Assembly: GCF_030684315.1 (NCBI RefSeq)
Contig: NC_081393.1
Coordinates: 9,621,565 to 9,685,564 of the forward strand
Reading direction: 5' to 3'
Length of the DNA stretch: 64,000 nt
DNA from: Stegostoma tigrinum
Taxonomy: Eukaryota
Both the position numbers and the translations under genes were made by a program. The first letter of the stretch is position 1, and every line of letters starts with the position of its first letter. The notes under the pieces were generated by a model. It did no database searches. It was given only the letters and a program-made list of their open reading frames with translations, and was not told the DNA's origin. Positions 1 to 64,000 of this stretch are shown here, in pieces.

Positions 1-2109
1 GAGATCTAAAACACCAATTTCACCTTTCCAAGAATTGAGTAAACTCCTGAGGCCATACTTGTCTTGTAGATGCGAGAAGGTGGGCAGATTTCTCCCCACA
101 CCAAATAAAATCCAAGATGCAAGCCAACAGTCTTAATGCAAAGCAACAACCCTTCACTCCCACGAGTGCGGATGTGCATCTGCAATTGCAAGTGTTGTGA
201 ATGAACAATGAATGCAGGGCTCAACACAATAAAGACCCCACGTTTAAAACACCAAAAACATCTAAAGGAAAAATGGAGTACTCAAGAAAGATAGCTACAA
301 ACCCAAGAACAGTCAGCGTTTCTTAATATTAACAAAGATGTTATGATATTTTCAAAAGAGCAGCTAACAAATTGAGAATCAGAGTTCTGTTGACTGGAGT
401 GTAGTGAATTGATAAAAAGAAAGATGGCAGACAAATTGAGGACACAATGAATATCACAAACTACAAAGCAGTGATGGAATACGAACTACGTTCAAAGTAA
501 ATACCACCTCTTCAAAGACTGAACTGCCCTGTAAGTGGTAACAAGACACTGAAAAAAATTCTGGCTCAAACGTGAGCTGTTGTTGCAGTGGATGATACAT
601 TACAGCCACAATTTGTTCAGCTGTCTTTCTGTCAGGACACTCCACTCAAAGAAATGCAGACTACTCAGGAGGGAAGGTGGCGAGACAAGCATATTCAGTA
701 TATGGCTCTCTTCTTCAGCCATGCTGTGGAATACCATTTTAAACTAAAAACTAGCTTTCTACAATGACAAGGCTGAGTTTAAATCCAGACTGGAAATTGC
801 TTGTGTGACTGCAGTGAGGAATTTTTAACTTTTTTACTTGGTGGTTTAAAATGAAGGTACTTAAACGTACACTTTTCATTCCTTTACTCAATCATAACTT
901 GCTTGTCAGGTTCTAAACTCACAACATAATACCTTTAAATTGTTCAATGAATTGATGGCAAGACAGAGTTTACACAAAACTCCAAGCAGTGGGAGTATAT
1001 TCAGAACAGTTTCAGCATTTTCATTCATTTGGCAACGAGCTGCTTTGTCTTGCCACAATATTTGTCAAAAGCAAACCATCTTTACTTGGACGTACAATTC
1101 ACCTGTTTCATGTTGTGCCCATTTCTGAAGGCTGCCTTTGGATATTTTTCCAAAATTCATTCATGCCATATGGATGTTGTTTATGTGGACAACTTTTACT
1201 GCTTGGCCCAAATTTCCCAACAAAAAGGTGGTGTTGAGTCACGTTCTTGAACAACTGCAGCCTCCACGTGATTGAAGTATTCTGAAAATCCTGAATTGCC
1301 ATAGCAGAGGAGGCTATTCAGCACACTGTCTGCACCAACTCTCCAAACTCTCCTGGCCTTCCCCCCTCAGTCTTTCAGATTGTGCCTTTCCATGTAACAA
1401 TCTAGTACCCCCCCCCCATTACATTCTCATGCGCTATGTTCCAGACCCTAAATATTTCTTGAGTATCAAGGGTTTTTCTCAGAACCGAAGCCCTCTCATT
1501 CTGAATTCTTTCACAAGCAGAAACATTTTGTCCAAGTTACTCCAACTAGACCCTAGCCATGATGTTGAACACAAACCCAATTTTGACCCAGCATTCTCGC
1601 CTCCAAGAAAATGTGGCATTCAGCTTCAGAACTAAAACTCATCTTTCAAAGCACTGTCCTAAATCACTTCTGCAATCTCTTAAATGTCTTCACGTCACAG
1701 CTCAAGTGCAGTCCTCAGAACTGATTAAACACTCCAACTGAGACCAAACTGGTCTTTTTGGAGTGCTCTTTGGAATGTTACTCGAGGCTTTTGATACAGC
1801 AGTGAAAGAGTAGCAATCTGGTGCTGAGTCAGAATTTTGGACAAGTCAGAAGGAAGTACACTGATATTCATGAATGCTCACGTTCTTCTGGATACAACAG
1901 GTTAGAGGTTTCCACGATGCCTCTGAACGATCATTTGCGACTCGCTGCTATCCTATTTGTATATAGTATACACAGTTGCTTTGGTGTAGCAGTGCTGGAA
2001 TGCAGTGAGTATTTAAGGTGGTGGATGGGTTGCCAATTAGTTGGGGGATAGCTGGCCCTGGATGAAGAAGGGCTTTTGATGATTTCTGGTATTGCTAGAG
2101 ACCAGGCAG

Positions 2110-2470
2110 AGTCATGTCCTTGGGTGTGTATTCCAGAGGTCCAACCAAAAGCACTGAGGGCACGGGTTCAAATTTCACCACAATGGCTGGAGGAATTCCA
2201 AATCATTTCACAAAATCAGAAACTAACAATCTGCTAGTCACAGTTGCAATACCCAGTTATCTAGCATCACTTTTCGTGAAACCCATCTGATTCAGTCAAG
2301 TATTTTAGGGAGGGAAATCCACCCTTCTCACCTGGTTTGGCCTACATGTGATTCCAAAGCAAAAGTAATGTTGGCTCTCTAAAATGGCCTCATCATTTGA
2401 ATGCCAATTAGGGGAGGCCACAAAAGCTGGCCTTGTCAGCAGTACCCCCATCCCTGCAAAGAATGTATTA
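2110..2470 (+). mobile_element. tRNA-derived SINE (second family)
   Basis: Motifs GGGTTCAAATTTCACC, TTTAGGGAGGGAAATC and CCTGGTTTGGCCTACATGTGA shared with 42585-43125. Confidence 0.65.
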
Positions 2471-5039
2471 AGAAAAATGCACCAGACCTATTTACAGTGG
2501 CAGGTAACTAGCAATTCTACTCAGTTGTTCAAACTGAGATAGACTCCTTTTAGTGATTGTGTGTTTGCCTATCTGCAAGGCTTGTGCAGTTGTGCTTTGA
2601 GAGGATAGTATGCCGGAGCATGCTGACGGCTCAAACTGTAGCAACAGTAATACTGTGAATGAGATAGTTAAGTTTCCCTTGTTGGAGATTGCTTCGTACT
2701 GTTTGGTCTGCATGCCATTTGCCACTTGACAATCCAGTGTGAAACAGGTCTTGCTGTCCAGTCACAAATGCAATTAACCAATGTTCACTTCTGATTGGGT
2801 ATCACATACTTAACCATACATGAAAGGCAATAATGGAAGCAAATGAAGATGCCCGGGCTGAATTTGCCTGCCGCTTCTATGGCCACTCATCTCCAAACAA
2901 TGTTAACAGGATGCATATTCTAAAGTCACACATTGATGACACAAGCAAACCTGCAGAGATGCAAATCAAAAAGGCCATTGATAAGTCTCAACTTCAACAA
3001 TTTGAGTAGTTGATACAGCATAGTACAAAGAGCTATTTTTTTTTCCTGACATGACAAAAGCTACATGTTCCGCAGTTGCTAAATTTCACCTTCTCATACT
3101 CGAAAATAGAATTCCTGCAGTGAGAACTGCATTCAAAAAATTAAGCCATCATTGTGGCTATTCCAAACAATTTCGACAAAGCTATTGTAGCAACAGTTCA
3201 AGGAAATACAGTAAGTCCAAACCAAAGAGCAGTATTGTTTTTCTGGAGCAGCCATCTTGTCCCATTTTGCCAAGCAACCTTCTGAAAAAGGGCAGTGAAA
3301 CCTGCAAGACCTCATTCTCATCACAATTAACGGATAATCTCTGCAAGGGTAGCAATGAACCTCTGGCTAGTTCAGTTATTTTCTATATTCAGCGCAGAAT
3401 GCAAATTCTCTACCCAAACTGACGCATTTCAGCCAGTGAGCAGGTTGATTGTTAAGAAAGAATGCCGGTCATCAAATCATGTCAGTAATAGGACCAGCAG
3501 GTGAATCAAAGCGCACAAAGTAATGGTGCACACAAAGTAACAGAGCATCCAAGCACTGGCTTCAGTACAAAATTGATCAAACACAGCCTTTTTGCTCATG
3601 TGGAGTCAAGGCATCCTGTACTTTTGGCACATACAGATCACTTGGGACTTATTTTTGTGCGACAAATAAACTGACCAGTTATCACCCTGGTATATCCCAC
3701 CTGCCTTTTCAAAACTGCTATCCAAGACAATAAAAGGTCACACTGACAGATTTCATTGCTATCAACACATTTATCCATCCCTAAAAAAAACCTATACCAT
3801 GGATCACTCTCATTAAAACTACCAGATCAGCTGTATGGGGAAAGAATTTATTTAAACTTCCATCTCTAACCAAGAACCGCACTGGCCGGCTATCACAACT
3901 GCACTGAAGTGAATTTATTTGATGTCAGCCTTTGAATGCCTAAAAATAGCTGTTTTTGGCAGCTTACATATAATAGGATCAAGAGAACGTGTTATCAGTC
4001 TCACTGCTGTTGTCAGACTTGAATCCAAATATCCACTTAAGCAGACAATGCAGGAAAAATGTATTAAACTGAACTACTAATTTCTGTAATTTGCAGAGAA
4101 CTAACCTTTTAAACAAAGTTCCATATCATTTTCAACAAAAAAAATACACACTAGACGAAAAAGCTATTCAGCCATCTCACCCACCAGCTTCAGGCCTTCA
4201 AATTTAGCCCCAAGTGTTTTACAAATTCAGTCTCTCAAATTTCTCTTTCTCAAATATCTAATAACTTACATTTCCTCAACAGGTCATGATCCAGATCTAT
4301 ATAAAAAGCTATCAACTGGCCAGGAATTGATAATTATCTCTCTGAGCATGTCAGAATAAACTATGTTCTAATTCAATCCAGTGTTCAGTTTCAGTTCATT
4401 CAGGCACAAGGTACATAGTAGCGTATTGTCAAGTTTTGAATCCCTAAACAGTGAAACAAAAAGCTGGAAACTTATAATGAAATAGAAAATACAGTAAATA
4501 AACAAGTGGCAAGCAGCAAGAGCGGAGGAGAAATCAAATGATCAATAAAGGGCCCAGATTTAGGAACTGACTATATAGCCAGTGATGTGCATGGGAATCC
4601 TGTGGAAATGCTGAGTACTTAATTCTGAACTTCCCAGAACAACTCCCTGCTCCCAGAACTCTGTGCTCAAATCATAAATAGAGTATTTTTCATTGTCAAC
4701 TTCAACAGGAAGGCAGGCCATTTAGACAAGTTACAAACTTCTGGCCAACAGCGAAACTGACTTTACAATCACTTAAACTGATTCCCTCCCACCAACAAAC
4801 CCCATCCTGCAAAGGCTAATAGTGCCCCACCACAAAATGATCTGCCTCAAACAGCCAACCTGTTCGGTCTTATCTACTTACTGAAACATTCACTGACATT
4901 CAAACAGGACTTGTAAATTTGCTGTACAGCAGCTCCAGCCCTAAAAATGGGCATGTCTTGTCTTGAATTGTGGTTAAGACATGTTTGTCAGAATGCAATA
5001 GAAGGCAAGGCAAGAGATTGGTGGGACTGACGTACGGTC

Positions 5040-5520
5040 ATTTAAAACTTCAATGGCCACAGGTGAAGTGCTAGATGGCGGGAGGATAAGTAATGTGGTT
5101 CCTTTGTCCAGAAAAATCACCAAGATACTTGCACAGTTAGTCTAACATCAGTGGTTGGGACAATACTGCTAAAAAAAGGGGTCAATATTAACTAATACTT
5201 GGAAAAGGAGGGATCGATCAGGGATAGTCAGCAAGAATTTGTTAGAGGCAGAACCTGTCTAATTTGATTGACTTTTTAAAAGAAGTGACAGAATGCTTTG
5301 ATGAGGGCTATGCAATTTTAAGTGGCTTACACCAATTTCTGCAAGGCCTCTAATTAGGTCTCACATGGATGTCTGCTCCAACAAGTCAGAGCCCATGGGA
5401 TCCAAGGCAAATTGGCAAGCTGAAGGCAAAGGGTGATGGTGGTGTGAAACCCTTGTGATTGGAAGCCTATGACCAGCAGTCCACCACTGGGATCAGTGCT
5501 GGTACCACTGCTGTTTGCTT
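5040..5520 (+). mobile_element. CR1-type LINE ORF2 (RT) fragment, decayed
   Basis: Degenerate ..NVVPL..K..SLTSVVG..F..GR.CL....DF and G..LVPLLF motifs with stops and frameshifts. Confidence 0.7.
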
Positions 5521-5739
5521 ACAGGAGCTGCTAAAAATATGCAGCAAAGCTCTCTGATACCAACAACTTCCCATCACAAACACAACTGCTGCCACCACTG
5601 CAGCATTCGTTTACTGACTAATGTGCAACGCTCTCTAATAACATCTCTGCTACTTTTAGCAAGTTACCATCAATTGGTGGTGTTTGTTAAATCGTTCTCC
5701 AAACCACTGAAAACAATTTTTCCAAGTGACCACAAAACC

Positions 5740-6860
5740 ATAAGAAATGGAAACAGAAGTCAGCTGTTGAGTCCCAGGAGCTTGTATCGCCATTCAATTC
5801 TTCCAACACTGCTCACATCTGCTTTCCTGTCTTACACCTATTAGCCTTGATTCCCCTCCTGCTCAAGAATCTATCAAGCTCAGCCTTTAAAACACACCAG
5901 TACAAGGGTTCCCAAGCTTTCTGAGAATAAGGTCTCACAACCTTCTTAGAGAAGAAACTCATCATCTAAGTCTTAAATTGACACGCTTTTACTCTGACAT
6001 TGTGCTGCCTGGTCCAAGACTGTCCCACGAGGAGTAACATCCTCTCAGGATTAAGCCTGTAAAGTCTCTTCAGAAGCCTGCGTCTTTCTGAGATCACTTG
6101 ACTCAGTGGTTAGCACCGCAGCCTCACAGTGCCAGGGACCCCGGTTCAATTCCACCCTTGGGCGACTGCCTGCGTGGAGCGTGCACATTCCCACCACGTC
6201 TGCGTGGTTTTCCTCCGGGTGGTCTGGTTTCCACCCACAGTCCAAAGACGTGCAGGTTAGGTGGACTGGCCACGCTAAATTGCTTTTAGTGTTCAGGGGT
6301 GTGTAACCTTGGTGGATTAGGCATGAAAATCGCCGGGTTACAGGGAAAGGGCAGGGGAATGGCGTTGGGTGTGATGCTCTTCAGAGGAGTGGTGTGGACT
6401 TGACAGGCCAAATGGCCTGTTTCCACATTGTAGCTATTCTATGACTTTCTCATGGCTCTAATCTCCAACCCAAAAAGTACAATCCCAAACTGTTTAGCCT
6501 GAGCTCCTAAGACAATCCAGCCAGACCAATGATCAACTAAGTGGACCTTCTCTGAATTGCCTTTAATCAAACAGTAGGTTTCTTTAAACAAGGGGACAAA
6601 ACAGTCCACAGGATACCCTACATGGTCTCACCAGCACTCATACAATTGTCATCAGATCTCCTGGCTCATAATCCAACTCTCTTGAAATAAATCAACATTC
6701 TGTTGGCCTTTCAGGTTATCTGCTGCTCCTGTGTGCTAGCTTTCTGCCTTTTGTGCACAAATCCCCCTATGGCCCTTTGGATTGCAGCGTTCTGCATTCC
6801 ACTTCTATTTGAATAACAGTCTGCCGTTTTGTTCTCCCTTCCAAAATGAACTTATTTTCC
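5740..6860 (-). mobile_element. CR1-type LINE 3' fragment
   Basis: Collinear with 47160-48010; split by the SINE at 6098-6445. Confidence 0.65.
6098..6445 (+). mobile_element. HE1-like V-SINE (tRNA-derived) nested in a CR1 fragment
   Basis: tRNA-like A/B boxes (CAGTGGTTAGCAC, GGTTCAATTCC), V-domain GTCTGCGTGG.TTTCCTCCGGGTG...CCCACAGTCCAAAGA, and a LINE-like tail GGCCAAATGGCCT...TTCTATGA. Confidence 0.85.
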
Positions 6861-7269
6861 GTTTCAAGTTGCCACAGTCCCACTCTATCATGAGACAGAG
6901 AGGGACTGTGAAGTTAACCTGACAATTACCAATCAAGTAAACAGCAAGGCTGAAACATAAATGGTAACTTCAGCTTGACCCACAATGTTGGTGTTATCCT
7001 GCAGTGCAATCCAGCCATCCAGTTAACTAATTGACACGATCAAAGTTCCCCTGAATCTGCATCTGATGCAAACACTTGGTTGTTTGTTCATCAGCTGGTG
7101 ACATGAGCACATATCAAGTCTTTCGACATTGAACAGTGCAGACCAAATTCATTTGATGTCCTTCTTCTCTCTTATTTCTTTAAAACTCACTCACTTAAAT
7201 TAGAAATTCACCTTCTATTTTGGGAACCAAAGTGGAAATATCCACTGGAGAACAGCCAAGAAGAACAGC

Positions 7270-8160
7270 ACAGCACAGAAACACGCCCTTCAATGCACCA
7301 TGCTCACGCAGACACAATGCGTGTTCAAACTGAAAACTTTTATCTCTCTATTCCCTACCTATTCTTTTACCTGTCAAGATGCTTCTTAAATGCTGCTGCA
7401 GTATCTGCTTCTACCTCCCTGTGTACAAAATTTGCCTCTCACATCTCCTTTAAACTATCCCTCTTTTGCTTTCATACTACGTCATCTGGGAATTGACATT
7501 TCTACCCTGGGAAAAAGACTCCAGCCATCTATTCCAATCATACCTGTAACAATGTTGTAAACCTCTATCAGGTCACCCTTGATCTTCCAATCTTCAAGGG
7601 AAAACAAACAGATTGGCCAATCTCTCCACATAGGTAATACCATCTAAATCAGGTAACATCCTGGTAAACCTTTGCTGTACCCCTCCAAAACTTGTCAATC
7701 TTTCTGCTTGTGTGGTGACCAGAACCGTATGCAATATTCCAAACATGGCCTATTTAAACTTCCATACTGCTGACATGACTTGCTAATTTTTGTTCTTTCT
7801 GCCCCAACCAATAGAAGGCAAGCATGTCACAGGCCTTCTTGACCACAACTCTCAACCTAGACACCTACAATCTCCTGTGTGTAAATGCTAAGGGTTCTGT
7901 CAGTTACGGCATACTTATCTTCTGTACTAAATCTTCCACAACACATCACCCGTATTTGCCCAGATTAAATTTCATCTGCCATTTCTCTGCCCAAGTCTCC
8001 CGTCTGTTTTCTGCTGTATCCTCTGGTAAACTTTCTCACTATTCACAGCTGGCCCAATTTTGGTCTTGCCTGCTCAGTTACTCATCAGGCCAACTACGCA
8101 CTCTTCCAAATCGTTTGCATACCTTACAAACAACAGGGTCCCAACACTGGTCACAGAAAT
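7270..8160 (-). mobile_element. CR1-type LINE 3' fragment, decayed
   Basis: Reverse-strand remnants of the WQM.FN.GK and LEYC..FWSP motifs. Confidence 0.65.
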
Positions 8161-11100
8161 CCAGCTAGGTCACTCCACCAAAGAAGGGCTTTGCAGGTCC
8201 TCTGAGAGATCAGCTGACACGTCTATCATCCAGTGTGTAATTAGATAACGGGTCCTATCACTTTTCTGGGTTAAACCAGCTAGGCTCAGGCGTGAACAAA
8301 TGGAGTTGTTATCATCAGTCTGCAGTGATTATAGGCAAAGTGACCTCTGATCCTGCAACCTGTCTGTGGCTCCTGGTCACAGAAGGCGATTCAGTAGTTC
8401 CAACTCAGCTGCAAGCTCTTTTACTCTTGAAACTCGTCCATCCCTACCAATCCTGTCAACACATAGCCAGGATGGCTTAATGCCTAAGTACACTGCAGAG
8501 CATGGCACAGAGCCATGCATTCCAGGAAGATCCGTGGTCTATGTGCAATGTTTTGGAGGAAGGGAGCAGAGCAGGCAGACAGACACGACCTGCTTGGCTC
8601 AACCAGCTGAAGGGCAAGCGTAACTACAACATCATGGCAGTCAATCAAACTTGTTCATTCATCTGTTACTGTAGTTCATCTACTGGGACAGATGAGAAAA
8701 TCAAGATGGCATCACCTCACAGAACCAAATTGAGAAAAGAAATGGATAAGGCAGAATAATACCATCTTCAGATGCTGTTTGTTTCAATTATTGGCTCATT
8801 AACTACTTACACAAGTTACTTTTACTTTGCTGACCAATTCTCCACCATTTTCAGATAATCAAGTGGAATATTCAACCAAAAGCTTCAAAGTGAAATTCAA
8901 GTTTCCAGAGGTGTTCAAAATTTATATGTTGCTGGCAAAAGAAAAAAACTTGTCAAAACAATCCTGTCATTTGCTTAGCTCGTTCAATAAACACTGAAGA
9001 CCAATGAAAGCCAGAACTAACTGCATAGTATGTTTACCCACTTACAGCAACTTCTTCATTAAAATATGAAAATTTGTTATGCTTCTTGTTGCCTCAAGAG
9101 CTCAGTTCTGTGACTGTACAAATTATGTACCTGCGAAGTTACCCAAAGTATCACAATTACAAGTTCAGGTAACAAACCAACTGCTGAACCTTCTTCTCCG
9201 TGGTTCAACACGGCAAACTCTACCCTAACAAGTCAGTGTTTTTCAATTCACTATCATTTACCATCATGGCCCAACATAAAGCCATCCCGCATTTTCAACT
9301 TGCATCCTTAACCTTGAGACAGGTAACAGTGTGATCAACAGCGAATGTGTTAAAGGCCAAGAGCTTTGATCCCAGGCCAGTCTTGCCTCCCATTTGGAAC
9401 GTGCGATGACATGTCCCAAACAGATTTTTGGAATATGGACCGGCAAAACTGAATCAAGTGGTACACTTGAACTCCTGCCTAACTGGAATCGAAGAGGTGA
9501 ATATGAACGTCTTAGAATAGGTGATATAAAGAAGTGAAAACACAACAGCGTTTATGGCTGAGACAATGGTGAGGCAATTATATCACACTAATAGCTGGAA
9601 CTGCAGGAGAAATTTGCGAAGACTGGGAAAGGATGAGGTCAATCTGGGATCTGAAAATATGCAGATTTGAAAGAAAAGATTATATCTTCCAAGACATCCA
9701 GGCAATGCAGATCAAAGAAAACACAGCGACCTGAACCATCTAAAGCAGTCGCATCTTGCTTTCTGTTGCAACAGGTACAATACAGATTTTTTCATCAAGA
9801 ATGGCTCTTCAGTTTTTACAACTAAACTTTAACAAGGGGCACAATTCAAGATGGAGCATCAAACATCCCTTTTCTTTAAAAAAGGACTTCAAACATCTCT
9901 GCCTCTATCTTATCATACTCTTCAATTTACCTGTTTTGCAAGCCAACGTTGATATGCATACTCCAAAAATGTCATTAACAAATGTCGTCAGTCTCAACTC
10001 CACATCCAGGAATTTCAAAGTTGCCTTCACAAAATACTTTTCTGTCACCCCTACTGACAACAACCAATGCAGCAGAACATGAGAAAGCATCATGACCAAA
10101 AAAAACACTTTGCACACACAATATCCAGGAAACTGAACTAAAAGGAAAACACTGTTTGCTTTCCCTGTTCTGAAAAATTCAGCCTTATGGCTCAGGAAAA
10201 GAAAGACTTTGGAACAATGGTCATTCACTGACTATTTAACACAATGTCACAAATACAGCAAGGTGCACTTCTAAGTCTCAGACTTAAAAAAAATTCCACC
10301 AGATTGTTGAGGAAGCTTTTTACTGGGAGAAGGCTCAAAGCACTCCTTATGCATTACATGTCAAGCTCAACATTGTGTAAGTTAAGGATCAAGACTGGCA
10401 ACTTGAAAGTCAGATGGAGGAAGCAAAACAAAACTCCAGTACATAGCTTTGGGTGTCAAAGGACAACCAACACAGTGCACTGCATTATGGATTTAGCTCA
10501 TTTCACATCAGAACCTTTGCAGTGCATTGAAAAGCTGAACTATACCCAGGAGTCAATAGGAACTATATCCACATGGAACTTGCATGCTCAATTCAACAGT
10601 CGACACTGACTCTGCAATTTGTCTTAATATGTGCATGAATCCACGTGTTTGTGTTATACAGTGTGGTGTGTGATTCTCTCCATTTCTGAGGTCATGAATC
10701 CAAAGTTACTGTCACCAGTTCGAATGAATTCATCCAGTTGTGTCAACTGCAAAAGCTAAATCTAACAGGGCATTAAAATCATGCCATTTCAGTTAACACT
10801 TGCTAACCTTAGCTATGAAAGCAAAAGTGCATTGAGCAAGTGATTTTCTCTAGTGCTTAAACATGAGTTTCTTCTTCCAACTCAGAAACCTCAGTCACAC
10901 CCAAGGATATCAACAGCTTTTTAAACTGTTTTGTTATTTTACACACACTTCATGAGCAAAACTGTCAATAACATTCTTGCTAAGCGTGGCTATGAATCAA
11001 GTGAAAATCCAATCTAAGCTATGGGCAAGCTTGGGTCAGTACCTCATGCACAGCACCATTTGCAATCTGCCAATTCCATTAAACAAATGAAGACCAAGAT

Positions 11101-14100
11101 TCCAAAGAGCTAACTCACCTGAACAGCAAAATGCAACATTCTTCTTCCAGTCACCCAAAAAATTCAAAACTCTCTGCCATCAAAATCTGCAAACATCCAA
11201 GTTGGATCAGGACATCTGCTGGCAGATTTAACAAACAATTGCTCTTGCACTGTGACCACTCATCTCAATTTATGCACCTCATTTCACTGTCACCAAAATG
11301 GAGATGAAGTATCAGAGGACTCTCAGTACCTCTGCTGGAAATACTTGTGAAGCAGCAGTAAGGTGCATGATCTGAGATGTCAACTGATTCCCGATACATA
11401 TGCTGCACGTTTCAGTAAGCATTTCCAAGATTCTTTGCCTTTATTTCTGATTTCTAGCATTACTGATGAAATTTCTCCAGCCATTTGTCGATATTACTGC
11501 CAAGTGAAGATCCAAGATATTTTCTCAGATATTGTGGGAGCATCATCATACCTTCAAAAGTAGTGGATGATCTTGAGAACCCGGGTTCAGATATAAACAG
11601 ATTACACCAAAAAACACCTCGAAGTGTCAAACTCAGAAAAAATTGACTTTTCCATGATGACTGATCCAAGTCAGTAATGGAAACCATATATTTCCAGTGC
11701 TGTAAACAAATTACTGAATAGAGCACTGGAAAGAAACCACCCTCTGCAAAAGGTTGGTTGCTACGTTTATTTATGCAGCATTAGAAATAATGAAACAACA
11801 ACAACATGCTTGTTAACAACTGGAGTTGGCAATATCCTGAACATGTCTGTCTCTTCAACCCCTGACTACCCAAACACACCTGGTAATAGGGAGTCACAGA
11901 TGGGAAAATCTGAACTCTGGCCTCTGTGACCTCAATGTAAAATACAGTGAAGCAACATCATGAAGCACAATAACTTGTCTCATGGAAACGGAGCTTCCAA
12001 TATTGTGAAGGAAAAAAGTCTTCTTTCTCAAACTGAAACAATGCTTATGTGTCAGTCTACGTAACTGTTATTGAAATCAACGCAACTTTACTTTAAGATA
12101 TCTGATTTTCAGGTTTTAAAACATCCAGAGCATCATTGACATGAGAAGAGCATGAAATCTGGACAGTTCTACATCAGTTACCAGCTAACAGAGCGAGACT
12201 GAAAGCACACATTTTAAATAATTCCATCTGGCTCATCAACTTTAGCAACATAACCAGCATGCCAAGAAGCAAATCAAACCAATTCATATTTCAACAAATA
12301 ACTTGACTCCAACAGCCTCTCTTGCTCTTCCCCATTCCCCCCCCACCCCCCACCCCCCATCCCCCGCATGGTCAAAAGATCCAGCGAGCTCAGTTGAAAA
12401 CGCATCACAAGAATCAAACTTGGACACAGGTGGTGGGAGTTGGTAGTGGAGTGGTCAAGCCTTTGCATTGTAACCCAGGCGACTGTTGGACTACCCTGTG
12501 GCCAATAATACTGTCCCTACCTCTGGACCTTACCATACTGAAGGTTCCACGTTCAAGTCCCACATGATAATGAGATGCATGATAACACATCCAAATAGGA
12601 TGATGAAAATCAACCAAAACTTACCATGCGGCATCATTCCAAGACATCAGTGGCCATCTGATCCTGCGATTGAACAGCAAGAACTTTGAATGACACAGCA
12701 CCTTTAACAGAGTAAATGACCCCAGCCAAAGAGAGTGAGTGCCAGCGAGTTCAGTAACACAAAAAAATCCTATCTTAACATCTTACTATTCTCTGCTAAC
12801 ACTGTTCTCTTTCCCTTGGGTCATCATCAGCAGTCATGTAGTTGGTCCAACTGTCCTCCTTCAAACCCAAAGTCATGAAAAGCAATTGATATATTTCTTA
12901 CTGTCATATTAGTCAAGATCAAGATTTCAATCTTTCACAATACTTCACTGGTCTGAATGGTCCAACAGATGTCACTACATATATTGCACACCTGCAATCA
13001 CATTTTGAACATCCTGGTATCATTCACACTGATTGTCCCTTCAGGCAGTCTTGTGTGTTAACAAGGTTGTACTTATAACAACTTTACACTCAAAAAAGGT
13101 TTCATCAGACAGCTCTGTTCACGGATTGCACGCCTACAAAGGGGTGATTATTAAAGGAATTCAAACGAGGGCCAGGCTAGGAAGCAAAATGTGACAATGC
13201 GTACCACAAGATATTCAGTAATGCACATGAATAAACTAGATTCACATGCACAATTAATAGTTATGTGGCAGCAATCGTGGCACAAATTTAAGTCTGGACA
13301 CTTAAAAAGTACTGCAATCAAACTGACAGTAACTCCATCCTAAATTCACCAATTAGACCAGCTTACTTATTGAGGCAAGCACAATGAAGTAATAACGATA
13401 CACAAATGGCCCAAGGCCCTGGGTCGCTGAACGTATCCAGGATCATCACCTTGTCCTTTTAGTGACACCTTCTTCCAGCTTGGTAAGGACAAACAGCCAG
13501 ATTCAATTTTGCTGTTGCCTCACTTGATTCAACGCCCAACAATTAGGGATAAGAATTTTCAGTCAGAAACACACCTCCACTTGTTAAAACACACTCAACG
13601 GAGCCATGAGCATTTTCAAAGTAGAGAACAAAGAAAAAGAGGAAAAATAGATGAACATGGATTTCACTTGTTATTTTGTCTTCTACAACAGAGCAACATG
13701 CTTTGGACAAAGTTCAGCCAGTGAGGCAGTCAGGATCTTGGCCCTAAGTTAATATTTTTCAAATTTTAATGATCAAGAACAGACATTACTTTATTATCCG
13801 AACACTCCATAAAGGCAGTAGGCCCTGCCCAACCTCAATCGCTTTGTATTGCTCATAATTAAAACAAACATGTTATTTTCCTTGGCTCCTTTAGAGAAAG
13901 CAACCTCCCAGTTTGCAGGCAAATTGCAGACAGTCTTTCCAAACTAAACCAACTTTCGCCCACCTCATGAAATTATTTGCTCTTTCCACACATGCAGCAG
14001 TCACTGACAAGTTTTTTGCCTAAACTGGCCTTAAAGTCAAGCATATGTGGATCACACATGATGCAGACCAGTCAAGGCACGCGTAAACCAGATGGGTCTT

Positions 14101-14700
14101 TAAGACTCATTGACAGGAAGTCTTCATGAGATGATTAAGTCTACCTTTCCATTCCAATTTTGCTGGTTTTGCATTAAATTCTCACCAGCTGGTCGGCTGG
14201 GATTTGAACTTTTGACCCGACAACACATGAGCTTGAGTCCCTAGAGAAATAGATCAGTGAATCGACCCCTTCTTCCACTCCCATGTTCACAGAATTCTCC
14301 ATTTTATCAACTGGAAATTATCTTGAGACAAAATTCAGTGCTCCCTCAAATACTTCGATTTATCATTCAAGCCAATACGGTACCCAACCAGATAGAGCAG
14401 GAACTTCCAGTATGAACTCAGCCAGTTTTTAGGCGAAGGCCATTAGTGTGATCTAAGCAGATGCAACATCCATAAGTACACAGAAATTGCACGTCAACAA
14501 CCTCATGCATGAACACCAAGATTCTGACATCATCCAAGCAGTTCAGGCCAATGCAGGTCAAACAAAGAGCAGCAAACACAGACTGAGCCTGGGACAGATC
14601 TCACCTGTGTAGCATTACACAGTGAACTCCGTCAACTTAAATACACAAATCTTCCTTCAAGCATTACCAATACAAATGGGAAAAAGATTACAATGAAGCC

Positions 14701-14783
14701 GAGATAACACAGTATAGAGCTGGACGAACACAGCAGGCCAAGCAGCGGAGGAGCAGGAAAGCCGACGTTTCAGGTCGAGATCC
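14701..14783 (-). mobile_element. Single arm of the PLE-derived family
   Basis: GAGATAACAC...GAACACAGCAGGCCAAGCAGC...GACGTTTCAGGTC matches the family arm. Confidence 0.75.
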
Positions 14784-14899
14784 GCCTGTGAGACAAAGAG
14801 CAAACAGCTATCCTTTCAGACTGCATGTTTACAAGATGCCCCGATTCAGAATGCAGCTCCAAAGTAAATTTGGAATTAAGTGCACATCATCATGGAACA

Positions 14900-15303
14900 G
14901 GGATGGTGCAGGAGGGAGGGATTCAAATACCTGGATAAGTGGGGCTCATTCTGGGGTAGGTGGGACCTCTACGAACAGGATGGTCAACACCTGAACCAGA
15001 GTACCACTAATATCCTGGGATGATTCAGCAGGGGGATGGGAACCAGAATTGTAGCTCCAGTGTACAGGAGAATGAGAGTAGTGAGGTCAGGAATAAGGTT
15101 TCAAGGACACAGGAGTGTACCAGCAGCCAGGAAGGTGGTTTGAAGTGTGTCTACTTCAACGCCAGGAGCATCCGGAATAAGGTGGGTGAACTTGCAGCAT
15201 GGGTTGGTACCTGGAATTTCGATGTTGTGGCCATTTCGGAGACATGACTGGAGCAGGGACAGGAATGGTTGTTGCAGGTTCAGGGGTTTAGATGTTTCAA
15301 TAA
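14900..15303 (+). mobile_element. CR1-type LINE ORF1 end / ORF2 endonuclease start
   Basis: GLKCVYFNARSIRNKVGELAAWVGTWNFDVVAISET is the APE endonuclease N-terminus. Confidence 0.85.
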
Positions 15304-15304
15304 G

Positions 15305-15436
15305 ATCATGAGATCATGGAGGAAATCCACACAGACACGGGGAGAACATGCAAACTCCATACAGCCTTGAGGGTGGAAATGAACCCAGGTCCCTGGCACT
15401 GTGAGACAGCAGTGCTAACCACTGAGCCACCGTGTT
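15305..15436 (-). mobile_element. HE1-like V-SINE, 5' part
   Basis: Reverse complement reads CACGGTGGCTCAGTGGTTAGCACTGCTGTCTCACAGTGCCAGGGACCTGGGTTC... Confidence 0.8.
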
Positions 15437-16887
15437 GTACCTTTGATGCATCCTCTGTTGTAATCCTGCCTTTCAAAGCACAGCTGGCACTTCTTTTTCT
15501 TAAAATACAGTCTAGAGTAAATATTAGACTTAAACCATACTTTCTTTTGCAATACTCTGACCTCATCCCGACAGTACCAGCAACTACCAGAACTTGAGTA
15601 GTTCACTGTATACTTGAGAGAATTATTTACATTCCGTCATTCTACACCTGTGCCAATCAACTTATTCTATCAGTTTGGTCAAGAGTGAAAAATACATGGA
15701 TATTTAAAGCAACGTGAATAATGTCAGGACAATTTCTAATTTAAAGTTTCAGAAAAAAACTGGTTTTCACACATATGCTCTGGACCTCAGTACCCCATGA
15801 AAAAGAAGAATTTTGGTCATCTGACTCAAAATCACCATTTATGGCTCTGGTGTCAAATTCTATTTTTCTCAATACTTCTTTGTTCTGTATTTCATGACGC
15901 TACTTGTGTGACAGAATTATACCTTGCTGGTTCGATTCCTTCACTTAATTTAACCACCTGGACTCAGTCAAAGATGCCGCCTGAAAATATCAACATTTTG
16001 GCTTCAAATAACTCCTCTTTCAATTCCAAATCAATATTGTTGAATGTGATATCCTTGAGGCAGCCAAGATGTTCAGAGTTGGAAAATAAAGAGAACACAC
16101 CTAGTTGATTCATACAATTTTTCATTCAACCAGTCACCCTGGTTGAGCTTTAACAATCCAGTCCATCATACAATTGGCACAAGTCTTTGTGTAGCACAGA
16201 CATCAGTAAGGCCTCACTGAGAAGAGGAAGAAACCTCTTCAGTAAACAATTCCTTGAACAGCCAACGGGACACACAATTAGGAGGAAGCATGGAACACTC
16301 CTTTTGTAAAGTGTTATAATGGCGCGGATAATCTACTAAACAGCACACACAGTCTTTTAACAGCAGTGTTGCAGGCCAAGATATTCCCAGATACAGAATA
16401 AAAGATAACAAGATTGCTATGGATGGTGTGCCCCAGTAAAAACATTGCCATCCCACTTCCGAGTAGTCAGGTAGAAATGAAAGGCAGGTCGAGAACTGAG
16501 TATTTTAAAACGTCCTGAAATGGATCAGATTTGAAAGAAAAAAAGCCATCTTCTTCAAAGTCTCACACATTCAAAACTCTGATGTCTGCTGGGCCACAGC
16601 CATATGTGCTGCTCCTCCACAAAAGGACCACTCCTCTTATTTGAGCCCAGAAACCAATTCTAGGACATGATTCCATTGGAGGCATTCATGCAACTTTCCC
16701 CAAGTTTGTCTTCAGTCAGAATTTAAGCAAACGTGTCCAAAACAAGTCACTCAGTCATGAAGAGGAGCAAGAACCTTGACTGTGTTCAATCTCCCTTCCT
16801 CAACACAGGGTCAGAGATCATTTGCCGTATCTCAGAGTCAGCTAATCCATATATGGGCTTCCAACCAGACATGAAAACTAATTGTGA

Positions 16888-17134
16888 TCAGAGATAATGG
16901 GAACAGCAGATGCTGGAGAATCCAAGATAACAAAAGTGTGGAGCTGGAAGAACACAGCAGGCCAAGCAGCATCTTAGGAGCACTAAAGTTGACATTTCGG
17001 GCCTGGACCTTTCATCAGAAAAGGGGGATGGGGAGAGGATTCTGAAATAAATAGGGAGACAGGGGGAAGGCGGACCGAAGATGGATAGAGGAGAAGATAG
17101 GTGGAGAGGAGAGTATGAGTGGGGAGGTAGGGAG
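16888..17134 (-). mobile_element. Penelope-like element 3' end
   Basis: Collinear with 62097-62345. Minus-strand core CTGATGAAAGGTCCAGGCCCGAAATGTC at 16991-17018. Confidence 0.85.
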
Positions 17135-20133
17135 GTTGCTCCGGATCATGTCTACTGAAGTATTTTCCCAATAAACCATAAGTGACTCTTGGTTATGCAC
17201 TAAAATTTAAAAGTTTAAGCACAAACTGTTGCCATGGTGCAGTTACTCTTTTTAGAGGGTCTTATTTTAAATGCTAACTTCTAATCAAAGGTACAGGTAA
17301 CTGCAGTTTGAGTTTCAGGCAAGTGCTAGCAATGCACAGTCCCTGCCTCCTTAGAAACCATCAGGGCAACCTTACCTGGTGTACAGTGATATACTGGCAA
17401 GGTATAGATGGCTCTCTCCCAATGGTTATGCAGTGGCAAACTTCGGGCTCCATAAAGATTCAAACTGTGTTTAGTTATGCCAATTACATAACCCGAGGCC
17501 CGTGAAAGATCCCTGCATTCTTTGTAAACCAGGTCTGAAAGATTTTATTTTCACATTGTAGCATCAGAGTGAAGTGCTGAGAAGATCACCTCCAATCTAC
17601 TTCTTGTTACTTCAGTCTTGACTCAGGTCTTGTCATTAACTACCTCATCAGTTCAGAGTTGTTGCAAAACCATCATCATTCCAACTTTCAAGCTAACTAT
17701 CAACAGACTGACAATGTTAACTGCGGCCCTCTACATCGTCTGCCATACCAGGTATGTTTCGCCAGCACTGCTTGTATACCAGAATCTAATTTTTCTTTTA
17801 TTATTATGACTCAAACTGGTGGTGCCCCTACTGGTGAGGTAACATCACTACAGAACATTCAGTAATTCCACATTCCAAAAACAATGTTTCAGCACGACCT
17901 TTTCACAAAAATATCAGTCCAACTCTCAAAAGTTGCCAAATCTCAATTTTATTGCTGGATTATTACAAGATCTTGTAGGATATCTCAAACAGTTAAACAA
18001 ATCCAGTAACACATCAATTTCCAAATTCACTTTGGGCAGCAAATTTAATCTTTTCAGTATCATTCAAGTTTACTTGGCCTGTAAGAAATACTTCTTCTAA
18101 TGGCTGGTTTTGGGCACTATAAATTGTCACTAACATTTCATACAGAAACAAGAATTAATGAATTAAACCTTGGTACGTGGATTTATTTCGACTATCCAAC
18201 ATTAGATTCACTTTTCCAAAAAATTGGACGAAGTCCTAACATCATCTTAAACTGCAATCATCACCAAATCACTCATTAATCAGAAAAGCAAATTGAGGAG
18301 TTGCTTCAACTATTACCCAAAATTTGGAGGTACTGGTTTCAAGAAGTTTCTTTTTCCCTATAACACACTCGTGTATAACGCCTATCACTGCGACCCAAAA
18401 GACTGCATCTTCACAGTGGATAATGAAATGATAAATGTTAATAAAATATATGACAGCTAAAGCACACAACCTACTTAAAAAACAATAAGCTGTTGAATTG
18501 TTCTGAGAGGAAAAAATGATCAAGTGGACCACAAGGACCACTTGTATTTGAATGTTAATATGGACAGGCCAGAGATTAAAATATGCCAGTGTCCCATCAC
18601 ATAAACAGGTAGGATAGCAATGCCATGTGCACATCAATACATGTGAACTAAGAGCCATACTTCATTTATTAGAGACTGAATGTACAGGCACTAAAAGCTG
18701 GTGTAAGTACACTTCACCATTAACACTCTCACTTGATTCAGTCAGTCAGTTACACGCTGCCTCTAGGGTGTCCTCCATCCTATCATGTAAGTATGTGTTC
18801 CAGTGAGACGAAGATACTGTTAAAGATGTGACCTCGACTCAACCTGTCCTTTATCCTCACGTCTCACTTTGTCCTGCAAAGGTACCACACGGTCAAGCCA
18901 AGACAATATCTTCACCCAAAACACCAAAGGGCAAAAATCATCGGTATCCTTGCAGACATCATGTCTCAAGCCAGGAGGTCTCCCAATTTTAGAGGCCATC
19001 CAATGTGACATGTTTAAGAGAGCTCAATTCTAAAGGAATTTTTATTTCAAGGAATTTCACACACCCGACCCTATGGGCAGATTGGTTTCAATCTCAGCAC
19101 CAAGCTAATTTCTCAAATTTGTTTGTTTTGTACACACATTTGGTGGAGTTCAAATATTCACTCTTCCGATCATCACCAGGAATTCAGCCTGGCATCACAC
19201 AAAGCACCCTCCAACAAAACCCAACTTTAGCAACAAATATCATCGACAGGTCAAGGAATTATATAGTACAACTACACAAGTCAATGTTTTACAACAAATG
19301 GAATTACAGTACCTGCATACAGAAACACAATGCTCTATGTACTGTCCTGTCATTACGACCAACAGTTAATGCTGAAACACACAAGTTAGTCACCCAATAC
19401 ATCAGCTTGCAAATTCATCTGAAACCCTGTAATCAACCAAGAGAATCAAAAATATATGATCTCTTTGGAAGCCTCTTCTTTTATTTGGCCTAGCATCTGC
19501 AGCAAAAAGCACAAAATCTGCCACTTCTAAATGATCTGAATGCCAATACTTAGGTTCATTCAACGTGTGCAAAAGGCAAACTTGGGGGAGCAGTGACTAT
19601 CTATCAAGCAAGAAGTAATTTGATTAGCACAGTAAACATTTCAGTTAAAACCTGCTTTACTTCAATTCAACTTCAACTGAAGCCAGACTGTGTTGCTGAT
19701 CAGTCAAATATGAAGTGTAAAATCACAAACTATTGGAAAGTGGGTATGTTTTATGCTAGATTAAAATCTAACAACATCGATGATATAAATCTGATTCATG
19801 AACTTCCTCCCACCTTTGATGAACACATCCCACCTTATAAATACATACAAGAACAGACACATTTAAGGGGAACATCCTGCAATCCCATTCATTCCCAAAT
19901 AATTCCTGTCATGCATCAGCTGAACCTTCCAAACCATTTGCTACCATCAGGGAACTGCAGACAGAAAAATCCACCAGCAAAACTGACACTTGGTTGACTG
20001 TTCCAACATAACATCCATACAAAAAGTGCAGACAGCAACAAAAGCCAGGGATTTCCGGGAGGTGGGGGGGGAGGGGGTGCAGCAGCAAAGAGATAATAAC
20101 TTCAGGAAATATAAATATTTTGCTTTGTTTTAC

Positions 20134-20211
20134 CTTCTGCAACATCATCATCTATAGCTCCTTTCACCTGAGAGAAACACCACTGAATGTCATTGCCACC
20201 ACTTCCAACTC
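20134..20211 (-). CDS. PPP2R2A: PP2A regulatory subunit B55-alpha, coding exon 2 (G-VGSGGNDIQWCFSQVKGAIDDDVAE)
   Basis: ttcatttag|GA...GAAG|gtaaaa, 78 nt, phase 1/1. Peptide matches the B55 N-terminus. NDIQW and DDDVAE plus adjacency to EBF2 favour PPP2R2A over PPP2R2D. Exon 3 (ADIISTVEF...) was not found in 1-20133. Confidence 0.93.
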
Positions 20212-20569
20212 CTAAATGAATGGAGAGGGGGGAAAAAATTAATAAGATATGCATTGATTTTATTGAAATTAAATTTGCACAGAGGGTGTAGCGGGGGGGT
20301 GTGGGGGGGGAAGAAGAATTGGAAGAAACTAAAAAATCCTTTCCAGTCTCATATTGGAGCTGGCTCTTATGATCGTTTTTTAAAAAGGAAATCAACAAAC
20401 TCCAGGAATTATAAATCATTATCTGAACTATTTAAAGCTTTGAACCCTCTCAGGTGCAACCCTGCCCTTTTCCTTCACTCTGTGGAGCAATAAGTTCAAC
20501 ACTCAAAACCCCAGGCCTTGAAGGGGGGAGGGAGAAAAAAAAGGCTTCAAATTTAAAAACAAATCCAGA

Positions 20570-20920
20570 ACCGAGGGACTGGCGGGGACACAGAGAACGT
20601 TCAGTCCAGCTTCCGTCCCTTTTTTTTCCCCGGTTCCATCCTCACCTGCCATGGCGGACCGGCTGGAAATGGAAGTAGCCGGCTTTAGCGCGGTGCCCAA
20701 GGATGCGGCCGAAGCTGCAAGCAAACAGGACGGGCTGCACTAGGCTGAGGATGGCGGCGGATTGGCTTCGAATTGCGCTGCTGCGCCCTCCCCCGCTCTC
20801 TGAGCCCTTCAAAATGGCGACGCGCCCGCCCCGGCCATCTTCCGATGACGTCACCGCATCGAGGCGGTGGGGAGCAGTGCAGGAGCAAAGGGGCGGGGCC
20901 AGAGCCAGTGGTCTGCAAAC
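20570..20920 (-). promoter_or_regulatory. PPP2R2A: CpG-island promoter / 5' UTR of PPP2R2A
   Basis: Sharp GC/CpG-rich patch. Contains a palindromic CRE TGACGTCA (20846-20853), a GC box GGGGCGGGGC (20890-20899), and YY1-like AAAATGGCG (20811-20819) and GGCCATCTT (20833-20841). Confidence 0.85.
20646..20652 (-). CDS. PPP2R2A: PP2A regulatory subunit B55-alpha, first coding exon (ATG GCA G)
   Basis: Minus strand reads gtccgccATGGCAG|gtgagg: strong Kozak context and canonical donor. A 7-nt first coding exon is the known PPP2R2A architecture. Lies in a CpG island and is in phase with exon 2. Confidence 0.9.
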
Positions 20921-21399
20921 ACTCCCACTGCCTACACCAAATCAAGCATTTCAACATGGGCAGCAATCCATTTACACACAATTCATACTTCTGAAAACGT
21001 TGTGAAAAGTGGCATGATTTTGTTCGTCGGCCTCCATCCGGTAAGACTTCATGTTAAAACTTTTCGCTTTTCCTGATCTATAATTCCATGTCTGTGACCT
21101 CCTCCAAACTTACAGCTTTCTACAATATTTGCACACTCATTTTGAACTCTTGCACATCTCGAATTTTAATCATTCTCGCACGAGCTGCAGTGTTTTCAGA
21201 TGACTGAGCCAAAACTCTGTCGTCTTCCCTAAATCCCGTTTCCTGCAGTAAGATACTCCTTCAAACCGACCTCTTCAAACGACCGTATGTTGTTTGTTCA
21301 AATGATTTCCTCCAGAGCTTACGCAAAATTTTGGTTTACAAGGCAGGACCTTACACTGCTCAATAAGTGTATTATAAATGCAGATCATCTTCCGTATTC

Positions 21400-21785
21400 A
21401 ATGAGCTTTGGGTGTTTGACAACAACTTAACATTTCAAGAGACGCTACACAAATGTATGAAGAACTGCAATGTAAATGTCAGCCAAATTGCGTGCAGCAA
21501 CCTCTCACAAACAGCATTACCAGATAATCTGTTTTTGTGATGTTAGTTCAGTGATATATGTTATCCAAGATACTTGGAAGATTATCCTAATTTTTCCTCA
21601 AGCTATGGTCCGGAGATATTTTATGTCACGCTAATTGAGCACACAGGATGTCAGTATCCAAAGGGCAGTACTTCACTGTACTGCATGAGAGTCTGCACCT
21701 ACGTTTTTGTACTAAATTCTTCAATAGGACTTGAACGAACAACTACACTGAGAAAGGAGTGCGCAATCCAGTGAACCACAGTCAA
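21400..21785 (-). mobile_element. Old DeuSINE-like (SacSINE1-type) element
   Basis: Degenerate CAGCCAAATTGCGTGCAGCAA..CTCACAAACAGCA block and tRNA-like head. Related pieces at ~23670-24060 (+) and ~26190-26560 (-). Confidence 0.5.
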
Positions 21786-21989
21786 CACCACATTATGATG
21801 GATGGCTTTTGGATAATTTTTGTGCTATACTAGATCTGGCTCTCTCCTCAACTGTTTTGCACTGATAAAAATTCAGACGGGCAAATGTGATGCAAATTTG
21901 ACACACACATTTGACCATTCTTTGAGAATTAAGCCAAGACATCATATAGTCAGAGGCTTTATAACTTATGAACTTTACAGCTGATGAGG

Positions 21990-23560
21990 GCACAGTGACA
22001 GGATCAGACCAAGTCAGCATGGATTTGTGAAGGAGAAATCATGCTTGACAAATATATGTTGAAATTCTATGAAGATGTAACCAGTACAGTTGACAAGGGG
22101 GAGCCAATCGATGTAGTATATTTGGACTTTCAGAAAGCGTTTGACAAAGTCCCACATAAGAGAACAATGTGCAAGATTAAAGTGCATGGGATTAGGGAAA
22201 GTGTATTGAGACGGACAGGAAATTGGGTGGGAGACAAGAAACAATTAGATGGAATTAATGATGAGATAACAAGGCGCGGAGCTGGATGAACACAACAGAC
22301 GAAGCAGCATCCGGAGAGCAGTAAGGCTGACGTATTGGGCCTAGACCCTTCTTCCTGTCTAGGGTCTCCGCCCAAAACGTCAGCCTTCCTGCTCCTCTGA
22401 TGCTGCTTGGCCTGCTGTGTTCATTCAACTCCGCACCTTGTTAACTCAGACTCTACAGCAACTGCAATTCCTACGATCTCTGAAACAGGAGGAACGAACT
22501 GGTCCTTTTCAAATTAGCAGGCAGTAACAAGTGGGGTACTGCAGGGATCAGTGCAGCAACCCCAGCTATTCACAATATATACTAATTATTTGGATGAGGA
22601 AACAAAATACATCTCTAAGTTTGCAGATGATACCAAGTCAGGTGGCAGGATGAACTGTGACAAGGATGCAGAGATCCCTCAGCATGATCTCGACAGGTTG
22701 GATGAGTGGGCAAATCAATGGCAAATGCAGTATAATTCGGATAAAGTCAGGTTATTCACTTTGGAAGCAAAAACAAGAAGGCAGATTACTACCTGAATGG
22801 CTGTAAGTTAGGAGAGAGGGGAGTGTGCAACCAGACCTGGGCATCCTTGTGCACCAGTTGCTGAAGGTCAGCATGCAGGTACAGCAGGCTGTAAAGAAGG
22901 CAAATGGTATGTTGGCCTTCATTATGAGGGGTTTCGAGTACAGGAGCAGGGATGTGCTGTAGCAGTTATACAGGGCTTTGGTGAGACCACACCTGGAATA
23001 TTGTACACAGTTTTGGTCTCCTTTTCTGAGGAAGGATCCTCTTGCTTTTGAGAGAGTGCAGCGAAGGTTTACTGGGCTGATTCTGGGGATGGTGGGTCTG
23101 GTCTATGGGCAGAGATTGACCTGGTTAGGATTGTTTTCGCCGGAGTTCAGACAACTGAGAGTCGGGTTGGGGGTGAGATCTCATTGAGACTTAGAAAATT
23201 CTAACAGGACTGAACAGGGTAGACGCAGGGAGGATTTTCCCCATGCTGGGCGTGTCGGGAACTGAGGTCACTGTATGAGGATTTGGGGTAGACCATTTAG
23301 GATGGAGCTGAGGAGATATTTCTTCACCCAAACAGTGGTCAGCCTATGAAATTCATTACAACAGGAAGTAGTTAATGCTAAAACATTGAATATATTCAAC
23401 AGGCTATGAGACACAGCACTTCGAGCGAATGGGATTAAAGGGTAAGGGGAGAAAGTGGGATTAGGCTTTGAGGTGGACGATCAATCGTGATCACGAACAG
23501 CAGAGCAGGCTCAAAAGAACCAAATGGCCTCCTCCTGCTCCTATCTTCCATGTTTCTATT
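21990..23560 (+). mobile_element. CR1/HER1-type LINE, RT region to 3' end
   Basis: VDKGEPIDVVYLDFQKAFDKVPH, ISKFADDTK and VRPHLEYCTQFWSP motifs, followed by a 3' tail. Confidence 0.92.
22263..22482. mobile_element. Fold-back PLE-derived short element inserted in a CR1 LINE
   Basis: GAGATAACAAGG...CCTTGTTAACTC inverted arms with the tail on the right. It interrupts the CR1 RT frame. Confidence 0.82.
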
Positions 23561-26500
23561 CCTGCAGCAAAACATATATTGTGATGGACAGCAGCTGCCA
23601 TTTTGCCCAGGTTTTATTATTAATATTCTCACTCTTCAAAATTCTTGGTTCACGTCCAATTATTCAGGTTGTCACATCAGTGCAGTACTAAGACACTGCT
23701 GAGGGTATAACATTTTGGGTGACATCTTTAGCTGAACTCCTGTCTACCTCTCAGATAATGTAAATTATGCAATGGCATTTGTGAAGATGACCAGGATTTT
23801 TCTCCAGTTTTTTTTCCATCAAACAGTATTGTTTACATTATGACACAGCTTGGAATAGGGTGGGATCTGAATCAGGGCCATCTGGACCAGAGGCAGCAAC
23901 TCTTTCTCTCCAGTAATGCAGCCAATAAACAAGTACTAAGATAGGTCTTCTGATCATCTATTTCATTGCTGTTTGTGAAAGCTTGGCATGCACAAATTGA
24001 CTAGTTCAGAACTATTTTACTGGCTTGGAAGCACTGTGGAATATCCTAAAGTCAAGCAAGTCAATCAATGGAATCTGCCAATCCAACATCAATGGCATGA
24101 ATAACAACATGGTCCATAAAACAAGCTTTCACTATTTTTCCTGTAGTCAAATAACTTTAGTGAGTCCCAAAGATAATGGGCACATTCTTATCATTGATAG
24201 CAAGTCAAATGTTGGAAATCTACTCAAGGTCCATCGTCTGAAACAGATAAAGCAGAACTGAAATCAGGCAAATCTTTTGCTAAAACTTTTCTATTTGCTG
24301 CCTTTTTTTTATTTAGGGTTTTCAGGATTGACACTTTTCCTCCTTCTACCTTATCACAAAATTTAGCAAGTCCATTATTTCTTCTGGTGTATTTGCTAGA
24401 AATTTTGACTTCATGACACTACGCAGGATAACAGTGGTATATTTTTCTGTCCCTTTGCTTCTAAAGCCAAAATTCATGTTTTCATAAAAAGAGAAAGCAA
24501 AATTCTCAGAGAAAACATTTCAGTCACAATAATTTGCAAAGTTAATAAAATAATTTCTAATCTGAACCCAGACTGCATTTTACTGAGCACTCCAAAATGT
24601 GTTACATTTTAAAATTTGAATGTTGTCTTCAGGCTTGGGATGTCAAAGCAATGGTTTCTCTCAGTTTCAAGATACAGGTACACAGAGGACAGATTTCTCC
24701 ATTCTGCTACCAAGGTCGCTGCTCAATCCCAAGTTTCCAAGAGTGCTCCCTCACTTAACATCTTTCAGATTAATGATGAAACCAAGGATTTGTTAAACCA
24801 AGTTTGTCTTCTAAGGGGATTATTTTTAATATTAGTAGATCAGCAATCCTGTGTATCCTGGCCAACTTTTATTCTTCAAATAGCAAATAAGACAGACTGG
24901 TTATTCAAGAATTGGCCGTGCAAGTTAGGCTTCCACATTTTCCAAAAACATAACTCACAAACTGGCTTTAAAGCACTTTGAAACATCGGTGGTTGCGAAA
25001 GATGCTAGTCAATGCAGGTTTTTCTTTAAATTTTACAATTTCCCATAGTCATGACTGTATCGTTTACGAAGATAGGTCATGCATAGACCAATCTAATTGA
25101 ATAGCTGAACAGGTTCAACAGGCAAAATTGTCAGTTCCCAGTCATGATGTGCTTTAAAAAATTGGGAAGACAGAAGTTGGAAGATCAGCCGATTGGATGG
25201 CAGCTGCAACTTATTCCTCTGCAATAGTTATTTTGCAGGACAGGATTTTGTGTCGAAAACAGGTGATAACAGGATGTATTCAATGAAACTGTGGTGTGGG
25301 ACATAAAGGAACAAAGAGACCAAAAATTCCAATGCAACCACAGATAGGTAATGTAACCAACTGAGCGATAAGAGCGACATACATACCTTGGGACATCACA
25401 TACAAAAGCAGAGAAAAAGTGATAAATCGGTGATGGGATGGTTTTAGTCCCCATTAAAGTGACTGAGTAATTTTCAGGAAAATTGTCAACAGAACTCCAA
25501 AGCCACAGAAATTACAAAGCCTAAGTTCACAAGGATACAAGAGTTTAAAAAAAACTAGCATGATGAAACTTATTTCAATTGGTGCAGAGAAAACCATGAG
25601 GAAATTTATGCCTCCTTCAAAGTTAGTGCAAGTATTTGCTGTAGTTAGGAAAGTTATTCACTTCAGCTGGAGTCAAGTACAACTATGGCCATCCATTTAA
25701 TTCTCATTTGGAGACAGAGGCAAGATCAGGAGAATCAAAGAGAATTGTGATGTCATGAAACAATCTGTTGCAGGAGTAAGACACACAGGCCATTGTAATG
25801 TCTGAAAGACAAAGTAGATTAAAAACTGTATTTAACTTAGAAAAATGTACATGGCTTTGGAGGCAAGACAGGTTAGGTTTCCCGTCACTGCTGTGGACAT
25901 GATCACCCGGTGGACCAAATGGCCCCTTGCCACGATGAATACATCTCTGATTGTGAGTCAAGGCAAGAATGGCAAAAAGGCTTTCTCCACGAAGATCAAT
26001 CAGTGCCTCCAGTGAGCAATCTAACAGATTTACTTGTTCAGTTGAAATGTTTAAACAAAAACTCGATTTGATTTGCACTTTAAAGCAAGCCAAAAAAAAT
26101 CCTGTCACGTTATTCATTTCATCTTTGCGAAATAACAAGAAGAAACTCTTAATACTGTGGTCAAATCACATTTTCCTTCCAATCCATCAAGTAATTTATG
26201 ACTACAATAGCTTCTAATGCAGATGAGGTACTGTGTGAGAAGATCCATTTTCTTCAGGGATCTTGTTGAGGGATAATTGTCATTATGTGATCACTCACCA
26301 CAGAAATGCTGCACTGTCACTTACTGTATATTTGAAATGAGCCAAGCCCATCTTCATCTTATGCAAATGACATAGTATACATTGCATCTGAAGTTGAGAG
26401 GTTGTGAGTGAACATTGCCTCCAACTGATATCCAGAAAGTCTTCCTGATCAGTGTAATTGTAAGAATAAGTCATGACAGGATGAAGTTCAGCTAATATGC

Positions 26501-26705
26501 CAACACCAACTTTCCAACTACTGAGGTCCTGGAGATCCTGAGAATAGCATTCCACAAAGCATCACATTCAAATTGGAATAAAGAACAAACATCAGGGCGA
26601 GAAACAAAAATCTCAAAGATAGCACAGCATACAAAGAGACAATGCCCTCAAGACAATTATATGACACGAAACATTCTAATAATTCAAGGTCTGCTACAAT
26701 TATTT

Positions 26706-26991
26706 GGGTCGGCACGGTGGCTCAGTCGTGAGTACCACTGCCTAAGTGGGCCAGGGATGTGGGTTTGATGCCAGTCTCAGACAACAGTCCATGTGGAGTC
26801 TGCACTTTCTCCCTATGTCTGCTTCTGTTTCCTCCCACAATCTGATCATGTGCAGTTTAGGGGGACTAGCCATGTTAAATTGCAGGCTAGGTGGACTAGC
26901 TATGGGAAATGCAGGGATGGGGTGGGATGCTCTTTAGAGGGTCAATGTGGATTCCAGTGGCCTGCTTCCACAATAGGGATTCTGTGATTCT
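26706..26991 (+). mobile_element. HE1-like V-SINE
   Basis: Same head, V-domain and tail as 6098-6445. Confidence 0.8.
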
Positions 26992-29900
26992 CATTTTCTT
27001 GACATCAATGAAAGCCCTCAAGTGAGACTATTTCCATCTGCTATGTCAATCAGATTACTTTGCTTCATATCTGTAAAGTGTTCCATGCATGCTCATTTAA
27101 TTCATGAATGCATTCCTAAATTAGAAAGTAGTAGCGTCAGATATGTCAAGACTGAAAAATATCCTCCTTCACCACCATAGGTTGTAATAAAACAAGACAC
27201 TCTAAAATACAATATGAAATAATAGTCTGATCTGTCAGTTGCATGGGTCGTTCGAATTACTGAGGTGGGGTCTGACCTTGTACTTGGGGTTGTCCTGAAC
27301 CCCATCAATCTATGATTCATTCCTTCGGCTCTCATCCTTCTTCACTGTGCATCGTAATGCTTTGCAATTTAATGACAGCCAAGATTGGATGAAGAGCAAC
27401 TTGATAATTTAGGAACATTCTCAATGGAATCAGGAAATTGAGATGGGGTGATCGATCTTTGTAAAACTTTGAAGGAATCAGGTAATATTGACTACAGTAG
27501 GCAGGTCCTTGTGGCGCAGTGGGAGTATCTCCGCCACGAAGGGTTCAGGTCTCACCTACAGGCGTGCAATAACATCCCTGAAGAGAGTGATTAGAAAATA
27601 TCTAAACCATGGTCAACTCATTCACCTTATTCAAAAGAGCAGAAACAAAGGACCCGGCTTGCACTTGAACAGGGATAATTCAACAATACTCTTAACAAGC
27701 ATCCACTCAGTGAGCAAAAGGTATCTCTATAGAACAGAATCCTTTCTAAGTTTAATAGATTTCCTTTCCAAAAAATATTTTAGGACACACTGTATATGCA
27801 GTTTGATACGTGACTGGTGTATACAGAAAAAATTGCTTTGTCCTATGTTTCCCAAAAATTCTCCACCTGGGTTTTCCTTGCCTTACAGCTGGTTTTATTA
27901 TTGACTAATTGATAGAGACTGATTAGTCCATTGAGCCTCAACTCCATTGGCCTTATATCCAATCCAACAGTGAATGGCCTTAGTATTTTTGCACCACGCA
28001 GTTCCTGTAATTTTTTTTACCCATGTTGAAGGACTTGTGTGGTGTTTTATTTTGGGTCCTGCATCAACTTTACACGTGTTATGCAAATAATCCCAAAATA
28101 ATTCAAGAACTGATCGAAAAAAAAACTTAATACAGAGTACAATTAGAATGTAAAACAAACTCAATGGAGGAAGATTACAAGAAGTTTTGCTTTAAAAAAA
28201 GGACATCAAAAGTAATGGGGAGCAAGTTGGAGGACACTATCACACAAAGTGGCTGGTAAAAGAAAAGATTAAACTGAGGATCAAATGGCCCATTTCTGTG
28301 CTGCATTACGGTACCCAAAATACCCAGAATAGCCATTAAAAAGTGGATGGCGAGTGACAAGACACTTGTATCACTTAAGCAGACTAAAATAATGGTCACA
28401 ATTTATTTACAAGTGAATGAAAACGTAGAAACAAAAGGAATATGAAAGAGCATAACATGAGTGTGCACTGGATTTGGCAAATTCAGTGAATCATTTCATA
28501 AAACTGTAGTCCGCTGTCTTGTACAGAAAAAAGCTACTCTGGATAATTAGGTGAACTTTCTCTTAAGTACACATGTAGCAGTGTTACAAATTAACATATT
28601 ACACACAAGACATTAACAAGAGCTAATCGCTAAACGTGGGTGCCTTTGCCAGGACGAAAGCCCTCCTTTCTTATAATGCCTTTTCTTCTGAAACAAAGAA
28701 ACATGTCACGAGTTTTGACAGACTAACATATGGAGATACAGGTTTCTGACTTCCCTTTCACCTTTCCATCAAGCTGGCTTTCAAGCAAAAAACATATCTT
28801 TATCCTTGCTGAACATTTCAGACCTGTTATTCCATGTATCAAAGGTACAGAGCGAAATTATTTCCGAACAAACATCCTTCATTCCTCTCTGTCACTCTAT
28901 TTTAAACTTCCTCTTATTTTAAACTGAAGTATTCTCCAGTTTAGGTAGTTTTATCTCAGGCCTATTTAAATTTGGCTATGAATTTCACCTACTGAGATGA
29001 TTATATTCACTTTCAGTAATACTTTTCTGATCAAACTTTTCCAAATCAGCATCAGATTTCATAGGAATGAGCCAAAGTGGAATTACTGCAGAAACTGTCA
29101 TCAGCAAATAGATGTAAGATTCCAAGTAAAAATTACAAATTTTGTTGGGTCCATTTTGACTGAGATCTCCTTGCTGGCTCCTGTTTGTTTGCTACTAAGT
29201 TCTATTCTATCACATCTGAGACCCAAGTGGGCCAATCCAAAATGTCTTCCAATCTGTGCTGCAGTGAAATTTTGTCTTCCGCTCTTGCCTGGGTGATACC
29301 ACACACCTTACACATGCAGACTGTGTCACGTTCAAACCCTGCCTCACTTTAAGCAAACGTGGAACACTGCAAGGCAGACAATTTACATCACAATGCTATC
29401 TTGACATTTTCAGTTGGACAAGGTGAAATCTCAATCGGCAATGAGAGAACTGGTTAATAAAGATTGCTATTTCTCCTCTACATCTTTTAATGATGAATGA
29501 AGGCCCTTGTCTTCATCTATCAAGGAAGCCGCTCATGAATTTTTCACAGGAAATCTTGGTTAGCAAGGAAGCTGTTTGCTTAAAACATTGTGTGTTGAAA
29601 AAGCATATTTAGACAAGAAAAATGGGGTTGAAATGGGAGAGATTCAAGATACTGATGACACCTTAGACGAGATAAGGTGTATCAAGTGGCTAAAGGAGCT
29701 GGCTGAAACAAATGGGACATGTACACTCAGAACATCATGAAATTAAACAGCTTAATGATTCTTGTCTGATTTGAACTCAGCCCATCTTCACACAGATTAA
29801 AGAAATAGACAAGCAAAAAACATAAGGAATTGGTCTCAAGAACAAGCTGCAGTCATTTTTAAACCCATTGATTGATGCTATCTGACAAATATACTAAGGT

Positions 29901-30120
29901 ATCTCTGACAAAGCCTGAAGCTCATCCCTCTAAAGGAAATGACTAACTCCCCAGGAACAGACAATGCAATAATAAAAAACTCTACATCACCTCGTATTGG
30001 GCCACAAATGGAATTAAATAGGAAACATTCTAAGACAAATCTTGATGTATGTGCTAAATATCAGTGAGTCTTGTTCTTAAATTTTTATTTTCATTAAGAC
30101 ATAAATATCGGCCATATTTC

Positions 30121-30218
30121 ATTCTGATGAATGAACACAGGACTCTAAACATCAACTCTGTTTTACTCTCAACAGATGCTGCCAAACCTGCTGAGTTTCT
30201 CCAGCACTTCGTTTTTAA
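30121..30218 (+). mobile_element. Older, second PLE-type terminal fragment
   Basis: CTGATGA...AAACATCAACTCTG...CAGATGCTGCCAAACCTGCTGAGTTTCTCCAGCA. A reverse-complement relative lies at 63910-64000. Confidence 0.55.
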
Positions 30219-30314
30219 TACAACCTTACTATACATCTTCTAATCCCAGTTTCGATGCCAGAAACTGCACGGACTTTGGCCTAACTCAGTGAAGCTTTAT
30301 TCTAAGCTCTTGGA

Positions 30315-30522
30315 AAGGTAAAGTCACCATCATCTGCCCAGACCACAGGCTGCACTCTCATTACAGGGGGGAAGACTCGGGGTTGTTCAACCTGAGGGGC
30401 ACCATATCTCAAATCAAGGGAGATGGTGAGAAGTAGAGTCCTTCAATGGTAACCTCAGCCAGTGCAGGAATTGAAACCACACTGCTGGCATCGTTCCACT
30501 TCAAACCAGCTGTCCAGCTCTA
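30315..30522 (-). mobile_element. Short tRNA-derived SINE-like element
   Basis: B-box-like GGAATTGAAACC and ATGGTAACCTCAGC. A diverged relative lies at ~6885-7030. Confidence 0.45.
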
Positions 30523-32952
30523 ATTCCCACAAGTTTGTATTCTAAAAGCCATACAAAACCACATCCAATCTCTCACCACTCCAAGCTTCTCACAATAAAT
30601 CTCACCTTTGCATCAACCTATCTACTCTCATCTGTGCAGAGCCGTGGGTTCATGCTTTCTAAAAAGTTCATAACAATTTTTTTTAAAATTCCTCAATTTT
30701 GCAACAAACTACAAACATCTTAAAGCCTTTGTCCACTCGAGTTGTCAGGCTAAAAATGCTAAAGCTTTGTTTTCCCACATGGTCGGTCACATGGTTTTGG
30801 TACTGTTGATTGAAATGCAATTACATCACTGACATAAGCACCAAATCTAACCTCATTCTCTTTACATGATGAAAGCTGTATGAGTGAGACAAGTAAAGCC
30901 ATACTTCGCATTACATGGAGCAAACCATTATCATTTTCTGGAAACATCAATGAATACGAATTCAGCTTAAAACAAATAACAGCATCTCTCTGACAAAAAA
31001 CACAACATTGTGTGTTCATGTACAGCATTTACCTCAGTTATAAATGTTGATATTTACATCAATATTTAAATTGAGATTCACTCCTCTGACAATCCACTTA
31101 GAGTGAGCAGACCCAGAATGTGTGGTGTCCAATCTACAGTGGCAGCAGTTCATGGGAACTATACTCATCACCTCTGTGCTTGCTAACCTATATTGACTCA
31201 CATTTAAGCTGCAATTCAATTTCAAAACTTGCTTCCTTATTTCAAATCCCTCGTGGTCTCACCTCTGGAACCACCTCTTTGTGGTCGACCGTCATTGGGC
31301 TCTTGATCCTTCTCAACTGTCACCACCCTTGGAAGCTATGCCTTCAGTTGCCCTGGGCCTGAGGTCCCAGATACTCTCTGCCTCTCTTTCTACCTTGCAA
31401 TGTTCCTTATATGGGGTGCTGTCGGATTTTACTTCAAAGGTGCAAAGCTTTTTCCATTTAAATAAAAACAGAAATAGACACATACCTTAGTTCAGCAAAC
31501 AGTGGTGCTAGACTCATTTGTTTCCCTGTGCGAAGGAAGGAAAGTAGCAATGGGAGTGGAACACAGATTACAATTTCTCAGTCCAGCTACTTCTGCTAAG
31601 CGAGTGAATATTAAAGGGAAACTGAACACTGATTCTTAGGGACAGATTGTTCACCAAAGATCACGCTCGTCAACACTCACGTGGGAACAATAGTCACATT
31701 CCTTAAGTGCTCATGATATAGTAGTGTCTACGAATCCAAAACACCGCACCAAAAATATGAGGCACGAGTTTCTAAGACAGTTGAAGAAAAATGATTTGAA
31801 TTCTATTTGGAATTATCTTTCTTAGGATAGAAAAGCACAAGACACAAGATTTCAGGTTCTCTTTGGCAAAACCTTGTCCTGTCTCTCAAAATGACTTGTA
31901 CCTTCATGTTTCCCCCTCTCACACCCTTCATTTGTGCGAAATACATAAGTGAAGACAAGGGTGAAAATGCAAGGTGGTGGGTCGCATCAGCTGACTCACC
32001 CTTGAACCAAAATATGGTTGTTTGGGCAGCAACAGAATAAATTTCCTCAACAAGAGTTCAGGAACCTTGCCAACAAAAATGGTATATCAAGTAGCTCTTC
32101 TCTTGAACAGTGTTTTTTATGGGACAGATAGGCAGCTGGAAAGGTTGCTTGACTCAAAACAAGTCTTTTTCACGTGAACTACATATTACAGTGTATACAG
32201 CAGAGAAATAGTTATTTGACTCAACACGTATACGTTCGAGACAGATCTCCTCCTACCCTTTGTGTGACCCCATGAAGATATTCTTCTGTTCCTTTTCCAT
32301 TCTGTATTCATCTGCTTTCTCCTTTAATGCACCTCTGCATTCTCATCACTCTGGGTTGTGTCTTTTCTCTCCTGAATTGCATAGTGAATTTAATTTGGAC
32401 TCTCCTTTATAATGGCTGAGTCGTGGTCGTGCCTGCAAATGCAAATATCATCTTCGCTTACGCACGTCAAACCTTCTCCTAATGTGAAAGACTTCCTGTT
32501 AACTCCAGTTGTTCTGTTTTATGGAATAAAGAACTCCAGACTACACAAGATTTCCAGATGGCTATTACCTCTAACATATGATTCCTTATTTGCCTGATGT
32601 CTAATCTGACCTCTGTTGAGTTGATAACTGTAGTAGGAGTGAGAACAGAGTTTCAGTTTGCAGTTTCCTTTCTTGCAAGTTAGTGGAAGCCCTGTTGAGC
32701 CTTGCTCCCAACCAAAAACTTGAACGTATACACTTGATCTCAAATCGTCTATAAGCCACCCACACCTCCCTGTCCTTCAGCGAAATAACCTGTCAATACT
32801 CAATGTCTAGACTCACACTTGTAGAGCAGCCACGTACTGGAAGATGCTTTTGGAACTGCATTCGAGCAAGAATCCACACCTTCAGAAAAGGAGAGAGGAC
32901 AGGTGAAGGGAATTAAATTACACACATATATGTAAAACTGAACATTAAATAT

Positions 32953-32958
32953 TTTATT
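32953..32958 (-). terminator. Candidate polyadenylation signal (AATAAA) for TMEM230
   Basis: First minus-strand AATAAA I found downstream of the TMEM230 stop; it would imply a ~1.8 kb 3' UTR. Confidence 0.35.
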
Positions 32959-33364
32959 TGGTGCATGTTGCACTGTTCACACCTGATGTATAAATAAAGT
33001 GAACCTGTTTACCCTGTGCCAAATCCTTTTCCAGAAAATCCCTATAGGTAGGCATCATTAGTCATACTCATGTTTTGGATCCTTTAGAATACTGCACTGT
33101 ACAGTGAATTAACAATTGGATAAAACAGATCACCAGTCAACAGGATTAGAACAGGTCAAGGAGGCTTATCAAATGACAGCCTCTGTTGATGGGCTAATTT
33201 GAACTCAGATGTTGAATGAAGGGAAAGAAAGGGGGGAAAAAAGTGACGATTTGAAGAGTGAGGATCCGTATCAGTAAAGTCATCATTTGCAGCATTCCTC
33301 TGCTTTGTTCTGGGTCGAGATCTATCTCCTGTGCATCACTCTATGTGACTGGGAAGATAGAGAC

Positions 33365-33715
33365 AGCATGGTAATCCAGAGACATGGACTAATGCTCTGA
33401 GGATATGAGCTCAAATTCCACCACGTGAAACTCAAATTCAAGGAATAAATCAGGAAATGAAAGCTAGTGTCAGTACTGACCATGAAATCATCAATTTCAA
33501 AAAAGCCTTTCTGGTTCACTCATGGCCTTTACGGAAGGATATTTGCCTTTCATACCTGGACTGAATGGTACGTGATTTTACATGCATCAATATATGGTTG
33601 CTCGCAACTCCCCTCTGAATGGTGTACCAAACCACACAGTTCAAATGTCAATCTGGGATGTAACAAAGGCGAGCCTTTCACACATCTAACCACATCTCTT
33701 CAAAGAATAATATAA
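33365..33715 (+). mobile_element. tRNA-derived SINE (second family)
   Basis: Collinear similarity to 2110-2470 and 42585-43125. Confidence 0.6.
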
Positions 33716-34772
33716 AGAGTCCATCTGCAACATTACAGGCTCTGAAGTCAGCCTGCAGTCCAAATCAAGCACATCATGTGCAATTTTGTGCCCCTTGAAT
33801 GGATAATCAATGCCACAAAGGCAGCAGAACTACTGCTGGAGCATCAACAGGTTGATATTAGCATTCAAATTGTTGCCAAATTTTCCTTGGGTTTTGCAGT
33901 GTCTCTCACATAAGGAGCTACGGGTGCACAGACAAGAAAAATGCAGCCTATGATTACTCAAATCTTCACCATCCCTACCCCAAGGGAACCCTGCCATGCC
34001 AAACCAGATTGAGAGTTGCAAATGTGAATTTGCACAAAGTGTGAATCTGACACAGTACAAACACAGAGTGAGGAGTGGCAGGTCAGCAGAGTGACACTCC
34101 CCATTAATACAACAATAGCATTCAAAATGCAATTCAGTGGAACATAATGCAGAACCTTGAAGAAGAAAACATCTTATGACACTAAGGCAGGATTCAATGC
34201 TTAAATCTAACTTGTTCCTTCATTATTGGATATTTGACATTCCATCTGTGTTCAAAGTACCGGGTCCCATTTAGTTGAAACATATGAACAAAAGTATGGC
34301 TCAACAGTTTGAATACAGTGTACTGATGGAGACACAACATTGCCTCTTCTTGCAAATGCTCACATTGTTGCGATGTGATTTAGGATTCTTGGACTGGTAC
34401 CATGAGTTGCAGTGCTGAGGCTGCACAAACTTGATTCTAATTGGGATCCTGCCTCCTCCAGTGTAAACTCACCAGTCCACAAATTACCATATATACGATA
34501 TATACAAAGTTTTTCTGAAGGTCGGAGGAATGACTTTGAAAACCCATTAAAAATTCAATCTGGAAGTATCCAAATCAGTCAAAATTTCAAATATAGATCT
34601 GATTAGCAGGGGAATGAAGCTGGCCCTTGAAAAACCACCTTATTGTTACATAGCTGTAAATTCTGTTTGGTGCAATCCAGCCATTAGGAATGAATGCTTC
34701 CTAATCCTATTCATCACAAACAGCCTTACAGCAGACTGCATACAACAGGTGGTCAAAGGAAGAGAACAGTGT

Positions 34773-34913
34773 TCAGTCATCAAAGTCTGGGATGTCATCA
34801 TAGGAGTAGCCTCTATATCCTCTTGAAGCATAGTATGCAATCCGAAGATGGTAAAAGCCAGGTAGGAAAACCAGGATTCCGATGATCAGCACTGGCCAGG
34901 TTGTGTCACTATA
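34773..34913 (-). CDS. TMEM230: TMEM230 last coding exon ([46 protein letters not shown])
   Basis: Acceptor tttttttctcttccag|TAT; 141 nt including TGA. The C-terminal peptide is nearly identical to vertebrate TMEM230 ([40 protein letters not shown]). Confidence 0.95.
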
Positions 34914-35108
34914 CTGGAAGAGAAAAAAATGGAATCACTGATTTTTTTTTGTAAAAGCAAAGGCACTTTTTGTCCAGTCGAAAAGAAGAGTTGTTCACTG
35001 AGGTTGGTGGTGTTCTCGGAAGTGGAACGCTCTGATTTCAGATCCAACTCATATTCATGGCAATTACAGTCTCTGGTTGTAGGTTTAAAGTAACCTACTA
35101 ACCCTGAG

Positions 35109-35110
<2 letters not shown>

Positions 35111-35142
<32 letters not shown>
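35111..35142 (+). repeat. (GACA)8 microsatellite in the last TMEM230 intron
   Basis: Directly visible perfect tetranucleotide repeat. Confidence 0.95.
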
Positions 35143-35143
<1 letters not shown>

Positions 35144-35267
35144 TCTCCAATAATTTAGCTCCAAGTGTGCATACGTTTGAAAAACACAGCTGCTTTTAAT
35201 CCAACAATTAGCTATTTTATTCTGGACGCGAATTGGAAATGCAAGATGTTACAAACATGTCACTCAC

Positions 35268-35390
35268 CGAACTGTTAATATACCCAGTCAGCAGAAGAGC
35301 ACCAATGGTAATCAGCAATGAGCCAATCACAAACAAGACAGTTGCTAATGCAATTGCTTTGTATGGAATTTTTGTTGGAAGCTTCTTAAA
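35268..35390 (-). CDS. TMEM230: TMEM230 middle coding exon ([41 protein letters not shown])
   Basis: ctccccacag|TTT...TCG|gtgagt, 123 nt, phase 0/0. Matches TMEM230 [14 protein letters not shown] and the first transmembrane helix. Confidence 0.95.
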
Positions 35391-35694
35391 CTGTGGGGAG
35401 GATAAAATAAACCATTAAAATTTGTTGATAATTTGGGATAAATTATATAATAAAGGCACTATATAAATGCACAGGGTTGCTTTTCACAAACCATCAATTT
35501 TCCAATACCTCTCAAGTTCTTTCTGCAAATGTGTTTCAAAAGTACTTCGTTGGTTGTGGATGGAGATCGTCATCAGATCATCAAAGCTATGAAATAAAAT
35601 CATCTTTTCTTGCCTCATCTCTCAGCGTCTACTTTTATAATATTTTTATTTCCTTCTCTTACGAGGGCACCAAGTGTTTGTTTTTAGTTTCAAG

Positions 35695-37800
35695 TGGACT
35701 GTGACCGACAAGTTGGTGATGAGCTGCCTTCTTGAACCACTGCAATACATGTGCTGCAGATAGACCCACAGTGCCGTAGGGAGGGAATTTCAGGATTTTC
35801 ATTCAGTGAAAGATCAGCAATATATTTCCAAGTCAGCATTTTGGGTGGCTTGGAGGGGAACTCGCAAATGGTCGTATTCCCATTTATCTGCTGGCCTTGT
35901 CCTTCAAAATGGAAGTGCGGAGGTAGTTTTGAAGGCACTGTCTCAAGATATTGAGTAAATTTCTGCAGTATATTTCGTATATTGTACACTGCTCCTGACT
36001 GTCAGTGGTAGAGGGAGTGGATGCTTATGGATGTGGTACCAATCAAGTCGACTTCTTTGTCTTGGTAGTATTATTGGAGCTGCACCCATCCAGATAAATG
36101 GGAGTATTCTGACTCGTGCCTTGTAGATTGTGGCCTGGCTTTGGGGAATCAGGTTAGGAGTTAAGCACTGCAGAATTCCTAGCCTCTGACCTGCTGTTGT
36201 GGCTACTAGATTTCTCTGGCAAGTTCAGTCGAGTTTGTGGTCAACAGTGGGGGTGATATGTGATAGATAGCAGGGAATTCAGTGATGTTGACACCAAAGT
36301 TGAATGTGAGGGGGTGGTGGTATGGTTGTCTCTTATTGGACAATAAGATTGCCTGGCATTTGCGTGGCATGAATCTCAACTGCCACTTATCTGAGCAAGC
36401 CTGGATGTTGTCCAGGCCATGTTCAAACACAACCTCGACTGCTTTACTAGCTGAGGAGTCGCAAATGGTGCTGATCATTGTGCCAACATCAGTGAACATT
36501 GCCCAATTTTGACATGATTATGGAGGAAAGGTCATTGATGAAGCAGGTGAAGATGGTTGGGCCTATGACACTCCCAAGGAACTCCTGCAAAGGTGTTCTG
36601 GAGCTGAGATGACTTATCTCTAATACCACAACAATCTTTGTATGTGCTAGGTGTTACTCCAACCAATGGAGAGTTTCCCCTAATTTCCACCGACTCCAGT
36701 TTTTCCTCGGACTCTGATGCCACACTCAGTCGAATGCAGGCTTCCTGCCAAGAGCAGTCATTTCACCTCAGTTCTGGAATTCAGCTCTTCTGTCCAAGTT
36801 TGAACCCTGGCTGTAATAAAGGCAGGAGCCGAGTGGCCCTGGCAGAACCCAACTGGGCGTCACTGAGCAAGTTATTGCTGCTTGATAGCACTGTTGATGA
36901 CAACTTCCATCACATCACTAATATGGAGAGTAGGCTGATGGGGTGGTAAGTGGCCAGGTGGACTTGTACTGTTTTCTTTGCGCAGGACCTACCCGAGTAA
37001 TTTTCCACATTGTCAGGTCAATGCCAGTATTGCAGCTGCACGCCAAAGGTGTGGCGGGTTCTAGAGCTGAAGTCTTCAGTACAATTGCTGGAATGTTGTC
37101 AAGGACCATAGTCTTTGCAGTACCGAGTGCTTCCAACCGTTTCTTGATATCACAGGGAGTGAATCGAATTGGCTGAAGACTGGTATCTGTCAGGTTGGGG
37201 ACCACTGGAGGAGGGTGAGATGGATCATCAACTTGGCACGTATGCCTGAAAATTGATGTGAATGCTTCAGCCTTCTGTTTTATTTAATTGTCCACCACCC
37301 ATTCACGACTGGATGTGATGTAAGTGCAGAGCTCAGATCCGATCCAATAATTGTGGGATCACCTAGTTCTATAATTTGCTACTTATGGTGTTTGGCAGAC
37401 AAGTCATCTGCTTGGTACCTTCGCTAGGTGGACACCTCACTTTTTGTTGTGCCTGTTGCCACTCCTACCATGTCCTCCTGCACTCTGCATTGAACACCAG
37501 GGTAATGGTAATGGTTGAGTGGGGGATATTACTGCTGTTGATGGCCCAGAACACCTCAAAGACGCCCAACCTTGAGTTGCTAAATCTGTTCCAAGTCTGT
37601 CCCATTTAACTTGGTCAGAGTGCCACACAATACAATGGAGGATATTCTCAATGAGAAGGCAGGACATGGTCTCCACGAGGACTGTGCATGATCACTCTTA
37701 CCAATACTGTCAGGGACAGATGCATCTGTAGCCTGCAAATTCGTATGAATGAGGTCGACTAGGTTTTCCATCTTGTTGGTTCCCTCACCACCCAGTCTCG
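35695..37800 (-). mobile_element. Second LINE family (CR1/L2 group) ORF2, decayed
   Basis: Minus-strand DNIPAIVLKT.A.E.ATPLA, MF.D..T and .SDKWQ..F.P.KCQ motifs. Its endonuclease part resumes at ~39725-40080. Confidence 0.8.
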
Positions 37801-39722
37801 CAACGAAGCTGACAAGCGGAGTCAGGGACAGCATGAAAGCAAAAGAAAAAGCGTACAATATTGTAAACATTAGTGGGAAACCAGAGGATTGGGAAGCCTG
37901 TAAAAACCGCCAAAAGATTGCCTTTTTTAAAAAAAGTTGTCAGGGGGACAAGACGAAATATAAGGGTAAGGTAGCTCATCAAGTACAAGATGATTACAAT
38001 TTTTTAGATATATAAAAAGGTACGGGAGAGGTATGAGTAGTCAATGGACCACTGGAAAATGAGGCTGGAGAAGTAGGAATAGGAAATTAAATAGTGACTT
38101 TGCTGCAGTTATCATGGTGGAAGACACCAGTAGCAGACGAGAACTTCAAAACAATCAGCGGTGGGGGGGCAGAGGTTAGTGTAGTAGCCATCACTAAGGA
38201 TAAGGTGATGGAGAAGCTGTAAGGTCTAAAGGTGGGAAAGTCACCTGGAGCAGATGGGCTAATTCCCAGAATTCTAAAGCAAATAGCTGAGGAAATTTAA
38301 GCATTTGTGGTGATCTTTCAGGAATCACTGGAGTCAGAGAAGGTCCCAGAGGACAACAAAATAGCTAATGTAAAACCCCTGTTTAAAAAGGGAGGGAAAC
38401 AGAAAACAAGAAATTATTAGCCAGTCAGTGTCACCTCAATTGAACATGGAGTTTGTTTTAAGTGCTTGGCTTCATCAAGGGGAGGTCATGCTGAACAAAT
38501 CTGTTCGAATGCTTTGAGGAGGCAATAGCAATTTACACTAAGGAGAGCCAGTGGATGTGATCTATTTGGATTTCCAGAAGGCCTTTGATAAGGTGTTGCT
38601 CAGGAGGCTATGAAATAAGCAAAGTGTGCTTGGTGTTCAGATGAATTATTGGCATGGATACAGCATTGGCTGTCTGGCATAAGGCAGAGTGTGAGAAAAA
38701 TGGGGTCATTTTCAGGATGGCAGCTAGTGATCAGTGGAGTTCCATGGGTGTCAGCATTTTGACCACAACTATTCATTTATATATGAATGACCTGGACAAA
38801 GAAACAGAGGGCATTTTGGTTAATTTTGCATATGATACAAAGAAGGCTGGAGTCAGAGATAGTTTTGAAGAAATGCAGAGGCTGCGGAAGGACTCAGACA
38901 GTTTAGCAGAGTGGGCAAAGAAATGGCAGTTGGAATACAATGTGGAAAACTGTGGACTTTATGCACTTAAATAGGACGAAGAGAGACACGACCACTTTCT
39001 AAACAGGAAAGGCACAGAAATCTGAAGCACAAAGGGACTTGGGAGCCCTAATTCAGGATTCTGTTCAGGTTAGCATGCAAGTTAACTGTCAGAAAATGCA
39101 ATGTTAGCACTCATTTCTAGTGGGCTAGAATACGACAGCAGAGATATACTGCTGAGTCTGTATAATTCTGTGGTCAGACTGTATTTGGAATACTGTGAGC
39201 AGTTATGGGCCCAGTATCTAAGGAAGGATATGCTGACCCTGGAGGGGATCCAGAGGAATTTTACAAGAATGATCCTGGGGATGAAGGGCTTGTAATATGT
39301 GGAGCAGTTGAGGACCCTGGGTCTGTACTCAATGGAGTTTAGAAGGATTGGTAGGGGGGGAATCTCATGGAAACTTACGGGATACAAAGGCCTGGACGGA
39401 GCGAGCGTGGAAATATTTCCACTTGTCGGAGACAGCGAGACCCGAAGGCACAGTATTAGAGTGAAGGGGCAACCCTTTAGAAGGAATATGCAAAGGAATT
39501 TCCTCAGCCAGAGTGTGGTGAGTCTATGGAACTCATTGCCACAAAAGGCTGTAAAGGCCAAATCACTGAGTGTATGAGAGACACAGACAGATAGGTTTTT
39601 GATTGCTAAGGGGATCAAGGGTTATGAGGAGAAAGCAGGAGAATGAGGTTGAGAAATGTATCAGATGTATCAGACTCAATGGGCAGAATGGCCTAATGCT
39701 GCCCATATATCTCATCGTTCTG
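37800..39722 (+). mobile_element. CR1/HER1-type LINE nested in the older LINE
   Basis: KSPG.DG..PRILK, DVIYLDFQKAFDKV, NDLD, FAYDTK and LEYC.Q.W motifs, followed by a 3' tail. Confidence 0.9.
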
Positions 39723-39724
39723 CA

Positions 39725-40080
39725 ATCTGTCCTGTTTCGGATCCAACCAGCATGATCAGTAGGAGGTTCCTTGCCTATGTTAAAACTAATTCCATGAGAC
39801 TTCATGGGGTCTGGAATTAATTTTGAGGACTCCTAGGGCAGCTCCCTCCCTCCCTCCCGACTGTCTCCCAAGTGCTGCAACTCTGCTGCATCGGTCCTGC
39901 CAGTAGGACAGGACATATCCAGGGGTGAAGATGGACATGGTTGTTCCTGGTACATTGTCTGTCAAGTCTGATTCCATAGCTACAAATATGTCAGGCTGTT
40001 GCTGTGAGACAACTCTCCCAATTCTGGGACTACGCTGATGTTATTGAGGAGGACTGTGCAAAGTCAACAAGCTATTTTTG
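39725..40080 (-). mobile_element. Endonuclease part of the LINE at 35695-37800
   Basis: ES.LTDNVP.TT..I..PGYVLS..QDR, an APE-like segment on the same strand as the interrupted element. Confidence 0.65.
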
Positions 40081-40149
40081 TCATTGTTGTTTGTGGTGAC
40101 CAAGCTGTTGTCTTGTGGTGTTTGGTTTCACGTCCTTGAGACTTTGTAG

Positions 40150-40440
40150 CGATTGAAAGAACTGAATGGCTTGCTCTGCCATTTCAGAGTCCACCACACT
40201 GCTATGACTCTGGCATCGCATGTAAGCTAGATAGGCGAAGACAGCAGATATCCTTCCCTGAAAGACATCAGTGAACCAGATACAATTTCCTGACAATCAA
40301 TAATGATTTCATAGTCTTCATAAATTCTTAAATCCACATATTCTGTTGAGTTCAAATTCCAGCATCTGCTGCAGCAGGATTCAAACTCAGGTCCCCAAGA
40401 TATGAGGTGATTTTCTGTATTAATAATCTAGCAGTAATGC
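40150..40440 (-). mobile_element. tRNA-derived SINE (second family)
   Basis: Reverse complement of the same motifs (TTCCCTGAAAGACATCAGTGAACCAGAT, GGATTCAAACTCAGGTCCCCA). Confidence 0.55.
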
Positions 40441-40768
40441 TAGGCTGTGTTGCTCAATTTCCCTGTAATAGCACACTTCATTCAAGCTTAATTCTTCATA
40501 GGTGACTTCACTCTAGTGTTGGATGGCTATTCAACTGTCCAAACCCTGAAAACATGGCAAATCCTCCCAGCTGTCATGTCCACCTTGAGTAAATGCAACT
40601 CGGCAATGAGTTAGAGCCAAGGCAGTTTCTTATTTAAAAATGCATCAAAAAGGCTAAATTTACCTTTCATTGAGATCAATTGCCTACCCATCAATCAAAC
40701 AACTAACCAGCAGTATTCCTCCTGGAACTGAATCAGAGACGAAGTACATAGTGTTTGAAGTCAAATCT

Positions 40769-41090
40769 GGGGCAACACGGTGGCCCAGTGGATAGCACTA
40801 CTGACTCACAGCATCAGCGTTCGATTTCACCCTTGGGTGACTCCCTGTGTGGAGTTTGCACATTCTCCCCATCTGTGTGGGTTTCCTCCAGCTGCTCCAG
40901 TTTCCTCCATCATTCCAAAGAAGCTCAGGTCAGGTTGGTTGGCTATGCTAAATTGCCTATCGTGTCTTGGGTGGGAAATGCAGGGATAGGGTACAAGATG
41001 GGCCTGGTTGGGATGCTCTTCAAAGGGTTAGTACAGACTCAATGGGCCAAATGGCCTTCTTCCACACTGTCAGGATTCTATGAAATTCTA
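40769..41090 (+). mobile_element. HE1-like V-SINE in a TMEM230 intron
   Basis: Same head, V-domain and tail as 6098-6445. Confidence 0.82.
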
Positions 41091-41200
41091 TCACTGGCCA
41101 ATCAGCTTTACGGGGATATAAACCATGTATACAGTGTACTGAAAAGAAGTTTACGATTACTTCAACGGAGTGTACTCAAGAATCATTGTTCGGAACTAAC

Positions 41201-41299
41201 CTGCAGGTCGATGTAACCTTCATCACTGTCTGCAAGCTTGGAGTACTTCACTTTACTGCTGGAGACCCCAGCAGCAGCGTTGTTTCGCGAAGGCATCAT
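41201..41299 (-). CDS. TMEM230: TMEM230 first coding exon ([33 protein letters not shown])
   Basis: The exon spans 41317-41201, with acceptor ttctctcgttctag| and donor CAG|gttagt. Peptide matches the TMEM230 N-terminus MMPSR...SSKVKYS.L...D.GYIDLQ. The three exons give 33+41+46 = 120 aa. Confidence 0.95.
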
Positions 41300-41770
41300 A
41301 ACACAGTTTGTCAACAACTAGAACGAGAGAAGACGACGATAAAGAGAGACTGACAGATTCGCAAAACACACAGAACTGTAGCAGGTGAAACCATTTCCCC
41401 TCTATAATGAGCTGGGTACAAACAGCTATTTGGGGGTGAACGTCCACATGATCCTGCACGAATGTCCAAGAGCAACCATTTCATATAGAAGGCTCCCAAA
41501 GGTAGCAACGGAATTTTTCATCTCCATTCCCTAAACAAGGTATTTGAATTTCAGCCTGAACCTTGACCTTCTCTCTTGAAGAAGGCCTTGGATCCAGGAC
41601 CCAAACCATAGTTCATTGACCAGCCAGAAGCTGTCACGGGATATCACACATGCCACATTCCCTCACAAACGAACAGGTCAGACCTAACATGCACAAAAAA
41701 GGTGGACTCGATGGTAAGTCCGAACCGTTTTTAAAAAAATCCCTTGTTCGCGCGATTAGGCCTCCGTTAC

Positions 41771-41880
41771 CTGTGAACTGGGTCCATCTTCTCCTCACAA
41801 CAACCTACTTCCTGTCTGTTCATCACAAGCCTCCGCTCCCGCACAAACGGTCGTAACAATGATTCCGCCCCAAACAAACG
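41771..41880 (-). promoter_or_regulatory. TMEM230: Probable non-coding exon 1 and proximal promoter of TMEM230
   Basis: Minus-strand donor CAG|gtaacg at 41771, local CpG enrichment and an ETS-like ACTTCCTG (41807-41814). The upstream boundary is not determinable. Confidence 0.6.
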
Positions 41881-42584
41881 TTCCCATCTACTTCTCAACA
41901 CTTTTGTTCACTTCAATTGCAGTAGGAATCCATCAGGATATGTTTCGTTTTCTCCTCGTATTTGGAAAACACATCAGTTTGCACACAACGTGAAGAAATT
42001 ACTTTGATTAAGGTTTCCACATCCAAATTTAGGAAAAAAATTACCCTCATTTATCCCTGTATCAGAAACTGTTTTAATTATTCTTCTGAAAAATCCACAA
42101 GTAAATCCTCATTTGCATGTTTGCCAATTTCACATCTTCACGGCAACATTTTTAACATAACAGATTTCAACTCTCTTCCTTCCTCCTAGGACTTTAGACC
42201 CTCCGTTTTATCTGTTAAATGTTGACTTGCAGACCCTGAATTCCCATGAAGACTATTCTTTTAAATTTTTGAAATTCTCCTCAGTCCCAACAATTGACAT
42301 TTCACATCTAAAAGTTCAGCAGTACTCTTTGCCTCTCAGCCAAGTACTTTACAGAGCAAGAATTGAGGGTCCACAGCACAGATCGTAAAAAGATGAACAT
42401 GCAGCTTGGAGCTGAAAAGCCTGAGCATAAGCACCTCCAAATGCATTTTTGGCTTGAAATTTGGTAGTACAGCAATTTGTAATTGTTTCTGTTCATGTTT
42501 GCTGCAAGCATTTAAGTTTGCTTTCTGAATACTGTCAAGGAGCCTTCAATGTAGCAGACAATGTTTCTGGTTTTGCCCTGGCAG

Positions 42585-43125
42585 GGGAGGTGATGTCCTA
42601 GAGTATTATCACTGAACTGTTAATCGAGAGACCCAAATAGTGTTCTGGGGAAGTAGGAACTGCAGATGCTGGAGAATCTGAGATAACAAGGTGTAGAGCT
42701 GGATGAACACAGCAGGCCAAGCAGCATCAGAGGAGCAGGAAAGCTGACGTTTCAGGCCTTGACCCGAAAGGTCCGAAACATCAGCTTTCCTGTTCCTCTG
42801 GTCCTGCTTGGCCTGCTGTGTTCATCCAGCTCTGCATCTTGTTATCTCTAATATTCTGGGGACCTGGATTTGAATCCCACCATGGCAGATGGTGGAATTT
42901 GAATTCAACTTCCAAAAAGTTCTGCAATTAAGAATCTAATGATGAGTATAAAACTATTGTTGACTGTTGGAAAATCCCCTTTAGGGAAAGAAGCTGCCAT
43001 CTTTACCTGGTCTGGCCTACATATGATCGCAGACCACAGCTGTTGACTCTCAACTGTTCTCTGGGCAATTAGGGGTAGACAATAAATACTAACAACACCC
43101 TCATCCAGTGAATGAATAAACAAAA
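42585..43125 (+). mobile_element. tRNA-derived SINE (second family), interrupted by the fold-back element
   Basis: Shares GAATCCCACCATGGCAG, TTTAGGGAA.GAA, ACCTGGTCTGGCCTACAT and a GCAATTAGGG...CAATAAAT tail with copies at ~2110-2470, ~33365-33715 and (minus) ~40150-40440. Confidence 0.7.
42652..42848. mobile_element. Fold-back PLE-derived short element inserted in a SINE
   Basis: Arms 42680-42759 and 42769-42848 are inverted; the tail is on the left only. TSD TA(G/A)T(G/A)TTCTGGGGA at 42638-42651 and 42849-42862. Confidence 0.85.
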
Positions 43126-43204
43126 CTAAATTAAAGCAGTTGCCTATATTGGCTGTTCAAAAAAGATAGGAACAAGAGCAATTCTAATTTACACAGTTTT
43201 TTTT

Positions 43205-44592
43205 GGATTTTGCCCATGCCTCCAACTGATCTACATCCTGTTGTATCCTCTGACAATCTCTCTTACTATTCACCACTCCATCAATCTTTATTTGTCTGTA
43301 AACTTACTCATTAGACGAGCGACATTTTCATCCAAAGCATTTACATAGATCACGAACAGCAGAGGTTCTAGCACTGACCCCTGTGGAACACCACTATTCA
43401 CAACACTCCATTCTGAAAAACATCTTTCCACTGCTGCCCTGTCTCCTATGATTAAGTCAGTTATGTATCCATCTTGCCAGTTCACCCCGATACCATATAA
43501 TTTCACCTTTTGTACCAGTCTGCCTTTATGGACCCTGTCAAAAGCTTTACTGAAGTCCAGGTAGACAACATCAGCTGCTTTTTCATCATCAATCGTCTTC
43601 ATCACCTCCTCAAAATATGTGATCAAGTGAGTGAGGCGCAACCTCCACGACATAAAAACATGCTGTTTAGTGCTGAATCCATCCATTTGCTTCTAAATGC
43701 CTGGAGATCTTGTCCCAGAGAATCTTTTCCAAAAATTTCCCAACCACCAATGTGAGGCGCACAGGCCTGTAATTTCCTGGATTGTCCTTGTTACCCTTTC
43801 TAAACAATGAGACGACGTTAGCTATTCTCCAGTCCTCTGGGACATCACCTGTGGCTAAGGAGGATACAAAGATATCTGTCAATGCTCCAGCTATTTGTTC
43901 TCTTGCCTCCCTCAATATTCTGGGATAGATCCCATCAGGACTCGGGGACTTATCCATCTTAATACTTTTTAATTAATACAACACCTCTTCTTTTTGATAG
44001 CAACTTGGCTGAGAAATTCAAAACTACCTTCCCTGAGATTGTCCTCCACCAATTCCTTCTCTTTGGTGAATACCAATACAAAGTATTCATCTAAGTACAC
44101 ACGCACCTCTTCTGGCTCCACGTATACATTCCCTCCTTTGCCAGTGAGTGGACCAACCCTTTCCTTGGCTACCCTCTTGCTTTTCAGGTATGTACAAAAT
44201 GCTTTGGGATTCTCCTTAATCCGGTTTGCTAACGACTTTTCATGACCCCCTTTTTACCCCTTCTAATTCCTTGCTTCAGTTCCTTCCTACTTTCCTTGTA
44301 TGCTTCAAGAGCTTCATCAGTTCCCATCCCCCTAGACTTTACATATGCTTTCTTTTTCTTTTTGACCAAGGTTATAACATCCCCGGTCATGCAAAGTTCA
44401 TATAACTTGCCAAACCTATCTTTCATTCTTGCAGTAATGTGCTGGTCCTGAACTCTTATCAACTGCCGTATGAAATACTCCTCTATGTCCAATATGAATT
44501 TACCCGCAAACAGCCACCTCTAATTAACACACATCAGTTCCTGTCTAATATTGTTGCAGTTCACCTTCCTCCAATTTAACACCTTCACCAGA
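43205..44592 (-). mobile_element. CR1-type LINE ORF2 fragment
   Basis: DKSPSPDGIYPRILRE, PEDWRIANVV..F.KG....PGNYRPV.LT, DVVYLDFSKAFD and SGVPQGSVL.PLLF. Confidence 0.92.
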
Positions 44593-45064
44593 GGAAATAA
44601 GCCTGTGGTTCACACGTGTTTGAAGAAACATTTTGTCAATACGATCCTTCTCTCCACAAGGTGTTCTTCTGCAAAACACACCCTTTTCTCCACGGACTGT
44701 CCATTCAATTGTTCTAACGGCTCCCACTCAGTTCCCTCCCTTTTGGTTGGGAATGGTGGGGCAGAGTTGGGAGGAGAGGGTGTACATTCTGTTACTCATG
44801 TTTTTCACTTGCAGAGTTCACTGTACCACATTTAAAATCTGGTCTGATTCAAACACAGTGAGGTTACACTTCCCATGAGGATTTTCACCACTATTCATAG
44901 GAAAGAGTTCTGACAGAACAAACCAATTTCCAAATGGCTGTTGGTGTGGAACAGATTTTGGGAAATTAGATATTAATGTGATGAAGCCATAATATATGAC
45001 TAATTATTCAGATGCCCAAAGTAACATTCTGGGGATATTGAATTGAACCCCGTCCAGCAGATGG

Positions 45065-46500
45065 TGAAACATATCTGGTGATACAGAAAATTTCCAAGGC
45101 ATTCCTTGTCCACATAGAACAGGAAATTTCCAACCTGGCCAATGACCAGCCAATCGGTCTACTCTTTGTTATCAGCAAAGTAATTGAAAGAGTTGTCAAC
45201 AATGCCATCAGCCGGAACCTAATCAAAAATAACCTGCTGACTTGTGTTCCATTTGGATTTCATTAGGTTGACTCAATCGCTGATCTATGGGTGAAAGAAC
45301 CGACTGCCCTTGACATCAAGGTGGAATTTGACCAAGGGTGATGTTAAGAAATGCGAACATTACTATATTAAATAGGATTCAGGTCGGGGGGAGCTGTCCA
45401 TTGGTTGAAGTCATATCAAGCACAAAGGAAAATGGTTGTGGATCTTGGAGATCGGTCATCTGAGCTCCAGGAAGTCGCTGCATAAGTTCCTGAGGGGAAT
45501 GTCCTTGATCCTAACTTTTTCAGCTGCATCATCAACGACCTTTCTTCCATTATAAGATCAAAGATGGGATGTTTGATGATTGTACAATGTTCATCACCGT
45601 TCCCAATCCTGAGATATTTGAAGTGTCCAAATGTAGCACACTTGTACAACATTCAAGGTTAGGGTGACCGGTCTTGTCTACATGTAGCACGATCTGGACA
45701 ATATCCAGAGTTGGGCTGATATGTGGCAAGTAATATTCATGCCAAATAAGTGCCAAGAAGTGGCAATCTTCAACAAGGGAGAATCTAATCATCACCCTTT
45801 GGCATTCAATGGCAATACCATCACTGAATATCCAACTATCAACATCATGGGTTACCATTTCGGAGAAAATGAACTGAAACAGTCTCGTAACTATTGTGGA
45901 TATCAGAGCAGCATCACAGCAGTCTAGGTGCAAAAGATGGACTATTGTGTCTGCACCAGCCCTTCAAAGGAACATCATTACCTACTGCCAGTGTCCTGCT
46001 TTTTTCCCATATTTTTGTGTCTTATTTCTACACAAGTAATCTTCCAGAACACAGTTGCAGAACAGGTGAGACACTGAGAATTACGCAGCATGTAATTCAA
46101 CTCTTGACAACTCAAGCCTGTCCACAATCGCTGAGGCACAAGTCAGGAATGTGATGCAATCTCCACTTGCCTGGATGAGTGCAGCTGCAATATTCAAGTA
46201 ATTCAAAAGCATTCAAAATAAAGCAGTCCACTTGATTGTCATTCAACAATCACTTCCTCCACCACTGACGCATACTGGAAGCAGCGTTTACCATCTGCAA
46301 GATGCACTGAACAGCACTGCCACAATCTTCTGACAGCATCTTCCAAACTTGCAATCTCCACCCTGAGAAAGTAACGTGTAACAGATGCATTGAAACCACT
46401 AAGTCCAAATTTCCTTTCAATACACACACCTTCCTGACCTGGAAATTGTAGCTGTTCCTTCACTGAGAGTGGTTTAAAGTGCTGGAAATGTCTCCATAAC
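45065..46500 (+). mobile_element. Second LINE family RT fragment, decayed
   Basis: SNLAN..PI.LL.VISKV.E.VVN, ALDIK..FD and WQVIF.PNKCQ motifs. Same family as 35695-37800. Confidence 0.78.
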
Positions 46501-47159
46501 AAGATATGACACAGTAAAAGTTCAAAGAATTCAGTTTAAGGGACAGCAACTTAAGCCTCAAAACCAGTGTCCTCAATTTAAATAAGAGCAATTACAGTAG
46601 GACAAAGAAAGAGTTGTCTGAAGGGGGAAAGAAAGTAGACTTAGGGTTAAGACTCACAGTCAGTACGTGAACAGTGACAGATATTTAGGGAGACATTTCA
46701 TAATGCTCAGCAAAAATTTATTCTGGTCAAGAATTTGACAGAACGATGAACCAGACAGTCAAGGGAGTTTTTGATGAAAACCAAGGCATACAAAACAGCA
46801 AAAATGAATGGTAGGCTGGAGGATTGGAATTTGGTTTTTAGGAACCAACAGCAGATGACTGAAAGCTGAAAAAAGAGAAAACTGATTAGGAAAGTAAACT
46901 AGCAAGAAACATAAAAGCAGGATTGGAGCTGACAGTCGCTGCTCAGCAGCAAGCCACTGACTCCAATTATGTCCTAAATTGTAAACACATTTTGTGTTTT
47001 ACCTTTTGAAGAATACACAAGGACATGGGTTGAAAAGGCATTTTCAACACTTCTTGAGAGGACAAGTGGAGTTGATCACTATTTTGTGTACCAACCAACA
47101 TTTGAGAATTGAGTCCTGTGAAGGTCACATCAGAAAGCTATCCTCTCGTCGCCCTGTGT

Positions 47160-48012
47160 TAAGAACATAAGAACTAGGAGCAGGATTAGGCTATCTGGTC
47201 CCTTGAGCCTGCCCCACCATTTAATAAGATCATGGCTGATCTTCGAGATTCAGCTCCACTTACCTGCCCACTCACCATAACCCTTAATTCCTTTACTGTT
47301 AAAGAATTTATCTAGCCTTGCCTTAAAAACATTCAGTGAGGTAGCTTCAACCACTAAACTGGGCAGGGAATTCCACAGATTCACAACCCTTTGGGTGAAG
47401 AAGTTCCTCCTGACGTCAGTCCTACATCTGCTTCCCTTTATTTTGAGATGATGCCCTCTCGTCCTAGTTTCACCTGCTAGCAGAAACAAACCTCCCTGCC
47501 TCCACCTTATCTTTTCCCTTCATAATCTTATATGTTACCATAAGATCTCCCCTCATTCTTCTGAACTCCAATGAGTATAATCACAGCCTATTCAGTCTGT
47601 CCTCATAATCCAACCCTCTCAACTCTGGAATCAACCGAGTGAATCTCCTCTGCACCCCCTCCAGTGCTAGTAGATCTCTTCTCAAGTAAGGAGATGAAAA
47701 CTGCACACAGTACTCCAGGCATGGCCTCACCATGACCCGATACAGCTGCAGCATAGCCTCCCTGCTTTTAAACTCCATCCCTCTAGCAATGGCAGACAAA
47801 ATACCATTTCCCTTTTTAATCACCTGCTGCGCCTGCAATCCCACCTTCAACCATTCATGCACAAGGACATCCAAGTCCCTTTGCACAGCAGCGTGCTGCA
47901 AATTTTTTACCATTTAAAACATTGTCCATTTTGCCGTTATTCCGACAAAAATGGATGACCTCACAGTTATGAACACTGTACTCCATCCGCCAGACCTTTG
48001 CCCACTCACTTC
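47160..48012 (-). mobile_element. CR1/HER1-type LINE 3' end
   Basis: LYRVMVRPCLEYCVQF.SPYLR.D and TRGH.LK...RRNFFTQRVVNLWNSLP motifs; TAAGAACATAAGAAC tail. Confidence 0.92.
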
Positions 48013-48117
48013 GACTCACTTTGTTGTGGGTGCGTGAAAACCACTCTCACTCTGAGTGCTGTAAACTAATTTCAAAGGGAATCAGGACAAAGAAAACATC
48101 AATCTACAAAACCAAGA

Positions 48118-48505
48118 ATCTGATTTGATTTATTGTCACATGTACCTAAATCCAGTGAAAGGCTTTGTTTGTGAACAGTACAGGCAGATCATAGTAAGCA
48201 AGGACACACAGATCATACAGTGAAAAAAAACTTGGAGAGAGTGAGACAAACAGGTTACACCACACAGGCAATGTGCTGGGCAAGATCAACATTAACAGGA
48301 TTATCATTATTTGAAGTTAGAGAGACCATTTATAAGTCTAATAATGGTAGAGAAGAAGCTGTTCTTGAACCCACTGGTGCATGTGTTCAACCTTTTGTAT
48401 CTTCTGCCTCATTGGAAAAGGTTGTAGGAGAGCATTACTGGGGCGGGGTGGGTCTTCGATGATGTTGGCCAGCTGTTCTGTGGCAACAAGACCCGTAAAT
48501 GAAGT
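48118..48505 (-). mobile_element. Probable Rex1/Babar-like LINE 3' fragment
   Basis: Microsatellite-like tail (GATTT)n-ATTGTCAC and an AAGAAGCTGTTCTTGAAC block; family assignment from recall only. Confidence 0.45.
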
Positions 48506-48522
48506 CTTTTTAGGCAGCTGTG

Positions 48523-48732
48523 ATAATGGGAACTGCAGATGCTGGAGAATCCAAGATAACAAAGTGTAGAGCTGGATGAACACAGCAGGTCCAGCAGCAT
48601 CTCAGGAGCACAAAAGCTGACATTTCGGGCCTAGGCCCTTCTCTGATGAAGGGTCTAGGCCCGAAACGTCAGCTTTTGTGCTCCTGAGATGCTGCTTGGC
48701 CTGCTGTGTTCATCCAGCACTACACTTTGTTA
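48523..48732. mobile_element. Fold-back (palindromic) PLE-derived short element with intact hammerhead-like core
   Basis: Arms ~48554-48641 and ~48648-48735 are reverse complements. TSD TCTTTTTAGGCAGCT(G/A)TG at 48505-48522 and 48733-48750. Confidence 0.88.
48643..48670 (+). ncRNA. Minimal hammerhead ribozyme-like motif
   Basis: CUGAUGA-A-GGGU(CUAG)GCCC-GAAA-CGUC: conserved core boxes, 4-bp stem II, loopless palindromic stem III (ACGU) and a GUC cleavage triplet. Stem I is only ~2 bp, so activity is unproven. Confidence 0.6.
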
Positions 48733-51700
48733 TCTTTTTAGGCAGCTATGTAGTTCTATTTGTTCCTTAAAGATCTCATACAAGCACGATGGGCGAGATG
48801 GTGATCTGTGCCTGAATACTCCACATCTCAAAAGAGAAGTTATCAGGATTCTCAACACTGATCGCAACAGTGATAAGTACTTTAAAGCTACTGGCCATAA
48901 ATGCTTTGGGATATCCCAAGGTAGTGTAAGAAGTTGGAAAACTGCAAGTCTCTTTTCACGTTTGGCTGCAGATTGCACGTGTGAGCCCCAGAATTGAAAG
49001 CCAACGAATTCTCGCAATATCGGAACAGCACTTGGCAGCTCCCGAATCTATTAGCTGAGGGCAACACGGCGCGAAGCATCATTTGGAAAACGAGGAGGGA
49101 TGATACCCTTGGAAAAAATACCATTGAATAAAAAGACGCAGATCTCGACCACAGCGTGGCGCTCTTCATCCTCAGTAAGTGCGCTGTTCTTTTTCAAACG
49201 CCTCCTGTGGGTTTCGGGAGGTGCAACATCTGCTAAACAAAGAAGCCCAGACGCGAGTTGACATTGATTTGAGGGGAGAGTTAACCCATGGTGTAATATT
49301 GCCTGCAAAAGCGCCAGAAAAAGTCAATGAAGTGCAAGCACGAATTAGAGTGGCGCTAAATCACCGGACATTAGAGTCCTGAGTTTAGAAAACTCCACAT
49401 GCTGCCTGAGCTGCAGGTGTGTATCTCGATGTAAAAATTTGTTAATGTATGAGCCAGTCTCCTGTGTTTTTTTTCTGGCTATTAATTCATGTATCATCTT
49501 TGTTCAGGAAATGTTCGCGATGCTACAGTGTTAGAAATTCAACGTCAATCATCTTTGATTTCATCATTAAAGCAGGAGACGGGGCGGTAAATCCGAGCCC
49601 TGTCTGATGTTACTAATTTGTGATAGTTTTGCTGTTAAACTTGTTTGATTATGGCTGGCGCAAATATTGAAAATCAACCCGAGTTGGGGGTGTGGGAGTG
49701 TTGTTTGACGTTGGTGGGGTGGAGAGGGTGGTGGAAGTGGGAGGGAGAATGGAATTGACACAGACTTTGGGAAGAGGGAAATGCAAAAGGTATATGAAAA
49801 GGTGCTTCAATAAATGTGTGTGATGTCGATTACACGAACCGTAACACAATAAGTCTTGATTCCAAGCCGAGTATCCTGTGAGGCAGAATAATCAGAACAA
49901 AGTTGGTTGAAATCACGGCAGGAAAATAAACAAGACATTCCAGCCCCTTTTAAAAATCGTAAGCGGGAAGTAAATGCCTTTTATTTGAACAAAATAAAGA
50001 CACGACCTAAAATTATTAGCAGGTAATTCATGGTATTGGGATTTTTTTTTCTGTCTGCATTTTTGCCGTCTCTATCATTATGGATAATGAGGAAGGGGTG
50101 ATAAATGTCGGGGCGGGGGCGAGAAGGCCAGGTCGTTTTGCGAACTTTGAATCTCCCATATCCAACAAAAAGTAGCGTGTATTTTCCCGAATAATTACCG
50201 GATAAATAAATACTTCATTGACAGATTCAATGAGTTCAAAAACTGTGTGTGAGGAAACTTCGCCCCGGGCTGTGACAGAATCTTATCAAGGACAGCAAGG
50301 GGTCCAATTATCCCTCGCAGTTTTAATATTCAGAGTTTCTTATGGGATATAAACTGCTGCCTGCTAATTGTCAGAGTGCATGTAAATACATGATGATTAT
50401 TAAGGGGGAATGATTCAATCAATCTGTTTATCTACACCACCACCGCCTCCTCCCATCCCACCGCCTACCGTCTGCTCAACGTGTGTATGTGTAAAACCCG
50501 AAGTAAGGTCCTTGATTCCAGCTAAAAACGTGCATTTTATGTGTCTTCTGACCTGGGGCAAAATAAAAATCATCAGACCAACACTTCATCACTGAAGGTT
50601 AGGGAACCAAAAGTACCACAAAATGAGTGTAAAAGCCGAGATCAGGCGGACTGCAGCAAGCATTTTGAATTCGTAGATTCTTGGTGATTCTGCGTATGAC
50701 TGCGAAGCCCTCGCGATTCAGAATGTACTTCGTTCTTCCTCTTGATTTAAAAAACACCTTGCAGAACCGACTTCACTAAAGTATCTGGAAATTTTGAAAG
50801 TGGCCAGGATGGGCTGACACGAGAAACGATACCGACTAAGTACAAGTTAATACAGAAAAATTCAGGTCAGAGCGATCAGCCATTGTATGTCCTTCTGATT
50901 TTCGCGGCGTTTTATTGTTTGGGAGCAGAGAGTAGAGTGGGATTAGGGAACAAAAGCGATCTGGATTTGGTAAATCCATCAATAAGAGAAAAAGAAACTA
51001 AAACTCTGAATGGAATTGTCATACGTTGACCGGGGGCGCTGCGCGGTGTATGTCCCCATGTCAGTTGTTAAATTATAGTAATGTTAATTGATATTACACG
51101 AAAAATCTCAAACTACTGTCAAACGGGACACGGTACTGTATAAACTTGTATCTGTTTAATCTATTTAATGGTCTGTGTATTTGGTGTACACTCTGATGTA
51201 TGTAAGGTTTCTTTTCCTCAATGCTGAATAAGAGTTTCCATCTGATAGATTTCATTACTGCATCATCCCTTTTAACAAGCTACGCGATACTTCCTTTAAT
51301 CCCTGGTTCATCATGTGCCACCTCTGCTCTGCCGTTTATCCGTACAGCTATCAAACATGCTATCGTGTGAAACCCTTGATCATCATACGATACACTAATT
51401 GACGAAACTGACCAAAGCAGCAGGCTCTGGACACCAAAAGGCGAAGCGGGGAAGACGCGAGATCAAACCTCGACTCGCAAACAAAACTGAGTTTTCGAAG
51501 TCTGTAGATTTCAGATTTAAAAATGAAAAGAGACGGGGAGGAAACAGCGCAAGAGACTTAACAACATATTTGACCTATCTAAAAAACGTACATACATATA
51601 TAAAATATGCGCATATATGACATTGAGATTGACCATACAGACATATTGTGGAAAACAGTGTAGTAATCTTCTCACTTTCAAAGGACAATACAAGATATTT

Positions 51701-53724
51701 AACCAGATTATCTAGAATCCTTTCGGTTTTTTTTCCAGTTCTTTCGGTTTTAACCGGCACTATACATCTGGTCTGGATCATTATTATCAGGATCTTCAAA
51801 CAGTTACCGTGTGGCAGCTGGCTGGGCCTGGCCAGGGTGACAGTGGTCTGACCCGGCTGAATGCTCGCTGCCCCCGGGCAATGGCCCGCGGACAGACGCT
51901 CCCTTCAGACCTTGGGCTCTGGCGCACGCCTTGCTATTGTCCTCGGGGCCTCAGACTTCGCAGCAACGGAAAGATTTCAATACGGGCAGGAAGGGGACGG
52001 GGAGGGAGGGACGGAGTCGATTAGCATTCTCCACACCCACGGCACAAACAGACAAATCTCATTGAAAACCGCCTTCAGATGGCGGCATTTTAACTATTAT
52101 TTAAACAATGACTAAATTCAACTGATTACTTTCAAGCAGATTACTCACCACTTGGTCGCAGCTGTCATGTTATAGGACTTCACTCCAGTGTCTAATCTCA
52201 CAAACAGTGCACTCACCAGCCAGATCTAACATGAGAATTGCAAATAATATCTGGATCAAAGCAACGAAGAACTGTTCAGCAAAATTGTCGAATTGCAATA
52301 AATTAAATATTACAGATAATAAACGAGCATTTGGATGATGACTATATGGGATAATGGGGATTGTTCCCATTTCTAATATGTTTACCCATTTCGGATTTCA
52401 GAGCCAAAAAGGTCACATTTAATTTACAGGTCAGAGTTTAACTTCGTTTGTCTCAACATTGTTTTTACCACTGCCAAATTAATTTATTTTCTTTTCAAAA
52501 CTGCGTTACATTTCAAAATGAAACAATCAATTCATAATTCTCGAGGAAGCACGACAGCAACAATTTAACCGTGTGAAAAGTAGTTTTCCAATACGGATGC
52601 AATTTGCTGAATGGTATGTTTAGTGTTTATAATGATTCACCTGGTAAACAGACAAGGAATTCACGCCTCAGTTGCATGTTAGGATTTGGGAAACTGATCG
52701 TCCTTGAATCTCCTCTGTTTTTGCAAGGGAACATTGTTGACTAGACAACTTTCCACCAGTTTTACCAAGATTCGTTCAATCAGAAATCGTTAATCTATCC
52801 TGTGATTCTATAACTCCGGCAATTACTGAGAAAAAAATAAATCTGCTTTGGTAATTCTCTCGCCCTTTTAATAACTGTGCGACTGAATCATCAATCTATT
52901 TTCATAAAAATGAAAATCAGTTTAAGAAAAATATAAACAAGCAGTGTTTGTTCTAGGTTATCATGTGATATATTTTATTGAAGGCGGACATAAATTATTT
53001 TTACGTTATTCCCCGAGCTCTTCTTGGATGACCATGCCTTGCACTCAATTAGTTGACTTCCGTCCAAAAATATTGTCTGGATCTGTACCTTTAAGAGATC
53101 TGGGTAACAGCTGAGGGTCGCTCCGGCAGATGGTCTGTGAGCGGAGTGTCATTGTTTCTCACTAAATCTGTTTGCATACCAAGCGTCTCCCCCGCCCTTC
53201 CACCACCGCCCCCAACCCCCGCTAAACAGTCTCACGAACGTCTCCCGTTCCTTTTTCGAAAGCAAGCAAAAAAAGACAAATGGCCATACTAAAAACAAGG
53301 CAAGGATAAACTCACTTCCTAGTGCAACAGTTAGATTCAAAATGTTAACGAACAGAGCCTTCAAATCGTGATGCAATAAATAAATAGATCAGATGGAAGC
53401 GATCGGATCTCTCGGTTAAGTGGTCCTATCTCCATTGTACAAACCATAGGTTCAAGTCTGTTCTGATGCGTGGGAATCGTGACAAATGATTTTGATGCTT
53501 TTTTCGCCAAGTAGCAAACTAACATCGGTAACAGACACCAAGCCGAATGCTTGTGCGTGGCCTTTTTGGACCATGCAACGAATCAACATCGGAGCCAAGC
53601 TCTTTTGAAAAGCATAACATTTCTCCTCGGGTTTGCTCCAGTTAATGTGTTTTTCTACCCAACGTGTAAAAAACAACACAAATCTCGAATATCTGGCAAG
53701 TACTTTTCAGTGAAAAGTTGATTC

Positions 53725-53863
53725 AAATCAATACAGCGTGGAACTGGAGGAGCACAGCAGGTCAGGCAGCATCAGAAGGGCAGGAGAGTTGACGTTTCGG
53801 GTTGGCACCCTTCATCTGTCCTAAATAACTCGAACTCCAGTGTCCGCAGTTCTTGCTGTCTCC
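53725..53863. mobile_element. Diverged PLE-derived short element (inverted arm plus tail)
   Basis: Minus-strand arm with GATGAAGGGTGCCAACCCGAAACGTC followed by a plus-strand tail. Perfect TSD AAAAGTTGATTC at 53713-53724 and 53864-53875. Confidence 0.78.
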
Positions 53864-54624
53864 AAAAGTTGATTCGAGTTAATTACATTGACGAACTTCA
53901 TTGTATGACAACTTTCCAAGAGGTGACGATGTGTAAAAAAAGAGGGAAATTAATATTTTAAAAAACCAAAGAACTGTGATGCTGGTAATCAGAAACATCC
54001 CTTCGGAAATTAGTATTCACACTACAATACTGAAGAACACAGCAATGACATGCCTTTCCTGATATAAAATTACGATAAAGGATCAATAATCACTGAACCT
54101 AAGTATATGACATTGAGAAATTGTATGTCATCATAAAGGATATATAATGTTTCATGATTATAACGTTCAACGAATATTAAAGAAAAATTAAAATGGATTG
54201 TTGTCGGCGGAAATGAATTTACAAAATACGTAGTCCTTCAACAACTTAGTCCTGGTTCGGGAAGGGATTGTTTTAATCGGAAACTTCGGAAGTAATTCTT
54301 AGAATCACTTTCCTTTTGGGTTGATTTAATTTTGTGAAGACGTATATTGGCAGGTGACGGGAAGTGAAGGGGGTGAGATGAAAGGAGTTTATTGTCAGGC
54401 TGAAATCGGCGTCAAAACCATTTCACGCAACTTAATCGGCACCAGGTTTGTATTGGCTTCAACTAAATAATTTTCGCCATCAGTCGTGGAGTCAGAAGGG
54501 CATCGTGGTGAAACAGAGTGAATTACAAGATTAACAGCAACTAGACCCAAAGGAATAGTTACCCGAGAAGATATCGGAAGAAAAGACAGAGAAGTATAAA
54601 TCTGAACGCAATGTATCGCGTGAC

Positions 54625-55400
54625 TGTCAGTACGAGATAAAAACAGAGACAGAGACGGGGGACAGAGATATAACAAAACGACTGAGACGGAGGAAGTCAT
54701 AAAAACAAAATGAGATACAGTGGTGCTGACGGAGAAAAAGACTGATGGAGATAGAGATTTTAAAAAAATAGTGACAGTTTAACAGGTCCGGAGATAGAAA
54801 CAATGAAAACAAAAGTAACACAGAGAAGGACCGTGACACATGGTGACAGAGACAAGGAACGACAGTGATAAATAGTTACACAGAGAGTAACAGAGATGCA
54901 AAGTGATACAGGGTAACAGAGACACTGGTAGAAAACAATAGGGACAGTGACTTCAGAAAGAGAGAACAGTATATACATACAGGGTGACAGGTTCAGAAAG
55001 AAATGACTAAAGAGACAGACAGGGGCACAATGGTCGACACATAAAATAACAAGGGGAGAGAGATACGGTAACACTGGGAGAATGACAGAGCGACCTGGTG
55101 AGGGGAAACGCAGAAACAGAGAGAGTTGCACAATTGAGCGACGCAAGAAATAATGGCAGGTAAAAGTGACAGAGCCAGAGATGGAGGCAGACAGAAAGTA
55201 ACATTAGACTGAGAGAGACAAGAGCAAGAGAGTGACCGGATCGCAGAGGGAGACAGGAACACAGAATTGCGGATACAGTAATGCAGTGAAAATAACAAGA
55301 ACAAACACGGAAGCTGGGAGAGACAGTAACAGGATCAGAGATGGGGAAAAAAGGAACCGAGACAGAAAGACAACTAATGAAGGAGAAAGAAAGAATTGAG
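54625..55400 (+). repeat. Degenerate purine-rich (GA/GACA) low-complexity tract
   Basis: ~780 bp rich in AGAG/GACAGAG words with strong strand asymmetry. Confidence 0.7.
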
Positions 55401-55409
55401 AGTGCATGA

Positions 55410-56160
55410 CCTCCCCATCAGACACGCGCGCACGATGGGTTGTAACACCCCCACCCCCGCCCAACACTTGATCAATCAGCGTGAACATTGGGTTTAGACC
55501 GTTTTAACGGACTTCCTACATTCCATCCCCATATTATGGTAATAATATGCCTCCTATTGGTAACAGCTGGGAGAAAGGCGTGCATAAATCACCTACTTTA
55601 TCCAATCTGAAAATCGCAAACACTGATGCAGAAAGCAAAACTGTAGTAGGGACTTCTCCACGCCCCCGAGCTGTCAGTTACTGCTGCGGCCCTCCCGCAG
55701 AGGGAATCATTCATTAGAGTCAGGACTTTGCGGAATGGAGCTATTGATGTCAGAGCCGGTGAACGACTCCGAGGCCCCTCACCTCTGCATCACAATCGCC
55801 CTGGATTAAGGGCATTTTCTGTTTGTGCGAGGATCAATATCTCCCCCGTCTTCTGCAGGCAGATGAAGCTTGTTAGCCCGTGACCGATTCCTCGATGGTT
55901 TTCTGCTTGAAGGATGACAACACCCAGAGGAGGATAAATCTCCAAAAAAAACTTCACTGTTAACCGTCTCAGCGAAGTTTGTGGCACTGGCGATCTTTCT
56001 AAAAACAACTTTTAACCAAATCTGTGAAACTTAAATGGTGTGAGCGGGAAGCATAACGCTTTCTACTCTGGGATTTTTTTTCACTCAAGAAGGATTTGCA
56101 ATTGCCCATTTATAGCCCGATTTTTTTAAAAAAAGTGCTCATTCTGAACTAATACTTTAA
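55410..56160 (+). promoter_or_regulatory. EBF2: Probable EBF2 promoter / 5' UTR region
   Basis: CpG-retaining, repeat-free sequence directly upstream of the ATG, with GC-box-like CCCCGCCC and CCAAT/ATTGG words. TSS not determinable. Confidence 0.5.
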
Positions 56161-56291
56161 ATGTTTGGGATTCAGGACCATATACCGAGAGGGGCTGATA
56201 TCAAGGACAAATCGACTGGGAGTGGAATGGACGCTGTTCGATCTTGGGTCCGGACCGTGGGGGTGGTGGCCGCCAATGTCGCGGCACAGAG
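56161..56291 (+). CDS. EBF2: Transcription factor COE2/EBF2 coding exon 1 ([44 protein letters not shown])
   Basis: MFGIQ start and MD.VRSWVR.VGVV.ANVAAQS are diagnostic of EBF2 among COE paralogues. 131 nt; donor AG|gtacag. Confidence 0.93.
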
Positions 56292-58011
56292 GTACAGTAA
56301 ATAACGAGCTAAACTAAAACTACACGGCAGGTTGATTATGAATTCAAATATTCCTTGGTTTGGTTAACAACCGCACCACAATCCTGCCTCCCTCCTACAA
56401 CCTGCTCTCGCACTACTTAGAAACCCCTTAACTGTTCATGGGGAGCAAAATGAACGAAACGCAATTCCCTTTCAGTTTTCAACATTTTAAATTCAGACTA
56501 AAAATCACTGAAGGACCGATGTTGCAATTTAGTTTATGGTTGTTGTGGGACTTGGAAGGAAGGGGAGGGGGTGCTGGTGATGGCGGCGGTCGGCGGGAGA
56601 GGAGTGCCGAAAGGGGGTTCAGACGATTAATTTTATGAAACAAGGAAGCGGACAATTCCGTTTGTCCCTGCGGTACAACCGTCATCTCTAGTGGTAGTGA
56701 GATAGATATTTCATTGTACCACATGCTCAATGATGGGTTAAAAGGGGGAGAGGCGATCGCGTGCTCTTTAGTATTTACCGCACGGCTTTAAAAATATTAT
56801 AAGGGCAAAAGGTAAATTTGAAATTACTGGCTAGAATCTTCGGCCAAGGTTTGGTGAATATCCCGCCCAGGTATAACAGGATCTAAGGACTTCAAAGTAC
56901 GCTGACGATATTTTGAAAGAGTCACAATGAAACGGCCGGAATCGACAATCTCCAACACACTGTTTGATGCATGGAACAAATCATTATGTCCACACTCAGT
57001 CCAAAACAATTACCAGCGATTTGCAGCAACATTGCGTTGTCATTTTTGTAACAAAAAATAAGCAGAAGTCTTAGTACCTTCAGTAATATTTAAAAAAGCA
57101 GATCAAATGTTTTAAATCTACTGTCTGAGTTTATAATTTGAAGAGATTTGACACCCCACAATCTCTCCTTTTCTCGAACTCGTGCATTTGAAACGAAATT
57201 CACTTCTTGAAAAATCAAATACCTTTTCAATAAAACCCAACGACAACATGAGGTGGAGAATTTGGTCATCCGCACCCGCTCAGTGTACAGGATGGCACGG
57301 AATTATTTTCGCCACTCGGAAAACATTCTCTTAGAGACTCAATTCCCTTCAATCTTGTTACCGCGCAAGAATTACGGCCTGCTCCAAATTATGAGCAGAG
57401 GTTAAAAAAAAACTCTATCCATCTTCTTCTCATGTTTTCTGTGTTCAAATTGACTGTCAATCATAATCGAGGAGATTTTTCTGCCCTTAACATTTTAATA
57501 TTTAATGATGTTGCCTCTATATTTTTAGGTCAGAAACGTTCAATGTTTCTGGTTTCCGTTCACTTCCAGGGACACCTCTGTTGAATGCAAAAAACAATTC
57601 TTCATTGTATTTTTTTGCCAGCTATGTAAATTGGTCGCTATGTACTTACTGTTTTCCGGCCTGTTAGTCATTTCACATGAAAAGACTGTAACTGCACATG
57701 TGATAAACGTCAGTGCTGAATAACAGCGCGGATGTAAGTTTCTAAAGTACAAATACCTAAAGTGCCGGTGTGCGAAACACATTAAAATTTCAATTTTAAT
57801 GCAATCAATTGGAGAAACAGATTCTGACAAAGCGTGTTTCTCTGTGCGTTTATTTCTCTCTTTCATGTGGTTGCCAAATGAATAGGCGACAGACCTCCGA
57901 GTCCGCCGCGCGTCTAGTTTACCTCATTTGTATCCTTGTTACAGGGAACGGGGGGTTATCTTGTGTCATGAAGTTGGCAGCGGGACTGTACATGCGCACC
58001 TCAATAGGTAA

Positions 58012-58362
<351 letters not shown>

Positions 58363-59451
58363 TAAACAGCGGGCTATTTCACCGGCTGTCTAAATATTTT
58401 TGTGTATGTCCCTTACTAAACAAACCACCTGCACATTCCAGGTTTGAGCGCTCAACAACAAATTTCTTGAGCCCGAGTTAAATCAAAATACTTGCGTCCA
58501 ATAAATGGCTTTTCTTAAGTGTTAAATCTTTGAGAACATAGCCTTGTTGCCTCAAATACCAACTGTGGTCAAAAGAATGATGGAGCCGCTTGCCAAGGAG
58601 TGTTCAATGATAGAACGGAATCGAAGTTTAAAACCAGGAATTCACTCAGAGTTTCTGACTGTGCTCCACCACACCTTTGCTTCACAGGCTGCATTTTACA
58701 TGTTTTCGATCAGTTTTCAGATCACAGAATCTGATCATACCGTGGAGCGAGAATGCTAGGGCTGGGAATATAGCCGGTTCGGGGAGGCTCGGCTCCTAGG
58801 CGTTTTACACCACTCCAAATTGACTTTAATATGTTGGGCCCACGGCGAGAGTTGGCAGTGGACGTCCAGCTGGACATTTTTTTAACGCTAAAATCTTTTA
58901 CCTGAAGGCGTCAACCGAAAGCAAACAGGCAACGTGGGGTTTTGCGTCTTGAAACTGTGAAAGAATTTGTCACTTGTCAGAGAGCATAATCTACTGAAAT
59001 TGGGGCGGAAAAGAAGTTTTAATTTTCAACCTTGGGCATTAGGTGTGCATATATTGGGTTAAATGGGCCAAACTCTGTCCTGTGATTCACAATTGCAGAG
59101 TATTTTCACCAACTTTAGCGGATAACCGCCGCTGCTCATCCTGGTCAGTTTAGCGTCTGTTTAAAGCCCATTTAAAAGGATGACAATTTCCGATTAATAC
59201 CATCACTCACCAGCTTCGCCAGAATTTGAAATGCTTTATGTTGATTCCCAGGGTCCCGGCTTTTCCACGGAGGAGATGGTGATGGTCATGTGTTGTTGCA
59301 CTCAATGGTTTAGACTCAGTCGACTTTCGGTCTTTAATCTTGCAAGTGCTGCCCATTGATTATCCTTGCAACTGAGACAACGGTTTCCGTTCAAAACATG
59401 ACAGACCAAGGAGGGATGAATATCTAAGTAACGTTAAATCTATTTTTTCAG

Positions 59452-59515
59452 GAACCGGGAAACGATAAAACTAACAACGGGACACATTACAAGCTGCAGC
59501 TACTCTACAGCAATG
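59452..59515 (+). CDS. EBF2: EBF2 coding exon 3 ([22 protein letters not shown])
   Basis: ttttttcag|GAA...AATG|gtaagt, 64 nt. [15 protein letters not shown] is EBF2-type. Confidence 0.96.
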
Positions 59516-60087
59516 GTAAGTCAGCCCCGAAAATCATGCGATCGGCCAGCGCAATCTGTCCCTTTAAAATATCTGGGGTAACTGCTTGAATTTGCGCTGA
59601 ATTGCTTCCAACGCAATTCTGAGGGCGACCGGTAAAGAGCGAACTGAAGAAAATGAAACAATCCGGTTAAGCGCGGGCTGCAGCTCCCAGAAATTGCACA
59701 GCTTGTTAACATAAGTTATTTCAAAACATACAACTCAAATTATTTCTAACTCTGTCCAATCATTCAGTTGAATGTACATTTAGTGTCACTGCAGCGATTG
59801 GCCGAGCGAAATTTAAATTCGTTCAAAACCGACTTACTCGCACATAGTTAAAATCGATTCCAACTTTGCGTGGACAGGGAAGTTTTCGAAATGCTAACAA
59901 CCATTCGTCCATTAATAAAACAAATGGCGGGAGGTCCCCTTTGCTTCACGTGCACAGATTGAAAGAGATTACAATTTCCTTACAACACAGAGCGCCTGAG
60001 AAACGGACTGCAAAAAAAATCAGGGGCACTCGTCAATCTATCAGAATAACTCTTTCTTAGCACGGTATATTCAAAACTATATAACAT

Positions 60088-60771
60088 TGTGGCTTCCTCT
60101 ACATTGGGGAAACCAAGCGGAGGCTTGGGGACCGCTTTGCAGAATACCCACACTCGGTTCGCAATAAACAACTGCACCTCCCAGTCGCGAACCATTTTAA
60201 CTCGCCCTCCCATTCTTTAGAAGACATGTCCATCATGGGCCTCCTGCAGTGCCACAATGATGCCACCCGAAGGTTGCAGGAACAGCAACTCATATTCCGC
60301 TTGGGAACCCTGCAGCCCAATGGTATCAATGTGGACTTCACCAGCTTCAAAATCTCCCCTTCCCCCACTGCATCCCAAAACCAGCCCAGTTCTTCCCCTC
60401 CCCCCACTGCATCACAAAACCAGCCCAGCTCGTCCCTGCCTCCTTAACCTGTTCTTCCTCTCACCTATCCCCTCCTCCCACCTCAAGCTGCACCTCCATC
60501 TCCTACCTACTAACCTCATCCCCCCTCCTTGACCTGTCTGTCCTCCCCGGACTGACCTATCCCCTCCCTACCTCCCCACCTGTACTCTCCTCTCCACCTA
60601 TCTTCTTTTCTCTCCATCTTCGGTCCGCCTCCCCCTCTCTCCCTATTTATTCCAGAACCCTCTCCCCTATCCCCCTCTCTGATGAAGGGTCTAGGCCCGA
60701 AGCATCAGCCTTTGTGCTCCTGAGATGCTGCTTGGCCTGCTGTGTTCATCCAGCTCCACACTTTGCTATCT
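60088..60771 (+). mobile_element. Penelope-like retroelement, 5'-truncated: GIY-YIG endonuclease C-terminus plus 3' UTR / pseudo-LTR
   Basis: Frame 60088-60447 reads CGFLYIGETKRRLGDRFAEY...PVANHFNSPSH...RRLQEQQLIFRLGTLQPNGINVD, typical of PLE GIY-YIG. Followed by a C/T-rich UTR and a hammerhead-like core at 60679-60706. Confidence 0.88.
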
Positions 60772-61206
60772 GTGATAAATAACAATGCTTGTTTCAGCCA
60801 TCTTTTTTTTCCAACGAAGACTCTATCTCGTAAGTTAGACAAAGGACAGCCAGTGGACATGACCTATGTAGATTTCTAAAAGACCTTTCACAAGGTGCCA
60901 CAAAGACGGCTGTGAAATAAGATAAGAGCCTATGGTGATAAAAACCAAAAGAACCTATGATGCCCAGGGTAAGACACAGATATGGATGGAGGACTGGCTG
61001 ACTGGCAGAAGGCAGGCAGTTGGGATAAAGGGATCTTTTTTCAGGATAGCAGCCAGTGACCAATGGAATTCCTCAGGGGTCAGTGTTGGGATCACAATTT
61101 TCATATTAAAGATTTGGAGAGGGAACTGAGGGCATTGTTGCTAAACCTGCAGATAGGTGGAGGAATAGGGAGTACTGAGTGTGCAGGAGGGTATGGAAAG
61201 ATTTGG

Positions 61207-61377
61207 TTCAGAGATAGTAGGAACTGCCGATGCTGGAGAATCTGAGATAACAAGGTGTAGAGCTGGATGAACACAGCAGGGCCACGCAGCATCAGAAGAG
61301 CAGGAAACGTCAGCCTTCCTGCTCCTCTGAAGCTGCTTGGCCTCCTGTGTTCATCCAGCTCTACGCCTTTGTATCTC
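61207..61377. mobile_element. Fold-back PLE-derived short element inserted in a CR1 LINE
   Basis: Inverted arms meet at GGAAACGTC. TSD T(A/G)TGGAAAGA(T/C)TTGG at 61192-61206 and 61378-61392. Confidence 0.85.
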
Positions 61378-62096
61378 TGTGGAAAGACTTGGACAGGCTA
61401 GGAGAGTAAGTAAAATAGTGGGAGAGGGAATACATGTGGGAAAGTGTGAGGTCATGTGAGAAGAATACAGGCAAAGACTATTTTCTAAATGGGAAAAGGC
61501 TTTGCAAATCTGAAGCACGAAGGGGCTTGGGAGTCCTCATTCAGGATTGTCTGAAAGTTAACATGCAAGTTCAATTGGCAGTTAGAAGGCAAATGCGGTG
61601 TTGGCATTCATTTTGAGAGAGCCAGAATACAACGCCAGGGATGTACTGCTGAAGCTGTATAAGGCTCAGAACAGACTGCATTTTGAATATTGAGAGCACT
61701 TTTGGGACCGGTCTCTAAGAAAGGATGTGCTGGCCCCAGGAAGGAGCCCAGAGGAGGTTCACAAGAATGATCTCAAAAATGTAGAGGAGTTTGTTGTGTT
61801 AGGAATGTTTGAGGACTAGTTCTGTACTTGATGAGTTTAGAAGGATGGTGGGGAGGGGATGGAAGGCCTGGATAGAGTGCACATGGAGAAGATGTTGCCA
61901 CTAATGGGAAAGACTGAGATGCCTCAGTGTGACAGGATAATCCTTTTGAACTGAGATAAGGAGGAATTTCTTCAGCCAGAAGGTGGTAACTCTGTAGAAT
62001 TCATTGCTGCAGTTGGCTGTGGGATACAGACAGGTAGGTTCTTGGTTAATAAAGAAATCAAAGGATACTGAGAGAAAGCAGAATGGGGTTGAGAAA

Positions 62097-62778
62097 GAGA
62101 GATAATGGGAACTGCAGATGCTGGAGAATTCCAAGTTAATAAAATGTGAGGCTGGATGAACACAGCAGGCCAAGCAGCATCTCAGGAGCACAAAGGCTGA
62201 TGCTTTGGGCCTAGACCCTTCATCAGAGAGGGGGATAGGGGAGAGGGTTCTGGAATAAATAGGGAGAGAGGGGGAGGCGGACCGAAGGTGGAGAGAAAAG
62301 AAGATAGGTGGAGAGGAGAGTACAGGTGGGGAGGTAGGGAGGGGATAGGTCAGTCCGGGGAGGACAGACAGGTCAAGGAGGGGGGATGAGGTTAGTAGGT
62401 AGGAGATGGAGGTGCAGCTTGAGGTGGGAGGAGGGGATAGGTGAGAGGAAGAACAGGTTAAGGAGGCAGGGACGAGCTGGGCTGGTTTTGTGATGCAGTG
62501 GGGGGAGGGGAAGAACTGGGCTGGTTTTGGGATGCAGTGGGGGAAGGGGAGATTTTGAAGCTGGTGAAGTCCACATTGATACCATTGGGCTGCAGGGTTC
62601 CCAAGCGGAATATGAGTTGCTGTTCCTGCAACCTTCGGGTGGCATCATTGTGCCACATTGTGGCACCTCTCCCCTATCCCCCTCTCTGATGAAGGGTCTA
62701 GGCCCGAAGCATCAGCCTTTGTGCTCCTGAGATGCTGCTTGGCCTGCTGTGTTCATCCAGCCTCACATTTTATTATCT
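62097..62778 (-). mobile_element. Penelope-like retroelement with inverted terminal segment and perfect 13-bp TSD
   Basis: 62097-62652 is the minus-strand 3' end including the tail; 62667-62778 is an inverted copy of the terminal repeat. Flanked by TGGGGTTGAGAAA at 62084-62096 and 62779-62791. Inserted in a CR1 3' end. Confidence 0.9.
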
Positions 62779-62944
62779 TGGGGTTGAGAAACCATGGTCG
62801 AAGGGGTGAACAGACTTGATGGGCTGAATGGCCTGATTCTGCTCCAATATCTTATGGTCTTATGGTGTCATTTTAAATTAGTTCATCCGTTTGAAAAATC
62901 ATTTTTTTCTCAATTATTAGCTTGAGGTCTTGCATTAGAAACTG

Positions 62945-63210
62945 CACGGCATAGGAAATGCACAATCTGGTAATTTCGTCTCTAAGAGGGCAGTGTATCT
63001 ATGGAATTCTTCATTATTAGAGGGCTGTGGAGGCTGGATTATTAAGGACAGTGAAGCCCAAATTTTAGACAAACTTTGAACCAGTCAGGAAATCAAGAGT
63101 AAAAAGGTGAAAATCAAGGCCGAGAGAGTTACAAAGTGGAGTTGAGGATTATCGGATCAACCGTAATCTCATTGACTCGATGGGGTGAACGGCCTACTTC
63201 TGGTCCTCCA
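62945..63210 (+). mobile_element. CR1-type LINE 3' fragment
   Basis: Degenerate ...TATGGAATTCT...AGAGGGCTGTGGAGGCT...GGGTGAACGGCCTACTTCTG tail. Confidence 0.6.
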
Positions 63211-63492
63211 GCCACTGACTACAGCGGGCAGCATCATTGAACAAACGAGTAACACAAGGAGTGGTGATTTTATGGAGCTCTGGCTCACGCAAACATTGAT
63301 CATGGTCGTGGAAAAGAAAATGGCGGTTAAACCACTGGCGGTTTCTCGAGATAAGGTTGAACTCTCTGCGATTATCCGCTACAATGAACACATAGGAGTG
63401 ATAACACTGCAACCTGTTTTCTGGCTTGTTAATTGTAAATGCATTAAGAAAAGCATAAGTTTTCTTGTTGCTGACTTGTTGCTTTTGCACAG

Positions 63493-63548
63493 GTATGCGG
63501 ACTGAACAAGACCTGTACGTACGACTCATCGATTCAGTGACCAAGCAG
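63493..63548 (+). CDS. EBF2: EBF2 coding exon 4 (G-MRTEQDLYVRLIDSVTKQ)
   Basis: ttttgcacag|GT...CAG|gtacag, 56 nt. LIDSVTKQ is EBF2-type. The gene continues beyond the window. Confidence 0.96.
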
Positions 63549-63660
63549 GTACAGAAATTGTTTGCCCTTTCCCCAATATCATCAATGACAAACAGCATTG
63601 CAGAAAACCCGCCAAATTCTTCCGAGATCACTGTTCTGAAAGCAACTTGAATGAAGGTGA

Positions 63661-63721
63661 TCAGAGATAATGGGAACTGCAGATGCTCGAGAATCCAAGA
63701 TAATAAAGTGTGGAGCTGGAT
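63661..63721 (-). mobile_element. Extremely truncated PLE 3' tail insertion
   Basis: Tail plus ~25 nt of arm. TSD AATGAA(G/A)GTGA at 63650-63660 and 63722-63732. Confidence 0.75.
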
Positions 63722-63909
63722 AATGAAAGTGACATGGAAGGTCAGCGGTGTAAGGCCGTGTCTAACCATTTGTCATGATTAAGGTAACGATTATCACAGC
63801 ATTATGCAGATCTCATGAATCACACGTGTGCAGCAGAAGTTCTTACCCATTGAGTGTTGTCATGCAAAGCCAGAACATCAAGCTTAGCCCTGTACTCAAA
63901 TCAGGCGAA

Positions 63910-64000
63910 AGATGGCAGACACTGGAAATCTGAGATAATCAGAGAATGCTGGAGAAACTCGGCAGGTCTGGCTGCGTCGGTGAAAGGAGTAACAGAGTTC
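63910..64000 (-). mobile_element. Second PLE-type terminal fragment (cut by window end)
   Basis: TGCTGGAGAAACTCGGCAGGTCTGGC...AACAGAGTT is the reverse complement of the 30150-30206 motif. Confidence 0.55.

Follow-up and report, generated by a model that had tools for sequence, protein, structure and literature searches.

The insertion at 42638-42862

The window, which is the whole 64-kb stretch of DNA that was analysed, contains a palindromic insertion at 42638-42862. The palindrome is confirmed at 42652-42848 and has arms of 81 nt that are 90% complementary, a 28-nt tail on one side, and a 14-bp target-site duplication (TSD). Arm ends are counted throughout from the predicted cleavage site of a hammerhead ribozyme (HHR) motif, the core of which runs from +1 to +28; they were read by eye and entered by hand. 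The parts of the insertion are as follows.

42638..42651, + strand: left TSD, 14 bp, 2 transitions relative to the right copy (TSD scan)
42652..42679, - strand: 3' tail of a Penelope-like retrotransposon (PLE), 28 nt, unpaired, at least 6 nt shorter than in the fullest copies
42680..42765, - strand: tailed arm, the PLE 3' end, subfamily B, ending at +20 (5' edge of hammerhead stem II)
42766..42768: junction, about 3 filler nt belonging to neither arm
42769..42848, + strand: inverted tailless arm, starting at +14 (loop of stem II)
42849..42862, + strand: right TSD (TSD scan)

The hairpin folds at -85.6 kcal/mol (z -18.8), a value equalled by none of 200 shuffles. The 14-bp TSD has 2 mismatches, with 9 exact. 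A host-repeat paralogue at about 44980-45069 has the target site once, a weak match with a left-flank score reached by 30 of 1000 random stretches. The left flank was not confirmed in a paralogue at 40285-40480, where the score was reached by 140 of 1000 random stretches.

Copies of the family in the window

BLAST and profile searches of the window yield 11 countable insertions with 17 arms, made up of the family and its relatives. Six insertions are two-armed (22263, 42652, 48523, 53726, 61207, and 62098) and five are one-sided (14700, 16884, 60085, 63657, and 30125). The end count leaves aside 63925-64000, a tailed copy that belongs to the more distant family D and is cut by the window edge, a 30-nt match at 17740-17769 (E 0.025), and five nhmmer matches with E above 1. 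Inverted pairs of at least 25 nt within 400 nt of each other occur only four times in the window, and these are the four palindromes: the one described above and three others.

Inverted pair 48553-48736: 89 nt, 94%
Inverted pair 22262-22448: 88 nt, 84%
Inverted pair 42680-42848: 81 nt, 90%
Inverted pair 61244-61377: 37 nt without gaps, 89%; self-BLAST gives 135 nt at 83%

The initial annotation described all four as near-perfect. All of them exist, with arms that are 83-94% complementary, and the wording is generous for 22263 and 61207. Its statement that a tail of about 30 nt lies on one side only holds in the alignment for 6/6 two-armed copies; the complete tail is about 33-40 nt. The remaining insertions are listed here.

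48505..48747: palindromic copy, subfamily A; 15-bp exact TSD; ends +23 (tailed) and +30 (tailless); 2-nt junction microhomology
48643-48670, + strand: the one complete minimal hammerhead core within this copy
22263..22484: older palindromic copy, subfamily B, tail at right; ends +21 and +23 to +26; filler 6-9 nt; lies in a LINE remnant; scan gave no TSD
61194..61392: palindromic copy, subfamily B; TSD 13-15 bp; ends -4 and +8; about 4 nt of microhomology; lies in a LINE remnant
53713..53875: asymmetric copy of subfamily C with a TSD of 12 bp; tailless arm ending at +26; tailed arm of only about 47 nt (end -57); about 7 nt of filler
62084..62791: long insertion with two arms and a TSD of 13 bp; both arms have a mutated core; a small additional fold-back lies at the junction
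62098-62656, - strand: tailed arm of this insertion, about 557 nt, reaching into the GIY-YIG region; the inverted tailless arm is 115 nt and ends at +48
60085..60771, + strand: one-sided tailless copy; C-terminal GIY-YIG coding piece at 60088-60372, 3' UTR, mutated hammerhead core at 60679-60706
16884..17135, - strand: one-sided tailed copy, subfamily A; end +145; minimal hammerhead core at 16991-17018
14700..14783, - strand: one-sided tailless stub; end +20; no TSD found
63650..63732, - strand: one-sided tailed stub of about 65 nt; 11-bp TSD; end -38, well short of the hammerhead
30125..30215, + strand: stub of the more distant family D (nhmmer E 1.2e-7), starting at about the first hammerhead box (about +32, an approximate edge, as there is no longer D copy)

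The family is very abundant, with 82,608 contigs of run X1 aligning to one copy. The tail end and the tailless end have a motif of about 6-7 nt in common (16884-16900 and 16920-16935, and likewise in other copies), and the same sequence may pick both reverse transcriptase (RT) start sites. Decayed LINE remnants lie at 22060-23040, 36460-37280, 38500-39720, 43290-43690 (with an RVT_1 match at 43291-43692, E 2e-9), and 60780-62860. Three PLE stubs lie within LINE remnants.

The copies 60085-60771 and 62134-62656 are inverted relative to each other and 1.3 kb apart. Over the first 505 aligned positions they show 3 differences, and over the last 17 they show 6. With their common mutated core, 60085 and 62098 may go back to a single source lineage, to one complex event, or to gene conversion that did not extend to the end. 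At the junction of the long insertion (62640-62665), an 8-bp fold-back of GIY-YIG-region sequence precedes the inverted arm, which suggests repeated template switches.

Element identity

The arms are almost certainly the 3' end of a PLE. On the sense strand the order is an ORF, a pyrimidine-rich 3' UTR, the minimal hammerhead motif, about 67 nt, the inner end, and the tail. Copies 60085-60771 and 62098-62656 continue upstream into GIY-YIG coding sequence. The piece at 60088-60372 is 91.6% identical to residues 364-458 of whale-shark protein P0001 (tblastn), and no Pfam match was found for this GIY-YIG fragment itself. P0001 has an RT, then a CX4CxxC linker, and then a GIY-YIG domain; its RVT_1 and GIY-YIG matches have E 9e-5 each, with RVT_1 under Pfam's cut-off. 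Of 201 candidates 34 match, and those with names are shark and skate proteins. A 39-nt unit repeated 2.1 times lies directly after the GIY-YIG region (60355-60436), and zebra-shark protein P0002 has a similar repeat in the same place.

An RT with a C-terminal GIY-YIG domain in one ORF characterizes an endonuclease-bearing (EN+) PLE, and subfamily A has this arrangement through P0001. Subfamily B, to which the insertion at 42638-42862 belongs, has no ORF-bearing copy in the window and is tied to subfamily A by 82-88% identity over about 110 nt. The element appears to be of the Neptune type, judging by the linker of the homologue P0001, as the window fragment does not include the linker region. 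The order of RT, linker, and GIY-YIG and the CX2-5CxxC linker motif are defined for Neptune, and Nematis has the same linker (PMC8557442).

Searches with the family DNA gave no match in viral contigs and none in prokaryote genomes. A single match in metagenome data (locus L001) was confined to a 21-22 nt pattern and was dropped as chance. Among the sequencing runs listed for the family, none is an RNA run.

Target-site duplications and empty sites

TSDs were found in six of the ten insertions scanned. They differ in both length (11-18 bp) and sequence, as had been claimed earlier.

TSD of 42652: 14 bp, 2 mismatches
TSD of 48523: 15 bp exact; 18 bp with 1 mismatch
TSD of 53726: 12 bp
TSD of 61207: 13 bp; 15 bp with 2 mismatches
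TSD of 62098: 13 bp
TSD of 63657: 11 bp

In the null for the scan, a score of at least 8 occurs in 4/300 random position pairs and a score of at least 10 in 0/300. The scan found no TSD for 14700, 16884, or 22263, and the candidate for 60085 is at chance level (reached by 36/300 random pairs). The flanks of 22263 match two LINE paralogues with an overlap of about 18-20 nt, and direct alignment resolved no duplication.

The 16884 copy is missing from a second organism (organism B), in which a contig of run X6 connects 16881 directly with 17136, so that any duplication is at most 3 nt long. Within the window, the LINE paralogue at 38681-39083 is uninterrupted at the 61207 site. The LINE paralogue at 39458-39718 is continuous at the 62098 site, where the two flank matches overlap by 13 nt.

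Because of the variable TSDs, the empty site of 16884, and the uninterrupted LINE paralogues of 62098 and 61207, the copies are retro-insertions and not MITEs. Cut-and-paste MITEs with terminal inverted repeats would share the short hairpin shape and the high copy number. This reading is refuted for practical purposes by the one-sided tail, TSDs that range from at most 3 to 18 bp, the one-sided copies, and the continuity with an RT/GIY-YIG element; the symmetric termini and fixed TSD length of MITEs are absent. The initial annotation was thus right to call the palindromes PLE retro-insertions. Head-to-tail tandem units with complete HHRs, the mark of non-LTR retrozymes, are also absent, with no such array among four Tandem Repeats Finder results. 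The insertions work as EN+ PLE insertions and, by the features tested, are EN+ PLE insertions: they have an inverted 5'-truncated neighbour copy (6/11 insertions), a tail at one end (6/6 two-armed copies), a variable or absent TSD, and an empty site (16884). The window contains no full-length tandem unit of pLTR, ORF, and pLTR.

The hammerhead motif

The hammerhead is a motif by sequence and a putative ribozyme. Core boxes with stem II of a minimal HHR match twice in the window against 0.07 expected, and in none of 100 shuffles. Stem II (4 bp) is 89.6% paired across 12 arms and at most 56.7% when slid, and its loop varies. Helix I has just 2 bp, where 4-5 bp is the criterion for a minimal HHR. 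The covariation score of stem II is reached by 60/500 shuffles. Rfam at gathering thresholds gave no match in the window, and the minimum free energy (MFE) structure of the monomer does not contain the hammerhead (z 0.77, with 150/200 shuffles as good). Most palindromes hold only part of the core and are therefore unlikely to be active ribozymes.

In subfamily A, the first box is preceded, about 25 nt upstream, by a pyrimidine run followed by AG that resembles a 3' splice acceptor (60645-60656, + strand; 17042-17053, - strand). No joint at this site was seen among the best 15 of 55 contig joints. In Drosophila Penelope, an intron ends beside the HHR (PMC4209133).

Where the arms end

Tailed arms end at -57, -38, -4, +20, +21, +23, +145, and +453. 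Tailless arms end at +8, +14, +20, +23, +26, +30, about +32, +48, and +622. Ends between -5 and +33 are found in 11/17 arms (4/8 tailed and 7/9 tailless), or in 7/11 insertions when one arm is taken from each. The initial annotation placed every fold-back point or truncation within or beside the core. The six points that it named do lie there, at different bases. "Every" does not hold, since 6/17 ends are elsewhere: 16884 (+145), 62098 (+453 and +48), 60085 (+622), 63657 (-38), and the tailed arm of 53726 (-57). It had left out the ends of 62098 and 63657 while using their TSDs.

At the level of insertions, the excess between -5 and +33 has P 0.0002-0.0075 under three smooth nulls. A scan statistic for 9/17 ends within 20 nt, which takes the choice of window position into account, gives P 0.00015-0.002 under fitted or broad nulls (0.00015-0.0008 for three such nulls). 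Under geometric truncation with a mean as short as 40-80 nt, P rises to 0.006-0.2. These statistics cover 17 arms in 11 insertions, in which arms of the same insertion are not independent, and the margins of -5 to +33 were chosen after the data had been seen. For this window and this small sample, the enrichment of ends at the hammerhead is probably real.

No end (0/17) falls at the cleavage site; the nearest are at -4 and +8. Ten of the 11 clustered ends lie past the site, by 8-32 nt. Cleavage therefore does not set the ends, and the template at those positions was uncleaved or re-ligated. Further upstream, only 1/17 ends lies between +34 and +144, and 3/17 arms pass +50.

Contig depth was compared along one copy. 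The summed depth upstream of the core is 21%, 23%, 17%, and 6% of the downstream peak in four runs, where depth is not copy number and the noise is at least 3-fold. This ratio is close to the 3/17 arms passing +50, a weak agreement given that upstream alignment may be poorer for other subfamilies. The core itself has the lowest depth, which rises again upstream. There is no pile-up of contig ends among 24 of 1118 loose ends. Loose contig ends at 16973 and 16982-16983 were considered as truncations and instead reflect a subfamily mismatch to the reference.

Three arms (60085 and both of 62098) have a common template-level mutation of the core and its palindrome, and all three read through (+622, +453, and +48). 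Of the 14 arms that do not have this mutation, 11 stop in the core. The contrast comprises two insertions, perhaps from one source, and is therefore an anecdotal hint of a structural stop.

Independent origin of the junctions

Junctions differ in 6/6 two-armed copies over three subfamilies, including 3/3 in subfamily B. The palindromes therefore formed independently, as the initial annotation had proposed among its alternatives. In this window, the inversion was very likely made anew at each insertion. The two arms of any copy are of one and the same subfamily; in 62098 they differ at 1/66 positions and have private variants in common. Within subfamily B copies, 5, 8, and 11 differences separate the two arms over about 66 positions; the range between B copies is 2-16, so there is no sign of homogenization.

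In four of the six copies it is the tailless arm that extends further upstream (+30/+23, +8/-4, +26/-57, and marginally +23/+21). It is thus longer upstream and yet has no tail, and neither arm was copied from the other. The junctions have 2-4 nt of microhomology (48523 and 61207) or 3-9 filler bases (42652, 22263, and 53726), as end joining would leave.

No high-depth head-to-head junction was found among the best 15 of 55 contig joints, a weak test given the poor alignment of subfamily B near the core of this reference and the tendency of assembly graphs to break at hairpins. Among opposite-strand joints, those with the most support connect the tail end with the tailless end (16887-16890 with 16933-16937), with 42 contigs in X1, 50 in X3, and none in X6 or X17. 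They may represent tail-to-tail junctions, such as would arise when a copy inserts at the end of an existing one, or a reporting convention.

Proposed mechanism

Each palindrome would be one abortive insertion of an endonuclease-bearing, Neptune-type PLE. The endonuclease would nick both target strands with a variable stagger (TSDs of at most 3 bp up to 18 bp). Each 3'-OH would then prime reverse transcription on the element RNA, with the outer start site giving the tailed arm and the inner site giving the tailless arm. The two truncated cDNAs would be joined head to head through microhomology or a few filler bases. This course of nicking, two primings, and head-to-head joining is likely by analogy with in vitro work on lizard Poseidon. 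There, the protein cuts and extends both strands, two RT start sites define the tail, and a dimer is predicted (PMC11167929). Taken together, the PLE 3' end, the inversion at each insertion, the two primings, and a real end bias make up a reasonably probable account.

Both cDNAs would tend to halt about 75-130 nt in. The barrier could be the hammerhead in its folded, uncleaved state, perhaps formed by two RNAs as a dimer. Most products would then be MITE-like stubs of about 200 bp, and read-through would give longer copies. A structural stop at the hammerhead is the preferred cause of the end clustering and the weak link of the explanation, and we hold it tentatively, at somewhat less than an even chance. 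The MFE fold that omits the hammerhead, the 2-bp helix I, covariation not above shuffles, and the missing Rfam match speak against such a barrier. A more specific form, in which the hammerhead acts as a structure and not a cutter, two RNAs pair through the palindromic core on a dimeric RT-endonuclease, and both cDNAs stall and join there, is unlikely. In vitro, HHR mutants insert normally and cleavage is dispensable, in an element (Poseidon) of another clade (PMC11167929).

Several other causes could place the ends near the motif. An RNA 5' end close to the motif could set them, with the ribozyme a neighbour and not the cause. Poseidon offers a precedent in internal initiation, a likely promoter in the pLTR, and 5'-shortened RNA that gives shorter products (PMC11167929), and the near absence of ends from +34 to +144 is what such an upper bound predicts. 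The ends nevertheless range from -4 to +48 without an upper limit that recurs, and a start site would have to sit at one position in each of four subfamilies, which makes this cause improbable. Ribozyme cleavage, with RT running off the 5' end of the cleaved RNA, was one form of the initial annotation's proposal. Clustering within the motif and the one end at -4 would suit it, and the positions of all the others relative to the cleavage site leave it scarcely credible; in the Poseidon element, too, no RNA reads were found to end at that site (PMC11167929). A re-ligated circular RNA may have been the template. Longer inverted insertions could later have lost their centres through deletion of unstable palindromes, in keeping with the microhomology at 48523 and 61207 and with microhomology deletions reported in PLE copies (PMC3846280). 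Such loss would not be expected to place the ends of four subfamilies at a fixed position in the element, or to yield one-sided or lopsided copies ending there (14700, 53726, and 30125). Three junctions carry filler, and the long inversion at 62098 persists, so centre loss is highly improbable.

The inversion itself has been explained by fold-back, which is proposed for head-to-head PLE repeats (PMC3846280): a single cDNA, or an antisense RNA, would fold over at the hairpin, and the first arm would serve as the template for the second. Four of the six junctions are symmetric within 12 nt, and two copies (42652 and 62098, the latter with its small junction fold-back) are compatible with this course. 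The other four oppose it, as each of their arms has sequence that the other lacks (by a marginal 2-5 nt in one), and a simple fold-back of one cDNA is quite unlikely. The second form of that early proposal was a non-autonomous hairpin family, in which PLE proteins copy the transcripts of completed palindromes as whole units. The abundance of the family fits, and non-autonomous PLE derivatives exist (PMC3846280; as tandem retrozymes, bioRxiv 10.64898/2026.07.22.740005). Propagation would leave junctions in common, and the window has none among six; the contig joints, in the weak test above, gave no high-depth junction either. We regard such a family as very unlikely. Two primings with a possible structural stop at the hammerhead remain the preferred reading.

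Significance

A very abundant shark repeat that automatic tools would take for a MITE is PLE debris, which shifts the counts of DNA transposons versus retroelements. Similar hairpins are common in skate assemblies. Thousands of independent shark junctions would record where reverse transcription ends and how second-end integration occurs, and they are countable in any shark assembly. The function of the hammerhead in EN+ PLEs is described as unclear in PMC8557442. If the structural role is true, the motif would be a reverse-transcription stop and joining point, and it would account for the flood of hairpin stubs in sharks. In the literature searched, which mostly did not extend to subscription papers, Repbase, and Dfam, no report was found of shark PLE palindromes or of ends clustered at a PLE hammerhead.

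Comparison with known systems

L1 twin priming is similar in that primings on opposite target strands lead to an inversion joined via microhomology. The second priming of L1 is internal, which leaves two pieces without overlap; the pieces seen here both begin from the 3' end and give a palindrome.

The Poseidon element PAc of Anolis carolinensis also has two RT start sites downstream of the HHR, with the tail between them and both target strands extended (PMC11167929). PAc belongs to another clade and its ORF starts within the HHR, whereas here that frame stops after 14 codons. The available parts of that paper describe neither head-to-head products nor an end bias for PAc. The Neptune clade is similar by protein, as P0001 has the RT, CX4CxxC linker, and GIY-YIG order given for that clade (PMC8557442).

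Minimal hammerheads of metazoan PLEs agree with the motif in their two core boxes, in one additional base ahead of stem II, and in palindromic positions that replace helix III (PMC4209133). The motif described here differs in its 2-bp helix I and 4-bp helix II, and most palindromes hold a partial core. In Schistosoma, opposite-strand pairs of minimal hammerheads lie close together (PMC4209133). Non-LTR retrozymes are likewise short non-coding PLE-derived pieces with a type I HHR, found in a chondrichthyan; they are head-to-tail tandems with whole ribozymes, in contrast to the head-to-head stubs with broken cores in the window (bioRxiv 10.64898/2026.07.22.740005).

EN+ PLE insertions with an inverted pLTR and a tail consist of a tailed 5'-truncated copy and an inverted truncated copy placed head to head, with a tail of 30-40 nt at one end, a variable or absent TSD, and an HHR in the terminal repeat (PMC3846280, PMC8557442). 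The palindromes share all of this. They differ in that both copies are cut to 75-130 nt, leaving a bare hairpin, and in the concentration of ends in the hammerhead, which the available descriptions do not mention (PMC3846280, PMC8557442). The palindromes are the smallest form of the textbook PLE insertion; the architecture is already known, and the end bias is the sole fresh point.

Follow-up and report, generated by a model that had tools for sequence, protein, structure and literature searches.

A minimal hammerhead motif in the pLTR of an abundant, young shark Penelope-like element, and an excess of insertion ends at its predicted cut

The hammerhead motif between PPP2R2A and EBF

The window, by which we mean the whole 64,000-nucleotide stretch of Stegostoma tigrinum DNA analyzed here, contains exons of two genes, both of which were confirmed: PPP2R2A on the minus strand (exon at ~20129-20206) and EBF on the plus strand (exons at 58087-58260, ~59490 and ~63490). 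The exon positions place the motif at 48643-48670 between the two genes, i.e. in intergenic DNA. PPP2R2A and EBF (58087-63550) face away from each other and lie ~37 kb apart, an arrangement that presumably corresponds to the human EBF2-PPP2R2A order.

Direct reading of the window at 48643-48670 (plus strand) returned exactly the letters described in the first-pass annotation. They comprise CUGAUGA, an extra A, a 4-bp stem II with a 4-nt loop, GAAA, a loopless palindromic stem III and the triplet GUC, and were classified as a minimal type-I hammerhead with descriptor features taken from PMC4209133. The CUGANGA and GAAA boxes are present together with an NUH triplet, and stem II has at least 4 bp, is closed by G10.1-C11.1 and is preceded by an extra base after A9. 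At the level of sequence, the motif has the features of the minimal hammerheads of Penelope-like elements (PLEs), its short stem I being the least certain of them. The stem III palindrome can form a 4-bp self-duplex (-3.1 kcal/mol by folding), in agreement with its description as a loopless, dimer-type hammerhead, and the cut is predicted between 48670 and 48671, where the annotation had placed it.

Two weaknesses of the motif that had been suspected from the sequence were borne out. Stem I is only 2 bp long (48641-48642 with 48671-48672) and was never populated in the folding of young-family RNA. In free RNA a competing CUGAUG/CGUCAG hairpin (-11.4 kcal/mol) is predicted to be preferred over the hammerhead (-3.6 kcal/mol) by ~8 kcal/mol, with pair probabilities of 0.7-1.0 for an RNA starting at -4 (the C of the core is numbered 0, which places the predicted cut at +28). 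The proposed check with hammerhead models gave a divided result: with the full minimal-hammerhead descriptor, evenly spaced genome stretches adding up to 400 kb contained 21 matches and none of 10 Markov-resampled controls contained any, but an Rfam scan of the window yielded no hammerhead family match at E≤1. The loose pattern alone matched 4 times in the window against 1.96 expected, which does not exceed chance. Matches to Rfam mir-607, MIR528 and mir-1949 were rejected; they represent fold-back hairpins and score below the gathering thresholds.

The motif lies in a fold-back insertion (48520-48733) that the earlier reading overlooked. The insertion is flanked by a 14-bp target-site duplication, the same 14 bases occurring at 48506-48519 and 48734-48747. 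Its left arm (48520-48641, minus strand) is a PLE 3' end with a long tail reaching ~+124/+127; it is 5'-truncated at +5, so that five bases are missing from the start of the core. The right arm (48640-48733, plus strand) is a PLE 3' end running from -3 to ~+91, with a short tail, and matches the 3' end of ORF-intact copies at every base. Two bases at the junction are common to both arms. The 48643 copy therefore belongs to a head-to-head insertion, of which it forms one arm and which has a single whole core; it differs in this from animal non-LTR retrozymes, which consist of tandem units each with a whole hammerhead. Folded as RNA, the insertion is predicted to form a hairpin of -168.6 kcal/mol in which the probability of stem II is 0.000; burial of the core in this way is predicted to leave the 48643 copy incapable of cutting. 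Immediately to the right of the insertion, the region 49051-49382 is GC-richer and contains short open frames with no Pfam match; it is possibly an exon or a conserved element.

Tail matches were found 15 times at ~10 places in the window, and 48643 is the only site with a whole core. The five other cores named in the first-pass annotation are homologous to it, but all of them carry changes in the core or in the pairs that close it. A 5'-truncated copy at 16884-17135 (minus strand, i.e. the PPP2R2A coding strand, 3' of the exon at ~20130) carries G10.1>A and C15.2>T in its core at 16991, and an old copy at 53730-53818 (minus strand) has U4>A in its core at 53791 and a U-A pair in stem II. The remaining three are located in EBF introns: a truncated copy at 60085-60775 (plus strand) containing the end of a GIY-YIG ORF (60085-60447, whose peptide was matched by eye to the C-terminus of a full-length ORF at locus L047) and a core at 60679, and a head-to-head pair at 62098-62781 with cores at 62199-62226 (minus) and 62686-62713 (plus). 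The cores at 60679 and 62686 carry A15.1>G and no longer have the stem-III palindrome, and that at 62199 carries G12>A with A15.1>G. The genes in whose introns ribozyme motifs had been placed, EBF2 and PPP2R2A, were confirmed as EBF and PPP2R2A, but the named EBF-intron cores (60679, 62199 and 62686) are damaged and 48643 itself is intergenic. Older copies without a whole core comprise a tail-only copy at 14695-14786 (minus strand) and fold-back insertions at 22262-22487 and 42652-42849; a further older fold-back, at 61204-61379 in an EBF intron, is joined within the core.

The three nearby copies within 60085-60775 and 62098-62781 have private core changes in common (A15.1>G, and a stem-III palindrome no longer present); the segments 60249-60764 and 62141-62656 are 98.8% identical. 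These shared changes may reflect local duplication, gene conversion, or a mobile source copy with a broken hammerhead.

The parent element and its genome-wide population

Longer copies of the family carry an ORF with reverse transcriptase (RT) and GIY-YIG motifs upstream of the hammerhead. At all 20 of the 20 long-ORF loci fetched, the ORF is followed at a distance of 140-230 bp by the motif, in most cases as the identical 30-mer, which upholds the proposed Penelope origin of the family. L047 is a partial tandem with a 3,660-bp unit, in which an ORF of 1,101 aa starts just after the upstream hammerhead and tail. DKG, YIDD, a CX4CxxC linker and GIY-YIG were read directly from this ORF; its Pfam matches (RVT_1, E 4.8e-5; GIY-YIG, E 0.004) are both under the curated cut-offs. 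A single ORF with RT, C-terminal GIY-YIG and DKG, partial tandem and inverted copies, a one-sided tail and a target-site duplication are the features of EN+ PLEs, and the hammerhead is located in the pLTR, as in other PLEs. The linker joining RT to EN is of the CX2-5CxxC type, which marks Neptune and Nematis (PMC8557442); this suggests a Neptune-type element, by a feature that Nematis shares. Both Neptune and Poseidon are present in vertebrates (Li et al. 2026, bioRxiv 10.64898/2026.07.22.740005). The inverted arms within single insertions are often >99% alike, and the family is therefore young.

Two further features of the element were observed. A GC-rich minisatellite in the N-terminal part of the ORF shows in-frame expansion (L055 5922-8307, in a 1,630-aa frame; L047 4923-5091). 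The pLTR contains a possible 3' splice site (L047 3915-4020; window ~60540-60657), in which a motif resembling a branch point and a long pyrimidine tract are accompanied by a conserved AG located ~24 nt ahead of the core; we take this feature to resemble that of D. virilis Penelope.

The suggestion of a very large genome-wide motif population was confirmed. Genome-wide, 90,316 exact copies of the 30-mer were counted (45,079 + 45,237; control 0), ~10x the largest published dispersed count compared (~4,000 in coelacanth and ~9,000 in X. tropicalis). When variation was allowed at position 7, in loop II and at one stem base, the 3.2-Gb genome gave 115,072 copies, and the reversed-pattern controls none. 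Evenly spaced stretches totaling 1 Mb contained 53 descriptor-perfect minimal hammerheads, belonging to three families, and 195 homologous tails, which extrapolate to ~170,000 motifs and ~620,000 tails per genome.

The two additional families also follow GIY-YIG frames. An older sister family has a 5-bp stem II, a stem I of at least 4 bp (up to 4-7 bp) and a GUU triplet (L107 9803, L138 2232, L109 4370; window 30123-30214), and is the better candidate for in vitro cleavage. The third family is an unrelated PLE, presumably Poseidon-like, whose hammerhead has a 6-bp stem II and a 3-bp stem I (L137 8475-8510, L104, L083, L149). Across the three families the core letters are constant, and the families differ at position 7, in loop II and in both stem II and stem I; the compared sequences were picked with the descriptor, so this comparison is partly circular. 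Position 7 and loop II vary also in copies chosen without reference to the core. Between lineages, position 7, loop II, one stem-II pair and one stem-I pair change, and the boxes stay.

Variation within the family was analyzed in 46 copies selected by flank and tail only (37 young, 9 older). The extra conservation of the core over its flanks that had been sought as a test of function was absent within inserted copies: 5/368 core changes vs 63/2,404 flank changes (p 0.20) and 3/90 vs 16/531 (p 0.75), both comparisons being of low power. This is as expected of dead insertions. The whole core was retained in 22/37 young and 4/9 older copies. The second pair of stem I is C-G in 26 and U-G in 11 of the 37 young copies. 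Pairing differences in stem II, put forward earlier as covariation, do exist: position +16 is G in 36/37 young copies, and G in four and A in five of the nine older ones. However, the step from U-G to U-A is a one-sided subfamily difference. C at +11 was found in 0/37 young copies and 1/9 older copies, so the C-G pair of the left arm at 48520-48641 is most likely a private change. Stem-II covariation was consequently rejected as evidence.

Close tandem partners are uncommon, which counts against the cleavage proposed below: pairs within 400 bp of each other were head-to-head in 34 cases and tandem in four. In a set of 47 head-to-head pairs, which includes loci chosen for ends at the cut, 46 combine one long with one short tail and 37 have a target duplication of at least 8 bp. 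Short fold-backs with exact 15-base arms number 13,666 genome-wide (12,222 + 1,444). Small retrozyme-like tandem arrays of the pLTR were also noted (L136 5041-5686, 301-bp unit; L050 6519-6877, 181-bp unit), as was a truncated copy directly joined to telomere-type repeats (G000:C10:102614179).

5' ends of the copies

The positions at which truncated copies begin fall into two main groups. Among 86 young copies in the 1 Mb, the 5' end lies within -10 to +10 in 34 and at +28 in three, and no copy ends in the interval from -26 to -8. Genome-wide, 6,319 matches end at -4. The base preceding these ends is G in 85/100 of the matches listed and in 17/28 of those with unique flanks, where 27% is expected (p 1.5e-4; the weights assume independent flanks). 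This G may be an untemplated base from copying of the cap, and a start at -4 would presumably fit a TCT-type initiator. The pile-up at -4 is likely to mark a capped RNA start.

The second group is located at the predicted cut. In the young family 3,043 matches end at +28, compared with 319 at +27, 293 at +29 and 338 at +30; the neighboring counts were obtained under a slightly stricter filter (passed by 20/24 comparable rows), and with this difference considered the overall excess is ~7-9-fold. When only unique non-element flanks were counted, +28 was represented by 394 ± 84 ends vs 146, 162 and 230, an excess of ~2-fold. End classes were sorted by eye among the matches listed, and the p values given for them treat flanks as independent. 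About 63/100 of those at +28 are symmetric joins, which could also be made by 2-4-base microhomology, and head-to-tail restarts account for 8/100 at +28 (by eye) vs 4, 3 and ~1 at adjacent positions. Symmetric fold-backs centered on the cut were found at 28 of 50 loci listed, compared with one and 6-7 at two adjacent 4-base palindromes.

The excess at the predicted cut recurs in three PLE lineages. In an older subfamily without a palindrome at the cut, 26/73 of the listed ends in the range +26 to +31 are at +28 (p 2.5e-4), and 16/47 after removal of microhomology rows (p 0.006); this count leaves out ~27 rows ending at +25 or earlier. In the third family, with its different hammerhead, 23/59 of the listed ends in the 6-base range are at its own cut (p 1.3e-4), or 20/56 with three arm pairs merged (p 0.001), after omission of 41 rows that were outside the range, ambiguous, or had an intact upstream core. 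Five of the third-family ends are blunt symmetric mirror joins exactly at the cut, without native microhomology. The excess of truncated copies beginning at the predicted cut is indirect evidence that the motif occasionally cuts in living cells, and hammerhead cleavage in vivo is likely for the family.

The most serious alternative, which we consider doubtful, is that the hammerhead of this lineage is fossil or nearly inert, and that the +28 excess arises from RT pausing at RNA structure combined with microhomology-guided joining. The 2-bp stem I and the dominant competing hairpin are in line with it, as are the absence of core conservation within copies, the symmetric or microhomology joins that make up most young-family +28 ends, and the somewhat raised count at +30, the base of the hairpin (230 vs ~150 with unique flanks). 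However, the predicted hairpin base lies two bases past the cut in the young family and three bases past it in the third family (2/4 folds). Both families nonetheless peak at the cut itself, an argument against a simple stall of RT that does not exclude it. Moreover, the peak persists where there is no palindrome (older subfamily, third family), and adjacent palindromes of equal length are far less used.

Improbable, in our judgment, is a reading of the short fold-backs as a self-spreading, non-autonomous family (retrozyme- or MITE-like) descended from a few founders, in which case the peaks would count descent and not separate events. The sheer number of fold-backs with exact 15-base arms and the small tandem arrays at L136 and L050, as known for animal retrozymes, would accord with such spread, but the junctions differ from locus to locus, and the cut-centered fold-backs have different subfamily tails, each with its own target duplication and one-sided tail. 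A role in host RNA, by which the dispersed motifs would cut introns or transcripts (in the window, near EBF2 and PPP2R2A) and be retained for doing so, is very improbable: many of the ~170,000 motifs extrapolated from 53 in 1 Mb must be intronic, but the 48643 copy lies between genes with its core buried (stem II probability 0.000), the named intronic cores are damaged, and the core is not conserved over its flanks.

Proposed mechanism and relation to known systems

We regard as probable an explanation in which a minimal hammerhead in the pLTR of a young, abundant PLE cuts a small share of the parent RNA, the 48643 fold-back itself being predicted to be inert. The element RNA would start, capped, 4 nt before the core, and reverse transcription would have two start sites within the tail, at ~+91 and ~+127. 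A cDNA would be primed by each of the two nicked target strands, and the two cDNAs would join head to head. Most short cDNAs would reach the capped start of uncut RNA, and a few per cent would stop at the end generated by self-cleavage. Because free RNA is predicted to misfold, cleavage would require two hammerheads paired via the palindromic stem III, and probably an element protein too. Inserted copies would decay neutrally, and selection on the core would act in source elements only. More speculatively, RNA cut at the upstream hammerhead would lose its cap, and a cut at the downstream hammerhead would separate the ORF from the RT start sites; in that case, cleavage would limit or shape copying and not be required for it.

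The motif class, the element class and the shape of the insertions are already in print, and the motif itself and the 48643 copy are ordinary. As in the minimal hammerheads described in PMC4209133, the motif is of type I, with an extra base between 9 and 10.1, a G10.1-C11.1 pair, a palindromic 15.2-16.2 segment and no loop III, and is found mostly in single truncated copies, with several families per genome. At 4 and 2 bp, respectively, stems II and I of the shark motif are shorter than those of Schistosoma PLE hammerheads (7-8 bp and 4-5 bp); a 2-bp helix I has been described for D. virilis. No shark is named in the sections consulted of PMC4209133 or in its supplement file 2, and supplement file 1 may cover sharks.

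The Anolis element Poseidon PAc (Frangieh et al. 2024, PMC11167929) is similar: its tandem copies carry a hammerhead where the pLTR meets the ORF, its tail is defined by two 3' ends, and both target strands serve for priming. According to that study there are two RT start sites, both strands are nicked and extended, the RNA is cut only with protein, and uncut RNA is the main template; this anole mechanism agrees with the explanation proposed for the shark element, including the help required for cleavage. The shark element differs in its Neptune-type linker and in a long ORF that begins ~130 nt after the core. In addition, no RNA-seq ends at the cut were reported in PMC11167929 for PAc, whereas the shark genomic copies show an excess there. 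Eight of nine Xenopus dimers are reported not to cleave in vitro, which, like the missing anole ends, speaks against cleavage. The idea of dimer- or protein-aided cleavage is based on PMC11167929 and on a review (PMC6765202), which reports the dimer cleavage of Lunse et al.

Head-to-head inverted truncated copies, with a 30-40 bp tail at one end and a target duplication, are known from the inverted pLTR insertions of EN+ PLEs (Arkhipova et al. 2013, PMC3846280; Craig et al. 2021, PMC8557442). In the shark, unlike in these descriptions, both arms are reduced to hammerhead and tail, and there are >13,000 such stumps with exact arms. The animal non-LTR retrozymes of Li et al. 2026 (bioRxiv 10.64898/2026.07.22.740005) likewise have PLE-derived type-I hammerheads, a small number of tandem arrays occurring in the shark too, and PLE-derived hammerhead arrays are reported there from the one chondrichthyan sampled; the 48643 copy, in contrast, is an inverted pair and not a tandem array. 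Our search of largely open-access literature, PMC6155905 included, found no paper linking hammerheads to shark PLEs, giving such shark counts, or describing truncation ends at the cut, although the supplements of Li et al. 2026 may cover sharks. The in vivo cutting and the purpose of animal Penelope minimal hammerheads are stated as open in the sections consulted of PMC4209133, PMC8557442 and PMC11167929.

With ~10^5 near-identical copies and young intact ORFs, RNA ends of the shark element can be read from insertion ends. We lean, by a small margin, towards viewing shark genomes as a fossil record of germ-line hammerhead cleavage, in which thousands of Penelope insertions would derive from cut RNA and their 5' ends would mark both the cut and the capped start; if so, the cleavage share of each family could be read from DNA alone. 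The element also offers a second clade (Neptune-type) for an in vitro assay so far performed only on a Poseidon element.
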